A stretch of DNA of 64,000 bases from an uncultured Bacteroidales bacterium. GTDB lineage: Bacteria > Bacteroidota > Bacteroidia > Bacteroidales > Bacteroidaceae. This document shows, piece after piece, positions 1 to 64,000 of the stretch. Both the position numbers and the translations under genes were made by a program. The DNA is taken from positions 12,579 through 76,578 of the forward strand of contig CADBWR010000005.1 in assembly GCA_902798425.1 (NCBI GenBank), in the 5' to 3' direction. The notes below the pieces were generated by a model. That model saw only the letters and a list, made by a program, of their open reading frames with translations, was not told the DNA's origin and searched no databases. How positions within the stretch are numbered: the first letter of the stretch is position 1; every line of letters starts with the position of its first letter.

Positions 1-386
1 GCCCGTTGCTGTTCAGCGATAACTCGTTCATTTTTAGCCACCTTCGATGCCTCTACAGCACGATGCTCTGCTTCCAGTGCGTTTTGACGCTCCTCTTCAG
101 CATTGCGGCGCATCTGTTCGGCCACAGCGGTTTGCTTTTCAGCCTTGATGCGTTGCTCGTCACTGATGCGGCGCTCCTGATTGGCAATCTCCTCCATTTG
201 CTCATTGACGCGCTGCATCACGGCAGAGCGCTTCTCTTGTTGGCTGAGGACAGCTATCCGCTCCTCCAGTTGCTGCGTCTTCTCTTGTTCTGCCGCATAC
301 CAGTGGTAGACTACCGCCAATGCCACGCCCATAGCAAGGGTTATGCAGACGGCTATTAGTGTGGTCGTCTTGCCGTAAATATTCAT
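1..386 (-). CDS. membrane-anchored coiled-coil protein, N-terminal part (gene runs off the left edge)
   Basis: Absent from the ORF track because it is open at the edge. ATG at 386 (minus) gives MNIYGKTTTLIAVCITLAMGVALAVVYHWY (TM helix), then Q/E/R-rich coiled-coil-like sequence. ATGA overlap with the stop of the upstream gene at 383-386. Confidence 0.55.
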   Translation of the reverse strand, partial: MNIYGKTTTLIAVCITLAMGVALAVVYHWYAAEQEKTQQLEERIAVLSQQEKRSAVMQRVNEQMEEIANQERRISDEQRIKAEKQTAVAEQMRRNAEEERQNALEAEHRAVEASKVAKNERVIAEQQR

Positions 387-1552
387 GCTTTACGTGTTAG
401 CGCCATCAATGTGATATCGTCACTTTGAGGAGCCTCACCCACAAAGGCTTTGATGTTAGCCAATTGGTTGTCGATGATGGAACGGCAACCTTGTCCCTTC
501 TGTGTGCCGAGGAAGTTCATCATACGGTCGTCGCCGTATTCTTCGTTGGCCTCGTTCATCGCTTCGTTGACACCATCGGTGTACATGACCAGCGTGTCGC
601 CAACACCCAACTTCAGTGTTTCCTTAGGGTAGGTGATGCCAGGAACTGCTCCCACCATACAGCTGGTGCTGGTGGGCAACATCTCTACACTGCCGTCAGC
701 CTTGATGATGACTGGCGAGTTGTGACCGCCATTGCTGTACTCCATCTCACCCGTCTTGATGTTGTATATGGCATAGAATACTGTGACGAACATGCAGTCT
801 ACCGACTCTTTGCTAAGCAGCTCGTTCGATTTTGTCAGACACTCGCCAGGAGCATAGCCTTGCAGCCCGATGGTGCGTATCAGCGTACGACTGACTGCCA
901 TGAAGATAGCTGCAGGAATACCCTTGCCGCTAACGTCGGCCATCACCAGTCCTATGTGGTCTTCGTCTATACGGAAGAAATCGTAGAAGTCGCCACCCAC
1001 ATCTTTCGCTGGCATCATCTGCGCAGCCAGGTCCAACTCGTGTTCGTTCTCGGGGAACGGTGGGAATATGCGGGGCAGAATGGCTTGCTGAATCTCGGCA
1101 GCCACGGCCAAGTCTGTCTTCAGCGACTCCAACTGGACGTGCTCCTGCTGTGACATCTTGATATAGTTAATCTGTTCAATGGCTTTTTCGATGGTAATGC
1201 TCAAATCGTCCAGGTCAATGGGCTTTGTGGCAAAGTCAAAAGCGCCGTTGTTCATGGCAGAGCGGATATTTCCCATGTCGCCATAGGCAGATACCATGAT
1301 ACACTTCATGGCAGGATTCTGCATCTCGTTAATCTTGGTCAGTAGGGTCAGACCGTCCATCTCGGGCATGTTGATGTCTGAGAGAATGATGTTGATGTCT
1401 TTCTCCCGCAACAAGATAGTAAGGGCTTCCAAACCATTGTGGGCAAAGAAAAATTCGTACTCGCCCTTGCGGATTTGACGTCTGAAATATTGTGTCAACA
1501 GCAACTCGAGGTCCATCTCGTCGTCGACACTCAGAATTTTAACTGGTTTCAT
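383..1552 (-). CDS. response regulator receiver domain fused to a PP2C/SpoIIE-type serine phosphatase (RsbU-like)
   Basis: N-terminal REC motifs (ILSVDDE, ILSDINMPEMDG, KPI). C-terminal PP2C motifs (GGDFYDFF, ADVSGKG, SNGGHN, YTDGVNEA, DDITLMAL). TAtaTTTG box upstream on the minus strand near 1580. Confidence 0.9.
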   Translation of the reverse strand: MKPVKILSVDDEMDLELLLTQYFRRQIRKGEYEFFFAHNGLEALTILLREKDINIILSDINMPEMDGLTLLTKINEMQNPAMKCIMVSAYGDMGNIRSAMNNGAFDFATKPIDLDDLSITIEKAIEQINYIKMSQQEHVQLESLKTDLAVAAEIQQAILPRIFPPFPENEHELDLAAQMMPAKDVGGDFYDFFRIDEDHIGLVMADVSGKGIPAAIFMAVSRTLIRTIGLQGYAPGECLTKSNELLSKESVDCMFVTVFYAIYNIKTGEMEYSNGGHNSPVIIKADGSVEMLPTSTSCMVGAVPGITYPKETLKLGVGDTLVMYTDGVNEAMNEANEEYGDDRMMNFLGTQKGQGCRSIIDNQLANIKAFVGEAPQSDDITLMALTRKA

Positions 1553-1782
1553 TGTTTTTTGTAATCTATTTATAATTTAGGTGCAAATATACGCATATTT
1601 TTTTAAAACTGCAAAGAAATACCCAAAATAATTGTATTGTACGCTTTTCTATCAGCCTAATGCAAGTGCCTGTATTAGGCAGCTAAGCTGTACAGTTGTG
1701 GTGTATCAGCTGTATAGCAATGGTTGAAAGTGGTTCACAGATTTGGTGATTATGCGTTTTTTTACTATTTTTGCAGCCGAAA

Positions 1783-2859
1783 ATGAAGACACTTTATATT
1801 TTTAACCCGGAACATGAAATTGCGTTAGCAGCTAATCTGGCGCACTTTACGGCACCGCATGCCGGTCGTCAGCTGAGGGCAGACCTTGGGTGGTTGCCCG
1901 CTCTGTGGGCTGATGCAGATGACTATATTCTTGTAGACCATGCTGAGTCTGCACGCAAGGCCTACGAGCGACTACGCAGAAGGTTGGGGCGCCCTATAGC
2001 GGCTTTTGTTGACCGTGGAACGATTGGCCATTTGGATATTCAGCAGGTGAAACCCTGGGGGTGGGATGCTGCTATGGCTACCGACTTGAGACGATGGGGA
2101 GTGGCAGACGACTTGTTGCCGAAAGCTGAGCAGCTGGAACACTGGCGCCAACTGGCACACCGCAGAGTGTCGGCTCTGCTTTTGTCCTCGCTGCGCATGG
2201 AAGGAACAGTAGGTGAGGCTGTGGAGTGTAGCACCCCTGAAGAGGTTGAGCATTGTATGCTTCGCTGGCAGTGCGTAGTAGTCAAGGCACCATGGTCCTC
2301 GAGTGGGCGAGGGGTGCGCTTCTACGACACTGAGCGCTTAATAGACAACGGGGTATTGAAAATTGACAAATGGATTAGTAATATCATCAAGCAGCAAGGT
2401 AGTGTCATGGTAGAACCTTTCTATGATAAAGTAAAGGATTTCGGCATGGAGTTCGAGGTTGGTAATGACGGAAAAATACGCTACTTGGGTTTGTCGCTTT
2501 TTCATACAAAAAATGGTGCCTATGTGGGCAACGTACTGGCTACCGAGGAGAGGAAACGTCAGCTGATGGCTCACTACATATCACTGTCGCTGTTGGATGA
2601 TATTTGTCAGCGCATTATTGAGCAGGCACCTTTGGCGGGCTATACCGGTCCTTTTGGCATAGATATGATGGTAGTGAAGGGAATGGAGAAAACGGCTGCA
2701 GCAGAGCGCCATTTCTTGTTGCATCCCTGCGTAGAACTAAATCTGCGACGCACGATGGGACATGTAGCGCTTTGCATGTCGCCAACAGACGATGACGTTC
2801 GCCAAGTAATGCGCATCGCATTGGAAGACCACTACAAGCTACACATCAACAAAATATAA
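1783..2859 (+). CDS. conserved hypothetical protein, possibly ATP-grasp-like
   Basis: Long ORF. ATG at 1783 lies just after a TAttTTTG box. VVVKAPWSSSGRGVRF resembles an ATP-grasp nucleotide-binding strand, but function is not established. Confidence 0.6.
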   Translation: MKTLYIFNPEHEIALAANLAHFTAPHAGRQLRADLGWLPALWADADDYILVDHAESARKAYERLRRRLGRPIAAFVDRGTIGHLDIQQVKPWGWDAAMATDLRRWGVADDLLPKAEQLEHWRQLAHRRVSALLLSSLRMEGTVGEAVECSTPEEVEHCMLRWQCVVVKAPWSSSGRGVRFYDTERLIDNGVLKIDKWISNIIKQQGSVMVEPFYDKVKDFGMEFEVGNDGKIRYLGLSLFHTKNGAYVGNVLATEERKRQLMAHYISLSLLDDICQRIIEQAPLAGYTGPFGIDMMVVKGMEKTAAAERHFLLHPCVELNLRRTMGHVALCMSPTDDDVRQVMRIALEDHYKLHINKI

Positions 2860-2915
2860 TAGAGGGAGATTCACAAGCAATCTCCCTCTATCTTCTTATG
2901 ATTCTGATAGAATAT

Positions 2916-4028
2916 CTACTTACTCAGCTGTTCCTCAACAAACTGTTTTAGTGCCTCACCACGCAGACCACGACGAAGGATTGTTCCCTTCTGGTCGACG
3001 ACGATGGTATGAGGGATGGAGGTGATATTGAAAGCCTTTGCCACGTCGTTGTCCCAAAACTTCAAGTCGCTCATCTGAGGCCAAGGCAATTTGAGTGTCT
3101 TGATGGCCGTAACCCACGCATCTTTATTCTTGTCAAGCGAGACTCCTACAATGCCGAGGCCACGATCTTTGCAGCTCTCGTAGAGTGACAGCATGAAAGG
3201 CATCTCCTGACGACAGGGGCCACACCAAGACGCCCAGAAGTCAATGATGGTAATCTTGTTTTTGCTGACCTCCGTCATTATACTGAATGCTTCGTCTTCA
3301 GGTGTGAGTTGCGAGAAGTTGGGGATGGTAGCTCCCTCAGCAGTCTTTGCCGTGCGGCGAATGGCAGCCTCTATTTCCTGAATGGCAGGACGCTGGCGGC
3401 GCTCAGCAGTCAACTTCTCGATGAGCCGCTGGCGGTTCTTGTCGTCAATAACATCTTCAGGATAGTAGGTAAGCACAAAGTAACCGAACTCGTTGTCGAT
3501 GTTCTTTTCAGCTACGTCAATGACAACTTCAGAGAAACGCTTGTTGAGTTTCTCTATCTGTTCCATGCCGCGCTGCTGTTTTTCCTGAGATACGGTGTTG
3601 CCGTAGATATGCTCGGCAATACGGTTGATCTCCCTCCCAATAACCATGACCGAGTCGTTCAGTCGCTGCCACTCATTGTTGCACGGAGTGCCGCTGACAC
3701 GTGATGCCCCGGGGGTGGCTGAAAGGTTGATGGTAATCTCTCCTGCTTCGCGGATAAAGGGGGCGTTGATCTCGTTGTGCTTAGCACTATAGACCATGCA
3801 GAGCGTAGCCTCCTTGTCTTTCTCTATTTCACCTGTGAAACTGAAAGTGTTGCCCTTCAGGATAATGGTGTCGGTAGGGGTGCCGTCGTTCATGTTGTCC
3901 GTCAGCAACAACATGTCACCATCGGCCAATCCCTCGGCAGTACCGATTAGCTTGTAGGTCTGTGACTGACAGCCGGCAAAGAGAATGGCAGTGACACTAC
4001 ACAATATACTGGTCAGAAATGCTCTCAT
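2916..4028 (-). CDS. TlpA-like thiol-disulfide oxidoreductase lipoprotein (thioredoxin fold)
   Basis: FWASWCGPCRQEMP CxxC motif. Internal start MRAFLTSILCSVTAILFAGC has a lipoprotein signal. The longer ORF to 4175 would overlap prs heavily. Confidence 0.85.
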   Translation of the reverse strand: MRAFLTSILCSVTAILFAGCQSQTYKLIGTAEGLADGDMLLLTDNMNDGTPTDTIILKGNTFSFTGEIEKDKEATLCMVYSAKHNEINAPFIREAGEITINLSATPGASRVSGTPCNNEWQRLNDSVMVIGREINRIAEHIYGNTVSQEKQQRGMEQIEKLNKRFSEVVIDVAEKNIDNEFGYFVLTYYPEDVIDDKNRQRLIEKLTAERRQRPAIQEIEAAIRRTAKTAEGATIPNFSQLTPEDEAFSIMTEVSKNKITIIDFWASWCGPCRQEMPFMLSLYESCKDRGLGIVGVSLDKNKDAWVTAIKTLKLPWPQMSDLKFWDNDVAKAFNITSIPHTIVVDQKGTILRRGLRGEALKQFVEEQLSK

Positions 4029-4935
4029 TGTTAATAACTCTACGGATAGTTTCTGCAAACATGTCGGCCACGCTAAGCTGCTTGACTTTGGCACAACGCT
4101 GAGAATAAGGGATAGAGTCGGTGAAGACAATCTCCTCAAGAGCGGAGTTCTGCACACGCTCACTGGCAGGGCCACTCATCACACAGTGCGATGCACAGGC
4201 ACGAACTGTTTTGGCACCGGCCTCTTTCATGATATCGGCCGCTTTGGTGATTGTGCCGGCGGTATCGACCATATCGTCGATGATAACAACGTTCTTACCT
4301 TCTACATCACCGATAATCTGCATAGTGGCAACAACGTTGGCGCGAGCACGTGTCTTGTTACAGAGTACCAGCGGACAGCCAAGATACTTGGCATAGGTGT
4401 TAGCGCGCTTAGAACCACCTACGTCAGGCGAGGCGATAACAAGATTGTCCAATTTCAGACTCTGCAGATAGGGCAGGATGACGCCAGAAGCATAAAGATG
4501 GTCGACAGGAACATCGAAGAATCCCTGAATCTGGTCAGCATGCAAGTCCATCGTGATAACTCGATTGACGCCTGCTGCACTCAGTAGGTCGGCAACAAGT
4601 TTGGCACCGATGGAAACGCGGGGCTTGTCCTTACGGTCCTGACGGGCCCATCCGAAATAGGGGATGACGGCGTTGATGGTGCGTGCAGAAGCGCGCTTGG
4701 CTGCATCAATCATCAGGAGCAGTTCCATGAGATTGTCTGAATTGGGGAATGTGCTCTGTACCAAGAAAATATCACGGCCGCGAATACTCTCTTCATACGA
4801 TACGGCAAACTCGCCATCGGAGAACTTCGTAATCTGAAGCTTTCCTAATGGACATCCTAAGCTTTGGCAGATTTTCTCAGCGAGATACTTGGTAGCAGTA
4901 CCTGAGAACACCATGTAGTTTTTGTTAACGCTCAT
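3997..4935 (-). CDS. prs: ribose-phosphate pyrophosphokinase
   Basis: Full-length match to the PRPP synthetase pattern (FSDGE, RQDRK, DLHA, VVSPDVGG-like, IIDDMVDTAGT). Confidence 0.95.
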   Translation of the reverse strand: MSVNKNYMVFSGTATKYLAEKICQSLGCPLGKLQITKFSDGEFAVSYEESIRGRDIFLVQSTFPNSDNLMELLLMIDAAKRASARTINAVIPYFGWARQDRKDKPRVSIGAKLVADLLSAAGVNRVITMDLHADQIQGFFDVPVDHLYASGVILPYLQSLKLDNLVIASPDVGGSKRANTYAKYLGCPLVLCNKTRARANVVATMQIIGDVEGKNVVIIDDMVDTAGTITKAADIMKEAGAKTVRACASHCVMSGPASERVQNSALEEIVFTDSIPYSQRCAKVKQLSVADMFAETIRRVINNESISDQYIV

Positions 4936-4992
4936 CTTTTGGTGGTTATGATTTTAATAGTACGTATTTTGTTTTGTTGATATGTCTCTTCC

Positions 4993-5604
4993 TTATGAGC
5001 CTATGGCTTTGCGAATCTTACAGAAGTGGTCTATCAGCGCCTGGTATTCCAATTCCTGATGGATGTTGAAGCGGTTCCAGAGGTCGCCGCTAATCACGAT
5101 TCCACCAAAGCCCAGATCTTTTACGGCCTTTATCGTGTCCAGATTCATTCCGCCAAGTGCGTAGACATGGCGGTCAATGAGTCCGCGGCGCGACGCTTCT
5201 TGTAACTCGGCCAACGTGAAGGTGGCCTTTTGGTCTGGTTCCGTCTGACTGTCGAAAATATACTTTAACAACACATAGTCAGCATGGCGCTTGGCTTCTT
5301 TCAGCAAGTCCAGATGAGTACATGAACGCGAGATGTTGCCCTTATAGCCGTTGGGTGGTGGCGTCGTCTCGTCTTCTATATGGATGCCGCGCAACTTATA
5401 CTCCTCTTTCAAGTAGTAATTGTCGTGCACGGTGATGCGCTTGCGATACTCCTCGGGCAACAGTGTAAGCAGTCGCTCAGAGTACATCGGCGATGAGTCG
5501 GGCTTGAAGAGGTGTAAGTTGTCAAGCCCTGCCTCAAAGAGCGAGGTGAGTATTTTGTCTTCCTCCACGAAAAACGTGGGTTGAGTCATCAAAACAAGTT
5601 TCAT
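4993..5604 (-). CDS. thiamine-phosphate synthase-like (ThiE/TenI family) protein
   Basis: About 200 aa TIM-barrel-like protein with a YALGGM motif near the C-terminus. Family assignment is from memory of Bacteroidales homologs. Confidence 0.6.
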   Translation of the reverse strand: MKLVLMTQPTFFVEEDKILTSLFEAGLDNLHLFKPDSSPMYSERLLTLLPEEYRKRITVHDNYYLKEEYKLRGIHIEDETTPPPNGYKGNISRSCTHLDLLKEAKRHADYVLLKYIFDSQTEPDQKATFTLAELQEASRRGLIDRHVYALGGMNLDTIKAVKDLGFGGIVISGDLWNRFNIHQELEYQALIDHFCKIRKAIGS

Positions 5605-6662
5605 CAGTTGGCTGCTTCAAATTCTTCGAGGAAGCGCACGTCGTTCTCAGAGAACATGCGCAGGTCGCTAACCTGATATTTCAGGTTGGTTATGCGCTCT
5701 ACACCCATACCAAAGGCATAGCCGCTATAAATCTTAGAGTCAATTCCGCATTGTTCCAATACGTTGGGGTCTACCATACCACATCCCAGGATTTCTACCC
5801 AGCCAGTGTGCTTGCAGAAACCACAACCTTCGCCACCGCAAATGAAGCAGGAGATATCCATTTCGGCAGAAGGCTCGGTGAAGGGGAAGTAGCTGGGGCG
5901 CAGTCGAATCTTGGTATCGGCACCAAACATCTCGCGTGCAAAGGACAGCAATACCTGCTTCAGATCGGTAAACGAGACATTCTTGTCGATGTACAGACCT
6001 TCTACTTGGTGGAAGAAACAATGAGCGCGGGCGGTGATGGCCTCGTTACGATAGACACGACCCGGACAGATGACGCGAATGGGGGTAGTTAGTTTGCCGT
6101 CCTCCGTATGCATCTGCTCCATGACGCGAGCCTGAACACTGGAGGTGTGGCTACGCAACAGAATGTTTTTCGTAACATCGTTAGGATGCTGAGAAACAAA
6201 GAAGGTGTCCTGCATATCGCGGGCAGGGTGGTCTGCGGCAAAGTTCATACGGGTAAAGACGTGCAAATCGTCCTCTACCTCAGGACCGTCAGCCAATACA
6301 AAGCCCATGCGGGAGAAAATGTCAATAATCTCGTTCGTAACGATGGTCAACGGGTGTCGCGTACCTAATTGTATAGGATAGGGGGTGCGTGTCAGGTCAA
6401 TGGCTTCGTCACCGGTCTCCTGCTCGGCACACTGCTCACGCAACTGATTGATGCGCTCGGTGGCCAATGTCTTCAACTCGTTAATCTTCATACCTACCGT
6501 CTTCTTCTGGTCTGCCGCTACATTGCGGAAATCATTCATCAGAGCGGTAATCTCACCTTTCTTGCTCAGAAACTTCAGTCGCAGCTGTTCTACTTCGTCA
6601 GCATTGTTGGCGCTTAGTGTTTGTACTTCCTTTAGAAGTTGGTCTATTTTATCAAGTATCAT
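5604..6662 (-). CDS. pheS: phenylalanine--tRNA ligase alpha subunit
   Basis: Class II aaRS motifs (FTEPSAEMD, GMGVERI), N-terminal coiled coil, typical length. Confidence 0.95.
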   Translation of the reverse strand: MILDKIDQLLKEVQTLSANNADEVEQLRLKFLSKKGEITALMNDFRNVAADQKKTVGMKINELKTLATERINQLREQCAEQETGDEAIDLTRTPYPIQLGTRHPLTIVTNEIIDIFSRMGFVLADGPEVEDDLHVFTRMNFAADHPARDMQDTFFVSQHPNDVTKNILLRSHTSSVQARVMEQMHTEDGKLTTPIRVICPGRVYRNEAITARAHCFFHQVEGLYIDKNVSFTDLKQVLLSFAREMFGADTKIRLRPSYFPFTEPSAEMDISCFICGGEGCGFCKHTGWVEILGCGMVDPNVLEQCGIDSKIYSGYAFGMGVERITNLKYQVSDLRMFSENDVRFLEEFEAAN

Positions 6663-6783
6663 AGTCGTTTTATGATGTATTTCTCAAATTTTGATGCAAA
6701 GATACAAATAAATTAAAAATTAAAGATGAAAAATTAAAGATAATTTGTAACTTTGCATCAAAATTTTGAGAGAAGATAGAAAA

Positions 6784-7632
6784 ATGAGTTCACTCATGAG
6801 ACTTTTTATTGTTTTTTCCGTTGTGTTGTTGACCATTCTTACATCTTGTGGCGGCAACAAGAGTGGACAGGTTTCCGAGGAAGTACCTGCCGACTCTGCA
6901 AACAATGACTCCCTCCTGTTAGACTCGCTGGAGACGCTGGCAGAAAACTACCCTGTTCCTAAGGCTGCCGACGAGTTGTTCGATGATTTTGTCTTTAACT
7001 TCGTTGGCAATCGAAAGTTGCAGATGGAGCGCATCCAATTTCCGCTGCCTTGCCAAAAAAATGGTAAAACAACAAAACTGGAAAGGAAGGACTGGAAGGT
7101 GGAGCACTTCTTTATGCATCAAGGCTACTACACACTGCTCTTCGACAACGAGCAACACATGGAGATTGTCAAAGATACGTCCGTCAACCATGCCATTGTG
7201 GAGAGGATACACTTTGATACTCGTTCCGTAGAGCAATATATATTCTATCGAATACGTGGAGCATGGATGCTTACGATGCTGCGTAACATACCATTCTCCA
7301 AGGATGTCAATGCTACATTCCTGACATTCTATCAGCAGTTTGTCAAGGATAAGTCGTTCCAGGAAAAGAGTCTGGCTGAGACGGTTAAGTTTGTCGGTCC
7401 TGATCCAGACGATGATTTCAATATGATGGAGGGCATCATAACACCCGATACGTGGGAAGCTTTTGCGCCCGAACTGCCTAAGAAGATGATTTACAATATC
7501 ATTTATGGTAAACCCAAGCGGGAGGGTGACTCTAAGATTTTTGTTATGCGCGGCATAGCCAATGGTTTGGAGGTGGAGATGACTTTCAAGCGCAAGAAAG
7601 GCGATTGGAAACTTGTTAAACTGACAACTTGA
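6784..7632 (+). CDS. hypothetical lipoprotein
   Basis: MSSLMRLFIVFSVVLLTILTSCGG lipobox. TAacTTTG box upstream. Confidence 0.7.
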   Translation: MSSLMRLFIVFSVVLLTILTSCGGNKSGQVSEEVPADSANNDSLLLDSLETLAENYPVPKAADELFDDFVFNFVGNRKLQMERIQFPLPCQKNGKTTKLERKDWKVEHFFMHQGYYTLLFDNEQHMEIVKDTSVNHAIVERIHFDTRSVEQYIFYRIRGAWMLTMLRNIPFSKDVNATFLTFYQQFVKDKSFQEKSLAETVKFVGPDPDDDFNMMEGIITPDTWEAFAPELPKKMIYNIIYGKPKREGDSKIFVMRGIANGLEVEMTFKRKKGDWKLVKLTT

Positions 7633-7672
7633 TATGGCGGCGTGCGGCCTAAATGATAAATGATAATGAATA

Positions 7673-8671
7673 ATGGTTGACTTGAGTGATTATAGTCTGT
7701 TGCAACACAATACATTTGGCATCGATGCTAAGTGCAGCCGTTTTATGGAGTACAGTACGGTGGAAGAGGCTCAATCCATTGCCTGCCAGCTTGTCGAACC
7801 GTATCTGCTGATAGGAGCAGGAAGCAACCTTCTTCTCACGAAAGACTTCGATGGAACTGTTGTTCACTCGTCTATAAAAGGTATTGAAACACAGCAGAAT
7901 AACTGCATTCGTTGTGGTAGTGGTGAAACTTGGGACGAGGTCGTCGCCTGGTGTGTAGATCACCATCTTTATGGTGCTGAGAACCTTTCGCTGATACCTG
8001 GTGAAGTAGGGGCGAGTGCCGTCCAGAACATTGGTGCTTATGGCGCTGAAGTGAAAGACTTGATTGTTTCTGTCGAAGCTGTCGAGATGGGTACCGGACG
8101 TATCTGCCAGTTCGGCAACGAGGAGTGTCAATATGGATATCGTGACAGCCGCTTCAAACATGAGTGGAAAAACAGGTACCTCATCACGCATGTTGTATAT
8201 CAGTTGACGAATGATGATTCAAAGAAATCTACGGAGTATGGTAATATTCGTAGTGAACTGGATCGTCGCGGTATAAACCAACCTACGGCAGCTCAGCTCC
8301 GCGAAGTGGTGATTGCTATCCGTGAGGCGAAGCTGCCTGATCCTAAAGTGACAGGTAATGCTGGTAGCTTCTTCATGAACCCTGTCGTCAGTCGCGAAAA
8401 GTTTGAGAACTTATTAGTGCAATATCCTGAGATGCCACATTATTATATAGATGCCGACCATGAGAAGATTCCTGCCGGTTGGATGATAGACCAGTGTGGT
8501 TGGAAGGGCCGCTCCTTAGGGCGTGCTGGCGTGCACGACCGACAAGCGTTAGTGCTTGTCAATCGTGGCGGAGCTACTGGACAGGAGATTGTCAATCTCT
8601 GCGAGACCATTCGTAAAGATGTTCGTGAACGCTTTGGTATTGACATTCACCCCGAAGTAAATATCGTATGA
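7673..8671 (+). CDS. murB: UDP-N-acetylenolpyruvoylglucosamine reductase
   Basis: NTFGI...LLIGAGSNLL FAD-binding N-terminus and MurB C-terminal domain (GSFFMNP, AGWMIDQCGWKG). Confidence 0.9.
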   Translation: MVDLSDYSLLQHNTFGIDAKCSRFMEYSTVEEAQSIACQLVEPYLLIGAGSNLLLTKDFDGTVVHSSIKGIETQQNNCIRCGSGETWDEVVAWCVDHHLYGAENLSLIPGEVGASAVQNIGAYGAEVKDLIVSVEAVEMGTGRICQFGNEECQYGYRDSRFKHEWKNRYLITHVVYQLTNDDSKKSTEYGNIRSELDRRGINQPTAAQLREVVIAIREAKLPDPKVTGNAGSFFMNPVVSREKFENLLVQYPEMPHYYIDADHEKIPAGWMIDQCGWKGRSLGRAGVHDRQALVLVNRGGATGQEIVNLCETIRKDVRERFGIDIHPEVNIV

Positions 8672-9435
8672 AGCTGACTTTTTTAGGAACAGGAACCTCG
8701 TGTGGTGTACCTACCATAGGCTGTCATTGCTACACTTGCAGCAGCACCGACCCTCGCGACAAACGCTTGCGCTGCTCAGCGCTCGTAGAGACTGAACAGA
8801 CGCGACTGCTAATCGACTGTGGGCCCGATTTCCGTCAACAGATAATGCCGCTGCCATTCCGGAAGATTGATGGCATCCTGATTACGCATGCACACTACGA
8901 CCATATGGGTGGAATGGACGACATCCGTCCTTATTGTCAGTTTGGTGAAATCAATGTATATGCAGACCCTGTAGCTCGTCAGAATATGCTACAGATGCTG
9001 CCATACTGCTTTGCCGAACATCGTTATCCGGGTGTTCCTGCCATTCAGTTGCATGAGATTCGTCCCCATCAGCTGCTACGTGTCGGTGATCTCGACATTG
9101 TACCCTTTCAGGTGATGCACCACGACCTGCCTATTATGGGCTATCGCATAGGGCCATTGGCCTACATCACGGATATGAAGACGATTGCCAAAGAGGAGAT
9201 TCCTTATATCGAAGGTTGCGACACCTTGGTTGTCAATGCTCTGCGTCAGCAGCCTCATCACTCTCATCAGACCCTCGCCGAGGCCGTGGACTTTGCCAAA
9301 ATGATCGGGGCACGTCAAACATGGCTTATTCATTCCAGCCACGATATCGGTCGTCATGCAGAAGTTAATGCCTCGTTACCTGCCAATATCCAGATGGCAT
9401 ACGATGGTCAAGTGGTGGAAATCGTCCAACGGTAG
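8668..9435 (+). CDS. MBL-fold metallo-hydrolase (PhnP/GPP-like)
   Basis: FLGTGTSCGVP, HAHYDH metal motif. ATGA overlap with murB. Confidence 0.8.
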   Translation: MKLTFLGTGTSCGVPTIGCHCYTCSSTDPRDKRLRCSALVETEQTRLLIDCGPDFRQQIMPLPFRKIDGILITHAHYDHMGGMDDIRPYCQFGEINVYADPVARQNMLQMLPYCFAEHRYPGVPAIQLHEIRPHQLLRVGDLDIVPFQVMHHDLPIMGYRIGPLAYITDMKTIAKEEIPYIEGCDTLVVNALRQQPHHSHQTLAEAVDFAKMIGARQTWLIHSSHDIGRHAEVNASLPANIQMAYDGQVVEIVQR

Positions 9436-9998
9436 AGATTGCAGCCTACAAAGTTGCCAAGTACTTCAGCAAGATAGATGATGAGCAGTTGCGTGCTGTA
9501 CAGCTCTGGTGCTATTAAGAAATAGAAGGCATCGGCAATAGAGTGTGTGAAGCCACAGAGAATGAATACGGGGACACCAAAGAGTAGGGGGAGAAATCTT
9601 CCTTCTCTGCCAAACTGTACAGCGGTTGTCATGATAAAGCCACAGCCAATAGCTAACAGAAAACAGGCAAGAGGTCCTTTGGCCAGTCGCGACTGTACAA
9701 TGACATGGTCTGCCGGCAGAACATCGGGCTGTGCATAAGAGATTGCCCAGGCCGTCAGTCCGCAGGCTATAATGTTGCCTACCAAGACGAGTGTCAGCAT
9801 TGTCCAGTCGCCCTTAGCGCGGATAAAACCTGCTGTTCCTGTATATAGCTTCAATTTGTAGTGCACTACAGCAAGAAGACCGAAGGCAAAGAGTGCGGCA
9901 CCAGCCACGCCGCCAACCCGCAGGTTGACAACGCAACCGATAGAAATACAAAGTCCTGCAAGTGCTGCAGAACGAAGTATGGCAATATTTTGATTCAT
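9408..9998 (-). CDS. polytopic inner-membrane protein (possibly formate/nitrite-transporter-like)
   Basis: About six hydrophobic segments and G/A-rich helices. Family uncertain. Confidence 0.55.
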   Translation of the reverse strand: MNQNIAILRSAALAGLCISIGCVVNLRVGGVAGAALFAFGLLAVVHYKLKLYTGTAGFIRAKGDWTMLTLVLVGNIIACGLTAWAISYAQPDVLPADHVIVQSRLAKGPLACFLLAIGCGFIMTTAVQFGREGRFLPLLFGVPVFILCGFTHSIADAFYFLIAPELYSTQLLIIYLAEVLGNFVGCNLYRWTISTT

Positions 9999-10041
9999 GG
10001 TTGTAAAAAGAATGTGTAAATGTGGGCAATCACAGTCATCG

Positions 10042-10299
10042 CTATTTACGCTTGTTGCCTCTGCCTACAAGCCATCCATAGGTCTTCATCAGCTTACGAA
10101 CCAAAAGGAAAGCATCAATGGCAGTAATGCTGTTGCTGACGAGATTAGCAATGAATTCACCCTTGGAACTTGACTGTTGCGGTAAGAACAAATCATGCCA
10201 AAGGTCGTCTATCTTTTCAGACTCCTCATTAATCCGAACTTTCAGTTGGTCTTTGCGCAACTGAATGTCGTCAAGAGTGTTGAATACTTGCTCTGCCAT
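10042..10299 (-). CDS. hypothetical small protein
   Basis: ORF tightly following 10305..10652 in a three-gene minus-strand cluster. Confidence 0.5.
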   Translation of the reverse strand: MAEQVFNTLDDIQLRKDQLKVRINEESEKIDDLWHDLFLPQQSSSKGEFIANLVSNSITAIDAFLLVRKLMKTYGWLVGRGNKRK

Positions 10300-10304
10300 G
10301 ACTA

Positions 10305-10652
10305 TTAATTTAATAAGGTGTTAGCTAAGAAGCGTACCAATGGTTGCTCAATCCACTTCTTTCGGAACATACAGACAAGAGCGAGTAGTCCGACAAAAAG
10401 CAAAGCAACCAATAGGAAAGCCAGTGCTAAACCTGTAATTGGTGCTATCCAGTAGACAAGTGCGAACGTCAGGAAAAACAGTACGGCAAAGCCAAGGATA
10501 ACAAAGACAATGGCAACAGTAAGAGCTGTCACCAAACGTACTACTTTCTCAATAGCGTTGAGCTCCAGATATTCCTTCTGGAGTCCAACGTACGCTTTAA
10601 GCGCCTCGACGAGTTGTCCTATCGACTCTACGTTCTTGTCGCTTGATAACAT
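10305..10652 (-). CDS. phage-holin-X-like small membrane protein
   Basis: Two long TM helices after an amphipathic N-terminus. Commonly paired with YtxH proteins. Confidence 0.6.
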   Translation of the reverse strand: MLSSDKNVESIGQLVEALKAYVGLQKEYLELNAIEKVVRLVTALTVAIVFVILGFAVLFFLTFALVYWIAPITGLALAFLLVALLFVGLLALVCMFRKKWIEQPLVRFLANTLLN

Positions 10653-10679
10653 AAAGATTAACGTTCTACGTTCAACGTA

Positions 10680-10892
10680 TTATGCTTCGGGGGCTACTTC
10701 CTCGATATCGTCCACCAAATCGTTCACATCCTTACGGCTGAGCTTGATGTTGTGTTTCTTGAGGAAATCTTCTACAGCATCTGTAATTTTTACACGAGTG
10801 TCAGCACCCTTCTCAGGAGCAACTAGTAAACCGATAACAGCGCCAGCGACTGCACCGCCAAGGAAAGCGCCTAAAAAACCTAAACTTCTCAT
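10680..10892 (-). CDS. YtxH domain protein
   Basis: GFLGAFLGGAVAGAVIGLLVAPEKGADTR is the YtxH signature. Confidence 0.75.
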   Translation of the reverse strand: MRSLGFLGAFLGGAVAGAVIGLLVAPEKGADTRVKITDAVEDFLKKHNIKLSRKDVNDLVDDIEEVAPEA

Positions 10893-11059
10893 AATATTCT
10901 ATTTTTTTAATGTAAAACATCAATTCTGCTGGCAAATATACGGAAAGTTTTCGAAATTAACAAACTTTATGCAGCATTTTTCGTCAGATTTGCGCAATAT
11001 TTTGTAATTTCGCCAAAAATTCAAGAGAATATACATCTTTATTATAACATAGACAAAGA

Positions 11060-11587
11060 ATGAAAAAGTACACTATTTTATGCGCAGGTCTTTGCGCCGC
11101 CCTGGTTTTTACGGGTTGTAAGTCAAGTGAGAGTGCCTACAAACAGGCTTATTTGAAAGCTAAGCAGCAAGAAGAACTGCAGCAGAAGCAGGAGGCAGAG
11201 GCTCAAGCAGCAGCTGCTCAGCAGGCTCAAGAGCAGGAGACCGCTGTTGTTGCTCCTCTGCAGGAGAAACCCGTTACCGAGACACAGGTAGTTGATAATG
11301 CCGACAATGTTCCCGTTCGTCAGGAGGCCGTTTCTGTTGTCGCAGGTACTGGTCTGAAGAACTTCAGCGTTGTTGTTGGTTCGTTCTCTCTGAAGGCTAA
11401 CGCTGAGGGTTTGCAGCAGACCTTGAATGCACAAGGTTATAGCGCACAGGTTGTTGTCAACAATCAGGTTTCTCCCGCTATGTATCGTGTCGTAGCAACT
11501 ACTTTCGACAGCAAGGGTGAGGCTGCTGCCAGCCGTAACGCTCTGCAGGAGAAGTACCCCGGTGCTTGGCTGCTGTACGCTAAATAA
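11060..11587 (+). CDS. SPOR-domain lipoprotein
   Basis: Lipobox LVFTGC, Q/A/E-rich linker, C-terminal SPOR-like FSVVVGSF...YRVVATTF. Confidence 0.75.
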   Translation: MKKYTILCAGLCAALVFTGCKSSESAYKQAYLKAKQQEELQQKQEAEAQAAAAQQAQEQETAVVAPLQEKPVTETQVVDNADNVPVRQEAVSVVAGTGLKNFSVVVGSFSLKANAEGLQQTLNAQGYSAQVVVNNQVSPAMYRVVATTFDSKGEAAASRNALQEKYPGAWLLYAK

Positions 11588-11596
11588 ATTTCTATC

Positions 11597-12013
11597 GTGG
11601 CACGCATCCTTTCTATTGACTACGGAAAGAAGCGTACGGGAATAGCAGTTACCGACCCATTACAGCTGATAGCTGGCGGGTTGGCAACTGTTTCTACGTC
11701 AGAGCTATTCCAGTTCCTTACGCAATATATTGCCAAGGAACCCGTTGAGCGTATTGTCATTGGAGAACCGCGTCAGCCCAATGGTCAGCCCAGCGAGAAT
11801 TTGGAGCGCGTGCAAGAGTTCGTCAATCGTTGGCGCAAGGCTCGCCCCGATATTCCTATAGACTTTTTTGACGAGCGCTTCACCTCGGTATTGGCTCATC
11901 AGGCTATGCTGGACGGGGGACTGAAGAAGAAAGCCCGCCAGGACAAGGCGCTGGTTGACGAGATTAGTGCTACGATTATTCTCGAGGACTATATGCGCTC
12001 CCGTAAATTGTAA
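11597..12013 (+). CDS. ruvX: Holliday junction resolvase-like RuvX (YqgF)
   Basis: ILSIDYGKKRTGIAVTD signature. GTG start. Confidence 0.9.
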   Translation: MARILSIDYGKKRTGIAVTDPLQLIAGGLATVSTSELFQFLTQYIAKEPVERIVIGEPRQPNGQPSENLERVQEFVNRWRKARPDIPIDFFDERFTSVLAHQAMLDGGLKKKARQDKALVDEISATIILEDYMRSRKL

Positions 12014-12045
12014 ATTGTCAAATAGTAAAATAGTCAAATAGCAAG

Positions 12046-12609
12046 ATGGTTTTACCTATTTATATATTAGGACAGCCCGTATTACGAAAAGTGGCTGAAG
12101 ATATTCCTACCGACTACCCCGATCTGGATCAGTTCTTGAAAGATATGTGGGACACACTGGCTGAGAGTGAAGGCATCGGATTGGCAGCCCCCCAGGTGGG
12201 TAGGTCTATCCGTGTAGTTGTTATAGATCTTGATGTACTCAGCGACGATATGCCAGAATACAAGGACTTCCGCCATGTATATATCAATCCCCATATCGTA
12301 GAGTATGACGATAGCGAGACAGATTCTTTAGAGGAAGGTTGTCTCTCGCTCCCCGCCATTCATGAGAAAGTGACGCGTCCCAAGCGCATCCATGTACAGT
12401 GGCTCGATGAGAAGATGCAGCCCCACGACGAATGGGTGGAAGGCTATCTGGCACGTGTCATGCAGCACGAGTTCGACCACTTGGAAGGTAAGGTCTTTAC
12501 TGATCGTGTATCCCCACTTCGTAAACAACTGATCAAGAGCAAATTGAAAGCACTTCTTCAGGGTCGTTATCGCTGTGGTTACAAGACAAAGGCAGCTCCT
12601 AAAAAGTGA
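12046..12609 (+). CDS. def: peptide deformylase
   Basis: GIGLAAPQVG, EGCLSLP, HEFDHLEG motifs. Confidence 0.95.
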   Translation: MVLPIYILGQPVLRKVAEDIPTDYPDLDQFLKDMWDTLAESEGIGLAAPQVGRSIRVVVIDLDVLSDDMPEYKDFRHVYINPHIVEYDDSETDSLEEGCLSLPAIHEKVTRPKRIHVQWLDEKMQPHDEWVEGYLARVMQHEFDHLEGKVFTDRVSPLRKQLIKSKLKALLQGRYRCGYKTKAAPKK

Positions 12610-14627
12610 GGATTTATAAGAAGATAGTAGATAACCGTATGGCGGTAGAAGATAGAGGACATTTCTTTTGTCTTTTATCTTCTTTTCTGTTCTTTTGTCT
12701 CCTTCTTTCTCCTTTAAAGGTTTTCTCGCAGTACAATACCGACCGGTTGTTAATGATGGGACGTTCGGCACTCTATTATGAGGATTATGTTCTTTCCATC
12801 CAGTATTTCAACCAAGCGCTTTCTGCCAAGCCTTATCTTTTTGAGCCATGGTATTACAGAGCCGTTGCCAAGTATTATCTCGATGATTATGCTGGTGCAG
12901 AGAAAGACTGCTCAGAGGCTATTCGCCGTAATCCTTATGTAGTGGGAACCTATGAGCTGCGCGGTCTCTGTCGCATCCAACAGAAAGACTATGCATCGGC
13001 CATTAGCGACTACAACACTGCCCTGCGCTACGATCCTGAGAGTATGAATCTTTGGCACAATCGTGCACTCTGCCGCATCCAACAGAAAGACTACGATCAG
13101 GCAAAGGCTGAGATAGATACCATGGCTCAGCGCTGGAGCACCAATGCCCGCATCTATGCCATGCAGTCTGAGGTGTATCTGTTGCAAAAGGATACCACCA
13201 GTTCTATCTCATCTCTTGAGAAGAGTCTTGAGCTTGATGCCTATAATGGTAATACATGGGCTATGCGATCTATCATCAGTCTTGCCCGTGAAGAGTGGAA
13301 AGATGCCGAAGGATATCTTGACAAGGCGATTCACTTATTGCCTAAACAGGGAGGACTATACATCAACCGCGCCATGGCACGCTTTAACCAGAACAATCTG
13401 CGTGGTGCTATGGCCGACTATGATATGGTTCTTGACTTTGAACCCAACAACTTTCTAGGTCACTACAACCGTGGTCTGCTGAGAGCGCAAGTGGGCGACG
13501 ACAATCGGGCCATTCTCGACTTTGACTTTGTCTTGAAACTGGAACCCGACAATTTGATGGCCCTCTACAACCGTGCCCTGTTGTTGGAGAAAACAGGAAA
13601 TCCCAGAGCTGCCATTAGCGATTATTCGAAGGTAATCGACCAGTATCCTAATTTCTGGACGGGTCTCCACCAGCGCGCCCAGTGCTATCGCAGTCTTGGT
13701 ATGACTAAGCAGGCAGAGCAAGACGAGTTCCGCATTCTGAAGGCTCAGATCAACAAGCGTTTTGGCAAACAGCCACGACTATCGAAAGATCATATGCGTA
13801 AGCGCAGCGATGAGGATATCGAGAAGTATAACCAGTTGGCTGTTGCTGATGAGCAGGAGATGGAACACGAATACCAGAGTGACTACCGTGGGCGTGTTCA
13901 AAACCGCAAGGTAGGTATGGACTATATGCCGATGTATGTACTCTCTACCGAACAGTATCAGAATGCTGTCAAGAGCTATGTGGCTTACGACCGTCAGGTG
14001 GAAGCAGTCAACCATCAGTTGCCTGCAACCTATCAGTTACACATCTTGTGCAACCAGAACACACTTAGCGAGGCTGCTACAAAGCGCTATTTCAATCGCT
14101 TGGAAGAGTTGTCGCGCCAGTTGGCTGATATCAAGAGAGAGGTTGACCTGTTGCCCTTGCTCCTTCAGCGTGCTGTGGCCTATAGTGTCATTCAGAATTA
14201 CGATGGAGCCATCGATGACTTGACAACATACATTCAGATAGACTCTTTGTCTGCTGTTGCTTATTGGCAACGTGCCGTTTGCCAGTCGCGACTCAACGAG
14301 TTTAACGCCTCTCAAGGAACCGATGTGAAACTTCAGACAGCCCGCGTGTTGGCAGACCTTTCCGATGCTATTCGTCTGAATGCATCGTGTGCCTATCTGT
14401 ACTACAATCGCGGCAATGTCTATGTGCAGCGCCACGACTACCAACATGCAGTCGAAGACTATACCCATGCCATTGAGTTAGATGCTCATCTTGCTGAAGC
14501 CTATTACAACCGTGGTCTGGCACGACTGGCTCTCAAGCAGCAAGCAGAAGGCGTTTCCGACCTCTCTAAGGCTGGTGAGTTAGGACTCTATCAGGCTTAC
14601 AGCATCATCAAGCACTCCCGAAAATAG
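12606..14627 (+). CDS. TPR-repeat protein
   Basis: Many 34-aa repeats (AxxDYxxAIxLxP, YxNRG). Hydrophobic N-terminal segment. Start uncertain (GTG 12606 or ATG 12639). Confidence 0.8.
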   Translation: MRIYKKIVDNRMAVEDRGHFFCLLSSFLFFCLLLSPLKVFSQYNTDRLLMMGRSALYYEDYVLSIQYFNQALSAKPYLFEPWYYRAVAKYYLDDYAGAEKDCSEAIRRNPYVVGTYELRGLCRIQQKDYASAISDYNTALRYDPESMNLWHNRALCRIQQKDYDQAKAEIDTMAQRWSTNARIYAMQSEVYLLQKDTTSSISSLEKSLELDAYNGNTWAMRSIISLAREEWKDAEGYLDKAIHLLPKQGGLYINRAMARFNQNNLRGAMADYDMVLDFEPNNFLGHYNRGLLRAQVGDDNRAILDFDFVLKLEPDNLMALYNRALLLEKTGNPRAAISDYSKVIDQYPNFWTGLHQRAQCYRSLGMTKQAEQDEFRILKAQINKRFGKQPRLSKDHMRKRSDEDIEKYNQLAVADEQEMEHEYQSDYRGRVQNRKVGMDYMPMYVLSTEQYQNAVKSYVAYDRQVEAVNHQLPATYQLHILCNQNTLSEAATKRYFNRLEELSRQLADIKREVDLLPLLLQRAVAYSVIQNYDGAIDDLTTYIQIDSLSAVAYWQRAVCQSRLNEFNASQGTDVKLQTARVLADLSDAIRLNASCAYLYYNRGNVYVQRHDYQHAVEDYTHAIELDAHLAEAYYNRGLARLALKQQAEGVSDLSKAGELGLYQAYSIIKHSRK

Positions 14628-14631
14628 CCGG

Positions 14632-15438
14632 CTATACCTTGAGTCGCACATAGCTGCGATCGTCAAAGGAGTTGAAGTCCGGATGGAATGCTTTTGTCGC
14701 TTGGAATTCACCAATGTTCAGCGGGTCTTTTTCGCGTTGCTTGCTAAGCATTTCTTCACTCTCCTGCAGCGTAGGGCAAAGCACAGGATAGCCATCGCTT
14801 GCCAAAACGATTTCCCAAGGGCGGAAGTCGAGGGGAATGATGCGAACATGCAATCTGTCAATGGGGAAACCATCAATAACGCTATAGGTGATATTTTGCT
14901 GTTGCATGGTCTCCAGCATCCGTGGAATGATAGTAGGACGGGCAATGTCGTTCTGTAGCAATTCTTCTTGTGTCATGCCCGTGGCCAGTAGTCTTTTCAC
15001 TTCAGCAGCACGCATTGCTGCCAACTCAGCCTCGGCAGGTTTCGGGTTGTCATACAACTCTCCATTAATCAGACATTGGCAGTCGCCCACCATCCATATC
15101 TCCCGATTCAGCCGACTATAAACGACAGCCGAACACGTCAGACGGTCTTCCGGATGTGCTGCCAGTCGTGGCATCATCGATTTCTTGTAGTGCTTGCGGA
15201 CGTATGCCGTAACCCCACGAAAGAACGCTTCGCTGTTTGTTGTCTTAGGCATCTTTTGAATATAACGTGACACCAGCAGCATAGCGTAGCGGCCATTGCT
15301 GTAGAACCAACTGTGACGATACTGGCTCTTCGATGTGCTGCCGTCAATGACAGCAACGAAGTTATCGTTTACGACTATTCCGTCCTCGCTTTTCTTCTTG
15401 GGGTTCTTGGCGATGATGCTCTTTTCTATTATCTGCAT
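14632..15438 (-). CDS. hypothetical protein, possibly PP2C-like
   Basis: VAVIDGSTSKS, MVGDCQ and LASDGYP resemble PP2C metal-binding motifs. Start taken at MQIIEKS. Confidence 0.5.
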   Translation of the reverse strand: MQIIEKSIIAKNPKKKSEDGIVVNDNFVAVIDGSTSKSQYRHSWFYSNGRYAMLLVSRYIQKMPKTTNSEAFFRGVTAYVRKHYKKSMMPRLAAHPEDRLTCSAVVYSRLNREIWMVGDCQCLINGELYDNPKPAEAELAAMRAAEVKRLLATGMTQEELLQNDIARPTIIPRMLETMQQQNITYSVIDGFPIDRLHVRIIPLDFRPWEIVLASDGYPVLCPTLQESEEMLSKQREKDPLNIGEFQATKAFHPDFNSFDDRSYVRLKV

Positions 15439-17275
15439 GCGGTTTCTTGTAATGTGGACAAAGTTGCTGGATGAGGTCAGCACGCCCTATACGACGTAGA
15501 CTTTGTTCTATGCCGCGACATTCCTCGGGCTTATACCAGAAGAAATACTGCCGCTGGGCCAGTTTGTCGCGCTGTGTCTTGGCACTCTTCACGGGTTCCA
15601 GGGTGTAGGGGTCGTAGCCCGTATACCATGTCTCCGTAGATACCGTCATAGGAGTGGGGGTGAAGTCCTGTACCTGCTCCAGTTGAAAATCAAGCTGTTT
15701 TGTTTTGACAGCAAGTTCAGCCATATCCGCTTCTGTACAACCAGGATGGCTGGATATGAAGTAAGGAATGAGTTGCTGATTCAGATGCTCCTCACGATTA
15801 ATCCTGTCGAAGATGCGCTTGAAGTCGTAGAACTGCTGGAACGACGGCTTACGCATCAGGTGGAGCACCTTGTCGCTGGTATGTTCGGGAGCCACCTTCA
15901 GTCTGCCACTGACGTGTCGCGTAATCAACTCTCGGGTATAATCCATGGCAGCCTTGTTAGCTGCCTCATCCTTGCTCTTGTATAACAACAGGTCATAGCG
16001 TACACCGCTGCCAATGAAACTCTTCTTGATTTCCGGCAGGGCGTCGACAGCATGGTAGACCTCTAACAGTTTGCTGTGGTTGGTGTCCAGGTTGGGACAT
16101 ATCTGGGGTTGAATGCACGAGGGCCTTTTACACTTCTCACAGGCTTTGATGTTGCGTCCATGCATGCCATACATGTTTGCACTGGGACCTCCCAAATCGC
16201 TCAGATAGCCTTTGAAGCCATCCATCTGAACAACCTGTTTCACCTCTTTTAATATACTCTCCTTCGAACGACAGGTGATGAACTTACCCTGATGGGCGGA
16301 AATGGTGCAGAAAGCACAACCACCAAAACATCCTCGGTGAATGTTCACGGAGAACTTAATCATTTCGTAGGCAGGAATACGCTTCCCTTTGTATTTCGGA
16401 TGGGGCAGCCGGGTATACGGCAAGTCAAAAGAAGCATCCAACTCTTCTGTCGTCATGGGAGGATAGGGGGGATTGACCACCACATATTTCCCATCCACAC
16501 CTTGTATCAGTCGTTGGGCGTGCATCATATTCGACTGTTCCTCCACATTCCTGAAATTCTCGGCCTGGGCGCGCTTGTCGCGCAAGCATTCCTCGTGACT
16601 GTGCAGCACGATGTCTTGCTCTGTTATTCCTCCGGGGATATCCTCCTTACGCGACAGGTAAACAGTTTGCGGCACATCCCGAATGTCACTGATTTTCTCA
16701 CCGTCGCTTAGTCTGCGCGCCATCACTATGGTTGTTTTTTCGCCCATGCCATAGGTAATCATATCCGCTCCAGAGTCGCAGAGTATGCACTTCTTGAGTG
16801 CATCTTGCCAGTAATCATAGTGGGTCACCCTGCGTAACGAAGCCTCAATACCTCCCAGCAATACGGGGACGTCGGGATATAGTTCCTTTAATATCTTTGT
16901 ATATACGATAGTAGGATATTCCGGACGTAAGTCATGACGACCGTCAGGACTGTATGCATCTTCTGAGCGCAGTCTGCGGTTGGCAGTATATTTGTTGACC
17001 ATTGAGTCCATGCAGCCAGGAGCCACGCCAAAGAACAGACGGGGCCTTCCTAACTTCTTAAAGTCTCTATAGTCGCCGTGCCAGTCGGGTTGAGGAACGA
17101 TAGCCACACGAAATCCTGCTGCCTCCAGTGTTCGTCCAATAACGGCAGCGCCGAATGAAGGGTGGTCTATGTACGCATCAGCTGAGAAGAGAATGACGTC
17201 CACATAGTCCCATCCTCTCAGTTCCAACTCCTTTTTGTTCGTTGGCAAAAAGTCGGTAAGTCTATACTCTTTCAA
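15362..17275 (-). CDS. ygiQ: YgiQ-family radical SAM protein (UPF0313)
   Basis: FLPTNKKELELRGWDYVDVILFSADAYIDHPSFG N-terminus, CFGGCAFC radical-SAM cluster, basic C-terminal tail. Start uncertain: TTG at 17275 avoids overlap with 17280..17600, and the ATG ORF extends to 17356. Confidence 0.88.
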   Translation of the reverse strand: MKEYRLTDFLPTNKKELELRGWDYVDVILFSADAYIDHPSFGAAVIGRTLEAAGFRVAIVPQPDWHGDYRDFKKLGRPRLFFGVAPGCMDSMVNKYTANRRLRSEDAYSPDGRHDLRPEYPTIVYTKILKELYPDVPVLLGGIEASLRRVTHYDYWQDALKKCILCDSGADMITYGMGEKTTIVMARRLSDGEKISDIRDVPQTVYLSRKEDIPGGITEQDIVLHSHEECLRDKRAQAENFRNVEEQSNMMHAQRLIQGVDGKYVVVNPPYPPMTTEELDASFDLPYTRLPHPKYKGKRIPAYEMIKFSVNIHRGCFGGCAFCTISAHQGKFITCRSKESILKEVKQVVQMDGFKGYLSDLGGPSANMYGMHGRNIKACEKCKRPSCIQPQICPNLDTNHSKLLEVYHAVDALPEIKKSFIGSGVRYDLLLYKSKDEAANKAAMDYTRELITRHVSGRLKVAPEHTSDKVLHLMRKPSFQQFYDFKRIFDRINREEHLNQQLIPYFISSHPGCTEADMAELAVKTKQLDFQLEQVQDFTPTPMTVSTETWYTGYDPYTLEPVKSAKTQRDKLAQRQYFFWYKPEECRGIEQSLRRIGRADLIQQLCPHYKKPHADNRKEHHRQEPQEEKRGRNSRKR

Positions 17276-17279
17276 ATGA

Positions 17280-17600
17280 TTAATCTTCAATGATGGTCTC
17301 TTCGCTGCTGCGATTCTTCCAATTAATGAAAAGCAGTACCAACTGCTGCAGTCCAAAGGCTTTCATGTTGCTGTGATAGATAACGTCCAGGCAGAGGTCC
17401 AGCAGTCGTTTGTCTCTGCCACCCTCTGATTCCAACAGAGAGCGGATGTTCAACTTCAATTTGTCCAGTACCTGTTCGTCAACATAGCCGTTAGAGTCTA
17501 TGAGATCACGGAAAAAATGGTAGTCTTCGATGGTCTGAAGATGTTCTTCAGTGACGTCAATACTACGTGTACCACTGGGGTTAGTCTGAATCTTATACAT
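17280..17600 (-). CDS. hypothetical small protein
   Basis: 106-aa ORF that fills the gap between two minus-strand genes. No recognisable motif. Confidence 0.5.
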   Translation of the reverse strand: MYKIQTNPSGTRSIDVTEEHLQTIEDYHFFRDLIDSNGYVDEQVLDKLKLNIRSLLESEGGRDKRLLDLCLDVIYHSNMKAFGLQQLVLLFINWKNRSSEETIIED

Positions 17601-17618
17601 AATGAATGCTATTATAGT

Positions 17619-20501
17619 TTATTTTAAAAGGAAGTTCATGATTCCACGCATGATGGTGGCCTGTTTCTGCTCGCCCTTGATGCACTCAAAGGGGAACCCC
17701 ATGACAAAGAGCTTGCTGCTGCCTTGGTAGGCTACTGCTGCGCCATAGCCGTCAGTATACTGCATAGCGGTATAGGCGGGTTTGACAGGTTGCAGGATGT
17801 CTGTTGATGTGGCAGCATAGTGCTCTTCGTTCAGCGCTTTCCAGTATGCCATCTCTGTGCCCAGACCCTTCACCATACCGTCTGTCGTCTGTGAGCGTCC
17901 GCCCCAACTGCTCTTCAGCGTTGTCTTTAGAAATTGGCGCTCCTCAGCACTGCTCATGTCTGTACCGATGTAGGCTCCGCTGACCAGCATGGCGCCACTG
18001 TGGTTGGCATAGCGTTCCAGCGCTTTCTGCATCGCTGTCGAGAACGTCTTGTACTCTTTTACGCTGTGTCCGTCGTTGCGCTCCAGACCCAGTAGCAAGT
18101 CAACAGCATCATAGTCTGTCAGGTTTACCTCGCCCTTTTCCACGGCCTCGCTGCTGCAGCTGACGATGTTGTATCGTTTTGCTGTCGCTATGGCCTGTGC
18201 GTGTGTGGTGACATAATTGAAATCGTTACCTGCAATCAGCATGCCGGCCAGTTCGTCGCCTGTAGAGCCCAGTCCGCCGTTCTCGATGCCCATCTCTGCA
18301 CGACTGTAGTTCACCTGTCTGCCCGACCATCCGAATGTTGGTCCGTAGGTTACTCCCGGGTCTTCATTCAAGTCGAAGCCTTGCTCACTCTCGGTGTTGC
18401 GGATGGCAGGAGATGATAGCCGGTGGAATCCGTTGACAATCAGTACGGTCTTTGTCGCTTTAGGTTCATAGCAGGCTGACAGCACCTCTGTTGTGAAACT
18501 CTCGCCACCCCGGTTGACGGCTGCCACCTTAAAGTGATACACCAGTCCAGGTTCCATCTCTACTTCGTGTTCCGTCTTGGAGCGCACATAGATGCCATTG
18601 TCAAAGTCCGCCTTGCCTACAGCCGTATAGACGATGTATCCAGTAGGCTTTGCAGTAGCCTCCTGCGGGTCGTTGACAGCCTCCCAGTTCAGTCGGGCTA
18701 CGTTGCCTTTCAATGCAATGCGGAAATGGTTTGGCGCCAGCGGACTGACGATGAACGGCCGTCCGTGTTGGTCGTTGACATAGCGGAGGATGGTCTTATA
18801 GATTGACCGCGCCAGGGTGAAACGGAAATTAGGGTCTTGTCCGTAACGCATGTCCGGGAAGTTCTGGTGCGACATCGTTTCCAGAATGGCGCTGGGTACC
18901 TCCGGCAATCGCGTCTCCGAATAGTTACGGTCGAAGAGTTCCCTGCGGTGCCACTGTCCATATTTGTATTTCAAGTCCAGCGTCTGGTTGGACAGCAATG
19001 CATCGGCAAAGTCGCGCGATGCCATGCGTGAGATACCTGCGTTTAGTTTGCCGTTATTAAACTTGGTGGTACAGATAGACAACGAACCAATCAGTCCTTG
19101 GCCGTCCTTTGCATAGCCGGCATCACTATGTATCGCTAAGGCCAATTCAATAGGTACACCACGTCCTGCGAGGGTAGGCATATAGCATGAACCGCCACCT
19201 AGCAGATTGGTCATCATGGACCGCACGTTAATATCGTCAGCGTAGTCGTTGGTCCCTTCTCTGCCACTATATATCTGATAGGGCATCCCCGCCCACTGCG
19301 CCCAGTAGCGGGCACCTTCCAGGGCTCGTGGCATCTTGCTGGTTTCTCCGTCGCGCTCAATATTACCCATGCCACCGCCAAAACGCACGGCATCGGTAGT
19401 CACAATGCCTTTCTCATCGCTCTGGTTGGAGATGGTGACACGGTTGAACTCACTATACCCCGCATCAAAGTCGAAAGTGCCTAAGTACACCCACGTACCG
19501 CCACCCATCTGCTGGTTGACGCGAAATTGCGTGCGCTCGCCCTTGTGCCATACCGTATAGAGTGCGTCTTTGACGCTATTCTCAAAAGTCTGGTAACTTA
19601 CGTAGACAGCATATCGGCCAGCCTTCTGGAAACGGGGCTGATAGGTTGCCAAGCTGTATTTAGACTTGCTGGTGGTCGTTTTCACCATACGGGCAGAACC
19701 AGCGATAAAAGGGTTCTCGCCATCGGTATAGGTTCCTGTATGGTAGGCAAAGCCAGGCTCTGCCGTTGTGCGCCACTTATCGCCTTTGGTAGCTTCTATG
19801 TAGTAGCTCTTGGAACCATCGTTGTCGACAATGACTTCCTCCTTCTGCCAGTCACGCTCACGAGGTGTAAAGACAATGGCGCCAGCCTTCTCCAGCATAG
19901 GGATGAGGTAGGGCACCACAATGGTTTGTGTGTACAGGTCTTCTGTCGTTCCGAAGAGTTTGGGACGCTGCCAGCGCCAATAGCCCTTTGCCACGTCGTA
20001 GAACCTGCCGTGACTGGCCCATAGTGACAGATGTCTGTTCTGTAGTCCGTGTGTCACCTTGAAGGGTGCCGAGATGTTCTTCACCCATGGCTCACCGTCG
20101 TAGTCTATGTCGCCCCACAGTCGCGACTTATCGGCATTCTGCGACAGGCGGTTGGGAATCAACTCGTCTATGCGCATGCCGTTCGTCTCTACCGTAATCT
20201 GATAGTCTCTGAAGGGTTTGGGCAGTTCACCTTTTATTTTTTTATATATATGCTCCGTAATCTCAGGGGTAAACTCCTGGCAGGCGAAGAACTCGTCAGC
20301 AGTGATGACCAGCGTCTTCGCCTGGTGGTTCAACTGATATCCCAACATGCGGGGTTGCTGCGTCAGTCGTGTACCCTTAGGCTTGTATTTCGCAAAATAT
20401 GTGTTTAGTCGTTCTGCCAGTTTTGCCTCATCTTTAGCTGTCTGCGCACCAAGTGCCATAGCGGCCAGCAAGAACGTGAGGAAAAATATCAGTCGTCGCA
20501 T
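17619..20501 (-). CDS. large secreted protein with MurNAc-LAA (Amidase_3)-like core and FN3-like domain
   Basis: Signal peptide MRRLIFFLTFLLAAMALGAQ. LAIHSDAGYAKDG resembles the amidase_3 zinc site. A beta-rich FN3-like stretch follows. Function not certain. Confidence 0.75.
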   Translation of the reverse strand: MRRLIFFLTFLLAAMALGAQTAKDEAKLAERLNTYFAKYKPKGTRLTQQPRMLGYQLNHQAKTLVITADEFFACQEFTPEITEHIYKKIKGELPKPFRDYQITVETNGMRIDELIPNRLSQNADKSRLWGDIDYDGEPWVKNISAPFKVTHGLQNRHLSLWASHGRFYDVAKGYWRWQRPKLFGTTEDLYTQTIVVPYLIPMLEKAGAIVFTPRERDWQKEEVIVDNDGSKSYYIEATKGDKWRTTAEPGFAYHTGTYTDGENPFIAGSARMVKTTTSKSKYSLATYQPRFQKAGRYAVYVSYQTFENSVKDALYTVWHKGERTQFRVNQQMGGGTWVYLGTFDFDAGYSEFNRVTISNQSDEKGIVTTDAVRFGGGMGNIERDGETSKMPRALEGARYWAQWAGMPYQIYSGREGTNDYADDINVRSMMTNLLGGGSCYMPTLAGRGVPIELALAIHSDAGYAKDGQGLIGSLSICTTKFNNGKLNAGISRMASRDFADALLSNQTLDLKYKYGQWHRRELFDRNYSETRLPEVPSAILETMSHQNFPDMRYGQDPNFRFTLARSIYKTILRYVNDQHGRPFIVSPLAPNHFRIALKGNVARLNWEAVNDPQEATAKPTGYIVYTAVGKADFDNGIYVRSKTEHEVEMEPGLVYHFKVAAVNRGGESFTTEVLSACYEPKATKTVLIVNGFHRLSSPAIRNTESEQGFDLNEDPGVTYGPTFGWSGRQVNYSRAEMGIENGGLGSTGDELAGMLIAGNDFNYVTTHAQAIATAKRYNIVSCSSEAVEKGEVNLTDYDAVDLLLGLERNDGHSVKEYKTFSTAMQKALERYANHSGAMLVSGAYIGTDMSSAEERQFLKTTLKSSWGGRSQTTDGMVKGLGTEMAYWKALNEEHYAATSTDILQPVKPAYTAMQYTDGYGAAVAYQGSSKLFVMGFPFECIKGEQKQATIMRGIMNFLLK

Positions 20502-20505
20502 TACC

Positions 20506-21060
20506 TTAAATCTCTCCTATAGTAAACTTCTCAGGGTGTTTGCCCTTGAAGTCCTTAAAAAATAACTTGATGTCGCGCAGCTGACTGTCGACATCTCCAT
20601 TGGGAATGACGGTTTTCGTACATTGTATCCTGCGCTTCTCATAGTCTACGCCATAGAGTAGGATAGGGATGCCGGCCTTTTGGGCAATGAAGTAGAAGCC
20701 CTTCTTCCATTCGGGGTTCAGCGAACGTGTGCCCTCTGGTGTAACGCACAGGTGGAATATGGGTTCCTTCTTGGCAGTTTCAGCCAGATTGTCCGTCATA
20801 CTGGTGTGCTTGGAGCGCCATACGGGAATACCGCCTAATTTGCGGAAAATGGGGCCTAAAGGCCAAAAGAACCATTCCTTCTTCATCAGGAAGTTGCTCT
20901 TCATGCCTTGACTTTTGCTATACAGCTGACCTATCAGAAAATCCCAGTTGCTGGTGTGGGGCGCCAGACAGATGATGTATTTGTCTGGGTGGGGTTCACT
21001 AACCTCTGCCGTCCACCCCATACACTTGAACAGCAACCAATTGCAAAATGCTTTCATCAT
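20506..21060 (-). CDS. 1-acyl-sn-glycerol-3-phosphate acyltransferase-like protein
   Basis: APHTSNWDF (HX4D) and TPEGTRS motifs. Confidence 0.8.
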   Translation of the reverse strand: MMKAFCNWLLFKCMGWTAEVSEPHPDKYIICLAPHTSNWDFLIGQLYSKSQGMKSNFLMKKEWFFWPLGPIFRKLGGIPVWRSKHTSMTDNLAETAKKEPIFHLCVTPEGTRSLNPEWKKGFYFIAQKAGIPILLYGVDYEKRRIQCTKTVIPNGDVDSQLRDIKLFFKDFKGKHPEKFTIGEI

Positions 21061-21084
21061 AATCCTTGTTTCTCTTCCTCAGAC

Positions 21085-21354
21085 TTAGTGGTTGTTAATC
21101 TGGTCAATGATGTCACTGGCCTGCGCAATAAAATCCTCTTTCAGTTTCTTGTAATATGTCTTTGCCGGCATTCCTGGTTCCGGGTGCGAGATGCGACAGA
21201 TAAAGTCGCTCTGCAGTTTTACGATGCTATATGCCAGTGCTTCGCAGTTTTTGCTCTCCTTGTCACTTCCATACAAAGTTTTTGCCAGACATTCAGCGAA
21301 CAATTCTCCACAAATCTGATTGATGCTTTGTTTTAGTACTCTTTTCTTTGCCAT
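21085..21354 (-). CDS. hypothetical small protein
   Basis: 89-aa ORF upstream of the acyltransferase. No motif. Confidence 0.5.
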   Translation of the reverse strand: MAKKRVLKQSINQICGELFAECLAKTLYGSDKESKNCEALAYSIVKLQSDFICRISHPEPGMPAKTYYKKLKEDFIAQASDIIDQINNH

Positions 21355-21543
21355 AATGTAAATCCTCCTAAAATTAGTTCATTTATTTTATTTCAAAGGT
21401 CAAAGATACAATAAATTCTTGAGATAGCATAACTTTTGCTACAAAAAAATATTAAAAAGCATTATTTCTTTCTTTTTCTCGTAAAAAAGCATTATTTTTG
21501 CAATTCAAAAATTCATTATTCTAAAAATATAAATAATTTTAAA

Positions 21544-23181
21544 ATGGAAAAAAGTGCATTGCAGTTGGCAAGAGCCGCTTATCAGCCCAAGTTGCCAAAG
21601 GCCCTTCAGGGTGCAGTAAAAGTTAAGGAGGGTGCCGCCACCCAGAGTGTTGGCGACCAGGAAGAAATCAAGAAGCTCTTCCCCAACACCTATGGTATGC
21701 CTATCGTACAGTTTGAACCTGCTACCGAGGCAAACACCAAGAAGATGAATGTAGGTATCATTCTCTCTGGCGGTCAGGCTCCTGGCGGTCACAATGTGAT
21801 TACAGGTCTTTTCGATCAGATTAAGAAGCTCAATCCCGAGAACCGCCTCTTTGGTTTTATTCTGGGTCCAGGCGGTCTGGTAGACCATAATTACATGGAG
21901 CTCACTGCTGATATCATCGACGAGTATCGTAACACTGGTGGTTTCGACATGATTGGCTCAGGTCGTACCAAGCTGGAGAAGGTTGACCAGTTTGAGAAGG
22001 GATTGGAGATTATCCGCCAGTTGGACATCAAGGCTATCGTTATCATTGGTGGCGACGACTCTAACACCAATGCTTGCGTACTTGCTGAATATTATGCTGC
22101 CAAGAACTACGGTGTACAGGTTATTGGTTGTCCTAAGACCATCGATGGCGACCTGAAGAACTCTCAGATTGAGACTTCTTTCGGCTTCGATACCGCTTGT
22201 AAGACCTACTCTGAGCTCATCGGTAACATTGAGCGCGACTGTAACTCAGCTCGTAAGTACTGGCACTTCATCAAGGTGATGGGTCGTTCAGCTTCTCACA
22301 TTGCCTTGGAGTGTGCCCTGCAGACTCAGCCCAACATCTGCCTGGTTTCTGAGGAAATTGAGCAGAAGGCTATGAGCCTCGACGATGTTGTTGCTTACAT
22401 CGCCAATGCTGTTGCTCAGCGTGCTGCTGACGGTAACAACTTCGGTACCGTAATTATCCCTGAGGGTGTTATCGAGTTCATCCCCGCCATCAAGAAGCTG
22501 ATTGCTCAGCTCAACGACGTGCTCGCTTTACCCGAGGCAAAGAATATCAGCCGCGACGAGCAGGTAGACTTCGCCAAGAGTCACCTCACCGCTGAGAACC
22601 TTGCTGTCTTCAACAGTCTGCCTGTTGGTGTTGCTCGCCAGCTGGCACTCGACCGTGACCCCCACGGAAATGTACAGGTTTCGCTCATCGAGACCGAGAA
22701 GTTGCTTTCTGAGATGGTTGCCAAGAAGCTCGACGCCATGAAGGCTGAGGGTAAGTATGTTGGCAAGTTCTCTGCTCAGCACCACTTCTTTGGTTATGAG
22801 GGACGCTGCGCAGCTCCTTCTAACTTCGACGCAGACTACTGCTACGCTCTGGGAACCTCTGCTGCCCAGCTGATTGCTGCCGGCAAGACTGGTTACATGG
22901 CTATCGTCAAGAATACCACAGCTCCTGCTGAGCAGTGGATTGCCGGTGGTGTGCCCATCACCATGATGATGAACATGGAGAAGCGTAATGGTGAGATGAA
23001 GCCCGTTATCCGCAAGGCGCTCGTTGAGCTCGACGGTGCTCCCTTCAAGGAGTTTGCTGCTCATCGCGACGAGTGGGCTCGCAAGACCGCTTACGTCTAT
23101 CCTGGACCAATCCAGTACTGGGGACCAACAGAGGTTTGTGACCAGCCAACCCGCACACTTGCTCTTGAACAGGCTAAATAA
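21544..23181 (+). CDS. pfp: diphosphate--fructose-6-phosphate 1-phosphotransferase (PPi-PFK)
   Basis: Start at [52 protein letters not shown] and MGR motifs. About 545 aa long-form PFP. Confidence 0.9.
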
Positions 23182-24072
23182 ATGCCTCACAAGAAGACAA
23201 CGCATACACACAAGACATCCGGACGCCGCACGGGACCTGTTCCCCACAGACGTCCGAATGTCTTTATTCGTCTGTTGCAACACCTCCCCGGTTGGGCGTG
23301 GTGGATAGGCGGTATTGCCGTTGTTGCAGTCTATGTTTTCTTCTTCTACTATATCTTTGTCGGTCCTTTCGGCTTCCGGTGGCGTGCGCTCTATGGTGAC
23401 GTCAGCTATCCTGAAGGCTACGAAATCCACGGCATCGACATCAGCCACCACCAGGGACGCATTGACTGGGATGAGTTACGTGACAAGGGACTCATCAACA
23501 AGACGCCCATCCGGTTCATTATGATCAAGGCTACCGAGGGCGCCTCACGTGTTGACGAGTACTTTGAGGACAATTTCCACCAGGCTCGCGAATATGGTTT
23601 TACGCGTGGTGCCTACCATTTCTATAGCGTCTACTCGCCAGCCGAGAAGCAGGCAGCGTTCTTCATCCGTCATGCTAAGCTGGAGAATGGCGACCTGCCT
23701 CCCGTTCTGGATGTAGAGCACAAACCCAAGAATCAGACGGACCAGGAGTTTGCTACCAGCATTCTGAAGTGGCTCGATATCGTAGAGAAACACTATGGCG
23801 TAAAGCCTATCATCTATACGTATTATAAGTTTAAGACACGTTACCTAAACGACTCAGTTTTCGATAGTTATCCTTACTGGATAGCTCACTATTACGTCGA
23901 TGAAGTCGAATATGACGGACCATGGAAATTCTGGCAGCACACGGATGCGGGCCGACTTCCGGGTATCAAGGGTCAGGTGGACTTCAACATCTACAACGGT
24001 TCCTTCTATGACCTGCGTAAGATGACCATCGGCGCACGTGAGCAGATTGGTGAGGATGCTTATGCAGACTGA
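23182..24072 (+). CDS. membrane-anchored GH25 lysozyme (muramidase)
   Basis: Basic N-terminus plus TM helix, then GIDISHHQGRIDW, IMIKATEG, AYHFY GH25 motifs. ATG immediately follows the pfp stop. Confidence 0.85.
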   Translation: MPHKKTTHTHKTSGRRTGPVPHRRPNVFIRLLQHLPGWAWWIGGIAVVAVYVFFFYYIFVGPFGFRWRALYGDVSYPEGYEIHGIDISHHQGRIDWDELRDKGLINKTPIRFIMIKATEGASRVDEYFEDNFHQAREYGFTRGAYHFYSVYSPAEKQAAFFIRHAKLENGDLPPVLDVEHKPKNQTDQEFATSILKWLDIVEKHYGVKPIIYTYYKFKTRYLNDSVFDSYPYWIAHYYVDEVEYDGPWKFWQHTDAGRLPGIKGQVDFNIYNGSFYDLRKMTIGAREQIGEDAYAD

Positions 24073-24095
24073 ACCACAAAACTCATCAAAGCAAC

Positions 24096-25793
24096 ATGGC
24101 AACAGTTGACGACAAGAAAGTCATTTTCTCGATGGTTGGTGTGAGCAAGACCATCCAGCAAAACCAGAAGCAAGTGCTCAAGAACATCTATCTCTCGTTC
24201 TTCTACGGGGCAAAGATAGGCATCATTGGTCTCAATGGTGCTGGTAAGTCTACGCTGATGAAGATTATCGCCGGACTCGACCAGCAGTATCAAGGCAACG
24301 TCGTGTGGGCACCTGGGTATACGGTGGGCTATCTGCCGCAGGAACCACCATTGAACGAGGAGAAGACCGTCAAGGAGAATGTCATGGAGGGTGTGCAGCA
24401 TGTCTACGACGCCCTGAAGGAGTATGATGACATCAACGTGAAATTCGGTCTCCCCGAATACTATGAAGACCCCGACGAGATGGACCAGCTGATGCAGCGC
24501 CAGGCTGAACTGCAGGACATCATCGACGCTACCGATGCGTGGAACATGGACTCCAAGCTGGATCGTGCCATGGCTGCGCTGAACTGTCCTCCAGGTGACT
24601 GGTCTGTCAAGACACTCTCGGGTGGTGAGCGCCGCCGTGTCGCCCTGTGCCGCCTGTTGCTGCAGAAACCTGATGTCTTGCTGCTCGACGAGCCTACCAA
24701 CCACCTCGATGCAGAATCTATCGACTGGCTGGAACAGCACTTGCAGCAGTATGAGGGTACCGTGATTGCCGTCACCCACGACCGCTACTTCCTCGACGAT
24801 GTGGCAGAGTGGATTCTCGAACTGGACCGTGGCGAGGGTATTCCCTGGAAGGGCAACTACTCCAGTTGGCTGGAGCAGAAGTCGCAGCGTCTTGCTCAGG
24901 AGGAGAAGCAGGCTTCCAAGCGCCGCAAGACGCTGGAACGCGAGTTGGAGTGGGTGCGCATGGCTCCCAAGGCCCGCCACGCTAAGGGTAAGGCCCGTCT
25001 GAACTCTTACGAGACCATGCTCAACGAGGAGCAGAAGCAGAAAGAGGAGAAGTTGGAAATTTTTATCCCCAACGGTCCTCGTCTGGGCAACAAAGTTATC
25101 GAGGCGGAGCATGTCGCCAAGTCGTTCCCCGAAAAGACGCTGTTCACCGACCTTAACTTCATGTTGCCGCCCAATGGTATCGTGGGTGTTATCGGACCCA
25201 ATGGCGCTGGCAAGACCACGCTGTTCCGCCTGATAATGGGTCTCGACAAGGCTGATGCAGGCTCTTTCAGCGTCGGTGAGACCGTGAAGCTCAGCTACGT
25301 AGACCAGCAGCACAAGGACATCGTCCCCGACAAGTCTGTCTACGAAGTGGTCAGTCAGGGCAACGAGACCATCCGCATGGGTGGCAAAGATATTAATGTA
25401 CGCGCGTACCTCTCCCGATTCAACTTCAGCGGTGCCGATCAGGAGAAGAAGTGTGGTGTGCTCTCTGGTGGTGAGCGCAACCGTCTGCATCTGGCTATCG
25501 CCCTCAAGCAGGAAGGTAATGTGCTGTTGCTCGACGAGCCCACCAACGATATCGACGTCAATACGCTGCGAGCCTTGGAAGAAGGTCTTGAGTCCTTTGC
25601 CGGTTGTGCCGTTGTTATCAGCCACGACCGTTGGTTCCTCGACCGCATCTGCACGCATATTCTGGCATTCGAAGGCGAGGGTAGGGTGTTCTACTTCGAG
25701 GGCAACTACAGTGAGTACGAAGCCAACAAGGCCCTGCGCTTAGGACTCGACGAACCCAAGCGTGCCCGCTACAGAAAGTTAATGGAAGAGTAA
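24096..25793 (+). CDS. ettA: energy-dependent translational throttle ABC-F ATPase
   Basis: Two ABC cassettes (GLNGAGKST, LSGGERRRVAL; GPNGAGKTT, LSGGERNRLHL) with the EttA arm/linker. About 560 aa. Confidence 0.95.
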   Translation: MATVDDKKVIFSMVGVSKTIQQNQKQVLKNIYLSFFYGAKIGIIGLNGAGKSTLMKIIAGLDQQYQGNVVWAPGYTVGYLPQEPPLNEEKTVKENVMEGVQHVYDALKEYDDINVKFGLPEYYEDPDEMDQLMQRQAELQDIIDATDAWNMDSKLDRAMAALNCPPGDWSVKTLSGGERRRVALCRLLLQKPDVLLLDEPTNHLDAESIDWLEQHLQQYEGTVIAVTHDRYFLDDVAEWILELDRGEGIPWKGNYSSWLEQKSQRLAQEEKQASKRRKTLERELEWVRMAPKARHAKGKARLNSYETMLNEEQKQKEEKLEIFIPNGPRLGNKVIEAEHVAKSFPEKTLFTDLNFMLPPNGIVGVIGPNGAGKTTLFRLIMGLDKADAGSFSVGETVKLSYVDQQHKDIVPDKSVYEVVSQGNETIRMGGKDINVRAYLSRFNFSGADQEKKCGVLSGGERNRLHLAIALKQEGNVLLLDEPTNDIDVNTLRALEEGLESFAGCAVVISHDRWFLDRICTHILAFEGEGRVFYFEGNYSEYEANKALRLGLDEPKRARYRKLMEE

Positions 25794-25819
25794 TTGCTCT
25801 TCCATTTTTTTTATTCTGC

Positions 25820-26593
25820 TTAGTCGACTATCGTCGGATACTTCCGTGTCCAGCCATCCCAGCGTAGCCGCATGACGCCAAAGAAGGCCTCGCCAAAGAT
25901 GCCACCCGACATCTTGCTGGTGCCCTCACGGCGGTTGACGAAGATGACGGGCACCTCCTTAATCTTAAAGCCAATCTTGTAGGCCGTGTACTTCATCTCT
26001 ATCTGGAAGCCATAGCCCTTGAAACGAATCTTGTCCAGCTCGATGGTCTTCAGCACGCGACGTCTGTAGCACTTAAAGCCCGCTGTGGTGTCGTGCACCT
26101 GAAAGCCCGTTACGATGCGCACATACTTCGAGGCGAAGTACGACATCAGGACGCGCCCGATGGGCCAGTTGACGACATTGACACCGCTGACATAGCGAGA
26201 ACCGATAGCTACGTCGTAACCTCCTTCGGGGTTCTCGTCAGTCTTGGGAGCACAGGCGCTGTAGAGGCGCGGCAAGTCGTTCGGGTCGTGGCTGAAGTCA
26301 GCATCCATCTCGAAGATGTACTCGTAGTCGCGCTCCAGTGCCCACTTGAAGCCTGCGATATAGGCTGTTCCCAGACCTAACTTGCCCGTACGCTCTACTA
26401 GGAACAGACGGTCGCCGAACTCCTCCTGAGCCATCAGTCCCTTCACGATGGCTGCCGTACCGTCAGGTGATCCGTCGTCGATAATCAGAATATGGAAACA
26501 CTTCTCCAAGCCAAATACGGCACGGATAATCTTCTCGATGTTCTCCTTCTCATTATACGTCGGAATGATGACAATGCTGTCGCTCTGATGCAT
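25820..26593 (-). CDS. GT2 polyprenol/dolichol-phosphate mannosyltransferase-like
   Basis: IVIIPTYNEKENI, IIDDGSPDGT, MDADFSHDP motifs. Start at MHQSDS. Confidence 0.85.
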   Translation of the reverse strand: MHQSDSIVIIPTYNEKENIEKIIRAVFGLEKCFHILIIDDGSPDGTAAIVKGLMAQEEFGDRLFLVERTGKLGLGTAYIAGFKWALERDYEYIFEMDADFSHDPNDLPRLYSACAPKTDENPEGGYDVAIGSRYVSGVNVVNWPIGRVLMSYFASKYVRIVTGFQVHDTTAGFKCYRRRVLKTIELDKIRFKGYGFQIEMKYTAYKIGFKIKEVPVIFVNRREGTSKMSGGIFGEAFFGVMRLRWDGWTRKYPTIVD

Positions 26594-26815
26594 GATATCC
26601 TTATCGTTTCTGTTTAAAAACGTTGCAAAGATACAACAAATTGTGCAAACAGCCACAACTCTTCTCTTTAAAAAGTATTAAATGGCTCCTTAATGTTTTG
26701 GAGATTATCGCGTAATTTACAAATTTTGCTATGACAGGAAACTTATTTTCTGCAAGCCTTGCAAAGATTTGGAGATGTGAGAAAAGTTTGCTACTTTTGC
26801 AGAAAAATATGTGAT

Positions 26816-28063
26816 ATGGCAGAAAACAATAAGATTCTCGACTTTGTGGCTCCCGTAGAGGACAAGATGCAGGGCATCATCAAGGTGGTGGGTGTCGGCG
26901 GAGGCGGATGTAATGCGGTGCGCAACATGTACCTGGACAAGGTGGGGGGCGTGACGTATGCGGTGATGAACACGGACAGCCAGTCGCTGTCGCGTTCGCC
27001 AGTGCCCTACAAGATTCAGCTGGGTGCCGGACTGGGTGCCGGTGGTAATCCTGAAGAGGGTAAACGGGAGTGCGAAGGGAGCGCTGAGGACATCAGGAAA
27101 CTGCTGAGCGACGGCACGAAAATGGTGTTCGTGACGGCAGGCATGGGTGGCGGCACGGGAACGGGTGCTGCACCACTGGTGGCAGGCATCGCCAAGGAGA
27201 TGGGACTGCTGACGGTGGGCGTGGTGACGATACCGTTCTACTTTGAGAAGAAAAAGAAGATTATCAAGGCGCTGAAGGGTGTGGACGAGATGCGCAGAAA
27301 CGTGGATGCGCTGCTGATAGTGAACAACGAGCGACTGTGCGACATCTATGCGGACTCGGAGCTGTCGGTGAAGGAGGCGTTCAAAAGGGCTGACAACATT
27401 CTGATGGATGCGGTGAAGGGTATCTCGGAACTGATTACGCTGCCCAGCGACGGGGGTATCAAGAGTGACTTTAAGGATGTGGAGACAACGATGAAGAACG
27501 GTGGTGGTGCCATCATGGCCATGGGCAGGGCCAGCGGTGAACATCGTGTGGAGAAGGCTATCCTGAACGCGCTGGACTCGCCACTGCTCTATGGCAACGA
27601 CATCGGCAAGGCGAAGCGCATCTTGTTTAACATCTATTCGAGCGACGAGCACTCTATCTTTGTGCGTGAGCTGCAGGAAATTGACGACTTCTTTGACCAG
27701 CTGGACCCGAACATCGACGTGATATGGGGTACGGCAACGGACGACTCGTTAGGGGAGGACGCGAAGGTGACGATACTGGCGACGGGACTGGAGGACGACC
27801 TGCGCAGCGAGGTGCAGAAGGACGCGCACAGCAATGAGGACGACTTCTACGAGGACTTGATACCGAAATTGTATAAGCCGGTGAAGAAGGAACCGTCAAC
27901 CATGAAGGAGGTGCTGGCGAAGGAACAGCCGCTGCCCTTCGAGGTGGAGAAGGCGCCAGAGCCGGAACCTGCGCCTGTCGAGGAGGAAGAACCCGAAGAG
28001 CCGACGATTATCAAGAAATGGAAGGGGTGGCTGAACAGACTGACGCAGAGCATTGCGGAGTAA
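26816..28063 (+). CDS. ftsZ: FtsZ-family tubulin-like GTPase
   Basis: IKVVGVGGGGCNAV, NTDSQSL, GAGLGAGGNPEEG, FVTAGMGGGTGTGAAP, and a T7-like SDFKDVETTM. No ftsA/ftsQ upstream, so orthology to the division ftsZ is not certain. Confidence 0.8.
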   Translation: MAENNKILDFVAPVEDKMQGIIKVVGVGGGGCNAVRNMYLDKVGGVTYAVMNTDSQSLSRSPVPYKIQLGAGLGAGGNPEEGKRECEGSAEDIRKLLSDGTKMVFVTAGMGGGTGTGAAPLVAGIAKEMGLLTVGVVTIPFYFEKKKKIIKALKGVDEMRRNVDALLIVNNERLCDIYADSELSVKEAFKRADNILMDAVKGISELITLPSDGGIKSDFKDVETTMKNGGGAIMAMGRASGEHRVEKAILNALDSPLLYGNDIGKAKRILFNIYSSDEHSIFVRELQEIDDFFDQLDPNIDVIWGTATDDSLGEDAKVTILATGLEDDLRSEVQKDAHSNEDDFYEDLIPKLYKPVKKEPSTMKEVLAKEQPLPFEVEKAPEPEPAPVEEEEPEEPTIIKKWKGWLNRLTQSIAE

Positions 28064-28261
28064 TTTAAAACCACGAATTAATTTATTCACGAACACAGAT
28101 ATTTTAAAACCACGAATTAAACGAATTAATTTCTGAATAATTTTTGATAATTTCTGTTTGAAAAAAAAAACATGTAGTGCGCAGCTAAAAATTAGTGAAA
28201 TTCGTGCAATTAGTGGTTTTAAAAAGAAATCTGTGGTAGGAAACAGTATGATGGCTGATGT

Positions 28262-28873
28262 ATGATGGAAGATGTGAGGAAGAATAGTCCGGAAGAGATG
28301 GCTGAGCAGGTCAGGGTACTGGCTGAACAGCTGAAGCGGGCAGGTCGGAAAGACTTGCTGCTGAGGGCTATTGGCGTCCCTCTGCTGGAAGAGTTGCGCA
28401 TAGAGGCGGCACGTGCTAAGCTGAGCAGGCTGGTCGTCACGAAAGACTATAGAATCATCCTTGCAGACTATGATAACAAGGAGGTGGAGCTGACGCCCGT
28501 GCACAAGGCTGTGTACCTGTTGTTCCTGGCACATCCGGAGGGTATCGAGTTTAAGAAGCTTCGTGACTATCGGGACGAACTGGCACGATACTATATGGCT
28601 ACGGCACGACAGATGGACAAGGAGGCCATCATGGAGAGCGTTGACATGCTGGTGGACCCGCTGAACAACTCTATCAACGAGAAGTGCTCGCGCATCAAGA
28701 AGGTGTTCTTGGATATGATGGATGAATATACGGCGAGCTACTACATCATCAGTGGACATACGCAGAAGCACATAGTAGGCTCCAGTCGTATCTGGTATGA
28801 GCGGTTGAAGGTGATTACGCTGCCGCGCGCCCTTCTGAAACCCCACATCCCCTCTATATTTCCGTTCCCCTAA
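28262..28873 (+). CDS. hypothetical protein
   Basis: 203-aa ORF with plausible composition. No motif recognised. Confidence 0.55.
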   Translation: MMEDVRKNSPEEMAEQVRVLAEQLKRAGRKDLLLRAIGVPLLEELRIEAARAKLSRLVVTKDYRIILADYDNKEVELTPVHKAVYLLFLAHPEGIEFKKLRDYRDELARYYMATARQMDKEAIMESVDMLVDPLNNSINEKCSRIKKVFLDMMDEYTASYYIISGHTQKHIVGSSRIWYERLKVITLPRALLKPHIPSIFPFP

Positions 28874-28935
28874 GGGGAACTCCAATATAGAGGGTGGGTT
28901 TCCTCAGGGAAGTAAGCCCCCATAAACAGCAACCA

Positions 28936-29020
28936 CTGATACGCCAACGAGACAGGCTGATACGAGAACGGGACACGCTAATACAGCGCTGTATTAGCGT
29001 GATACGGGGTCATTATCAGC
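28936..29020. repeat. four 21-bp phased direct repeats (CTGATACG-type boxes) plus one inverted box; unit 3 is a perfect 22-bp palindrome
   Basis: Boxes start at 28936, 28957, 28978 and 28999, exactly 21 bp apart. Units 1 and 2 are 17/21 identical. GCTAATACAGCGCTGTATTAGC at 28977-28998. Inverted TATCAG at about 29013. Confidence 0.8.
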
Positions 29021-29210
29021 TGTTTATTTTCGGAGCGCACGAGAATGGGCGGATGTATGCATCCAACCAACTTTTTTTCGTACCTTTGCAGACGTAGTTG
29101 CATTGCGGAGTTGAATCTTCGATGGCAGATTTTTATGCAAAAAAATTTGGCGCGCGTCATTTTTATTTGTATCTTTGCAAATGCTAATGATCAAATAATA
29201 CTAAACTAAA

Positions 29211-30143
29211 ATGAAAAGAATATTGGTAACAGGTGGTGCTGGATTTATTGGCTCACACCTTTGCGAACGCTTGGTCAATGATGGAAACGACGTGATATGC
29301 CTGGACAACTTCTACAGCGGTTCCAAGGAGAATGTGTGGCACCTGATTGGCAAACCGAACTTTGAACTGGTACGCCACGATGTGATTAATCCCTATTGGG
29401 CCGAGGTGGACGAAATCTATAACCTGGCATGCCCGGCATCGCCCATCTACTATCAGAACGACCCCATACAGACCACAAAGACCAGCGTGTTTGGTGCCTA
29501 CCACATGTTAGGACTGGCACGCAGAACCAAGGCGAAGATTCTGCAGTCGTCGACCAGCGAGGTCTATGGCGACCCGAACGTTCACCCACAGCCCGAGAGC
29601 TATTGGGGCAATGTGAACCCCATCGGTCTGCGCTCGTGCTACGACGAGGGCAAGCGCTGTGCCGAGACGCTGTTCTTCGACTACCACCGTCTGCACAAGG
29701 TGCGCATCAAGGTAATCCGCATCTTTAATACCTATGGTCCGCGCATGGCCATCAGCGACGGTCGTGTGGTATCGAACTTTGTGGTGCAGGCACTGCGTGG
29801 TGAGGATATAACCATCTATGGCGATGGCCAGCAGACACGCTCGTTCCAGTATGTCAGCGACCTGATAGAAGGTATGCTGCGCGTGATGGCAACAGGTGAC
29901 GACTTTACGGGTCCAGTGAATCTGGGCAACCCGGGTGAGTTTACCATGCTGGAGCTGGCTGAGAAAGTCATCAAGAAGATTGGCGGCAAGAGCAAGATAG
30001 TGTTCCGTCCGCTGCCCAGCGACGACCCCAAGATGCGCCGTCCGGACATCAGTGTCGCCAAGCGTGAGTTAGGGTGGGAGCCCAAGGTGTCGCTCGACGA
30101 GGGACTGGACAACATCATCGAGTACTTCCGCGGAAAAGTATAA
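29211..30143 (+). CDS. uxs: UDP-glucuronate decarboxylase (UDP-xylose synthase)
   Basis: [20 protein letters not shown], extended SDR fold. TAtcTTTG box at 29170-29177. Confidence 0.92.
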
Positions 30144-30219
30144 AATCCTCATAAATAGGGATTGCGGGCGTGGCAGAAAAGTAGTACCTTTGCAGCCGAT
30201 TTTAATCAATATCAGTCAA

Positions 30220-31221
30220 ATGAAAAAGTTTAGCACACTATTTTTCTTAACCACAGCCATGCTTACTGCCATGGCACAGGGCGGCCACGCCCCTATGAAG
30301 TTTTCAGGAAAGGCAACCATTGAAGTAGGAGGACAGATCGTATCAACAATTGCAAGTGACACCGTCGGGTATTTAGGAAAAGAGGTGACACTGCCCGAGA
30401 TGAGATATGGCAACTTCGTCATTCCGTCGTTCACCATTCATGGCACACAGTTCTCGATGGACATGTCGACCATGACGGTGACCTTCCCCGACCAGCAGTT
30501 CATGGAGACCATTACTGTTGACGGCGTACAGAAGACGATTATCGGTGCCTCGCTGACCGGTAGCTATGCCCATGATTCTTTCAATACCTTTAAGCTGAAA
30601 GTTAGTTTCATGTATGGTGCTATGCCCATGCCGCTGACCTACGACATCACAGCTTATTATATTAAGGATTATACCGACAAGTTGGATGTCAGCATCGGCG
30701 GCATGTTCAACTATACGGCAGCGAACGTCACCTATAGCGTGCGCACCTATCCCGAGGGCGACAAGACCCTGCTGGACGTGAAGATACCCAGCTACGAGCT
30801 GAGTGGTACACCGTTGGGTGAACTGACTGTTGGCAGCTATATCATCAAAGGTCTGGCCAAGGACGAGCAACTGGGAGGCTACTACCGCAACTACGCCGAA
30901 GACGGTCTGACCATGCACTTCAAGTCAGTAAAGGACGGACAGACAGGCATGGACGACGATTACGTGATGAGCACCCTTGAAAATAATATCCTGCTGGTCT
31001 ATGAAGGCAAGGCCATCAAGGTGACCAACAACTTCCATCCTGGCAATATGCCCTTCCAGATTACCTCTACATTCCCTGGCGCGGGTGAGGTGTCGGCCGT
31101 AGAGGCTGTCAAGACCGTCGGGCAGAACGATGCTCCAGCCTACAACCTTGCCGGACAGCGCACAGTGGCTGGCTACAGAGGCATAGTCGTCAAGGGAGGA
31201 AAGAAGTATTTTGTAAAGTAA
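30220..31221 (+). CDS. secreted hypothetical protein (beta-rich), possible short T9SS-type C-terminal sorting tail
   Basis: Signal peptide MKKFSTLFFLTTAMLTAMAQ. C-terminus YNLAGQRTVAGYRGIVVKGGKKYFVK resembles a Por-secretion CTD. TAccTTTG at 30185-30192. Confidence 0.65.
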   Translation: MKKFSTLFFLTTAMLTAMAQGGHAPMKFSGKATIEVGGQIVSTIASDTVGYLGKEVTLPEMRYGNFVIPSFTIHGTQFSMDMSTMTVTFPDQQFMETITVDGVQKTIIGASLTGSYAHDSFNTFKLKVSFMYGAMPMPLTYDITAYYIKDYTDKLDVSIGGMFNYTAANVTYSVRTYPEGDKTLLDVKIPSYELSGTPLGELTVGSYIIKGLAKDEQLGGYYRNYAEDGLTMHFKSVKDGQTGMDDDYVMSTLENNILLVYEGKAIKVTNNFHPGNMPFQITSTFPGAGEVSAVEAVKTVGQNDAPAYNLAGQRTVAGYRGIVVKGGKKYFVK

Positions 31222-31276
31222 TGTCTTTCTGAAGAAAGATGAGCGAAAGCGCAAGAAGTATACCTATTTATAAATA

Positions 31277-33538
31277 ATGATTGAAAAAGTATTGTTTTCA
31301 GGATTACTGCTCTTCAGCACCGCGATGGTGCAGGCCGAAGAGGTGAACGACACATCGAAGGTGATAGACCTGGACGAGGTGGTCGTCGTGTCGCAACCCA
31401 AGGACGGACGACTGCTACGCCACCAGCCCATGAGCTCTACCGTGCTGACACAGCGCGAGATGAGAGCACTGGGGGTCAGCGACCTTGCCAAGTTGTCGCA
31501 ATACGTGCCGTCGTTCTCCATGCCACAGTACGGCTCTCGTCTGACGTCATCCATGTATATCCGTGGCATCGGCTCACGCATCAACAACCCGGCAGTGGGC
31601 ATCTATTACGACAACATACCATTGATGTCGAAGGCTGCCTTCAACCACCACTTCTACCACATTGACCGTGTCGATGTGCTGCGTGGTCCGCAAGGCACAC
31701 TATACGGTATGAATACCGAGGGCGGACTGGTACACATCTACTCCAAGAACCCGATGGTGTATCAGGGAACAGATATCTTCATGGGTATTGGCACTGGACT
31801 GACATCGCATGCGGAGATAGCCCATTTCCATCGTCCCACAGAGAAGTTTGCCTTCTCGGCAGCAGCCTTCTGGAACGGTCAGCGCGGCTTCTTCAAGAAC
31901 CAGGCGCTGAACGAGTGGAACGACAAGCTGCAGGAGGCCGGCGGAAAGATGCGTTTCGTCTACCAGCCCACACGACGGCTGACGCTGGACCTGACGGCCG
32001 ACTACCAATGGACCAACCAGAACGCCTTTCCCTACGGCGTGTACGACTATGATGCCAACAGCGTGGAAGACCCGTCAACGACGCTGATGAACGGCTACAA
32101 GCGCCAGATGGTGAATACGGGTCTGAACATCAGCTACAAGGCAGACAACTGGCTGCTCAACTCAACCACATCGTGGCAATATCTGCGCGACCACATGGAG
32201 ATGGATCAGGACTATCTGCCCGCCGACTTCATGCACCTGACACAGATACAGAAGCAGCAGGCACTGACACAAGAACTCATTGTGCGCAGTCATGGAAAGC
32301 GCAAGTGGCACTGGACCTTCGGCGTTTTCGGAGCATACCAGTGGCTGCGTACCGATGCTCCAGTAACCTTCGGACCGTCTATGAACGAGATGACGGCACA
32401 GCGCATCCTGTCGATGATGCCAGCCTATGTGGTGTCGATGTTTAAAGTCTTCGAGATTGCCGACTTCAACGTCACGGAGACTTTCCACACACCGACAGCC
32501 AGTATGGGCGCCTTTCATGAGTCTACCGTGTCACTGACCGACCGGTTGGATGTCACTTTAGGACTGCGCTATGAGTACAGCCAGGTGAAGATAGACTACA
32601 ACACCGCAGGACTGGTGGCACTGCACTACAGCATACCTCCGATAGACTTGACCAACAGGCTGACGGCCGTGCTGGAAAATGACCGGAAGCGTTCCTTCGA
32701 CCAACTGCTGCCCAAGGTGGGAGTGACCTACCGTCTGGACGACAGCGGATCTAATATCTATGCTACCGTGTCCAAGGGCTATCGGGCCGGAGGATATAAC
32801 ATCCAGATGTTCTCGGAAATCTATCAGTCGGAATTCATGAAGAAAGGAAAGACGCTGAGTCAGGGCGATGTCACCATCAACTACACCGAGCAAGACTATG
32901 ATGCTGTTGATGAGACCATCAGCTACAAACCCGAGGAGTCGTGGAACTACGAGGCTGGCGCCCATCTGAACCTGCTGGAGGGAAAGCTGCACGCTGACGT
33001 TGCTGTCTACTATATGAAGATCAAGAACCAGCAACTGTCGGTGATGAGTCCTGAAAACAACTACGGACGCATCATGGTGAATGCAGGCAAGAGTCATACC
33101 ATGGGACTGGAGATGTCGTTGCGCGGACGTGCCTTTGACGACCACCTGGACTGGTTCTGCAACCTGGGTGCTGTCAATGCGATATTCGACGAATACGATG
33201 GCTACGACGGCCAATCAATTCCTTTTGTTCCATCAGCTACCTTCTCGTTGGGGGGCAACTACCTCATCGACCGTTTTCTGGTAGGTGCCGACCTGACAGG
33301 ACAGGGCTATACCCAATGGAACGAGGCCAATACCTTCGGACAGAAAGAGTATGTGCTGTTAGGCGCCTATGTGGGCTATAACTTCGGCAGTTGCCAGGTC
33401 AAACTGTGGGGTCGCAATCTGACAGACACCAAGTATAACACCTTTGCCGTAGAGAGTAAGGCTGCCGGCCAGGCACTGCGCTTTGCACAACGGGGCAATC
33501 CACTCCAAGTAGGTGTTGATATAAGTTTACATCTTTAA
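31277..33538 (+). CDS. TonB-dependent outer-membrane receptor
   Basis: Signal peptide, plug motifs (VVVVSQPK, RGIGSR, IYYDNIP), C-terminal beta-barrel ending in an aromatic-rich strand. Confidence 0.85.
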   Translation: MIEKVLFSGLLLFSTAMVQAEEVNDTSKVIDLDEVVVVSQPKDGRLLRHQPMSSTVLTQREMRALGVSDLAKLSQYVPSFSMPQYGSRLTSSMYIRGIGSRINNPAVGIYYDNIPLMSKAAFNHHFYHIDRVDVLRGPQGTLYGMNTEGGLVHIYSKNPMVYQGTDIFMGIGTGLTSHAEIAHFHRPTEKFAFSAAAFWNGQRGFFKNQALNEWNDKLQEAGGKMRFVYQPTRRLTLDLTADYQWTNQNAFPYGVYDYDANSVEDPSTTLMNGYKRQMVNTGLNISYKADNWLLNSTTSWQYLRDHMEMDQDYLPADFMHLTQIQKQQALTQELIVRSHGKRKWHWTFGVFGAYQWLRTDAPVTFGPSMNEMTAQRILSMMPAYVVSMFKVFEIADFNVTETFHTPTASMGAFHESTVSLTDRLDVTLGLRYEYSQVKIDYNTAGLVALHYSIPPIDLTNRLTAVLENDRKRSFDQLLPKVGVTYRLDDSGSNIYATVSKGYRAGGYNIQMFSEIYQSEFMKKGKTLSQGDVTINYTEQDYDAVDETISYKPEESWNYEAGAHLNLLEGKLHADVAVYYMKIKNQQLSVMSPENNYGRIMVNAGKSHTMGLEMSLRGRAFDDHLDWFCNLGAVNAIFDEYDGYDGQSIPFVPSATFSLGGNYLIDRFLVGADLTGQGYTQWNEANTFGQKEYVLLGAYVGYNFGSCQVKLWGRNLTDTKYNTFAVESKAAGQALRFAQRGNPLQVGVDISLHL

Positions 33539-33633
33539 TTATAATATCATAATTTAGTTAATAACGTTAAAATTAACGGAAATAATTAACTTAAAGACTT
33601 CTTCATGCCTGTAAAAGTTCGTATCTTTGCAGC

Positions 33634-35187
33634 ATGAAGAAGTCTACTATTTGGACCATAGCAATTATTATGGGCGCATCGTTCCTCGCCCTGCTCTTTC
33701 TACAGTTCTCCTATGTAGAGGAGATGGTCAAGATGAAGAAGGAGCAGTTCGACGAGAGTGTGGCTCGCTCGCTCTATCAGGCCTCGCGTAATCTGGAAAT
33801 GAACGAGACCCTGCGCTATTTGGAGAAAGACGTCAACGAGACAGAGCGCAAAGCCTTTACGCAAGACAGCGTGATCGTTGACGGACTGGGTTCTGTGACA
33901 CATAGCCACCAGTTTGCTGTAGCAGCAGATGATGGTACCATCTATAGCTCGTTCCAGGTGAAGGCACTGAAGATTAAGCCAGCCTCCGTGCCCAAGGCTA
34001 TGATTCTGCGTAAGGACAAGAACTCGATAGCTGACGCTACGAAGACTATGCAGGAAATTGTTCGCCAGCGCTATGTCTATCAGAAGGCATTGCTCGACGA
34101 GGTGGTCTATAACATACTCTATACAGCCAGCGACAAGCCCCTGAAGGAACGTGTCAACTTCCGCATGCTTGACAAGGATATCCGCGTAGAGCTGATGAAC
34201 AATGGCATCAACATTCCTTACCATTTCACCGTGTCTACGACAGACGGCCGCGAGGTCTATCGCTGTCCGGACTACGAGGAAGAAGGCAAAGAGTACACCT
34301 ACGAACAGAAGCTCTTCAGCCATGATCCGCAGTCAAAGATGGGTGTTGTGAAGATTCATTTCCCTGAGATGAACTCATACATCTTCTCCAGCGTGCGCTT
34401 TATGATTCCTTCGATTATCTTCACCATTGTACTGCTCATCACGTTCTTGTTTACGATTGTCGTGGTGTTCCGCCAGAAGCGCTATTCGGAAATCAAGAAC
34501 GACTTCATCAACAATATGACGCACGAGCTGAAGACTCCTATCGCCAGTATCTCACTGGCTGCCCAGATGATGAACGACGATAGCGTACCCAAGTCGGGGG
34601 AGGTGATGAAACGCTATTGCGGCGTCATTAAAGACGAGTCTGACCGTCTGCGCTTCCTGGTGGAAAAGGTGCTGCAGATGTCTATGTTCGACAAGAAGAC
34701 CATCACTTTCCAAGAGAAAGAACTGGACCTGAACGATATGGTTGAGACTATTGCAAACTCCTTTAATCTGCGCGTGGAACACACTGGCGGCAAGATATAT
34801 ACGGAGATTGAGGCTGTCGATTCAGCCATATATGTCGATGAGGTGCACTTCAAGAATGCCATCACGAATCTGATGGACAATGCTGTGAAGTATCGCAAGC
34901 CTGACGAGCCCATTGATATCTATATCCATACGTGGAACGACCATGACAAATTGTACCTCTCTATACGCGACACTGGACAGGGCATCAAGAAGGAGAATCT
35001 GAAGAAAGTCTTTGATAAGTTCTACCGCGTACATACGGGTAACAAACACGACGTGAAAGGTTTCGGACTGGGACTGGCATATGTAAAGAAGGTGATAGAC
35101 ATGCACCAGGGTGACATCAAGGCAGAGAGTGAGTGGGGCAAGGGCACCAAGTTTACCATCAGTCTGCCGATACTGAAAGAGGAGTAA
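33634..35187 (+). CDS. sensor histidine kinase (RprX-like)
   Basis: Two TM segments, HisKA (NNMTHELKTPIASI), HATPase_c (DNAVKY, RDTGQGI, GFGLGLAYV). Confidence 0.9.
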   Translation: MKKSTIWTIAIIMGASFLALLFLQFSYVEEMVKMKKEQFDESVARSLYQASRNLEMNETLRYLEKDVNETERKAFTQDSVIVDGLGSVTHSHQFAVAADDGTIYSSFQVKALKIKPASVPKAMILRKDKNSIADATKTMQEIVRQRYVYQKALLDEVVYNILYTASDKPLKERVNFRMLDKDIRVELMNNGINIPYHFTVSTTDGREVYRCPDYEEEGKEYTYEQKLFSHDPQSKMGVVKIHFPEMNSYIFSSVRFMIPSIIFTIVLLITFLFTIVVVFRQKRYSEIKNDFINNMTHELKTPIASISLAAQMMNDDSVPKSGEVMKRYCGVIKDESDRLRFLVEKVLQMSMFDKKTITFQEKELDLNDMVETIANSFNLRVEHTGGKIYTEIEAVDSAIYVDEVHFKNAITNLMDNAVKYRKPDEPIDIYIHTWNDHDKLYLSIRDTGQGIKKENLKKVFDKFYRVHTGNKHDVKGFGLGLAYVKKVIDMHQGDIKAESEWGKGTKFTISLPILKEE

Positions 35188-35248
35188 AACCTCCTCCGCA
35201 TTAAGCATTAAATAAAGCATTATAATAAACCACTAAAATAAATGAATT

Positions 35249-35947
35249 ATGGACGAAAAACTGAAAATTCTTCTTTGTGAAGACGACGAGAACCTGGGAA
35301 TGTTGCTCCGTGAATACTTGGCAGCAAAAGGCTATATGGCCGAGTTGTGTCCTGATGGTGAGGCAGGCCAGAAGGCTTTCCTGAAGACCAAGTTTGATAT
35401 CTGTATTCTTGATGTGATGATGCCTAAGAAGGATGGCTTCACACTGGCTCAAGAGATTCGTCAGGTCAATTCGGAAATCCCCATCATCTTCCTGACTGCC
35501 AAGACGCTGAAGGAAGATATCCTAGAGGGTTTCAAGATTGGCGCAGACGACTATATCACCAAGCCCTTCTCTATGGAGGAACTGGTGTTCCGTGTAGAGG
35601 CTATCCTGCGTCGTGTACGTGGTAAGAAGAACAAGGAGAGCTCGGTATACCGCATTGGCAACTTTCTCTTTGACACCCAGAAGCAGTTGCTTGTCGTGGG
35701 TGACAAGCAGACAAAGCTGACCACCAAGGAGAACGAACTGCTGGCGCTGCTCTGCTCGCACGCCAACGAAATCCTGCAGCGCGACTTCGCCCTGAAGACC
35801 ATTTGGATTGACGATAACTACTTCAATGCCCGTTCCATGGATGTCTATATCACCAAGTTGCGCAAGCATCTGAAAGACGATCCGCAGATTGAGATTATCA
35901 ATATCCACGGCAAGGGTTATAAGTTGATAACCCCAGAAGCTGAATAA
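35249..35947 (+). CDS. OmpR-family response regulator (RprY-like)
   Basis: REC (LLCEDDE, DVMMPKKDGF, KP) plus winged-helix trans_reg_C (LTTKENELLALL, GKGYKL). Confidence 0.92.
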   Translation: MDEKLKILLCEDDENLGMLLREYLAAKGYMAELCPDGEAGQKAFLKTKFDICILDVMMPKKDGFTLAQEIRQVNSEIPIIFLTAKTLKEDILEGFKIGADDYITKPFSMEELVFRVEAILRRVRGKKNKESSVYRIGNFLFDTQKQLLVVGDKQTKLTTKENELLALLCSHANEILQRDFALKTIWIDDNYFNARSMDVYITKLRKHLKDDPQIEIINIHGKGYKLITPEAE

Positions 35948-36030
35948 AGATTTGAAAAAAATCGAGAATTGTGATAGATTCTCGATTTTTTTTTCTACCT
36001 TTGCACTCTCATAGTGCTTTTAAGGTAAAC

Positions 36031-37887
36031 ATGGATCATATAAGAAACTTTTGCATCATTGCACATATCGACCACGGCAAGTCTACGCTGGCCGACCGTC
36101 TGTTGGAGTATACAAAGACCATCCAGGTGACGGAAGGGCAGATGCTGGACGACATGGATCTGGAGCGTGAGCGCGGCATCACGATTAAGAGCCACGCCAT
36201 CCAGATGGAGTATATGTACAAGGGTGCGGGTAAGCGAAACCAGAATCAAGAAGACTTGAATTCTGGTGAGCGTGAGCACGCTCGGACAGAGTCCATAGGC
36301 GAGAAATATATACTGAACTTAATCGACACTCCAGGACACGTTGACTTCTCTTACGAGGTCAGCCGTTCCATAGCCGCCTGCGAGGGCGCTCTGCTGGTGG
36401 TCGACGCCACACAGGGTGTACAGGCACAGACCATCTCCAACCTCTATCTGGCTATCGACAACAACCTGGAGATTATCCCCGTCATCAACAAGATTGACAT
36501 GCCCAGCGCCATGCCCGACGAGGTAGAGGACGAAATCGTAGAACTGATAGGTTGTGACCGTTCAGAGATTCTGCGTGCCTCTGGTAAGACGGGCGAGGGC
36601 GTGGAAGATATCCTCAACGCCGTCGTTGAGCGCATCCCTCATCCCGTAGGCGACGAGAAGGCTCCCCTGCAGGCGCTCATCTTCGACTCCGTGTTCAACT
36701 CGTTCCGCGGCATCATCGCCTATTTCAAGATTACCAACGGTACCATCCGTCAGGGCGACAAGGTGAAGTTCTTCAATACCGGACAGGAGTATGTCGCCGA
36801 CGAGGTAGGCGTGCTCAAGATGGATATGATACCCCGTAAGGAACTGCAGACCGGCGAGGTGGGCTACATCATCAGCGGCATCAAGAATGCCAAGGAGGTA
36901 AAGGTGGGCGACACCATCACTCATGTGGCGACACCTTGCGAAAAGGCCATCGAAGGTTTCCAGGAGGTCAAGCCGATGGTCTTTGCGGGCGTCTATCCTA
37001 TCGACCCCGTAGACTACGAGAACCTGCGTGCCTCATTGGAGAAGCTCCAGCTCAACGACGCCTCACTGACCTTTACCCCCGAGACGTCTATCGCCCTGGG
37101 CTTCGGCTTCCGCTGCGGATTCCTGGGACTGTTGCACATGGAGATTGTGCAGGAGCGTCTGGACCGCGAGTTCGACATGGATGTTATCACCACCGTACCT
37201 AACGTAACCTATATGTGTTACACCAAGCAGGGCGAGGTGAAGGAGGTACACAACCCGTCAGGACTGCCCGACCAGACGATGATAGACCACATCGAGGAGC
37301 CTTATATCAAGGCCAGCATCATTACCGCTGCCGACTATATCGGACCCATCATGACGCTGTGTCTTGACAAGCGTGGCGAACTGATTGATCAGCAGTACGT
37401 CTCGGGCAATCGTGTGGAACTGCGCTTCATGCTGCCACTGGGCGAAATCGTGATAGACTTCTACGACAAGCTGAAGAGCATCTCCAAGGGTTATGCCTCC
37501 TTCGACTACCACATCGATGGCTTCCGTCCTTCGAAGCTCGCCAAGCTCGATATCCTGCTCAATGGCGAACCCGTCGACGCCCTGTCTACGCTGACCCACC
37601 AGGACAATGCGGTGACCTTTGGCCGTCGCATGTGCGAGAAGCTGAAAGAGCTCATTCCGCGCCAGCAGTTTGACATAGCCATCCAGGCAGCTATTGGCGC
37701 GAAGATTATAGCCCGCGAGACCGTCAAGCAGGTGCGTAAGGATGTCACTGCCAAGTGCTATGGTGGTGATGTCAGCCGTAAGCGCAAACTGCTGGAGAAA
37801 CAGAAGCGCGGTAAGAAGCGTATGAAGCAGATTGGCAATGTGGAAGTACCGCAGAAGGCCTTCCTTGCCGTCTTGAAACTGGACTAA
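36031..37887 (+). CDS. lepA: translation elongation factor 4
   Basis: [69 protein letters not shown]. Contains a 24-aa insertion in the G domain (see findings). Confidence 0.95.
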
Positions 37888-37927
37888 ATAATTGCCTAAA
37901 ACTTTAATAAACACAAAGAAAACAACG

Positions 37928-38530
37928 ATGACAACAATTGGACTAACAACACGCGATGTGGCCCGAGAATTGGCCAGACGTTACAGCACGATGACTCACG
38001 ATGAGTTGGATGTTCTGGAGAGCATCCTCGTACCTATGCGTTTTCAGAAGGGCGACTTCATTCTGAGAGAGGGTGAGGTGTGCAAAAACATATACTGGGT
38101 TGTCAAAGGTCTGGTGCGCCAGTTCTATATTAAGAACGGCAAAGAGCTTACCGAGTATATGGCGGTAGAAAACACGATTTTTATGAGTATCGAGAGCCTG
38201 TTTAAAGAGAAGCCAAGCCACCAACAGATTCATGCCCTTGAACCTACCATTGTCTTTGCACTTCCTAAAGACAAGCTGGAGCGCGAGGCTGTTCGCAATG
38301 TGAACATCCAGATGCTCTATCGTAAGATTCTGGAGGAGTCGCTCATCCTTTCGCAGATTCGTGCCGACATGCTGCGCTTCGAGTCTGCCCCCGAGCGCTA
38401 TGCCAAACTCGTCAAGCGTGCACCGCAGCTGGTGCTGCGCGCACCGCTGGTGTACATTGCCAGCTATCTGCAGATGACGCCCGAGACGCTGTCGCGCGTG
38501 CGTACCTCTGCATTATTGGAGGACAAGTAG
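37928..38530 (+). CDS. Crp/Fnr-family transcriptional regulator
   Basis: cNMP-binding-like beta-roll (FQKGDFILREGEVCKNIYWVVKGLVRQF) and a C-terminal HTH. Confidence 0.8.
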   Translation: MTTIGLTTRDVARELARRYSTMTHDELDVLESILVPMRFQKGDFILREGEVCKNIYWVVKGLVRQFYIKNGKELTEYMAVENTIFMSIESLFKEKPSHQQIHALEPTIVFALPKDKLEREAVRNVNIQMLYRKILEESLILSQIRADMLRFESAPERYAKLVKRAPQLVLRAPLVYIASYLQMTPETLSRVRTSALLEDK

Positions 38531-38557
38531 GGCGATTGGCGTTTTTCCCGCCAATGC

Positions 38558-39391
38558 CTACAGCACTCCACTGAACGTAAACATATCGGGGAAAGTCTGG
38601 CGCAACGCGTCGGGCTCGTCCTTGAACAGTCCGAATAGGGCGCTTCCTGAGCCAGACATAGCGGCGTAGGTGGCGCCCATCTTGTATAGCTGCTCTTTGA
38701 CGGCGCCAATCTCCGGATGCAGGGCAAAGACGCTCTCTTCGAAGTCGTTGGTCAGCCTGTCGCGCCACGTCTCTACGGGTTGTTTGACGACGTCACGGCA
38801 GTTGAGGGCAGGGTAGTGGGGATGGATGCGCGAGAAGGCTTCCTTGGTGGGTACGGGAATGTCGGGGCGCACCACACCAATGTGCCAGCCGCTCAGATCC
38901 AGGTCGATGGGCTGCAGGCGTTCGCCAATCCCTTCGGCATAGCACGCACTGCTCTCGATGAAGAAGGCGCAGTCGGCCCCCAGTCGGGCAGCATACTGTT
39001 GCATCTGCTCACTGCTCAGCCCCATGTCGAAGGTCTCGTTCAACAGCCGTATCATGTAGCCGCAGTCGCTGCTGCCGCCACCCATTCCCGCCTGTGTGGG
39101 AATGCCCTTCCACAGGTGTGCATGCACGCGCGGCAGCTCCGGATAGTCTGCCTTCAGCAAGTGGTAGGCACGCACCACGAGGTTGCGCTGCTCGTCGCCC
39201 TCAATGGTGATATTCGTCACCTTCAGGTCGCAGTCCACGTCCGAGGGGAAACCGTCACTCATCGGGACAATCTCCAGCGCGTCCATGATAGGCACGGGGT
39301 AGAACACCGTCTGCAGATTATGATAGCCGTCTGCACGCTTCTCTACCACGTTCAGACCCAGATTGATTTTTGCTACGGGGAATGTAATCAT
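38558..39391 (-). CDS. ispE: 4-(cytidine 5'-diphospho)-2-C-methyl-D-erythritol kinase
   Basis: AKINLGLNVVEKRADGYH and GMGGGSSD GHMP-kinase motifs. Confidence 0.9.
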   Translation of the reverse strand: MITFPVAKINLGLNVVEKRADGYHNLQTVFYPVPIMDALEIVPMSDGFPSDVDCDLKVTNITIEGDEQRNLVVRAYHLLKADYPELPRVHAHLWKGIPTQAGMGGGSSDCGYMIRLLNETFDMGLSSEQMQQYAARLGADCAFFIESSACYAEGIGERLQPIDLDLSGWHIGVVRPDIPVPTKEAFSRIHPHYPALNCRDVVKQPVETWRDRLTNDFEESVFALHPEIGAVKEQLYKMGATYAAMSGSGSALFGLFKDEPDALRQTFPDMFTFSGVL

Positions 39392-39810
39392 CGTCTTTTC
39401 AGTTCAATAGTCTTCGGCAACTTCTGCCACTTACCCTTGGAAGGCACCTTGATGGGGTTGCCGTTGCCCTGGCGCAGCACGTAGATAGAGTCGTTCTTGC
39501 GCGTCAGCGTGGCGGTGAGGTCTTCGCTGCCGAAGTCGTTAATCAGCTGCAGGGTGGCCTTCTTCTCACTCTCCACCTTGCACGACGTAATCACCCAGCA
39601 GAACGAGTTGTTCTTCTTGCCCAGATAGCCTGGCAGTTCGCCATAGAGCTCCTGTCCGGGAATCGTCACGTCCTGGTCGTAGAAGTTGATGCGCAGATAG
39701 ACGTCGTACTCATTATTATAGAGGTACGCACGGAATGCCGTGTTGTCTTGCTGGGCGTAACCCTTCCAGACAGCCGTCGAGAGTAGGATGAATAGCAGAA
39801 AGTTCCTCAT
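39388..39810 (-). CDS. secreted hypothetical protein
   Basis: Signal peptide MRNFLLFILLSTAVWKGYAQ. ATGA overlap with ispE. Confidence 0.6.
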   Translation of the reverse strand: MRNFLLFILLSTAVWKGYAQQDNTAFRAYLYNNEYDVYLRINFYDQDVTIPGQELYGELPGYLGKKNNSFCWVITSCKVESEKKATLQLINDFGSEDLTATLTRKNDSIYVLRQGNGNPIKVPSKGKWQKLPKTIELKRR

Positions 39811-39945
39811 GCCGATATCATGTTTTGCGTGGCAAAGTTACTAAATCTAAATCAATAAAATATCGTTTACGTGAAAATATCTCGATAAATGTGGCAAGAT
39901 TTAAATTTTTTTGTATATCTTTGCAGGCGTTATACATGTATCACA

Positions 39946-41637
39946 ATGGGAAATATTAAATTAAAGCCTGATTTCATCTTTGAATCGAGCTGGGAAGTAT
40001 GTAACAAGGTCGGTGGCATCTATACCGTCCTTTCCACTCGTGCAAAGACATTACAGGACGAGATGAAGGATCGAATCATCTTTATTGGTCCTGACTGCTG
40101 GAAGGAAAATGACTGTCCCTATTTCCGTGAAGACAATTCTCTCCTTGCCGAGTGGCAATGGGAGACTAAGGAGCAAGGCCTGAAGGTGAAGGTGGGTCGT
40201 TGGACCATCCCCGGTGAGCCTATTGCTATCCTGGTGGACTTCATTCCTTTCTTTGAGAAGAAAAACGAGATTTATGGCTGGTTGTGGGAAAAGTATCAGG
40301 TCGATTCACTGCATGCCTATGGCGATTACGACGAGGCTTCGATGTTCTCGTATGCTGCTGGCTTGGTGGTGGAGAGCCTGTACAAGTTCAATGTCGGGCG
40401 TGGCACGTTCGACCGCAGTACCAAGGTTATCTATCATGCCAATGAATGGATGTGCGGCCTTGGCGCTCTTTACATCAACAACAAACTGCCAGAGATCGGT
40501 ACTATCTTCACCACCCATGCCACAAGCATCGGGCGTTCTATTGCCGGTAACCAGAAACCGCTCTACGACTACCTCTTCGCTTACAATGGCGACCAGATGG
40601 CGGGCGAGTTGAACATGCAGTCTAAGCACTCTATCGAGAAGCAGACGGCATGGCACGTGGACTGTTTCACGACGGTCAGCGACATCACCGCCAAGGAGTG
40701 TCTGGAACTGTTGGACAAGCCCGTCGACGTGGTGTTGCCCAACGGCTTTGACGACAGTTTTGTACCCAAGGGCGCACAGTTTACCAGGAAGCGCAAGACA
40801 GCACGCAAGCGCCTGCTGGAGGTGGCCAACGCACTGCTGGGCGAGCAACTCGACGACGACACACTCATCATCTCTACCAGTGGACGCTACGAGTTCCGCA
40901 ACAAGGGCATCGACGTCTTCGTCGAGGCCATGAACCGCCTGCTGCGCGACCGCGACCTGAAGAAGAAGGTGCTGGCATTCATTGAGGTGCCCGGTTGGGT
41001 AGGAGAGCCCCGCAAGGATTTGCAGGAGCGCCTGGAAAAATTAAACAAGAAACATGAAAAAGTGGATTTCAGCGAACCGCTGGAGGTTCCTCAGCTGACC
41101 CACTGGCTCCACAACATGAGCCACGACAACGTGCTGAGCATGATGAAGTACTACGACATGCACAACCGCAAGGACGAGAATGTGAAGGTTATCTTCCTGC
41201 CTTGCTATCTCGATGGCAAGGACGGCATTCTCAACATGCACTACTACGATGTCGTGCTGGGCAACGACCTCTGCATCTATCCCTCTTACTACGAGCCGTG
41301 GGGCTATACGCCACTGGAGGCGGTGGCCTTCAAGGTGCCCTGCATCACTACCGACTTGGCTGGTTTCGGACTGTGGGCCAACAAGGTGTTCGGACACTAC
41401 GGCGAACTGAAGGACGGTGTGAAGGTCATCCATCGTACCGACTACAACTACTCGGAAGTCGCCGATGCCATCAAGGATGCCGTTGCCGACTTCTCTGCAA
41501 TGACGCAGAAGCAAGTCGACGACTGTCGCAAGAAGGCTGAAGCACTGTCGAAGAAGGCGCTGTGGAGCCACTTCATCGAGTACTACCACGAAGCTTACGA
41601 CATAGCACTGGCCAAAGCGGAAGCAAGAAAGAAATAA
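39946..41637 (+). CDS. GT3-type (eukaryote-like) glycogen synthase
   Basis: FESSWEVCNKVGGIYTVL N-terminus is typical of GT3 glycogen synthases. Start at MGNIKLK after a TAtcTTTG box. Confidence 0.8.
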   Translation: MGNIKLKPDFIFESSWEVCNKVGGIYTVLSTRAKTLQDEMKDRIIFIGPDCWKENDCPYFREDNSLLAEWQWETKEQGLKVKVGRWTIPGEPIAILVDFIPFFEKKNEIYGWLWEKYQVDSLHAYGDYDEASMFSYAAGLVVESLYKFNVGRGTFDRSTKVIYHANEWMCGLGALYINNKLPEIGTIFTTHATSIGRSIAGNQKPLYDYLFAYNGDQMAGELNMQSKHSIEKQTAWHVDCFTTVSDITAKECLELLDKPVDVVLPNGFDDSFVPKGAQFTRKRKTARKRLLEVANALLGEQLDDDTLIISTSGRYEFRNKGIDVFVEAMNRLLRDRDLKKKVLAFIEVPGWVGEPRKDLQERLEKLNKKHEKVDFSEPLEVPQLTHWLHNMSHDNVLSMMKYYDMHNRKDENVKVIFLPCYLDGKDGILNMHYYDVVLGNDLCIYPSYYEPWGYTPLEAVAFKVPCITTDLAGFGLWANKVFGHYGELKDGVKVIHRTDYNYSEVADAIKDAVADFSAMTQKQVDDCRKKAEALSKKALWSHFIEYYHEAYDIALAKAEARKK

Positions 41638-41664
41638 AAAAAACAATCTAAATAAAGAACTTTT

Positions 41665-44241
41665 ATGAAAATTAAAGCAGACTATGCAAATGCTCCCATG
41701 TGGAAGGACCTGACCGTCAAGTCAAGTCTTCCTGAGCAACTGAAGTGTTTGGGCGAGATTGCCCACAACATGTGGTGGGTTTGGAACTTCGAGGCTCGCG
41801 ACTTGTTCCGCGACCTGGACCCTGAGATTTATCATGATGTAAAACATAACCCCGTCATGCTGCTGGAGCGCCTGACCTTCGACCGCAAAGAGCAGATCCT
41901 GAAGGATAAGGCTTTGATGAAGCGTATCAACGATGTCTATGCGCAGTTCCGCGCCTATATGGACGTAAAGCCAGACAGCAAGCGCCCCTCAGTGGCCTAC
42001 TTCTGCATGGAGTACGGCATCCACTCTGCCCTGAAGATCTATTCAGGTGGTCTGGGCATGCTCGCCGGCGACTATGTCAAGGAGGCTTCCGACTCTAACG
42101 TCGACATGTGTGCCGTAGGTTTCCTCTATCGTTTCGGTTACTTCACGCAGAGCCTGTCGATGGATGGTCAGCAGATTGCTAACTACGAGACGCAGAACTT
42201 CGGCTCACTGCCCATCGAGCGCCAGCTCGACAAGGACGGCAACCCGATGGTGATCGACGTACCTTACAACAACTACCAGGTGCATGCCTATGTGTGGCGT
42301 GTCAACGTTGGTCGTGTGAAGCTCTACCTGCTCGATACCGACAATGAGATGAACTCTGAGTTCGACAAGCCCATCACCCACGCACTCTATGGTGGCGACT
42401 GGGAGAACCGTCTGAAGCAGGAAATCCTGCTGGGTATCGGTGGCATGCTGCTGCTCAAGAAGCTGGGCATCAAGAAGGATATCTACCACTGCAACGAGGG
42501 CCACGCAGCACTCTGCAACCTGCAGCGTCTGTGCGACTATATCGAAGAGGACGGACTGACCTTCAACCAGGCTCTCGAACTGGTACGTGCCAGCGGTCTC
42601 TACACCGTTCACACTCCCGTTCCTGCTGGTCACGACTACTTCGAGGAGGGTCTCTTCGGCAAGTACATGGGTGGCTATCCTCAGAAGTTGGGCATCACGT
42701 GGGATGAGTTCATCGGCATGGGACGTACCAACCCCGACGATCACAACGAGAAGTTCTGCATGTCTACCTTCGCCTGTAACACCTGTCAGGAGGTTAACGG
42801 CGTATCATGGCTCCATGGTGAGGTCTCGAAGAAGATGTTCGCCCCCATCTGGCAGGGCTACTATCCCAGCGAGAACCACGTAGGTTTCGTTACCAACGGT
42901 GTTCACTTCCCCACATGGGCTGCGGCTGAGTGGCGTGCTGTCTACAGCAAGTACTTCGACAAGAGCTTCATGAGCGACCAGTCTAACGAAGAAATATGGC
43001 ACGCCATCTATAACTGTCCCGACGAGGAGATTTGGGCTACTCGTAAGGCATTGAAGGCTAAGCTCTTCGACTATATCAAGATTCAGTTCCAGGAGACTTG
43101 GCTGAAGAACCAGGGCGATCCTCAGCGCGTAGTAAAGATTGTTGAAGGCTTCAACCCCAACGCACTGGTTATCGGCTTCTGCCGTCGCTTCGCCACCTAC
43201 AAGCGTGCACACCTGCTGTTCACGGACCTGGAGCGTCTGGACAAGATAGTCAACAACCCCGAGCGTCCTGTAATCTTCCTCTTTGCTGGTAAGGCTCACC
43301 CCGCTGACGGTGCAGGACAGGGACTCATCAAGAAGATTTTCGAAATCAGTCAGATGCCTCAGTTCCAGGGTAAGGTTATCTTCCTTGAGGACTACGACTT
43401 CCTGCTGGCTCGCCGCCTCGTATCAGGTGTCGACATTTGGATGAATACACCTACGCGTCCTTTGGAGGCCTCAGGTACCTCTGGCGAGAAGGCCGAGATG
43501 AACGGTGTTGTCAACCTCTCCGTCAAGGACGGTTGGTGGCTCGAGGGCTATCGTGAGGGTGCCGGCTGGGCGCTCACTGAGAAGCGTACCTACCAGAACC
43601 AGAGCTACCAGGACAAGCTCGATGCCGCTACTATCTATGGTCTGCTGGAGAACGAGATTGTACCTCTCTACTACGATAAGGACAAGAAGACAGGCATCTC
43701 TAAGGGCTGGGTCAAGGTCGTCAAGAACTCTATTGCCAAGATTGCTCCTCACTATACCATGAAGCGCCAGCTCGACGATTACTATTCTAAATTCTACGAG
43801 AAGCAGGCTAAGCGCTTCAAGGAACTGGAGAAGAACAACTACCGTCTGGCTAAGGACATCGCTCTGTGGAAGGAGACCGTTGCTGAGCGTTGGGATGCCA
43901 TCAACGTCGTCAGCTGCGAGTGGAACTTCCCCGCAACAGGTTGCGAGGCTGGCCAGCCCTACCACATCAAGTATGTCATCAACGAGCAGGGTCTCGACGA
44001 TGCTATCGGCTTGGAGAAGGTTAACGTTTGCCTCGACAAGGATGGTAACGAGAAAGTTTACAATGTGGAGCAGTTGAATGTGACTGGTCACGAAGGTAAC
44101 AACTTTATCTTCGAAGCTGACCTCACACCTCATCAGTTCGGACAGTACAAGTCTGCCATCCGTATGTACCCGAAGAACTCGAACCTGCCTCACCGCCAGG
44201 ACTTCTGCTACGTGAAGTGGCTGGAGCTTCCTCAGCTGTAA
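41665..44241 (+). CDS. glgP: alpha-glucan phosphorylase (GT35)
   Basis: GGLGMLAGD and PLP-lysine region [14 protein letters not shown]. About 850 aa. Confidence 0.9.
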
Positions 44242-44353
44242 TCAGTAGGTATTGTCTATAAAAAGCGGAGACTCTTCAGATGAAGGGCCTCCGTTATTTT
44301 TTTTATTAACTAAATAATCTCGATTTGAACGCTGAAAAGAACTGAAACAACAA

Positions 44354-44890
44354 TCAGGCCGTTTCGTCTGTAGTATGTAAAATGATGCTTGTTGCGCCTA
44401 AGGTAAAAAGCGTTCCGTCCTCAATGATGCGACGTTCACGCGGTTTCAGTTCAATATCACCCACAAAGGTTCCCGTATTGCTGTTGTTGTCTGCGAGCGT
44501 ATAGCGCAACTGGCCACGCTTGTCGCGAGAAACGGTTATGGTGCAATGGTTCAAGTCGACGCTGGGATCGACAGTTTCAAAGGGGGTATTGATGGGGTTT
44601 CCTTTCTGATATCGGCCTATAACATTGTCGCCCATGTGCAGTGGTATGACCTGCTTGTAGTGGAAGACGTTCTCGATAACAACGATAGAACCGCAAGGAC
44701 TGTCAACAGTCAGCTGTTCGCTGTTGGCATTCTCTTCCTTCTGTGTCTGACGAAGCTTACTGACTCCAATGCGTATTCCAAACTCCTTGCCACACTGGTC
44801 ACACTTGAATACCAATGACTGACCGGCTTCGTAGCGAGTCTCGTCGAAGGTGATAAAATTGTCGCACTTAGGGCATCTGACACGCTTCAT
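44354..44890 (-). CDS. zinc-ribbon plus FHA domain protein
   Basis: CPKCDN...CDQCG ribbon. FHA core (IGRY...NHCTI...NSNTGTFV...LGATSI). Confidence 0.8.
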   Translation of the reverse strand: MKRVRCPKCDNFITFDETRYEAGQSLVFKCDQCGKEFGIRIGVSKLRQTQKEENANSEQLTVDSPCGSIVVIENVFHYKQVIPLHMGDNVIGRYQKGNPINTPFETVDPSVDLNHCTITVSRDKRGQLRYTLADNNSNTGTFVGDIELKPRERRIIEDGTLFTLGATSIILHTTDETA

Positions 44891-44898
44891 AGAACCTG

Positions 44899-45984
44899 TT
44901 ATGAATTGGCTACTTTCTTATAAACCCAAGCCTCGTAGAATTCTTCCTTCAGACTCATCTTGTTCAGCTGCTGATAGGCATCAGCTTGGTTGCTGAACTC
45001 TGCGCTTACCACGCGTACCACATTATTGGAGATGTACACGTAAGCGTCAGGGAACCCTTCTTTTTTGAGCTGCTCGACATAGCGCTCTGCGTTGGCCAAC
45101 TTCACCTGACTGGCAACAATAATGCAGTAGGTTGTGGCAGGCTTTTGTGCTGCAGTTTCCTCTTTTGTTTCTGTTGACGTTTTAACACCGGCATCAACAG
45201 TTGCCTTTGCAGTAGCCTGTTCTACGACAGGCTCTACAGCGGGCAAGGTGGTGTCCTGTGGGATTAACTTATACAATATGGAGTTTTGCAGTTGTGTCAT
45301 AGCCTCTGTACCCAAATCACTGTTGGTAACGGGGGTGGCAATGAAGAAGAAAGCAGCAACAGCAGCAGCAATGGCTACGGCGTTGCGTACCCATGACATC
45401 TTAATACTGATAGTACTGTCGTCATCGTCATTGTCAGTAAAGTCAATTAACTGAGGCTCTTCAGCAACAGGTTCTTGCTCTTCCGCAGGCTGATGGAGGG
45501 CAATAGACATGGTGTTTGTCTGAGCAACAGCGTGTGGCAAGAGAGCCTCTTCCTCGCTGCTATCTTTCAGACGTCTGATAGGAAAGCCAACCAAGCCATA
45601 AAGGGTGGGAGAGAGGATACCCGACTCGCAAGGGGTAAACTCATATTTTCCTTCCTCGTTGATGGTAAGCTCACCTAAGTCTTCTAAGATATAGTGACCT
45701 TCTTCTTCCAGTTGCTTCTTCAGTTCAGCCACTTCGCGCTCGATGCGACGCATAGCTTCTGGATAGGAAATGTCGTATGCCTCAACATAAGACTGAGCCA
45801 GAACAGAGTCGTTCATGCGCAACTGGGAATTGAATCCAAGGGTGCGCAACGGCGGTAAGAAAGATTTATCGGAGTCATCATAACGCGCTGGGACATTGTG
45901 CGTTATGAAACCTCCAAAATCTGGAACAATGACACAGTCATTATCCAGAAGCAGTATTTCAATATGTCTATGTAGCTCAATCAC
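44899..45984 (-). CDS. HU-CCDC81-like N-terminal domain / C-terminal SPOR domain protein
   Basis: VIVPDFGGFITH motif, one TM segment, C-terminal SPOR (YCIIVASQ...VRVVSAEF). GTG 45984 chosen because a TAcaTTTG box lies inside the longer ORF. Confidence 0.7.
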   Translation of the reverse strand: MIELHRHIEILLLDNDCVIVPDFGGFITHNVPARYDDSDKSFLPPLRTLGFNSQLRMNDSVLAQSYVEAYDISYPEAMRRIEREVAELKKQLEEEGHYILEDLGELTINEEGKYEFTPCESGILSPTLYGLVGFPIRRLKDSSEEEALLPHAVAQTNTMSIALHQPAEEQEPVAEEPQLIDFTDNDDDDSTISIKMSWVRNAVAIAAAVAAFFFIATPVTNSDLGTEAMTQLQNSILYKLIPQDTTLPAVEPVVEQATAKATVDAGVKTSTETKEETAAQKPATTYCIIVASQVKLANAERYVEQLKKEGFPDAYVYISNNVVRVVSAEFSNQADAYQQLNKMSLKEEFYEAWVYKKVANS

Positions 45985-46103
45985 GATGCAAATGTACAAC
46001 ATTTTTCGGAATTGGCAAATAAAATAGTGGAAAAATTAAAAAATCTTTTCTTATCTCATTTTTTATTATTACATTTGCAGTGTAAAAAGACAAAAGAGTT
46101 GTT

Positions 46104-46652
46104 ATGAATTTCAAGAAAACTGCTATCGAAGGCGTGTATGTTATTGAACCACGGGTGTTTAACGATGCGCGCGGTTACTTCTTTGAGGCATGGAAGAAAG
46201 AAGAATTTGAAAAGAATATTGGAAAGATAGAATTTGTTCAGGACAACGAGTCCAAGTCGTTTTATGGTGTCTTGCGTGGACTTCATTACCAGAAAGGCGA
46301 TGCTTCGCAGGCCAAACTCGTACGCGTCATCAAGGGCAAGGTGCTTGATGTTGCCGTTGACATCCGCAAGTCGAGTCCCACTTTCGGCCAATACGTAATG
46401 GTAGAACTCAGTGACGAGAACAAGCGCCAGTTTTTCATTCCCCGTGGCTTTGCTCACGGCTTCTTAGTATTGAGCGACGAAGCTATCTTTACCTATAAAG
46501 TAGACAATGCCTACGCTCCTCAGGCTGACGCCGGCATTCGCTGGAACGACCCGCAGATTGGCATTGAGTGGCCCATAGACCCCAAGGATGTTGTTACCAG
46601 CGAGAAAGACCTAAAGCAGCCTTTTTTGAAAGACGCTGAATTATTTGACTAA
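46104..46652 (+). CDS. rfbC: dTDP-4-dehydrorhamnose 3,5-epimerase
   Basis: DARGYFFE, RGLHYQ, GFAHGF cupin motifs. Confidence 0.92.
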   Translation: MNFKKTAIEGVYVIEPRVFNDARGYFFEAWKKEEFEKNIGKIEFVQDNESKSFYGVLRGLHYQKGDASQAKLVRVIKGKVLDVAVDIRKSSPTFGQYVMVELSDENKRQFFIPRGFAHGFLVLSDEAIFTYKVDNAYAPQADAGIRWNDPQIGIEWPIDPKDVVTSEKDLKQPFLKDAELFD

Positions 46653-46679
46653 TATATTATCTTTAATATAGAATAGGTT

Positions 46680-48002
46680 ATGAATATTGCAATTGTAGGA
46701 ACAGGATATGTAGGACTGGTGTCGGGAACATGTTTTGCCGATACCGGTGCAAATGTTACATGCGTTGATGTTGATGCACAGAAGATAGAACGTCTTAAGA
46801 ATGGCGAGATACCCATCTTTGAACCAGGTCTTGACGAACTGGTCAAGAAGAATGTTGCTGCAGGACGACTGAACTTTACCACAGACCTGTCCTCTGTGCT
46901 GAATGATGTACAGATTGTATTCTCTGCTGTCGGCACTCCTCCTGACGAAGATGGCTCGGCAGATCTGAAATATGTGCTGCAGGTGGCTCGCACCATCGGT
47001 CAGCACATGAATAGCTACCTCGTTGTTGTTACCAAGTCCACTGTTCCTGTAGGTACTGCCGCCAAGGTTCGCAAGACCATCGAGGACGAGTTGGAGAAAC
47101 GCGGAATGAAGGGCTTTGAGTTTGATGTCGCATCAAACCCTGAGTTCCTGAAGGAGGGCAATGCTATCAAGGACTTTATGTCCCCCGATCGTGTTGTCGT
47201 AGGTGTGGAGTCTGAGCGTGCCAAGAAGGTGCTGACCAAGTTGTACAAACCTTTCCTTATCAATAATTTCCGAGTTATTTTCATGGACATTCCCTCTGCC
47301 GAGATGACCAAGTACGCAGCCAACTCTATGCTTGCCACGCGTATCTCGTTCATGAATGACATAGCCAACCTCTGTGAACGCGTAGGGGCCGATGTCAATA
47401 TGGTTCGTGCCGGTATTGGTGCTGATACGCGCATTGGACGTAAGTTCCTCTATGCAGGCTGTGGCTATGGTGGCTCGTGCTTCCCCAAGGACGTGAAGGC
47501 CCTCATCAAGACTGCTGACCAGAATGGCTACTCGATGGAGGTGCTTAAAGCGGTGGAGCGTGTCAACGAGAAGCAGAAGAGCATTCTCTTCGAGAAACTC
47601 ATCAAGGCTTTTGGTTCTAAGGAAGCGCTGAAAGGCAAGACCATTGCCATGTGGGGACTGTCGTTCAAGCCTGAGACGGACGATATGCGTGAGTCTACTG
47701 CGTTGGTAATGATTCAGTTGTTACTTGACGCGGGCTGCGTTGTCCGTGCTTACGACCCTGTCGCTATGAAGGAGTGTCAGCGTCGTATAGGCGACTCGGT
47801 TGTCTATTGCAACGACATGTATGATGCTGTGCTCGATGCTGATGCACTTCTGTTACTGACGGAGTGGAAAGAATTCCGTCTGCCTACATGGGCTGTCATT
47901 AAAAAAGCGATGCACCATCCGCTGGTTATTGATGGCCGTAACATCTTTGACGCTGAAGATATGGATGAAAATGGCTTTGAATATCACTGTATAGGAAAAT
48001 GA
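46680..48002 (+). CDS. ugd: UDP-glucose 6-dehydrogenase
   Basis: IAIVGTGYVGLVSG, GGSCFPKD catalytic Cys region. Confidence 0.92.
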   Translation: MNIAIVGTGYVGLVSGTCFADTGANVTCVDVDAQKIERLKNGEIPIFEPGLDELVKKNVAAGRLNFTTDLSSVLNDVQIVFSAVGTPPDEDGSADLKYVLQVARTIGQHMNSYLVVVTKSTVPVGTAAKVRKTIEDELEKRGMKGFEFDVASNPEFLKEGNAIKDFMSPDRVVVGVESERAKKVLTKLYKPFLINNFRVIFMDIPSAEMTKYAANSMLATRISFMNDIANLCERVGADVNMVRAGIGADTRIGRKFLYAGCGYGGSCFPKDVKALIKTADQNGYSMEVLKAVERVNEKQKSILFEKLIKAFGSKEALKGKTIAMWGLSFKPETDDMRESTALVMIQLLLDAGCVVRAYDPVAMKECQRRIGDSVVYCNDMYDAVLDADALLLLTEWKEFRLPTWAVIKKAMHHPLVIDGRNIFDAEDMDENGFEYHCIGK

Positions 48003-48796
48003 AAATAGGCTGTAGATTATTATTTTCTGTTGTGTGGGTGATGGCAGCTTTTATCGGTTGCCAACAGCATGCAAACAACGGAAAGCTTCCCGAGAGTAAG
48101 GAGGCTAAGCAGTTGTTGCAAGGTGTGTGGAGTGACGTAGAGTCAGAATCTGTCGTCTTCCAGATACATGGTGACTCTGTCTACTATCCTGACTCGACGA
48201 GCATGCCAGCTTATTTCCGTGTCTATAATGACACACTCTATATAGGCTCTTCGTCACGTTACCACATCGAGAAGCATTCTGAGCACGTGTTGTGGTTCAA
48301 GGGTGGAGATGGAGAAATCGTCAAACTGGTTAAGGAAAACGATACTCAGGAAGAAGAGCTCTTTGAAAAACAAAAGACACAGATATTGACGTTGTCTGAT
48401 GTTATGAAGAATGATACTGTTGTTGCCTACCAGAACAATAGGTATCACCTCTATATTGCCGTCAACCCCACTAAGTATAAGGTAACACGCCATACAATCA
48501 ACGACGATGGCTTGGATGTAGAAAACGTCTATTACGACAACATCATACACCTCAGCATCTTTCAGGGCGCCCGTCAGCTCTTCTCGCGAGATTTTCGCAA
48601 ACAGCTGTATCAGAAGCGCCTTCCATCCAGATTCTTTGACCAGGCGATACTCAACAACATGGAATTCACCAGTATTGACGACAAGGGCTTTCATATGAAT
48701 GTCTCCGTATGTACTCCGGGGGATGCATGCTGTTATCTGATAGAACACGTTATCTCGTTCGACGGAAAACTGTCGACGGAAACATTGGAATATTAA
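47999..48796 (+). CDS. hypothetical lipoprotein
   Basis: LFSVVWVMAAFIGC lipobox. ATGA overlap with ugd. Confidence 0.65.
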   Translation: MKIGCRLLFSVVWVMAAFIGCQQHANNGKLPESKEAKQLLQGVWSDVESESVVFQIHGDSVYYPDSTSMPAYFRVYNDTLYIGSSSRYHIEKHSEHVLWFKGGDGEIVKLVKENDTQEEELFEKQKTQILTLSDVMKNDTVVAYQNNRYHLYIAVNPTKYKVTRHTINDDGLDVENVYYDNIIHLSIFQGARQLFSRDFRKQLYQKRLPSRFFDQAILNNMEFTSIDDKGFHMNVSVCTPGDACCYLIEHVISFDGKLSTETLEY

Positions 48797-48804
48797 CTGC
48801 AAAA

Positions 48805-49563
48805 ATGAAGATTACACTTTTACAGACAGATATCCATTGGGCACAGCCTGAAGAGAACATCATGCAAGCTGAACGCATGATGGGCCAGAACGTTGGTAGT
48901 GACCTCTATGTACTTCCCGAGATGTGGAGTACTGGTTTTGCTACTGAGCCTCAACAAATTGCGCACGAAGAGGCAGACAATATCGCCCTTTGTTGGATGC
49001 AGGATGCTGCCCATCGCTATAATTGTGCCATCTGCGGGAGCGTAGCCGTCCACTTGTCTGACGGCACTTACCGCAATCGCCACTATTTCGTTGACGGTAG
49101 GACGGGGATGGTATCTTACTATGATAAGCGCCATCTTTTTACTTATGGTCACGAAAATGAATGTTATACGCCAGGACGGGACAAGTTGATTGTAAACTAT
49201 CAGGGTTGGCGCATGCTCATACTTACGTGTTACGACCTGCGCTTTCCTTGCTGGAGCCGCTATGCCACAGGTAGCGAATACGATGTTATTATCATTGTTG
49301 CCAACTGGCCCGAATCTCGTCAAGAAGCTTGGCAGGTACTTACCCAAGCCCGTGCCATCGAGAACCAATGCTATCTCATCGGTGTGAATCGTGTTGGCGA
49401 CGACTCAAAGTGCCATTATATCGGAGGCAGTGTAGTCGTTGACGCCACCGGTAGCGTAGTCTCTCGCGCTTCAGACCGGGAAGAGACCATTACCGTCACT
49501 CTCGATAAGGCGGAACTCGTCTATCGCCGCACTAAGTTTCGCGTTCTCAACGATCGCGACTGA
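48805..49563 (+). CDS. nitrilase-superfamily amidohydrolase (omega-amidase/YafV-like)
   Basis: Start MKITLLQTDI. E-K-C triad context (LPEMW, LTCYDLRFP). Confidence 0.85.
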   Translation: MKITLLQTDIHWAQPEENIMQAERMMGQNVGSDLYVLPEMWSTGFATEPQQIAHEEADNIALCWMQDAAHRYNCAICGSVAVHLSDGTYRNRHYFVDGRTGMVSYYDKRHLFTYGHENECYTPGRDKLIVNYQGWRMLILTCYDLRFPCWSRYATGSEYDVIIIVANWPESRQEAWQVLTQARAIENQCYLIGVNRVGDDSKCHYIGGSVVVDATGSVVSRASDREETITVTLDKAELVYRRTKFRVLNDRD

Positions 49564-49619
49564 TATACCCATGAATTTTTCAGTTGTAGAACAAAAATGT
49601 TTTTCAACCCCTATAGCCT

Positions 49620-49997
49620 ATGAAATTGCAAGACAGTCTTTATCATATTACTTCCAAGAATGTTGGAGAGTCATATTTAAGTTACGACATCGAGTTAGAG
49701 GCAAGCCATACTAATTACAAGGTCAATTCCCAAGGAGTCCTTGTCATGCCTGGCGTTTGCATCATGCTGATAGCCAAGGAACTGCTGGAAGATGCAGTTA
49801 GCAAACTTGCCACTATACGCGCAGTCAAGAATGTTATGTTTTTCAATGAGCTCTCACCAGTTGAAATGCCTCATATCACCTACACCTTCAAACTGCTGGT
49901 ATCTGACCCTACAACTCATATCGTAAAAATTATAGCGAATGTTAGTGCCGACGGTATTCAGTTAGCCAATATGTCATTCACTTGCAAACAAAACTAA
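49620..49997 (+). CDS. hypothetical protein, possibly hotdog-fold dehydratase-like
   Basis: H..Y....GVLVMPGV resembles the FabZ/FabA active-site segment. Weak. Confidence 0.45.
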   Translation: MKLQDSLYHITSKNVGESYLSYDIELEASHTNYKVNSQGVLVMPGVCIMLIAKELLEDAVSKLATIRAVKNVMFFNELSPVEMPHITYTFKLLVSDPTTHIVKIIANVSADGIQLANMSFTCKQN

Positions 49998-50104
49998 AGC
50001 TCCATTCGTCCAATAGCTTGCGAGCAGCGTAGAGCGTTAGTCCAATGGCTAAAAGGAGTATGAAAGTGGGGTAGTTGTTGTTAGGGACTCCCTACGGCTA
50101 CCCA

Positions 50105-50348
50105 GAAACACAAAACACCCTGTAGATAAGCATCTACAGGGTGTTGGTGGTAGTCGATAGGGGACTTACCGCTAAGGAAACCCACCAAAACGGCTTAAAC
50201 AAGCCCCTTCCGTAAATACCTATATTTCAATTATTTAATAAACTATTTAAAAATCTTAATAAACTGGCTAAAATTTGCATATTTCGAAAAATGCGTGTAA
50301 TTTTGCGTGTAAATTCGAAGGCCTTTTGCCAGCTAATCATCTCAATGA
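50105..50348 (-). ncRNA. candidate about 245-nt antisense/outward transcript at the integrase end of the element
   Basis: Minus-strand TTTG-N20-TAccTTTG promoter (-7 box 50355-50362, -33 at 50383-50386). 12-bp perfect hairpin 50116-50143 followed on the minus strand by UUUUGUGUUU. Antisense to the integrase 5' leader. Confidence 0.35.
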
Positions 50349-50399
50349 CCGCTGCAAAGGTACGATTTTTCATCATATTAAGCAAATTTTTGAGCAAAA

Positions 50400-51752
50400 A
50401 TGTCTGTAAGATTTTTCCTCGATAAGACTCGAATAAAGAAACACGGTGACGGTGCTGTCAATGTCAGGTGTGCTATTTGCATTAAAGGCAAGCGCCTTAC
50501 TACTACAGCCGGTTTCTCTATCCTTCCAGAACTCTGGGATCAGGAAAACCAGAAAGTTAGGTTATCAACACCCAATGGTAAGTCCGTTGTAATTGACGGC
50601 CTGACAGCGAGAGATCTTAATAGCCGTCTTAAGAAGATAGACAGCTATTTTTCCGATTATGAAGCTGAACTCAAACGAAAAAACGAACCGGTCGGAGATC
50701 TCAAAGAATTGTTTGGGAAGGAATTCGGCAAGAAATCGCCAGATATCCCCGCAGAGGAAGAAACGGAAGCGCCGGACATACGTGATTATCTGAAGGCGTT
50801 TCTGGAGGAACAAAGCGATAAAAACAAGTGGCGCACCCTGACAGTAAGGAGTATGGACTCTTTCAAAAGTCATATGGAAGACTTTTTCAACCATGACAAA
50901 ATAACCTCAATCGACTATTTTGACGAGGACGGTACCACCCGGTTTGTCAATTTCCTCATCGATGATAAATGCTTACGCAATTCCACTATCGAAAAGTACA
51001 CCAGCAGACTGCGCTACTTTATCAGATGGGCAGGCAAGAAAGGCTATACAAGCCTAAAAGCCGATTATAAGCCACGCCTCCAGAAAACTAAGAAGCCAAT
51101 TGTCTTCCTGGACTGGAACGATCTCATGAAGCTCCTGAATTACGAGTTTCCTGAAATAGGAACTGAGATTGAACTGGAGGATGTCCACGGAAACCAGTAC
51201 AAAAAGAAAGTCAGTATTGAGAAGGACACTGCAGAACGAATACGCGATGCGTTCTGTTTCTGTTGCTTTACCTCGTTACGGTATTCAGACCTTAAACGGT
51301 TGCAGCGAACAAACATCTTCGGTAAGTACATTCTACTAACGACGAAAAAAGATACCGACTCGGTAAAAATCGAATTAAACAAGTATTCAAAGGCCCTCCT
51401 CGATAAATATCGTGACGAATCTTTTCCAGACAATGCCCCACTCCCTGTTATCAGTGAGCAGCGCATGAACGAACATTTGAAGCTTATTGGTGAAATGTGC
51501 GGCTTCAACGATCCTGTTCACATCACTTACTTCAGGGGAAGCGAACGAGTTGACGAAGTCTATGAAAAATGGAAGCTGATGACCACGCATGTTGGCAGAA
51601 AGACTTTTATCTGTAATTCACTTATGCTTGGTATCGCGCCGCAGATTGTCATGAAGTGGACAGGACATAGCGATTATGCTGCCATGAAGCCCTATATTGA
51701 GATTGCAGATAAGGCAAAAGAGGATGCTATGTCCTTGTTTGACGCAAAATAA
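50400..51752 (+). CDS. int: tyrosine-type site-specific integrase
   Basis: C-terminal catalytic region (FTSLRYSDL, HVGRKTF, WTGHSDYAAMKPYIE) and N-terminal arm-binding-type domain. TAaaTTTG and TAatTTTG boxes upstream. Confidence 0.9.
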   Translation: MSVRFFLDKTRIKKHGDGAVNVRCAICIKGKRLTTTAGFSILPELWDQENQKVRLSTPNGKSVVIDGLTARDLNSRLKKIDSYFSDYEAELKRKNEPVGDLKELFGKEFGKKSPDIPAEEETEAPDIRDYLKAFLEEQSDKNKWRTLTVRSMDSFKSHMEDFFNHDKITSIDYFDEDGTTRFVNFLIDDKCLRNSTIEKYTSRLRYFIRWAGKKGYTSLKADYKPRLQKTKKPIVFLDWNDLMKLLNYEFPEIGTEIELEDVHGNQYKKKVSIEKDTAERIRDAFCFCCFTSLRYSDLKRLQRTNIFGKYILLTTKKDTDSVKIELNKYSKALLDKYRDESFPDNAPLPVISEQRMNEHLKLIGEMCGFNDPVHITYFRGSERVDEVYEKWKLMTTHVGRKTFICNSLMLGIAPQIVMKWTGHSDYAAMKPYIEIADKAKEDAMSLFDAK

Positions 51753-51954
51753 AGCCCTCTGACGGCTTTTTGTTACTTCTGACGTGTAGTTGCCCGCCAA
51801 GTATACAAAAACGCCACAGAAGGCCTAAAATGTGCAAAATTATAAACATTTTTGCTATTTGCATGACTGAATAGTTCAAAGACATAAAATACTGAATGCC
51901 TTGAACTTATTATTTTTATGTTTTCAAACAAAGTAACACTTTTTGTCAAAATAT

Positions 51955-52370
51955 TGTAAACATGTATACATGTAAACATTGTTAGCAAAAAGAAATTTAA
52001 TGAGCAAAAACCTCCTTAAATAGGCATTTTTTTATGTGTACATTTTAAACATGTGGACATGTCAACACGATTAAAACGCCAACACTACTGCAAGAGGATT
52101 ATTAAAACCAGGTACAAAATATCAGGCATAATTAATGATCGTCTATCGGTTCTCCTGTAAAGTTTCACTGATACACGGGACTGATGCCCAATATTTTGAC
52201 CAGCTTAACCTGGATATTTGAATAATTTAAAAATGTACGCACGTACACATGTGTACATATTTATAAAGTATACACGTATTCATGTATGACATGCGGACAT
52301 GAAATATTGTATAAAAGAATACATGTTTACAATGTAATCATGAATACAATGTCTAACTGTCTTCATGAAT
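51955..52370. repeat. array of ACATGT-centred palindromes/half-sites
   Basis: Six exact ACATGT (51960, 51968, 52049, 52057, 52247, 52321) plus five further CATG. Perfect 14-bp palindromes ACATGTATACATGT (51960-51973) and GTACACATGTGTAC (52243-52256). Confidence 0.8.
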
Positions 52371-52513
52371 ACAACTTTTATCTTACCTTCATCAGTTTTA
52401 CTTTTATAGAAATCCACCAAATAACCGTTATATGGTAGGTTTTCGGTTTTACGTATGCCTTTCAGCAGACTTGTGTTCACTTTCTCTATCTGACTGTGAG
52501 AGGGTTCTACCAT
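52280..52513 (-). CDS. hypothetical small protein
   Basis: 77-aa ORF. Its 3' third is encoded by the ACATGT repeat array, so the real extent is uncertain. Confidence 0.4.
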   Translation of the reverse strand: MVEPSHSQIEKVNTSLLKGIRKTENLPYNGYLVDFYKSKTDEGKIKVVFMKTVRHCIHDYIVNMYSFIQYFMSACHT

Positions 52514-52686
52514 CCTGAATAGTCGAGCTGACTCCTCTCACCCTGTGTTATCTGTAACCTATTCTGGACGCAGTCCTTCTCTCCACCGGCATTACCGTTG
52601 ATAGAGCATATTTCTTTACCATTCGTCGTTTGACACTTTATATCGTTTTCCACCCCACTTCGTTTCAAAAACTTTTCCTTTTCCAT
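52507..52686 (-). CDS. hypothetical 59-aa protein (below ORF-track cutoff)
   Basis: Hand translation gives MEKEKFLKRSGVENDIKCQTTNGKEICSINGNAGGEKDCVQNRLQITQGERSQLDYSGW. Its TAG overlaps the ATG of 52280..52513 (ATGGTAG). Confidence 0.3.
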   Translation of the reverse strand: MEKEKFLKRSGVENDIKCQTTNGKEICSINGNAGGEKDCVQNRLQITQGERSQLDYSGW

Positions 52687-53063
52687 GTTTCACCAACAGT
52701 CTATCTTTTGGGATGACAGCCTAAAGTATGACACGTGTTCTGGCGTTGCTCTCAAAGCTGTCTGCATACGGCCTGTCCATCTTATCAAGATTGGTATTCA
52801 CTTTTATTTTTCTGGGTGAGCGTGACTTATTTTTCCGTTGCGAATTTAGCACCAGCGCCATTTGGCAAGTACCAGTCGTAAACCTCCTTATCCCTGCAGA
52901 AAATTCTCAGCAGCCTTCCGCATTTTCTTCTTAACGGACAAGTCCTAAAGGAAATGGGGTATTCCGTGAATTTTCCTTAGTATTCCTTGACCGTTGCATG
53001 TCTTCTTCTGGTTTGCTTTGTTTTGCACGTAAAAATTAAGTTTCACTCTAAAAAATAAAAATT

Positions 53064-53387
53064 ATGAATACCTTCAATGATTTTCAGATTACAGCTCGTC
53101 TCACTGCAGATGCTAAGATTACCAAGTTCCAGAACACTTCAGTTGCTCGCTTCGGCGTAGCTGTCACCCGTACGGAGAATGTAAACGGTGAGGAAAAGAA
53201 GGTCGTAGGTTTTATGAATCTCGAGGCATGGCGTAAAAATGAAAAAGTTTCAGACTTCGATAGTTTGAAGAAAGGTCAATATCTTTTCATCCATGGAGTG
53301 TTTAAACCAGTGGAATACGAAAAGGACGGTGTCAAGCACCATGTGATAATCCTTACGGCCAGCAGCTGGGAAGCCCCCTTTGACTAA
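53064..53387 (+). CDS. ssb: single-stranded DNA-binding protein-like (OB fold)
   Basis: ARLTADAKI...ARFGVAV...FMNLEAWRK...LKKGQYLFIHG pattern of SSB OB folds. Short protein ending in PFD. Confidence 0.7.
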   Translation: MNTFNDFQITARLTADAKITKFQNTSVARFGVAVTRTENVNGEEKKVVGFMNLEAWRKNEKVSDFDSLKKGQYLFIHGVFKPVEYEKDGVKHHVIILTASSWEAPFD

Positions 53388-53395
53388 TACAATCC

Positions 53396-53420
53396 GGAGG
53401 GTAAGCGAACCCTCCTTTTT
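53396..53420 (+). terminator. intrinsic terminator after ssb
   Basis: GGAGGG-taagcgaa-CCCTCC followed by TTTTT. Confidence 0.7.
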
Positions 53421-53439
53421 AACTCATAAGATGCAAACA

Positions 53440-54640
53440 TAAAATACTTTGCATGAAAGGGGCCAGATGTGAATCTCGCCCTTTTTTTCCATGTTTCTGA
53501 ATTTGTCAGGTTTTTGTCAGAAACAGCCGTTTTCTGGGTATACTCTCGAAAAACGACCTCACAGGAAGCCCCAGGAGGGCATAATGGACAGTCGGTGAGG
53601 TAATTATACCTCCTAAAATCGGGCGAAACGAAAAATATTGACACCCGATTTTCGTATCATATCTGCTTACCTCTGTATCATTTTTGATACATAAATCCAT
53701 CAGCCGTGCATACTCACTCTCGGTACTGCCCCATTGACGGACTCGGCCCACTCCTGGCAGCATGCTAAAGCACTATCCCTGTTCACTCCTGGCAGCTCAT
53801 GGAGCTTTGGTCGCCAACATGGATGGTACGTCAGCAGCTTTGGTCGCCGTCCGTTGTCTGTCAGTGTGGCCGCTGGGTCGCCAGTACTTCTTTCTGATGT
53901 GAATCTACACTTCCGCTTGCATCCGACACCGCTATTGGCTCTTAATCTGCCTGAAAGTTCATGAATATCTCTCTTCGGGGGTTCCGGCTCGACGGACACC
54001 ATTCTGCTCTGCAACCGTAGAGTAACGTCACGTCCTGATAGCGGACGGCGGTCTGCTCTGTTAAGGGAGAATGTGCCTGGTACAGTCACACACACCCTGA
54101 ACAGTGGTTCATACATCTTCATTCCTCGATGTCTGCACCACCGCAAAACGCTGTCTGCTGGCCGTAACATCACACTCCTTATTGCTGGGCTGAATGGCTA
54201 TTCCTGTTTGTCACCCTACCTTGCGAGATGTCCACGGACTTTCCTGTCAGGATCCACTGGTGACAGCCGGATGCAGCTTACTGAAGAAAACCGTCAATGC
54301 TTGACGGAACCCCAAACGGGATGAGAAGTCTTTTCTGATTTATCTTCGTCCTTTCCAGTATGCTATTTTCACCTCATGGGGTTAGCTGAGTTTTCGATGG
54401 AGTCTTTTTCCTTGCAAAGGTAGGACAACCCGGGGAAACACCAATAAACAAGCCGATGGTTCTGGGACAAATTTTCCGGCAGCCTTCCACAGATTGTGCC
54501 AATCTGGGTATTCCATAAAATTTCTCGCAGAATTTCTTGGCTTATCCCCCTTGAAAGTTGATCCTGATAACCTGGCAAGAAAAAGGACTCAAAACTCAAC
54601 TAAGTCGATGACGACTGAAAATTGAAAGCACACCGGCAGA
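53440..54640. other. about 1.2 kb ORF-free, GC-rich, repeat- and hairpin-rich segment (candidate large structured RNA or ssDNA regulatory element)
   Basis: Only short overlapping Arg-rich ORFs on both strands. Hand-counted 60-nt lines reach 63% GC against about 42% in the relaxase gene. Exact 13-nt direct repeats CACTCCTGGCAGC (x2) and AGCTTTGGTCGCC (x2). Many 6-9 bp hairpins. Confidence 0.4.
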
Positions 54641-54686
54641 CTTGATAAGAAAAAACTTCAAAAGAAGAAAGGATCTAAAATCTAAC

Positions 54687-54971
54687 ATGCCGATAACTTC
54701 AACAACAGCGTCAGAAACAATACTAACTATAACCGATGCCGACGGAATACAAACAGGCAGCAAAGATATGAAACAGACAGTTGAAAGATTGCAGAAGATT
54801 GAGAACCAAATGGAGACAATCGGCGAGAACATCCGCAAGGAAGGCCAAGTGTACCGTGCCGAACTGGAGGAACGCCAACGTCTGGGCCTCCATGGGGAAG
54901 CAGCCATCAAGCACTACAATGAATGGATGAAGAAATACGGTATGGGGCACTTAATGGTTAAGGAGGACTGA
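54687..54971 (+). CDS. hypothetical coiled-coil protein
   Basis: First gene of a tightly packed plus-strand operon. Helical, charged sequence. Confidence 0.55.
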   Translation: MPITSTTASETILTITDADGIQTGSKDMKQTVERLQKIENQMETIGENIRKEGQVYRAELEERQRLGLHGEAAIKHYNEWMKKYGMGHLMVKED

Positions 54972-54973
54972 TT

Positions 54974-55198
54974 ATGACACCGGAAGAGTATATTGAAAAG
55001 CTGAAGGAGGTGCAGCGCACCCTTGACAGTGTAAAGGAAGATCTTGACCGTGCCATCGACAGGATGCAGCGACGTATCGAGACGGGTTATGAACATCTGG
55101 AGAAAGATAGCCGTCTGGCAGCTCTGGCGGGACGTGAATACGTGAAGATGGCTGACAGTACACTTCTGGAAGTAGGAACAGCTAAAATAGAATACTGA
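54974..55198 (+). CDS. hypothetical coiled-coil protein
   Basis: Starts 2 nt after the previous stop. Helical, charged sequence. Confidence 0.55.
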   Translation: MTPEEYIEKLKEVQRTLDSVKEDLDRAIDRMQRRIETGYEHLEKDSRLAALAGREYVKMADSTLLEVGTAKIEY

Positions 55199-55199
55199 T

Positions 55200-55322
55200 A
55201 TGGGACATTTAACAGATTTTGAACTGATACTCGTTGGAGTGTGTATCACTCTTTTCTGCTTCGGCTTCAATGCCTTTATCAAGAATGTATATCTGAAGGG
55301 CTTTAATTCTTCTAAGTTATGA
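55200..55322 (+). CDS. 40-aa single-TM micro-protein (below ORF-track cutoff)
   Basis: Hand translation gives MGHLTDFELILVGVCITLFCFGFNAFIKNVYLKGFNSSKL. ATG lies 1 nt after the previous stop, and its TGA overlaps the next ATG (ATGA). Confidence 0.4.
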   Translation: MGHLTDFELILVGVCITLFCFGFNAFIKNVYLKGFNSSKL

Positions 55323-55597
55323 TTACTGCTTATGGACAGGAAAGGGCTGTCGGGGAAGTCTGGATAGACACCATCGACGGAGCCAAGGTTATCACCGTTG
55401 CCGATGATGGGTGCAAGGACTGTGCTTTTGCCACTCATGCCGGTGGTGCCTGCCCAGGAACTATATACGACCGCCATCCCTGCAGTGCTACAGACCGCAA
55501 AGATGGACAGGACGTATATTTCAAATTGATACATTATGTTCCGGAGGCTAAAGCACCGGTACTGAGGATGACACCATTTGGCATCTTACATCTTTAA
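55319..55597 (+). CDS. hypothetical Cys-rich small protein
   Basis: 92-aa ORF with five Cys, coupled to neighbours. Confidence 0.5.
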   Translation: MITAYGQERAVGEVWIDTIDGAKVITVADDGCKDCAFATHAGGACPGTIYDRHPCSATDRKDGQDVYFKLIHYVPEAKAPVLRMTPFGILHL

Positions 55598-55608
55598 TGC
55601 TTTAAACT

Positions 55609-55707
55609 ATGAACAGGACGGTGAATATAGTGTTGCTGTGGACTACAAGCCTTGCGCTTGTGGCAGATCTTTTGTTCGTGGCCTATCTGATGATGGGTAT
55701 GATGTAA
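55609..55707 (+). CDS. 32-aa single-TM micro-protein (below ORF-track cutoff)
   Basis: Hand translation gives MNRTVNIVLLWTTSLALVADLLFVAYLMMGMM. Fills the gap before the HNH gene. Confidence 0.3.
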   Translation: MNRTVNIVLLWTTSLALVADLLFVAYLMMGMM

Positions 55708-55719
55708 TTACGGACCGAT

Positions 55720-56019
55720 ATGGCAAAGAAACACTCTATCCTTAACAAGACAGCAGGACACTGCGCCTATTGCGGATGCACCCTCAATGTGCAGAATATG
55801 ACCCGAGACCATGTTGTGGCCAAGTCACGGGGCGGTACCAGTGATATCGACAACCTTATGCCTGCCTGCAGATCATGTAATCTCCTAAAAGGGGATGACA
55901 CCTTGGACTCTTTCCGGCTTCGGTTCTTCTGGGACACCCTGCACCCGTCAGACCTTGTCACATACGACTCCATGGTAAAGGCCATTTCTAAGAAGAAATT
56001 CTACTTTGAGGGTCGTTAG
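55720..56019 (+). CDS. small HNH endonuclease
   Basis: CAYCG...DHVVAKSRGG...NLMPACRSCNLLKG (CxxC...H-N-N/H...CxxC). Confidence 0.85.
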   Translation: MAKKHSILNKTAGHCAYCGCTLNVQNMTRDHVVAKSRGGTSDIDNLMPACRSCNLLKGDDTLDSFRLRFFWDTLHPSDLVTYDSMVKAISKKKFYFEGR

Positions 56020-56054
56020 GTTGACCGCCGTCCGCTATGTCGCGCGCAGCTTCC

Positions 56055-57254
56055 CTACGGTCGCTGCCTCCTGATCACTCCAGCCTTATACTTGCTATCG
56101 ATGGTCGGATTCTCAAATGTGCCTGGTGCGTAGTACTGACAGTCACATGATACATACTTCCTGCCTATCTGACTGGTGTGCTCTGCCATCTGATGGCCAC
56201 ACGAAGGACATTCATGCTTCACTCTGATTAAATAGAGCTGGTCTGATTCGTTCAATGGCTCACCTCTTATGATCTTGTTCTGGATGGCGACGTATGTCAT
56301 TCCTGATGACTGCATCGTCATACCTTCCCTCGCTGGTTCCGGTGATGACTCTTCCTGTCCAACCGTTACCTCTCCCTGTGGCTGAACTGTCGGAACAGTT
56401 GTTTCTTCCGTCATGGTGGTCTCACCTTCTTTGGAACTCTCACCAGTTTTCTCTTCCTTGGCGGTCTTCACCTTTGGTTTTGCGTCAGACTTGCGCTTTC
56501 TTGATGCTGGTGCCGTCTGTAGTTTCGCAGTATATTTTTTCCAGACAGCTTCGTAATCGTATGTCTCTGGATTTTTCTCTTTGTCTTTTAAAAAATCCTG
56601 CAGAACCTTAATGTCGTTCAGTATTCTCTCCTTCATGCCTTCGTCAACATGAAAATTGGGAATTTGATAAATGAACTCGATAGCCTTTAGAAATTCTTCT
56701 TGTTCTATTTCTTTAGTACCGTTTCCACTTATCCTAATGTTATATTGGCTGTTGTCGATGAGTGGTCGAACATCGCTCCAGTCGCTCAAACCAAACTTTG
56801 TAATCGCTGTTGCAATTTCTTCTGGTATCATATGATCTTCTCCCTGAAGGTCAAGATGCCACATCAGGTGAATACGAGTACATTGTATGCGTGACTTCCG
56901 ACGCTTCAAGATTCTGTTGACGGCATCAATGAGATAAACAGGCTTTGAGTCGGCGGCATTGTTAACAGGTAAGCTCTCCAGATGTTTTTTCCACCGTTCG
57001 CGAAACTGCTCCATGTGTCTTTTATCGACAGGTCGAACAGGAACAGATTTTGGAATGGTAAATCTGTTAATCAACTTTATCAGTTGCTCTATCCTATTAT
57101 CTGGAGCAAGACTTTCTTCGACAGAAATTGCACCCTTCTCTATGAATTTTTCATAGGCACGACTGACAGTCAGCCCACATAACTTTTTCAGATTGTTGAT
57201 AGTGTAGTCTCTTACCTTCTTGTTGCAAGGTATCTTTATTCTTTTTTCTTCCAT
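56055..57254 (-). CDS. hypothetical protein with C-terminal zinc-ribbon, divergent from the mob operon
   Basis: Start at MEEKRIKIP. Low-complexity K/E/T linker. CPSCGHQM...CDCQYY resembles topoisomerase-type C4 ribbons. Function unknown. Confidence 0.65.
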   Translation of the reverse strand: MEEKRIKIPCNKKVRDYTINNLKKLCGLTVSRAYEKFIEKGAISVEESLAPDNRIEQLIKLINRFTIPKSVPVRPVDKRHMEQFRERWKKHLESLPVNNAADSKPVYLIDAVNRILKRRKSRIQCTRIHLMWHLDLQGEDHMIPEEIATAITKFGLSDWSDVRPLIDNSQYNIRISGNGTKEIEQEEFLKAIEFIYQIPNFHVDEGMKERILNDIKVLQDFLKDKEKNPETYDYEAVWKKYTAKLQTAPASRKRKSDAKPKVKTAKEEKTGESSKEGETTMTEETTVPTVQPQGEVTVGQEESSPEPAREGMTMQSSGMTYVAIQNKIIRGEPLNESDQLYLIRVKHECPSCGHQMAEHTSQIGRKYVSCDCQYYAPGTFENPTIDSKYKAGVIRRQRP

Positions 57255-57325
57255 AGTTATACGCTTTTGTTTTTTTTCAACAAAGGTACACATATATATA
57301 TTTATCGCTGAAAAAACAACATAAA

Positions 57326-57590
57326 ATCTCTTGAATTAACCATTTTAAGACTTGGCTTGTCGTAAAATAGTTAATTCAAGAGATAGAAGCTCTATTTTTT
57401 CGAAAAAAAAGAGAGACAAAGTACCTTTGCTGTAACTCAAATGAGTTAGGCGAGTAGTGGCACCATTCCGGAATGTCACACTGACGTGCGAAATTCCGAT
57501 GGTTCCCGACTCGCCCCAGAAGGGGATAGCGCACCCTCTGTATCGGGTGCTTTCTTCATTAACGTTATACGAATTTCTAATATTTAAGAA
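57326..57590 (+). promoter_or_regulatory. candidate oriT / mob promoter and structured leader
   Basis: Perfect 15-bp inverted repeat ATCTCTTGAATTAAC / GTTAATTCAAGAGAT (57326-57340, 57370-57384). TAccTTTG at 57422-57429. 12-bp palindrome CATTCCGGAATG (57464-57475). GCACCC/GGGTGC hairpin plus TTTCTT at 57531-57556. Lies directly upstream of the relaxase operon. Confidence 0.45.
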
Positions 57591-57592
57591 CT

Positions 57593-58309
57593 ATGAACGA
57601 AGGAAATATTATCAATTCTGCGCTTGCTTCTTTGCGCGAAAAGAAGACAGATAGACGCGAAAGAAGAGTAGAGTTCTTGACCCCATCATCCTCCATGAAG
57701 GAGGAAATGATAGCGCGAGCAAACAATGGTTTTGGAAGGCCTGGTTATAGTCTTTCGCGCATGTTACGATACATCTATCTACACATGGATGACGGGTGTG
57801 GTATCGACCTCGACTGCGTTGACGAACTAATAAAAACCATCAAAGATAATCGCTCACAACTCGATAGAATAGACATCTTCTTCGAGGAAATTCTTCGAGA
57901 AACGAACCGTATCGGAAACAACATCAACCAAGTCACTAAACGGGTAAATCTTGAGTCGTTGATTGCCAAGGAAGAGGGTACACCTGAATATGAACTTGGG
58001 AAAAAGTTGCTGGATATGATTAAATATATCCAGTACTATCAGGACGAGTTGCTGGAGAAAATTAGGTCGTTTACTGCTTCAATGACTCTAAATAGAGAGA
58101 CTTTGAAGAACGTGTTAGGTGGTGAAGACGAACTACTGACACGTTGTCTCGTGTTTCCAAATGCTGGCGAAAAAGAACAACAGTATAAAGTCCTTATCAG
58201 AAAGATAAAGGATTATATTGGTGGGAACAAGGAACAATATCATAATATGACTATTGGCCAGCTATTGGCAGAATTGAATGAGAAAATTGAAAGTAAAACA
58301 AAGCAATAA
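57593..58309 (+). CDS. MobC-like relaxosome accessory protein
   Basis: NRIGNNINQVTKRVN matches the MobC-family GxNxNQxA/T+ motif. Precedes the relaxase. Confidence 0.7.
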   Translation: MNEGNIINSALASLREKKTDRRERRVEFLTPSSSMKEEMIARANNGFGRPGYSLSRMLRYIYLHMDDGCGIDLDCVDELIKTIKDNRSQLDRIDIFFEEILRETNRIGNNINQVTKRVNLESLIAKEEGTPEYELGKKLLDMIKYIQYYQDELLEKIRSFTASMTLNRETLKNVLGGEDELLTRCLVFPNAGEKEQQYKVLIRKIKDYIGGNKEQYHNMTIGQLLAELNEKIESKTKQ

Positions 58310-58320
58310 ATATATATAAT

Positions 58321-60897
58321 ATGGAACGTGGAATAGTTAAAATGCTCGGTAACGATGCCACTACGTTTGCGGCATGTTTCTACAACGAAAAGAAGGTGGC
58401 AAAGGGCGAAGCCAAACTCCTTGAAATGCGAAATTTCGGTGACTTGCAGAAGTATGGCATACATACTCCTGTAGTTACAAGTCGTTACCTGAGAAAGATT
58501 GCCGACCAGAATCCGGACGTGAAACATCCTCAGAAACATATTATGTTTTCACTTCCTGGCAAGCCCACGGAAGAGGAAAAACAGCAGCTTGTAGATCATG
58601 CAGTAAAGGTCTTAGATATGCTTGGGTATAAGAACCAGCCTATTCTTGTCTATTCGCACAATGATACTGGCTATTGGCATTTGCATTGCGTCACTGTAAC
58701 AGTGAATCAGACTACTGGTGAATGGATAGACAACTATAAGGAAGGGAGAAAAGCCAGACATTATCTTGATGAACTTCGAGGTGTCAATGCACCTAAGACC
58801 ATCGAAAACTATCTGGACTATAAGTTTTCATCCAAGGAGCAGTTTCTCAGCTTGCTTCGTGCCAATGGCTATCCCAAGTCTTTCTTTGACGACGAACTGG
58901 AAGTCGTTAATGTCGTCCGAAATGGGGACGTTCAACATATCTTCACGTTTCAGGAAATTAGTGAGGCCATCGAAAGGAACAAGAAATATCTGGAAGAGTC
59001 CAAGGATAGGATAAAACAACTTCATAGCATGATTCTTGACAGACGTCAGCGTTCAATGAAGTATCTCGTAGAAGATCCTGACGTGAAGATAACCAAGGAT
59101 GGAAAACGTCATACCGTAACCGAGAGATTACGTGACGTTCGTGGAGCTGCATTCGAGGGTGACAAGGGATTTGGGGAGGAGTATAAGAACCTCACTGGAC
59201 AGGAGGTTAAGGGTATTCGCAAGGCTCAGTTTAAGCAGTTCCTTGAAGAACTGAAAGAACAATTGGGAATATCCATTATCTTTAACCAGTGGAAAGATGG
59301 CAGCACAAGAGGATATACACTAATTGACCATCAAACAAAGTCAGTCTTTAAAGGCTCAGACATCTTACAGCTTGACAAACTGCTGAATCCTGACTGGAAG
59401 AAGGGAACGGAAAAGGACTTAGTTCTATCTGCCGATGAAGCAAACGAAGCCACTCATAAACTGGTCAATTCTCCAACCTTGGCTGAGGATATATACGATG
59501 GTCTGGCTAATATGGGAATAGAAGTTGAAAGGCTGTCGGACTCTGAAATCGAGGATATAGCGATTGAATATCAGGAGGAAGAGGAAAATCGGCGAATGGC
59601 CGTCTCTCTCTTGACAGAGCTGAGGAAGGAGTATACACCAGAAATTTCTGAATATGGGGAAGAATATAAACAGTTATGCGAAAAAGGACAGGATGCCTAT
59701 AATCATGCTTTAGTGGCAGAATATCTACATCAATTGGAACAGAACAACGAACAGGACGAAGATGAAATGAAACTGCGTGACAGAAAAGATTTTGATAGCC
59801 TGAATATAGGTGAATATATAGAGGATGTACTGGAGAGATACAAAATATACGATATAGCTGGCCACTATGAGCTGTCGAAAGAAAACGTTGATGAAAAGAC
59901 TGCTGTTGACAGAGCATATGCAAGCCTACAACTGTCTTTGCAGGCAAATGAAAAAGGTGAAATAGCTGAAGCCCGACAGAAAGCAGAAGAAGCAGTAGCA
60001 TACGCCCGACATGCATATGATTTACATGAGAATCCGAAGCTATTGCAGAGAGAGGATGAGTTGGATGATGGGAGTAAAATGCAATCCAACGAACAGTATG
60101 ATTTCTTTCTGCCATTTGTTGATGTTAAGCCGCATATATATCAATATAAGGGCGAAGCATATATATCAGCAATGATTGACGGCGAACAATATGATGGCCG
60201 GAAGATGAGCAAAGAACATTTCTATCACTATAACTATAGTGAAGAGCAACAAAATGTAGGGATGGCACTTGCCTGGCACTACTTCTCGGATGAAATACAG
60301 GAAAGACAACTCTATAACTGGAAACAAGAGCATTTTAAGGTGGGCAAGATGCCAGAGGGCGTAGAACTTGAATCTGCTAAAGATTACTATGACAACACTT
60401 CTCAATCTTTTTATTGTGCAGCAAATTTTGTTTTCTCCAATGGTGACAAACTGTACAGAAATAGACCCTATACTAAGGAAGAATATCACGAATTAAAGAA
60501 GAATAACTATACGCCAGAACAAATGGCATGTAGAAAATATGGTCCAGAAATTGTCGGGGATTTGGAAGTAACTGATTCTCTGAGTATCAACAGTATCAAA
60601 GGAAGGCTATTTGGAGAGATGGCAGACCCAAATTCATTTAAGGGAATAGAGGAAACGGTGGCAGCTTTCAATGACTTTGCTGGACAATTGTGTGGGAGTT
60701 TTAGCAGGGTATGCGGAGCATTCGCAGATGCATATTTTGAAAGCATCGGTGCTGCAGCTGGTGCTGGACATGGTGGAGGTGGACAGGACACTGGCAGATG
60801 GGATGGTAAGAACAATGATGACGAGAAGAGAAAGCCATTCATCCTTGGACATATTCCCACAAGGAAGTCTGGACGCGGAGGACATGTAGGACATTAA
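58321..60897 (+). CDS. relaxase/mobilization nuclease with long C-terminal extension
   Basis: N-terminal relaxase fold with HNDTGYWHLHCVTVTVN (HxDx3-4HxH...N metal motif) and an N-terminal Tyr region (FYNEKK). Gly-rich basic C-terminus. Confidence 0.85.
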   Translation: MERGIVKMLGNDATTFAACFYNEKKVAKGEAKLLEMRNFGDLQKYGIHTPVVTSRYLRKIADQNPDVKHPQKHIMFSLPGKPTEEEKQQLVDHAVKVLDMLGYKNQPILVYSHNDTGYWHLHCVTVTVNQTTGEWIDNYKEGRKARHYLDELRGVNAPKTIENYLDYKFSSKEQFLSLLRANGYPKSFFDDELEVVNVVRNGDVQHIFTFQEISEAIERNKKYLEESKDRIKQLHSMILDRRQRSMKYLVEDPDVKITKDGKRHTVTERLRDVRGAAFEGDKGFGEEYKNLTGQEVKGIRKAQFKQFLEELKEQLGISIIFNQWKDGSTRGYTLIDHQTKSVFKGSDILQLDKLLNPDWKKGTEKDLVLSADEANEATHKLVNSPTLAEDIYDGLANMGIEVERLSDSEIEDIAIEYQEEEENRRMAVSLLTELRKEYTPEISEYGEEYKQLCEKGQDAYNHALVAEYLHQLEQNNEQDEDEMKLRDRKDFDSLNIGEYIEDVLERYKIYDIAGHYELSKENVDEKTAVDRAYASLQLSLQANEKGEIAEARQKAEEAVAYARHAYDLHENPKLLQREDELDDGSKMQSNEQYDFFLPFVDVKPHIYQYKGEAYISAMIDGEQYDGRKMSKEHFYHYNYSEEQQNVGMALAWHYFSDEIQERQLYNWKQEHFKVGKMPEGVELESAKDYYDNTSQSFYCAANFVFSNGDKLYRNRPYTKEEYHELKKNNYTPEQMACRKYGPEIVGDLEVTDSLSINSIKGRLFGEMADPNSFKGIEETVAAFNDFAGQLCGSFSRVCGAFADAYFESIGAAAGAGHGGGGQDTGRWDGKNNDDEKRKPFILGHIPTRKSGRGGHVGH

Positions 60898-61032
60898 CAA
60901 TAGTTCATACTTGTCTGCCAGTGGTTGGAGAGTGTTAAGAAGTCATAAACAGACAATCCTTCTTGTTTTTAGCATCAAAAAACACGCCAAAAATTTGGTG
61001 GTTTCAGAATTTTTTTCGTACCTTTGCAAATG

Positions 61033-61263
61033 ATATAAGACTGTCAGCACTCCCTAAGAGGTAAAAGGTAAAGGACTACGTAATGTGAAGCCTCGGACGG
61101 TAAAAGGCTGACACCAGCTGGAGAGAGCACTGCTCCTGGCCCGTCATATCAGGGAAACCTCCAAAAGACATACGGACATGTAGCAAGGATTGGAAACTGG
61201 CTACGCTTTCCAAAGGTAAAGTCCGCAGAATATCCATTGATGTGGGTATCCTGCGGGCTTTTT
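61033..61263 (+). ncRNA. candidate about 230-nt structured RNA with its own promoter and terminator
   Basis: TTTG (60994-60997)-N21-TAccTTTG (61019-61026). Several internal stems (TGTCAGC/GCTGACA, AGCCT/AGGCT, TTGGAAA/TTTCCAA). Terminator GTCCGCAG...CTGCGGGC plus TTTTT at 61221-61263. Contains no ORF above the 60-aa cutoff in the transcribed (+) sense; the 66-aa ORF at 61076..61276 is antisense. Confidence 0.45.
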
Positions 61264-61409
61264 GTATGTCTCCCATTCAACTGTGATGCGTCGCGGCTCA
61301 CTGAGAAGATAATAAGAAGATAACTGCCATTCCGGCTCCGAGGTTCCGCGACACCTCGCCCGGGGTGGCATTATTGAAGTTGCACACGACACGAAGTAGT
61401 GTATTAGTA

Positions 61410-61739
61410 ATGATGACTTACAAAGAGACTAAAGAAATGGGGTGTACAGATATTGTGTATTGGAAATCTGAACCTCAGACAAACCCTAAGACAGGCAACG
61501 AGTTCTTCACTCCAGAGGATGCCAAGAGCCTCTTCGTTAAGCTTAAAGAAGAACATGCTAAAGAGATAGAAGAGGAACTTAATGATATCATCTTTAAACA
61601 CAATATTAGTGAGGATGAAGATGAGTTCGATGCAGAGTATTACTGGAAGATAGATAACTATATCTGGGAAGATGCTGCAAATCTCGATGACCTAATACAG
61701 GAAGAAGAAAACCACCCTGATTGGGTGTGTCATTCTTAA
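61410..61739 (+). CDS. highly acidic hypothetical protein
   Basis: 109 aa from MMTYKETKE. By hand count about 30 D/E against 10 K and no R. Confidence 0.55.
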   Translation: MMTYKETKEMGCTDIVYWKSEPQTNPKTGNEFFTPEDAKSLFVKLKEEHAKEIEEELNDIIFKHNISEDEDEFDAEYYWKIDNYIWEDAANLDDLIQEEENHPDWVCHS

Positions 61740-61744
61740 CAATA

Positions 61745-62240
61745 AGGCGCTCTTTGAAAGACTGAACGATATTGGGGAATGCGGCACTCGAGCCATGGGA
61801 GAAGCGGGAGGCGGTCACGGCGGCCTCGGTAGGACCGGCCCATGAGCGTAGCGGTTCCCCATCTTCTGGTACTCTTAATACCTGCGCCTTTGAGCGTGTC
61901 GGCATTAGCCATCCTGTTGTTAAGTACCAGATTTCGCCTGGCATGACAGTGTGGGAAGCCTTGGGCATAAGAAGGTACAGGTGCGTCCCCCTTTGCAGTA
62001 AAGCCCATGAGCGACACTGTGCCAGGCCCCCAAACAGGACGGACGCAATAGTCCTGAAGCTGCACACTGCCGGACGGAGCAGTTCCGAGCATCCCGGTTC
62101 TTCCGTTGAAGACAACTCAGACAGGAGTGCAGCATTTTGGGAGGAGTTGCGGGAACGGGTTTCATCGACGCGTTCACTTAGACCAGCCTCCCATTTGCCG
62201 AGCGGCTGGTTATCGATGGTGGCAGCTCTTTCAAGAGATT
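61745..62240. other. about 0.5 kb ORF-free, very GC-rich segment (candidate structured RNA)
   Basis: Line 61801-61860 is 44/60 G+C. Only overlapping nonsense ORFs on both strands. Ends can pair (GCTCTTTGAAAG at 61749 with CTTTCAAGAG at 62228). GCCCATGAGCG occurs twice. Confidence 0.4.
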
Positions 62241-62273
62241 CTTTATTTATTAACTTTTTAAATACAAACAATT

Positions 62274-62783
62274 ATGAAAAAGAACATTTTAGCGAAATTG
62301 ATGATGGTGGCCATGGTAGCCACAATGTGCATGACATTCACAGCCTGTGGCGGTGACAGTGATGATGACGACCTTAATAACGGTATGTCCGGCAGCACCA
62401 CGACATGGGTGGAGCCATACCTCCGTTGGGATGCTACCCTCGACCAGATCAAGGCCGACATGGCCACTCAGGGCTGGACGGCACAGGTTAGCGAAGGGAA
62501 CATCCTGCAGTTTGGCAACAACAGCAGATATCCTGGTGTCACGATGACGATGGGCGTGCTGAATAGCAGAACCAATACGCTGAGCACGACACAGGTGGCC
62601 TATATGAATGTCCCATCAGACTTTTTTAACAAGATCCTGAGTGAGGTGGTGACCCGCTATAATGCGACTTGGGAGAGTACTGGTCGGATATACTCTGGCA
62701 AGGGTGTCGCCAACGATAAGGATGTGTCGATTACCGTCACCAATGCCGCCAGTACCGTCCTCGTACAGTTCGTGAGACGCTAA
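62274..62783 (+). CDS. hypothetical lipoprotein
   Basis: MKKNILAKLMMVAMVATMCMTFTACGG lipobox followed by an acidic linker. Confidence 0.65.
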   Translation: MKKNILAKLMMVAMVATMCMTFTACGGDSDDDDLNNGMSGSTTTWVEPYLRWDATLDQIKADMATQGWTAQVSEGNILQFGNNSRYPGVTMTMGVLNSRTNTLSTTQVAYMNVPSDFFNKILSEVVTRYNATWESTGRIYSGKGVANDKDVSITVTNAASTVLVQFVRR

Positions 62784-62799
62784 CCGCCGTCCATTAGTT

Positions 62800-63186
62800 A
62801 TGAAAGCAACATTTGACGTAACAATCAAGATCGACAACAGAAATGTCGAGACATCCTTCGGAATGAAGGAGGGCGCACAGGATGTAGATGCCAATCTGAC
62901 GGGACTGGTACTGAAAATCATCACCAATGCCCAGAAGGAGTTGAAGGAGCAGTTTGACCGCTACTATGGTGTAACTACCGATGCGCCTTCACAGGAGTTG
63001 CTGCAGCAGCTCTACGATGGAAAGCTGACGCATCTGGAGTACGTCCAGAGGTCAGTAGAGTACCAGGAACCCTTCCGGCAGTTCTGCTTGGATCATCAGC
63101 TGCAGGAAAGCGACCGTGCTGCCCAGCAGTTCTTGGACAGCCTGCTGAAGGAAGAGGAGTCCGCTCATACTGACGGGCTGGATTGA
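62800..63186 (+). CDS. hypothetical protein
   Basis: 128-aa ORF, same strand as and close to its neighbours. Confidence 0.5.
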   Translation: MKATFDVTIKIDNRNVETSFGMKEGAQDVDANLTGLVLKIITNAQKELKEQFDRYYGVTTDAPSQELLQQLYDGKLTHLEYVQRSVEYQEPFRQFCLDHQLQESDRAAQQFLDSLLKEEESAHTDGLD

Positions 63187-63207
63187 CGAAATATCAATTT
63201 AATTAGA

Positions 63208-63444
63208 ATGATTATGGCAAAAGAATTAGATCAGCAGGAATTGGCAAAACAGGACACAGTCCTACTGCCTGGAGTATCTGAATATCGAAAAAATATTCAG
63301 GAGTGCATCAATAACCTTGGCGAAGTGCTCAATGAATTTGTGGTTAAGGAATCACTCAATAACCCAAATACGCTTGAATGGATGTCAAGGTATGTCGCTG
63401 AAACCAGAATGTTTCTTTCGACTCTTAAAAGTGACCTGAGCTAA
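63208..63444 (+). CDS. hypothetical small protein
   Basis: 78-aa helical ORF, followed by a terminator. Confidence 0.5.
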   Translation: MIMAKELDQQELAKQDTVLLPGVSEYRKNIQECINNLGEVLNEFVVKESLNNPNTLEWMSRYVAETRMFLSTLKSDLS

Positions 63445-63483
63445 GGCAATAATAACCAGGCACTACAAGATGCATATAATTAC

Positions 63484-63518
63484 GAGCTGCTACCCATCAC
63501 GGATAGCAGCTCTTTCTT
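63484..63518 (+). terminator. intrinsic terminator
   Basis: GAGCTGCTA-cccatcacgga-TAGCAGCTC followed by TTTCTT. Confidence 0.65.
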
Positions 63519-63602
63519 CGCCAAATCAATATCCACCAGTCACAGCAGAACTGGTGCAAAGATACTCATTTTTACCGATGCCGTCCAACTATGTTACTAC
63601 TC

Positions 63603-64000
63603 TTAGTTGTATTTCCTGTTAGTGCCTAACATGTCGTGAATATCGTATATGTGTTGTTCCTGAAGGAAAGTGTTTCCTCCACGTTCAACAGCTGCTTTCA
63701 GCAGGTTTGCCACCTCCCATCGGTCTGTAAATTGTGCCGATGGATGGCCTTCTATAATGTCATAAACAGCCTTTATCGACCAATAGAATGTCGACAGATA
63801 ACAGTCATGAGGAATGAAATTCACATCCTTCAGCTCACAATCCCCTGCGAACACCACAAGTGAATACATGGGCAGTGTTGCCATCTGCGGTGACAGTCTG
63901 CGAAGAGCCTTAATGTGGCCCTCGTTCTGCTTGAATGGGTTATAAAATCGGTTCCGATATTTTCCATATCCAGACACCTGTGTCCAGTAGTCTTGATTTC
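63603..64000 (-). CDS. NERD-domain-like protein, C-terminal part (gene continues past the right edge)
   Basis: The frame stays open upstream of the listed start (NQDYWTQVSGYGKYRNRFYNPFKQNEGHIKALRRL). The NPxxQxxxHxxxL pattern is typical of NERD nuclease-related domains. Confidence 0.6.
   Translation of the reverse strand, partial: NQDYWTQVSGYGKYRNRFYNPFKQNEGHIKALRRLSPQMATLPMYSLVVFAGDCELKDVNFIPHDCYLSTFYWSIKAVYDIIEGHPSAQFTDRWEVANLLKAAVERGGNTFLQEQHIYDIHDMLGTNRKYN

Follow-up and report, generated by a model that had tools for sequence, protein, structure and literature searches.

Conjugative plasmids express genes for SSB, anti-restriction and anti-CRISPR proteins from single-strand promoters within minutes of entry. 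To our knowledge, such promoters have been defined so far only with sigma-70 boxes and in Proteobacteria. Gene exchange in the gut and the rumen is dominated by Bacteroidales, whose primary sigma factor differs. The enterobacterial elements of this type, termed Frpo or ssi, comprise Frpo1/2 of F, ssi1-3 of ColIb-P9 and classes 1-3 of pESBL (PMC9849209, PMC11541004, PMC12672017). F, R388 and RP4 share a layout in which leading genes are transcribed from the transferred strand (PMC9849209, PMC11541004). Published searches for ssDNA promoters were based on the consensus TTGACA/TATAAT and did not mention Bacteroidota (PMC11541004).

The DNA considered here, called the window, is a stretch of 64,000 nucleotides from an uncultured Bacteroidales bacterium, and all positions are numbered from its first letter. 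Between ssb and an operon of small ORFs it contains a segment of 1.2 kb, which is, on balance, probably a hairpin array in the leading region of a mobile element; its module C and the related hairpin C' would act as Frpo/ssi-like single-strand promoters adapted to sigma-ABfr, and its modules A and B would be further elements of the transferred strand. On this view module C would share with Frpo/ssi elements the non-coding nature, the size of a few hundred nucleotides, a place within the leading region in front of ssb and early genes which are transcribed from the transferred strand, and the folding of that strand into a large stem-loop which rebuilds host promoter boxes; like them, it should no longer serve those genes after conversion to double-stranded DNA. 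There are also differences: there is no sequence similarity between Frpo/ssi elements and C (the sole plasmid match by blastn was from Prevotella), the boxes are -33 TTG/-7 TAnnTTTG of Bacteroidetes type instead of sigma-70 -35 TTGACA/-10 TATAAT, and C occurs in Bacteroidota, on integrative and mobilizable elements.

Layout and composition of the segment

The first-pass annotation of this DNA had treated the 1.2 kb as a single unit. Comparison with homologues did not bear this out, since the segment is a mosaic of modules which are present or absent independently (Table 1), the hairpin modules being gained and lost separately. M1 and M2 are small hairpins, and M2 is missing from three related loci (L002, L082, L060). 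A plus-strand TATCTTTG box stands before M1 in seven homologues, at the place equivalent to 53447; in this window the box is degenerate (TACTTTG). All three long hairpins (A, B and C) show compensatory changes across homologues from ruminant-gut Bacteroidales elements.

Table 1. Positions of features in and around the hairpin array (numbering of the window)
Feature	Position	Strand	Remarks
C' hairpin, diverged paralogue of C	52806-53060	-	directly upstream of ssb
Promoter-like boxes in C'	52868-52866 (TTG); 52848-52841 (TAAATTCG)	-	17-nt spacer
ssb	53064-53387	+	107 aa, PF00436
Intrinsic-terminator-like hairpin of ssb	53396-53415	+	followed by T run
M1 hairpin GGGCCAGATGTGAATCTCGCCC	53459-53482		followed by T run; kept in all homologues extending this far; helix 1, 100% paired
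M2 variable block	53488-53711		stems GTTTCTGA/TCAGAAAC, ACCTCAC/GTGAGGT, AAAATCGGG/CCCGATTTT, GTATCA/TGATAC
Module A	53729-53869	-	hairpin of ~140 nt, ~39 pairs, apex near 53800
Direct repeat CGCCGTCCG, 9 bp	53845-53853	+	second copy 56026-56034
Module B	53915-54277	-	rod-like hairpin of ~360 nt, ~110 pairs, GC-rich core; forked tip 54058-54104 and 54105-54140
Small conserved hairpin CCGTCAATGCTTGACGG	54291-54307		helix 22; minus-strand terminator-like in this window only
Left flank of module C	54325-54373		highly conserved, also in loci without A and B
Module C, candidate single-strand promoter	54374-54611	-	imperfect hairpin of ~240 nt, apex 54490-54506 (CAGATTG-TGC-CAATCTG)
Bacteroidetes consensus promoter in C	54415-54444	-	-33 TTG 54444-54442, 19-nt spacer, -7 TACCTTTG 54422-54415
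Predicted plus-sense RNA start from folded minus strand	54578-54584	+	from hairpin geometry
Small conserved hairpin AGTCGATGACGACT at base of C	54603-54616		helix 1; CGATG core invariant
Operon of small ORFs	54687-56019	+	last ORF a 99-aa HNH endonuclease

Positions 53388-54690 are non-coding. The longest ORF of the region (157 aa, minus strand, 53700-54173; all others have 86 aa or less) and its companions gave no Pfam match at E < 0.1, and the longest ORFs differed in strand, frame and extent across 14 homologues. Substitutions between homologues were evenly distributed over codon positions, and indels were chiefly of 1-2 nt. A pseudogene or a hidden gene was therefore rejected, in agreement with the initial statement that no credible ORF exists here. 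The enrichment in G+C which had been described is real, although moderate (about +10 points) and confined to the core: values were 43.8% for the element (50400-64000), 48.2% for the flagged region, 53.7% for the core (53700-54300) and 65% for the top 60-nt window. Both pairs of exact 13-nt direct repeats exist, i.e., CACTCCTGGCAGC at 53749 (reported as 53748, one nucleotide off) and 53784, and AGCTTTGGTCGCC at 53803 and 53836; further exact copies of either were absent from the 64 kb, and about 0.01 exact 13-mer pairs would be expected by chance per 1.2 kb. The four local stems which had been listed were all found in the sequence (see M2 in Table 1). No known RNA had been recognised, and with the covariance models of Rfam 15, including GOLLD, ROOL, OLE and HEARO, there was indeed no match at gathering score in the 64 kb; in a permissive search the best matches of the region were at chance level (E = 1.3-9) and belonged to unrelated families.

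The module C hairpin and its promoter-like boxes

Folded as ssDNA, module C gave a dG of -46.4 kcal/mol at a z of -5.4; over all folds dG ranged from -46 to -54 kcal/mol and z from -5.2 to -5.4. None of 200 shuffles was equally stable, and the module matched its own reverse complement at E = 3e-13. Covariation was evaluated with 32 copies which were less than 95% identical. Over the 98 pairs of the hairpin, 79.2% were paired, versus 69.3 ± 0.4% in shuffles and 41-48% when the partners were slid, and 59 of the 98 pairs contained changes on both sides; the apical motifs GGAATACCC and GGAAGGCTGC were invariant. The consensus structure was built from per-copy base-pair probabilities. When RNAalifold was given the MAFFT alignments as such, it returned no more of the hairpin than its distal third, because the two arms were aligned independently. 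Global identity of arm versus arm, within and between copies, was only weakly discriminating (0.67 versus 0.58-0.60). A sliding ssDNA fold with a fixed length of 300 nt did not single out the region, because the hairpins are cut by such windows; it singled out positions 57301-57600.

The first-pass annotation had seen no consensus promoter between the ssb terminator and the operon. For sigma-70 this holds, and a scan found none in module C, but a perfect promoter of the Bacteroidetes type is located on the opposite strand (Table 1). Its pattern, TTG-N19-TACCTTTG, agrees with the sigma-ABfr consensus (PMC7366714) and is also present in L001, L015, L017, L018 and L042:1313-1635, which are copies found independently of the search pattern; the invariance of CTTGCAAAGGTAGG across 80 loci is imposed by the search pattern itself. 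In the minus-strand hairpin both boxes fall within the 3' arm. The -33 element is base-paired in 26-31 of the 32 copies, and the -7 box lies in a partly open internal loop, followed by an invariant clamp of 5 bp (GCAAG/CTTGC). A plus-strand TAnnTTTG was sought from -200 to +475 around the motif and was found in none of 49 copies.

The mismatches in the C stem are asymmetric. Written in plus-strand letters, there were 181 A.C versus 58 G.T; counted by column the numbers were 51 and 26, and for recurrent ones 14 and 2, which favours folding of the minus strand, the asymmetry shrinking to 212 versus 143 in a cruder alignment. Mismatches which would be G.U on the plus strand were 2-7 times rarer than those which would be G.T/G.U on the minus strand. 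This wobble asymmetry points to the minus strand as the folding strand. Typical features of ssDNA promoters are present in C, namely a large and stable stem-loop of one strand and boxes for a host-type primary sigma factor within the stem, and the folded minus strand should point the promoter into the downstream plus-strand genes. Of the options considered initially, an ssDNA-active element would appear to be the best fit, and this applies to module C: a conserved hairpin with a host-type promoter, upstream of leading-region genes of the ssb type and co-oriented with the relaxase.

The following mechanism could be envisaged. The minus strand would arrive in the recipient in single-stranded form and fold to a long hairpin, in which the Bacteroidetes primary sigma factor would again find its -33 TTG as a duplex and its -7 TAnnTTTG partly melted. 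RNA polymerase would then travel along the stem and on to the template, still single-stranded, so that ssb and the small-ORF/HNH operon would be transcribed into plus-sense mRNA ahead of the synthesis of the complementary strand. In double-stranded DNA the same boxes would face away from ssb and the operon genes, so that expression should be transient. The predicted energy of the C hairpin (-46 to -54 kcal/mol) does not reach the cut-off of -75 kcal/mol applied to enterobacterial ssDNA promoters (PMC12672017).

C' was folded as ssDNA with a dG of -33.3 and a z of -2.4. In its alignment (A10) 84.3% of cells were paired, compared to 78.9% in shuffles, and 20 pairs were changed on both sides. The pattern TTG-N17-TAnnTT(T/C)G is present in 11 of 11 C' copies at other loci, with variable 'nn', as for a -7 box.

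Distribution and neighbouring genes

Module C was detected in at least 80 metagenome loci and in a Prevotella plasmid. When positions 53400-54700 were compared by blastn (word size 11) with 72,556 plasmids, including IncF and IncI, the only match was Prevotella pE2-28, and only with module C; BLAST of the segment against phages gave no match, and pattern scans of viral contigs for modules B and C yielded nothing. Elements carry two or three copies of C, which may be compared with Frpo1/2 and with the six ssDNA promoters of pESBL (PMC12672017). The orientation of C is fixed relative to the downstream genes and the relaxase. Many copies have neither A nor B on their left side and adjoin plus-strand genes instead. 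The genes downstream of C are on the plus strand; among their families SSB is the most frequent with 17 of 137, and RnlB antitoxin, HNH and many small unknowns come next. Relaxase genes, which belong to two families, are always co-oriented with C and located 3-4 kb beyond it; together with the C copies they would form a layout of the F/R388/RP4 type.

The host element is probably a Bacteroidales integrative mobilizable or conjugative element, with the segment in its leading, i.e., first-transferred, region. Judged from the orientation of the relaxase alone, the transferred strand would be the minus strand; some relaxase families, e.g., NicK of ICEBs1, transfer their own gene first. Alignment of the DNA upstream of mobC from different elements did not reveal a nick site. 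The stretch beside mobC, 57301-57600, is the most structured one (z -5.0) and a better candidate for oriT than C.

If correctly interpreted, the family of C hairpins, which precedes ssb and dozens of small genes of unknown function, would provide a sequence handle for leading regions and for early and anti-defence genes of Bacteroidales elements, and the transferred strand could be predicted from it. A direct test is possible, since the cultured Prevotella plasmid pE2-28 has a copy.

Modules A and B and other readings of the array

In hairpin A each copy of CACTCCTGGCAGC faces an AGCTTTGGTCGCC, which results in two repeated 'rungs' 33-35 nt apart. Helices 5-8 of this module are 83-98% paired, with 11 pairs changed on both sides, and folded as DNA it is thermodynamically unexceptional (dG -25.5, z only -0.7). 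Module B as ssDNA gave a dG of -64.7 and a z of -3.5; its helices 9-21 are 86-100% paired, with numerous pairs changed on both sides. For A and B together, 91.8% of 181 pairs were paired, versus 83.4% in shuffles and about 38% with partners slid, and both sides had changed in 58 of the 181. The strong structure proposed by the first-pass annotation was confirmed, with z values from -4.6 to -6.5 for the fold of the region and with support from covariation for the helices. G.U-type pairs amounted to 1.6-2.9% of cells in A and B, and further pair types were fewer than in shuffles; the scarcity of G.U-type pairs suits DNA better than RNA. Wobble asymmetry leans weakly to the minus strand (70 versus 39 cells). 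A promoter consensus was sought within A and B and none was found.

Modules A and B are probably additional elements of the transferred strand; the explanation is at its weakest here. They could possibly be sso-like priming sites for synthesis of the complementary strand, or protein-binding structures. Single-strand origins (sso), known from rolling-circle plasmids and, as sso1, from ICEBs1, are structured and non-coding, depend on orientation and function only when single-stranded, with RNA polymerase priming the complementary strand. Such origins reportedly matter for establishment after conjugation. The predicted structure and the strand bias of A and B would suit this role, although B with 360 nt exceeds the typical size of an sso. 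Priming of DNA synthesis is also a property of Frpo (PMC12672017).

A wider proposal, which we hold tentatively and regard as plausible rather than probable, is that Bacteroidota elements own an undescribed class of sigma-ABfr single-strand promoters, with a paired -33 TTG and a bubble at the -7 TAnnTTTG, from which ssb and a large set of small early proteins of unknown function would be expressed zygotically, and that A and B are new elements of the transferred strand, e.g., a single-strand origin. With C-type promoters and A and B in such roles, the segment as a whole would be an 'establishment cassette' consisting of DNA structures and not of genes. On mobile elements, great length, lack of ORFs and strong structure would not by themselves imply an RNA.

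The main alternative, a structured ncRNA of the minus strand, is possible but unlikely. It would have ~0.5-0.7 kb, would be fired leftwards from 54444-54415 in double-stranded DNA, fold as the B rod plus the A hairpin, and serve as a regulatory or antisense RNA or as a processing substrate. Several observations agree with it: the perfect consensus promoter of double-strand type aims at B and A, the RNA fold is better on the minus strand (z -6.5) than on the plus strand (-4.6), the wobble bias of A and B tends to the minus strand, and in this window the minus strand has a terminator-like hairpin with a T run at 54307-54291. Furthermore, in the subfamily to which this copy belongs (12 of 49 copies), a minus-strand TATCTTTG, here at 54764-54757, could yield an RNA that extends across C. 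However, an RNA starting at 54444-54415 includes just part of one arm of C and thus leaves the covariation of the C hairpin unexplained, and the many C copies which adjoin plus-strand genes, without A or B on the left, do not fit. Homologues have no T run after the terminator-like hairpin. G.U-type pairs in less than 3% of cells are unusually rare for RNA, the further pair types stay below shuffles, and no Rfam family matches.

GOLLD, ROOL, OLE and HEARO/omega RNA are large structured bacterial ncRNAs, HEARO being associated with HNH. The segment resembles them in being long, ORF-free, highly structured and carried by a mobile element. It differs from multi-junction RNA folds in its rod-like hairpins with almost only Watson-Crick pairs and in the independent presence or absence of its modules, and it has no covariance-model match to those ncRNAs even at E <= 10. 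In contrast to the HEARO situation, the HNH protein is here free-standing, with 99 aa, and not IscB.

That the modules are kept as duplex inverted repeats, i.e., as palindromes acting at the level of double-stranded DNA (regulator sites or operators, cruciforms, oriT or recombination sites), appears improbable. The modules are long inverted repeats, the apical motifs of C do not vary, and the junction of a deletion in a related element falls at short repeats (53845, 54038 and 56023). Nevertheless, duplex function would not lead one to expect a strand asymmetry of G.T versus A.C, and it is present; two or three copies per element at 3-4 kb from the relaxase are unlike an oriT, for which the stretch next to mobC is the better candidate; and the junction is most simply a microhomology deletion.

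Very little speaks for a plus-strand RNA, either a giant leader or a stand-alone ncRNA, which would start just after ssb, traverse A, B and C and enter the operon, with the hairpins acting at the RNA level. The TATCTTTG box before M1 in seven homologues and the good plus-strand fold (z -4.6) would be in its favour, but in this window the box is degenerate, with a hairpin and T run directly after it, and no plus-strand promoter was found upstream of the region. Its modules are gained and lost independently, and no riboswitch or leader family matches. A giant structured leader had been among the options offered at first; it is contradicted by the wobble asymmetry, plus-strand G.U mismatches being the rare class. 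Readings without a function for the element, be it as a MITE-like selfish palindromic repeat or as a decayed pseudogene, are hardly credible, since against the many copies on many contigs and the long spurious ORFs of the region stand the fixed orientation relative to downstream genes and relaxase, the compensatory changes along the entire stem, the conserved embedded promoter and the missing protein-like signal.

The related element L002 is without the 2181 bp between the two CGCCGTCCG copies; positions 53854-56025 are absent from it. Insertion of a mobile HNH cassette or an invertible segment at this place was considered and rejected. The junction is most simply explained as a microhomology deletion which truncated hairpin A, since the order A-B-C is intact in most homologues and hairpin A of L002 is cut at the junction. 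The first ORF of the small-ORF/HNH operon probably starts at 54769, because its 67-aa core is present in most homologues. At loci L022-L027 homologues of the first operon protein are situated in the middle of an operon.

Composition and modules of the region between ssb and the HNH operon

Of the three options raised in the first-pass annotation for the structured 1.2 kb between ssb and the HNH operon (giant structured leader, stand-alone large ncRNA or ssDNA-active element), the last appears best supported by sequence comparisons, and a plus-strand leader fits the data poorly. The same applies to duplex operators or an oriT, and to selfish repeats or pseudogenes. The absence of a credible ORF was upheld: the longest ORF (157 aa) was without Pfam signal, and among 14 homologues the strand and frame of ORFs varied, substitutions showed no codon periodicity and indels were of 1–2 nt. 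The reported GC enrichment (region 48%, core 54%, 60-nt maximum 65%, versus 44% in the rest of the element), both pairs of exact 13-mers and all four local stems were found as described. An Rfam search yielded nothing in the region.

The region belongs to a Bacteroidales mobile element at the right end of the window, near-identical copies of which occur in about two dozen metagenome contigs; an ssb with 96% identity was found in a rumen Bacteroidales MAG. Comparison with related loci split the region into modules (see table), each present or absent independently: M1 and A in L002 and L082; part of M2, followed by A and C, in L017; M1, B and C in L060; A, B and C without ssb in L015 and L042; and C only in L018 and L001.

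Features of the mobile element and modules of the region (window coordinates)
Feature	Position	Strand	Remarks
Tyrosine integrase	50400-51752		
SSB	53064-53387		107 aa
M1	53388-53487		ssb terminator and second hairpin
M2	53488-53711		small stems
A	53711-53886		hairpin 53729-53869
B	53887-54365		GC-rich core; rod 53915-54277
C	54366-54690		
Promoter in left arm of C	54444-54442 (TTG), 54422-54415 (TACCTTTG)	minus	Bacteroidetes-type; 19 nt between boxes
Small-ORF operon	54687 or 54769 to 56019		last gene 99-aa HNH endonuclease
Gene of 399–412 aa		minus	
MobC-like gene	57593		
MobA/VirD2-type relaxase	58321-60897		

L002 lacks the 2181 bp which separate two copies of CGCCGTCCG (53845, 56026) in the window. 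An insertion in the window was rejected as the source of this difference, since the L002 junction cuts hairpin A short and most homologues have this hairpin complete; a microhomology deletion in L002 is thus indicated. The 16-mer GACCGCCGTCCGCTAT, located just after the HNH stop codon (56023-56038), has an exact inverted copy in the left arm of hairpin B (54038-54053), and its 9-nt core is the direct repeat of the deletion junction (53845-53853); the two copies could pair across 2 kb in single-stranded DNA. In seven homologues a perfect plus-strand -7 box, TATCTTTG, directly follows the ssb terminator and directly precedes the conserved M1 hairpin and T run, an odd arrangement of a promoter followed immediately by a terminator-like hairpin; its counterpart in the window (53446-53452) carries a 1-nt deletion (TACTTTG).

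Hairpin C and its promoter boxes

A match to a Prevotella plasmid and a diverged second copy upstream of ssb (C') identified the approximately 300 nt before the operon as a repeated element. Metagenome contigs scanned with a pattern gave 92 stretches in 80 loci; with nhmmer about 110 copies were obtained, comprising 63 distinct full-length sequences and 32 clusters below 95% identity. Some contigs contain two or three full copies, e.g., Ga0310695_10000696 (L028, L039, L074), similar to the multiple Frpo copies of F; copies in L065 (3845 and 9116) and L070 (3326 and 8597) are about 5.3 kb apart.

Module C matched its own reverse complement (E=3e-13), and its single-stranded DNA was predicted to fold into a single extended hairpin (dG -46 to -54 kcal/mol, z -5.2 to -5.4). 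Pair probabilities computed for each copy were used to derive a 98-pair consensus, which was scored on 32 copies: 79.2% of cells were paired (shuffled 69.3 ± 0.4%, partners slid 41–48%), 59 pairs had changed on both sides (46.3 ± 2.5 and 35–46, respectively), and the covariation score was 0.297 (0.145 and 0.09–0.12). RNAalifold alone already gave pairs such as CG16/UA13/AU4. Flanking the apical stem (54476-54520), GGAATACCC and GGAAGGCTGC are invariant in C and C' and not mutually complementary; the asymmetric internal loop conserved in this way could serve for recognition by a protein.

For determination of the folding strand, the arms of each copy were aligned with only Watson-Crick matches scored. 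Mismatches of the type A.C in plus-strand letters, i.e., G.T in the minus strand, numbered 181 cells versus 58 for plus-strand G.T, with 51 versus 26 columns containing any and 14 versus 2 columns containing five or more; a cruder alignment showed a weaker bias (212 versus 143). A folded minus strand would predict such asymmetry; neither an RNA of the plus strand nor a symmetric site in duplex DNA would.

The boxes in C agree with the consensus (-33/-7) for the primary sigma factor of Bacteroidetes (PMC7366714). Their invariance across the 80 scanned loci was forced by the search pattern; the promoter also occurs in copies obtained independently of this pattern (L001, L015, L017, L018 and the second L042 copy), and C' carries TTG-N17-TAnnTT(T/C)G in 11 of 11 copies, with variable "nn". 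The -33 TTG is paired within the hairpin in 26–31 of 32 copies. The -7 box falls within an internal loop that is partly open, where two T's are never paired and their neighbours in just 9–22 of 32 copies, and is followed by an invariant GCAAG/CTTGC clamp. We interpret the combination of a double-stranded -33 with an already melted -7 as what would be expected of a promoter made from a single strand. In 49 copies, the stretch from -200 to +475 relative to the motif was free of plus-strand TAnnTTTG.

Within the folded minus strand, the two boxes lie on the 3' arm and read towards the hairpin base, so that the template would be the 5' arm together with the single-stranded DNA on its 5' side, the template of the plus-strand operon. 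RNA from C would have its start near 54580 and sense orientation for the operon, and RNA from C' would be sense for ssb. In duplex DNA the boxes of C and of C' face leftwards, away from the operon and from ssb, respectively. In L019, DUF4134 genes (Bacteroides conjugative-transposon Tra-like; 1-2565) run leftwards from just left of the C copy (2967-3260); the duplex form of the C promoter could also serve this leftward tra operon.

Modules A and B and a possible minus-strand RNA

An alignment of 14 homologues (67–85% identity) over the whole region gave 181 pairs predicted on both strands, with 91.8% of cells paired (83.4 ± 0.4% shuffled, about 38% with slid partners), 58 pairs altered on both sides and 220 compensatory cells versus 83 ± 7 in shuffles. 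Module B forms a single rod of about 360 nt with a forked tip (dG -64.7, z -3.5 as ssDNA). Module A, not unusually stable as DNA (z -0.7), contains the 13-mers: each CACTCCTGGCAGC stands opposite an AGCTTTGGTCGCC, with AGC:GCT pairs connecting the two, and thus the "direct repeats" are two equivalent rungs of one hairpin, 33–35 nt apart; the rung motif is semi-conserved among homologues. Neither module contains a consensus promoter. Since wobble pairs are very rare (1.6% of cells in the plus strand, 2.9% in the minus strand) and further pair types fewer than in shuffles, DNA hairpins would fit A and B better than RNA.

Foremost among the rival explanations is a minus-strand RNA that would initiate at the C promoter in double-stranded DNA and fold into B and A. 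It accounts for the bias of A and B towards one strand, but leaves the C hairpin unexplained and does not match those C copies without A and B; in the window's subfamily, such an RNA could also cross C from a further minus-strand TATCTTTG at 54764-54757. For A and B, action on the transferred strand, e.g., in priming or protein binding, is favoured, mainly by association.

Closest in function are the Frpo/ssi single-strand promoters of enterobacterial conjugative plasmids, including the newly described non-homologous pESBL classes, and likewise single-strand origins. C plausibly works like Frpo; it stands outside the Frpo sequence family, since sequence homology is absent and the boxes are those of a different sigma factor. 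In the literature searched, single-strand promoters were not described for Bacteroidota.

Downstream genes and the candidate transfer origin

SSB was the commonest first plus-strand ORF after C or C' copies (17/137), besides RnlB antitoxin, HNH, YAcAr and many small unknown proteins. Wherever detectable, the relaxase, whether of the PF03432 type (32–45% identity) or Mob_Pre, was co-oriented and lay 3–4 kb past C. F is laid out in this manner: the T-strand is the template of the leading genes, transcription proceeds towards oriT, and Frpo elements are ahead of ssb (PMC9849209; PMC11541004). We infer that the minus strand is the transferred one; the nick site of the element was sought and not located. 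If transfer of the minus strand began with its 5' end at an oriT close to mobC, gene blocks would each enter just ahead of their own promoter.

A likely candidate oriT is 57301-57600, after GC correction the most structured ssDNA stretch of the 64 kb (dG -60.6, z -5.0). It holds a 26-nt inverted repeat (57326-57384) and, on the minus strand, GCACCC...GGGTGC followed by GCGCTATCCCC, which we take to resemble the IR-plus-nick arrangement of MOBQ/P oriTs. Two more TACCTTTG boxes face mobC (57424-57431, plus strand) and the 399-aa gene (57283-57290, minus strand); this -7 sequence seems to be used also by ordinary double-strand promoters of the element. The start of the 412-aa ORF call is probably too early; gene callers gave 399 aa.

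Among 175 homologues of the protein encoded first in the operon (54687-54971), most have 67 or 90 aa and align from residue 28 onwards only; the ATG at 54769 may be the true start, in which case the untranslated stretch that follows hairpin C would grow to about 190 nt. In L023, L025 and L026 (positions 1-900), a Cas9-like protein of 1220 aa (HNH_4, RuvC_III) is encoded a few kb upstream of homologues of this operon.

Follow-up and report, generated by a model that had tools for sequence, protein, structure and literature searches.

Genomic setting of the GC-rich segment

We refer to the whole 64,000-nucleotide stretch of DNA analysed here as the window. From ~50.4 kb onward it is an integrated conjugative element (ICE) in Bacteroidales-like DNA, with the following parts:

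50400-51752: tyrosine integrase
53064-53387: SSB gene
57593-58309: MobC
58321-60897: relaxase of the Bacteroides MobB type (858 aa), 5' of the RNA region
62274-62783: lipoprotein gene, 3' of the RNA region
Beyond the lipoprotein gene: small ORFs and a NERD-domain gene

Transfer genes follow further on in L001, a contig identical to the window (L numbers designate the loci compared). The segment at issue, 61745-62240, has a GC content of 56.7% (281/496) against 43.2% in the remainder of 50001-64000, and this excess is real. A preliminary description of this DNA, all of whose coordinates and counts proved correct on recount, had given 44/60 G+C for 61801-61860; the richest 60-nt stretch reaches 45/60, at 61782.

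The same description called the segment free of ORFs, which is right insofar as it holds no credible gene and wrong in the literal sense, two long ORFs being present: 61606..62271 on the minus strand (221 aa) and 61772..62356 on the plus strand (194 aa). Within the segment, plus frame 0 contains one stop and minus frame 2 none. These overlapping frames had been put down to high GC content as a classic signature of GC-rich DNA. Composition is not the full explanation, however, because the open frames of 164 and 158 codons exceed those of dinucleotide-preserving shuffles (P = 0.02 for the longest; 0/2000 shuffles for the second). Minus-strand open frames likewise exceed chance in ~12 of 28 loci.

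Tests for protein coding

These open frames are one argument for a protein gene or a type I toxin-antitoxin system, located in the plus-strand ORF (147/194 aa), the 221-aa minus-strand ORF or a 34-aa ORF; two others are that gene finders often call minus-strand ORFs in homologous loci, and that a peptide, MSVAVPHLLVLLIPAPLSVSALAILLLSTRFRLA, starts at an ATG within the repeated sequence GCCCATGAGCG. Comparison with homologs argues against all three candidates. Substitutions relative to six collinear homologs are distributed 159:147:160 over the codon positions of either long frame, and the indels separating these sequences measure 1, 2, 5 and 7 nt; in the alignment, the spacing between two of the domains described below, P1 and the core, also differs by 1- and 2-nt indels. 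Both long ORFs are interrupted once 69 bp that are missing from the window copy are present. The plus-strand ORF was rejected as a protein after a search of 5.8 billion proteins returned no homolog. The minus-strand ORF has 25 protein “homologs”, most of them sharing residues 40-79 only, at 80-100% identity; these matches are patchy blocks of 33-40 aa that lie at shifting positions in unrelated ORFs and thus indicate a conserved DNA block, 62035-62154, and with a negative codon-position test this ORF was rejected as well. As a type I toxin, the hydrophobic 34-aa ORF (61841-61945) is not conserved in homologous modules: other copies stop after 9-14 codons, and a stand-alone small RNA (sRNA) related to the H-X domain has no ATG and, in L027, a stop in the hydrophobic-ORF frame. 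Pfam and NCBIfam searches of the nonsense ORFs and of the small neighbouring proteins gave no match. The coding alternative is therefore already close to refuted, and the proposal that the segment is non-coding is borne out. For annotation, this means that gene finders have called spurious proteins across the RNA in dozens of rumen assemblies.

Domain architecture of the RNA

We show that the segment is a plus-strand chain of hairpin domains, H-A, H-X, H-M, P1, core and H-B. These are listed here with the features on either side of them:

60985..61262, plus strand: neighbouring, separate sRNA gene; -7 box TACCTTTG at 61019, ~220-nt ORF-free transcript, terminator hairpin, T5 at 61259
61283..61360, plus strand: H0, an upstream hairpin module recognized by inverted repeat and fold
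61749..61771, plus strand: 5' boundary motif GCTCTTTGAAAGACTGAACGATA, beginning 10 nt past the stop codon of the upstream ORF
61773..61861, plus strand: H-A, first A-type domain; outer stem TGGGGAA/TTCCCCA, with GCCCATGAGCG at 61838-61848 in the 3' strand
61868..61928, plus strand: H-X hairpin domain, closed by GGTACTCTTAA/TTAAGTACC
61936..62027, plus strand: H-M, second A-type domain; outer stem GCCTGGCA/TGCCAGGC, with the second GCCCATGAGCG at 62003-62013
62035..62056, plus strand: P1 hairpin, CAGGAC-loop-GTCCTG
62059..62133, plus strand: core, 75 nt; closing helix 62059-62065/62127-62133 (GCTGCAC/GTGCAGC)
~62067-62073/62117-62124, plus strand: second helix of the core
62074-62106, plus strand: variable arm of the core, with a 7-nt loop AGCATCC (NGCAUCC in the alignment)
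62107-62116, plus strand: invariant unpaired strand of the core, TGAAGACAAC (10 nt), running on into CAGAC
62138..62193, plus strand: H-B hairpin domain, TGGGAGG ... CCTCCCA; apical part related to the A-type domains
62194..62258, plus strand: 3' tail with the deletion junction 62213/62214, GGTGGCAGCTC at 62218-62228 and a T-rich tract

The 5' boundary motif recurs in the form (T/G)ATCTTTGAAA(C/A)(A/T)CTGAGATA 3' of the upstream gene in L015, L010, L036, L014, L007 and L006. At 61749..61771 it does not match the Bacteroidetes promoter consensus, and we infer that it is a processing or boundary site.

The A-type domains share a plan in which an outer stem encloses two conserved strands, GAGCC(A/U)UGGG on the 5' side and GCCCAUGAGCG on the 3' side, with a variable apex between them. 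H-A matches the covariance model of this domain (R2) with 125.1 bits (E = 8e-31) and has a minimum free energy (MFE) of -37.4 kcal/mol; H-M matches with 42.8 bits (E = 1.4e-8, over 61909-62035), has an MFE of -36.0 kcal/mol and finds collinear homologs in L006, L020, L029 and L033. The two occurrences of GCCCATGAGCG pointed out earlier are thus explained by H-A and H-M being paralogous A-type domains: the repeat is there, yet it is a conserved strand of a hairpin domain and not a stray repeat. Downstream, the P1 stem reads CAGGGA/TCCCTG in the L009, L013, L016 and L021 group and is replaced by another hairpin in a diverged second copy in L006. The core scores 171 bits against its own covariance model (R1). 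The position of H-B is taken by an intrinsic terminator hairpin in other loci.

Pairing between the ends of the segment had also been suggested. The two sequences are in place (GCTCTTTGAAAG at 61749 and CTTTCAAGAG at 62228) and the MFE fold of the segment includes them, although they form only 7 bp plus 3 bp across a bulge; as a closing helix this pairing was rejected, L015 having the same 5' motif and another 3' end. Neither strand has a significant energy when folded as a single sequence (z = -1.26 for plus, -1.94 for minus), and the evidence for structure is therefore the comparison with other loci.

Covariation and strand specificity

An ordinary MAFFT alignment of 26 distinct sequences (A2) was folded with RNAalifold into a 75-nt imperfect hairpin. 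Its predicted pairs are formed in 97.3% of cells, compared with 88.8% in shuffles, and none of 500 shuffles matches its covariation score. Changes on both sides occur at 9 pairs, in 63 cells where 16 are expected, a cell count that, given the relatedness and mosaic nature of the sequences, overstates the number of independent events. When the 3' partners are slid by 1-3 columns, pairing falls to 28-49%. The signal is concentrated in the core arm, where 8 of 10 pairs are altered on both sides and 98.1% of cells pair, with variants such as ACGGA/UCCGU, CUGGA/UCCAG, GUGGA/UCCAC, GUAGCACC/GGUGUUAC and GUGAUAAC/GUUGUCAC. Strong covariation on an unbiased alignment is what the preliminary description had led us to expect.

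The other domains behave similarly. The outer stem of H-A covaries (CCUGGC/GCCAGG vs UGGGGA/UCCCCA), with 8 of 17 predicted pairs altered on both sides in alignment A3; for H-B, this applies to 4 of 14 pairs in alignment A4 (GGGAGG/CCUCCC vs GACAGG/CCUGUC vs CCUUGGG/CCCAUG). The closing helices of the core are invariant in the A2 set, in part since the search pattern fixed them. They are rewritten to CCUCA/UGAGG and UCG/CGA in the diverged second L006 copy, which was recovered with the covariance model at 42 bits and in which CUGAAGACAAGCCAGAC is nevertheless letter-identical.

Two observations place the structure on the plus strand. G-U pairs in A2, at 61:83 in 18 sequences and at 55:99 in 12, would be A-C mismatches if the minus strand were the RNA, and each of the 53 A-type matches shares its strand with the core of its locus. 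Two general marks of a structured non-coding RNA, compensatory base pairs and strand specificity, are thus present, and as judged from sequence comparison the segment is very likely such an RNA.

Distribution and exchange of modules

Outside the window, the lipoprotein gene's exact sequence was found on 23 contigs whose DNA is 100% identical to the window save for 69 extra bases at 62213. P1 and the core (62035-~62134) are 97-100% identical in ~30 rumen Prevotella/Bacteroidales loci with diverged or unrelated flanks, a figure to be read with the caveat that invariance of the 3' half of the core in L008-L036 is partly ascertainment, because the search pattern fixed that half; independent support for core invariance comes only from the protein-word search and the L006 model match. 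The exact block pattern retrieved 7 species-level genomes (rumen Prevotella/Prevotellaceae/Bacteroidales MAGs) and 22 metagenome loci. By comparison, blastn with 61700-62300 as query found nothing among PLSDB plasmids or INPHARED phages, and the core pattern gave 0 matches among IMG/VR viral contigs.

The surroundings of the RNA vary between these loci. Wherever a relaxase gene is in reach (the window, L003 and L007), the RNA region lies 3' of it on the same strand, and the core occurs behind two relaxase families, MobB-like PF03432 and Mob_Pre PF01076. Upstream, 11-15 loci have a truncated DUF1896 gene and a small lipoprotein-like protein; in 11 loci the RNA region follows the truncated DUF1896 gene. 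Among the loci compared, no candidate partner protein gene is consistently adjacent.

Module order and copy number also vary among ICEs. The A-type model finds 53 copies in 32 sources, with 1-4 domains per locus placed 5' of the core, 2 of them in the window, and some loci have two cores 434 nt apart. H-X is 85-87% identical to the body of a ~85-nt stand-alone sRNA with promoter and terminator in L003, L007, L008 and L027, and the sRNA gene at 60985..61262 has a 72% identical counterpart just 3' of the relaxase gene in L003-L005. Taken together, these comparisons show that the domains are exchangeable cassettes. The acidic-protein gene that precedes the segment in the window looks like optional cargo in an RNA-rich region, because in contigs of runs X8 and X6 and in locus L006 position 61373 is joined to 61748 via ATTT, without this gene, and H0 adjoins 61748.

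Within the 64-kb window, R1 and R2 match plus-strand sequence inside 61745-62207 and nowhere else. No second core copy exists in 51.8-53.0 kb, the other long non-coding stretch of the window. Separately, an unrelated conserved 100-nt block at 53548-53648 is common to the window and other loci.

Transcription units and a deletion in the window copy

In L003, L006, L012, L015 and L024, the modules are bracketed by Bacteroidetes promoters (TTTG ... TAnnTTTG) and hairpin/U-tract terminators. The smallest unit, found in L012 and as the second L006 copy, consists of promoter, P1, core and terminator and measures ~185-190 nt; L003 has three ORF-less units in succession and L024 one of ~480 nt. The units of these five loci qualify as independent Bacteroidetes sRNA genes, whereas the window copy does not. 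A promoter scan (-33 TTTG / -7 TAnnTTTG) found no -7 box in 61263-62260 of the window, and the nearest promoter (-7 box at 61019) drives the separate ~220-nt sRNA, which ends at a strong terminator at 61259. The terminator of the window copy is missing because of a 69-bp deletion at 62213/62214, which occurs in the window copy only; the bases are present in L001, L002, L015 and runs X1, X6, X9 and X39. They form the 5' half of a ~60-nt terminator hairpin, GAGCTGCTGC...GGTGGCAGCTC, which in L015 is followed by T6. With them, the 141-nt stretch folds at -44.9 kcal/mol, and without them at -9.6 kcal/mol. The earlier statement that the segment has neither promoter nor terminator of its own is thus confirmed, the latter having been halved by the deletion.

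Given that no promoter is present, the window RNA probably arises from transcription entering upstream via the acidic-protein gene, and its 5' end would be set at the conserved CUUUGAAA.ACUGA motif. With the 5' half of the terminator lost, transcription probably continues into the lipoprotein gene. The window copy might therefore be a decaying or merely co-transcribed version of the RNA.

These arrangements bear on whether the element works in cis, as an intercistronic or 3'-UTR element whose hairpins stabilise or insulate neighbouring mRNAs against exonucleases or read-through in the manner of REP/BIME sequences, with no function in trans. The window segment does lack its own promoter and is flanked by two co-oriented genes, the segment begins right past a stop codon in many loci, and the modules are shuffled in a mosaic-like fashion. 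They also share with REP/BIME elements a GC-rich palindromic make-up, a variable order, an intergenic position and co-transcription with neighbours. However, in L003, L006, L012 and L024 the modules form units that contain no ORF and are provided with a promoter and a terminator. P1 and the core hardly vary despite different neighbours and relaxase families, a degree of conservation needless for a generic stabiliser, and the unpaired strand of the core is invariant while the helices change. REP elements are dispersed and occur in both orientations; the present modules are confined to one ICE region and one strand of the window, and include a unique ultra-conserved core. We consider a purely cis-acting element improbable.

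A DNA-level role, in which the hairpins work in single-stranded ICE DNA, transferred or displaced, as an sso/ssi or as a Frpo-like origin or priming signal, has the position of the region in its favour: a strand-specific GC-rich hairpin region lies 3' of the relaxase gene and co-oriented with it, ICEBs1 likewise has its sso 3' of the relaxase gene, and G-T wobbles are tolerated in DNA too. This reading is nonetheless very unlikely. The units are bounded by ordinary double-strand promoters and intrinsic terminators, contigs from RNA runs stop at the terminator U-tract, one and the same core stands behind MobB-like PF03432 and Mob_Pre PF01076 relaxases, and the CS-6-like TAGCG in GCGTAGCGG is not conserved among copies.

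Expression in rumen metatranscriptomes

Words of the core were found in 14 rumen metatranscriptome runs. In 4 of these, 62035-62213 is covered by contigs of 250-580 nt that extend into the 69-bp terminator sequence, while depth is zero on the genes for the relaxase, the acidic protein and the lipoprotein; the contigs are assembled, directionless and derived from sequence variants rather than exact copies of the window, and some DNA content is possible. RNA-run contigs likewise cover the homologous parts of L015 and L024 with neighbouring genes at zero depth. On L024, contigs break off at 13801-13804, just where the U-tract of the terminator stops; this locus also expresses a “tiny unit” variant that has no core. 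An RNA contig of run X31 covers 61059-61227, within the neighbouring sRNA gene. DNA runs, by comparison, yield long contigs that extend evenly over the RNA region and its flanks. The RNA is apparently abundant in rumen metatranscriptomes, because one of the positive runs comprises only 12 million letters. Accumulation of an RNA from this region, as anticipated in the preliminary description, is thus suggested by strandless contigs from sequence variants, and the idea of a GC-rich non-coding, probably structured RNA is supported jointly by the missing coding frame, the covariation and these contigs.

Relation to known RNA families

A cmscan search with Rfam 15 (4227 models, among them ROOL, GOLLD, HEARO, OLE, raiA, 6S, tmRNA, riboswitches, ribozymes and CRISPR repeats), already envisaged when the segment was described, gave 0 matches at the gathering threshold for the window as a whole and, for 10 homologous loci, only an unrelated tRNA. 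At E <= 10, only chance snoRNA and lncRNA fragments were found on the region, and no ribozyme or riboswitch model. ARAGORN finds no tRNA or tmRNA; a tRNA-like element consisting of a 7-bp stem and ACCA was rejected as well, since ACCA occurs in about half of the variants and is AUUU in the window, and there is no cloverleaf. A full-text literature search found no description of this RNA. We therefore consider it likely that the segment belongs to a new modular family of structured, non-coding RNAs of rumen Prevotella-type ICEs, encoded on the plus strand.

Whether the core might be an orphan riboswitch aptamer or a ribozyme, with its conserved internal loop as binding or active site, was considered on account of the conserved unpaired nucleotides between covarying helices and of the terminator directly 3' of the core in L003-type copies. 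The downstream genes vary from locus to locus, and behind many units stands another promoter in place of an ORF, which argues against a riboswitch; with no known model matching even at the permissive threshold, we give a ligand-sensing or self-cleaving RNA very little credence. An antiterminator was rejected: pairing of GCAGC with GCUGC of the terminator is possible in the L003 type and absent in the other 3' hairpin types.

ROOL and GOLLD are large “ornate” phage and prophage RNAs represented in Rfam, and ROOL was first seen in rumen metagenomes. The present RNA resembles them as a GC-rich, multi-hairpin non-coding RNA of ~0.5 kb that is encoded on a mobile element in AT-rich surroundings and highly expressed. 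It differs in having no sequence or structure match to either, in residing on ICEs, with 0 matches in IMG/VR and INPHARED, and in having, in place of a fixed architecture, a mosaic of cassettes that are also found as small genes of their own.

A second comparison is with sRNAs of Bacteroidota. GibS and FopS represent Bacteroides sRNA families of multiple copies in which a single-stranded motif is conserved, and FopS, which is chromosomal or phage-borne, acts on PUL (SusC-like) mRNAs (PMC11697453). RteR, an sRNA of CTnDOT cited in PMC7366714, is an example of a trans-acting sRNA employed by a conjugative transposon of Bacteroides. Together with these, the present RNA shares sigma-ABfr-type promoters, intrinsic terminators and the presence of paralogs within a genome or element. 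As compared by description, it also shares with GibS and FopS a conserved unpaired stretch that is the likely contact surface, while being much longer and more structured.

Candidate functions

Because the unpaired strand of the core stays invariant while the surrounding helices are rewritten, we favour this strand as the functional surface of a trans-acting RNA. The RNA would act in trans, with the unpaired strand C-UGAAGACAA-NN-CAGAC as contact surface for a partner, perhaps a protein, perhaps a base-paired RNA. Stability or further binding sites may come from the repeated A-type domains, whose internal loops are conserved. These domains appear to be dispensable for the core, because stand-alone core units carry none. 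A trans-acting mechanism via the UGAAGACAA..CAGAC strand, read from sequence conservation, is possible and on balance doubtful. A search for targets of the invariant strand in 43-64 kb of the window gave a best duplex of -18.4 kcal/mol, weaker than the best of each of 30 shuffled seeds, and a pattern search for its complement in the whole 64-kb window returned nothing above chance.

That these searches yielded no RNA target speaks for another kind of RNA, one that sequesters or scaffolds protein. Here the A-type domains and the core would titrate or assemble a host or ICE protein, as CsrB/RsmZ-like RNAs do, or the RNA would self-assemble in a ROOL/GOLLD-like manner. Each locus carries 1-4 domain copies with conserved internal loops (GAGCC(A/U)UGGG ... 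GCCCAUGAGCG), and the RNA is apparently abundant; CsrB/RsmZ RNAs, too, are abundant and carry several hairpin units that share a conserved motif. The present units measure ~90 nt, however, as against ~20 nt with GGA loops, and Bacteroidota are not known to encode CsrA. A sequestering role is also opposed by the lack of a partner protein consistently encoded alongside and by the A-type domains themselves, whose number and order vary and which are absent altogether from the stand-alone core units (L012 and the second L006 copy). We regard this function as unlikely.

Returning to the trans-acting reading, we tentatively propose, as a view that may well prove wrong, that rumen Prevotella ICEs carry an “RNA accessory genome”, in which promoter-terminator sRNA cassettes recombine into larger ornate RNAs, with the new domain of ~75 nt at the centre and its 17-20-nt invariant strand as a binding or catalytic site for a partner. 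If true, conjugative elements would possess a new class of RNA effector, directed at the host or at competing elements. Structured RNAs encoded by mobile elements, among them ROOL, GOLLD, HEARO/omega RNAs and bridge RNAs, have repeatedly proved to be new molecular machines, and very few have been described from Bacteroidota conjugative elements. That cassettes move between ICEs whose relaxases differ suggests selection acting on the RNA itself, and also a trade in sRNA genes among ICEs much like that in morons among phages. P1 and the core together span ~100 nt (185-190 nt with the terminator), small enough for direct biochemistry.

Open reading frames across the RNA region

Open reading frames (ORFs) in the RNA region (61745-62240, plus strand) and in its homologous regions (~28 loci) are longer than expected from dinucleotide shuffling, most markedly for minus-strand frames, where about 12 of the 28 loci reach P <= 0.05; the loci are not independent, since they have modules in common. 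No sign of coding selection was found in these over-long ORFs, either within 61745-62240 or across the ~28 homologous loci, and the following hydrophobic ORF is not conserved in the homologous modules:

61841-61945: 34-aa hydrophobic ORF (MSVAVPHLLVLLIPAPLSVSALAILLLSTRFRLA), with its ATG start within GCCCATGAGCG

Cargo, deletions, and unit variants

The features of this kind are as follows:

61410-61739: acidic 109-aa ORF, within 61374-61747
L016 2412-3031, L018 7467-8086, and L025 1049-1669: tandem units of the P1 hairpin and the 75-nt core domain
L015 ~215-380 (reverse strand) and L024 13804-14011: “tiny units” made up of a promoter, CUCCAUUCUUCU, and a terminator

The acidic ORF is absent from variants in two sequencing runs (X8 and X6) and one homologous locus (L006), in which 61373 is joined to 61748 via ATTT, and appears to be an optional cargo inserted between RNA modules. 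It matched no protein family beyond a sub-threshold similarity to TfoX_N (E = 0.008). Such a strongly acidic product would be compatible with DNA mimicry or an anti-restriction function.

Each tandem locus carries two complete P1 and core units, 434 nt apart and with differing 5' contexts. The “tiny units” include neither P1 nor core and look like deletion derivatives formed between AGCUGC direct repeats; one of them was seen as an RNA contig in run X26, with 105 nt skipped at the joint. A separate 69-bp deletion at 62213|62214, through which the terminator hairpin has lost its 5' half, is unique to the window, the 69 bases being kept in all other contigs and runs, both DNA and RNA. This deletion could reflect either true variation or misassembly of the window's source.

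Immediately 5' of the RNA region, four homologous loci (L003, L007, L015, and L024) and seven further ones encode a truncated DUF1896 protein. Only positions 5-67 of the 142 in the DUF1896 profile remain, so the rest of this gene, along with the sequence beyond it, may have given way to the RNA cassettes.

Other non-coding elements of the ICE

Three further non-coding features were identified in the integrative element:

51760-53060: AT-rich, ORF-poor stretch of ~1.3 kb between the integrase and SSB genes
53548-53648: block of ~100 nt (CGAAAAACGACCTCACAGGAAGCCCCAGGAGGGCATAATGG...) just 3' of the SSB gene
60985-61262: putative separate sRNA gene with promoter cassette, ORF-free transcript, and terminator

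The very AT-rich stretch includes many repeats of the ACATGT/TGTACA type, and neither a core nor an A-type domain was found within 51760-53060. The block at 53548-53648 displays 71-85% identity to sequences lying close to the RNA region of five homologous loci (L003, L010, L016, L024, and L032), and is a further conserved non-coding piece of such ICEs.

The putative sRNA gene, directly preceded by the relaxase gene, combines a Bacteroidetes promoter cassette (GGTTTCAGAATTTTTTTCGTACCTTTGCA), a predicted ORF-free transcript of ~220 nt, and, as a strong terminator, a hairpin at 61223-61256 followed by T5. An RNA contig from run X31 spans this gene, which is conserved at 72% in homologous loci L003-L005, and its promoter cassette was also found ahead of several units at other loci.
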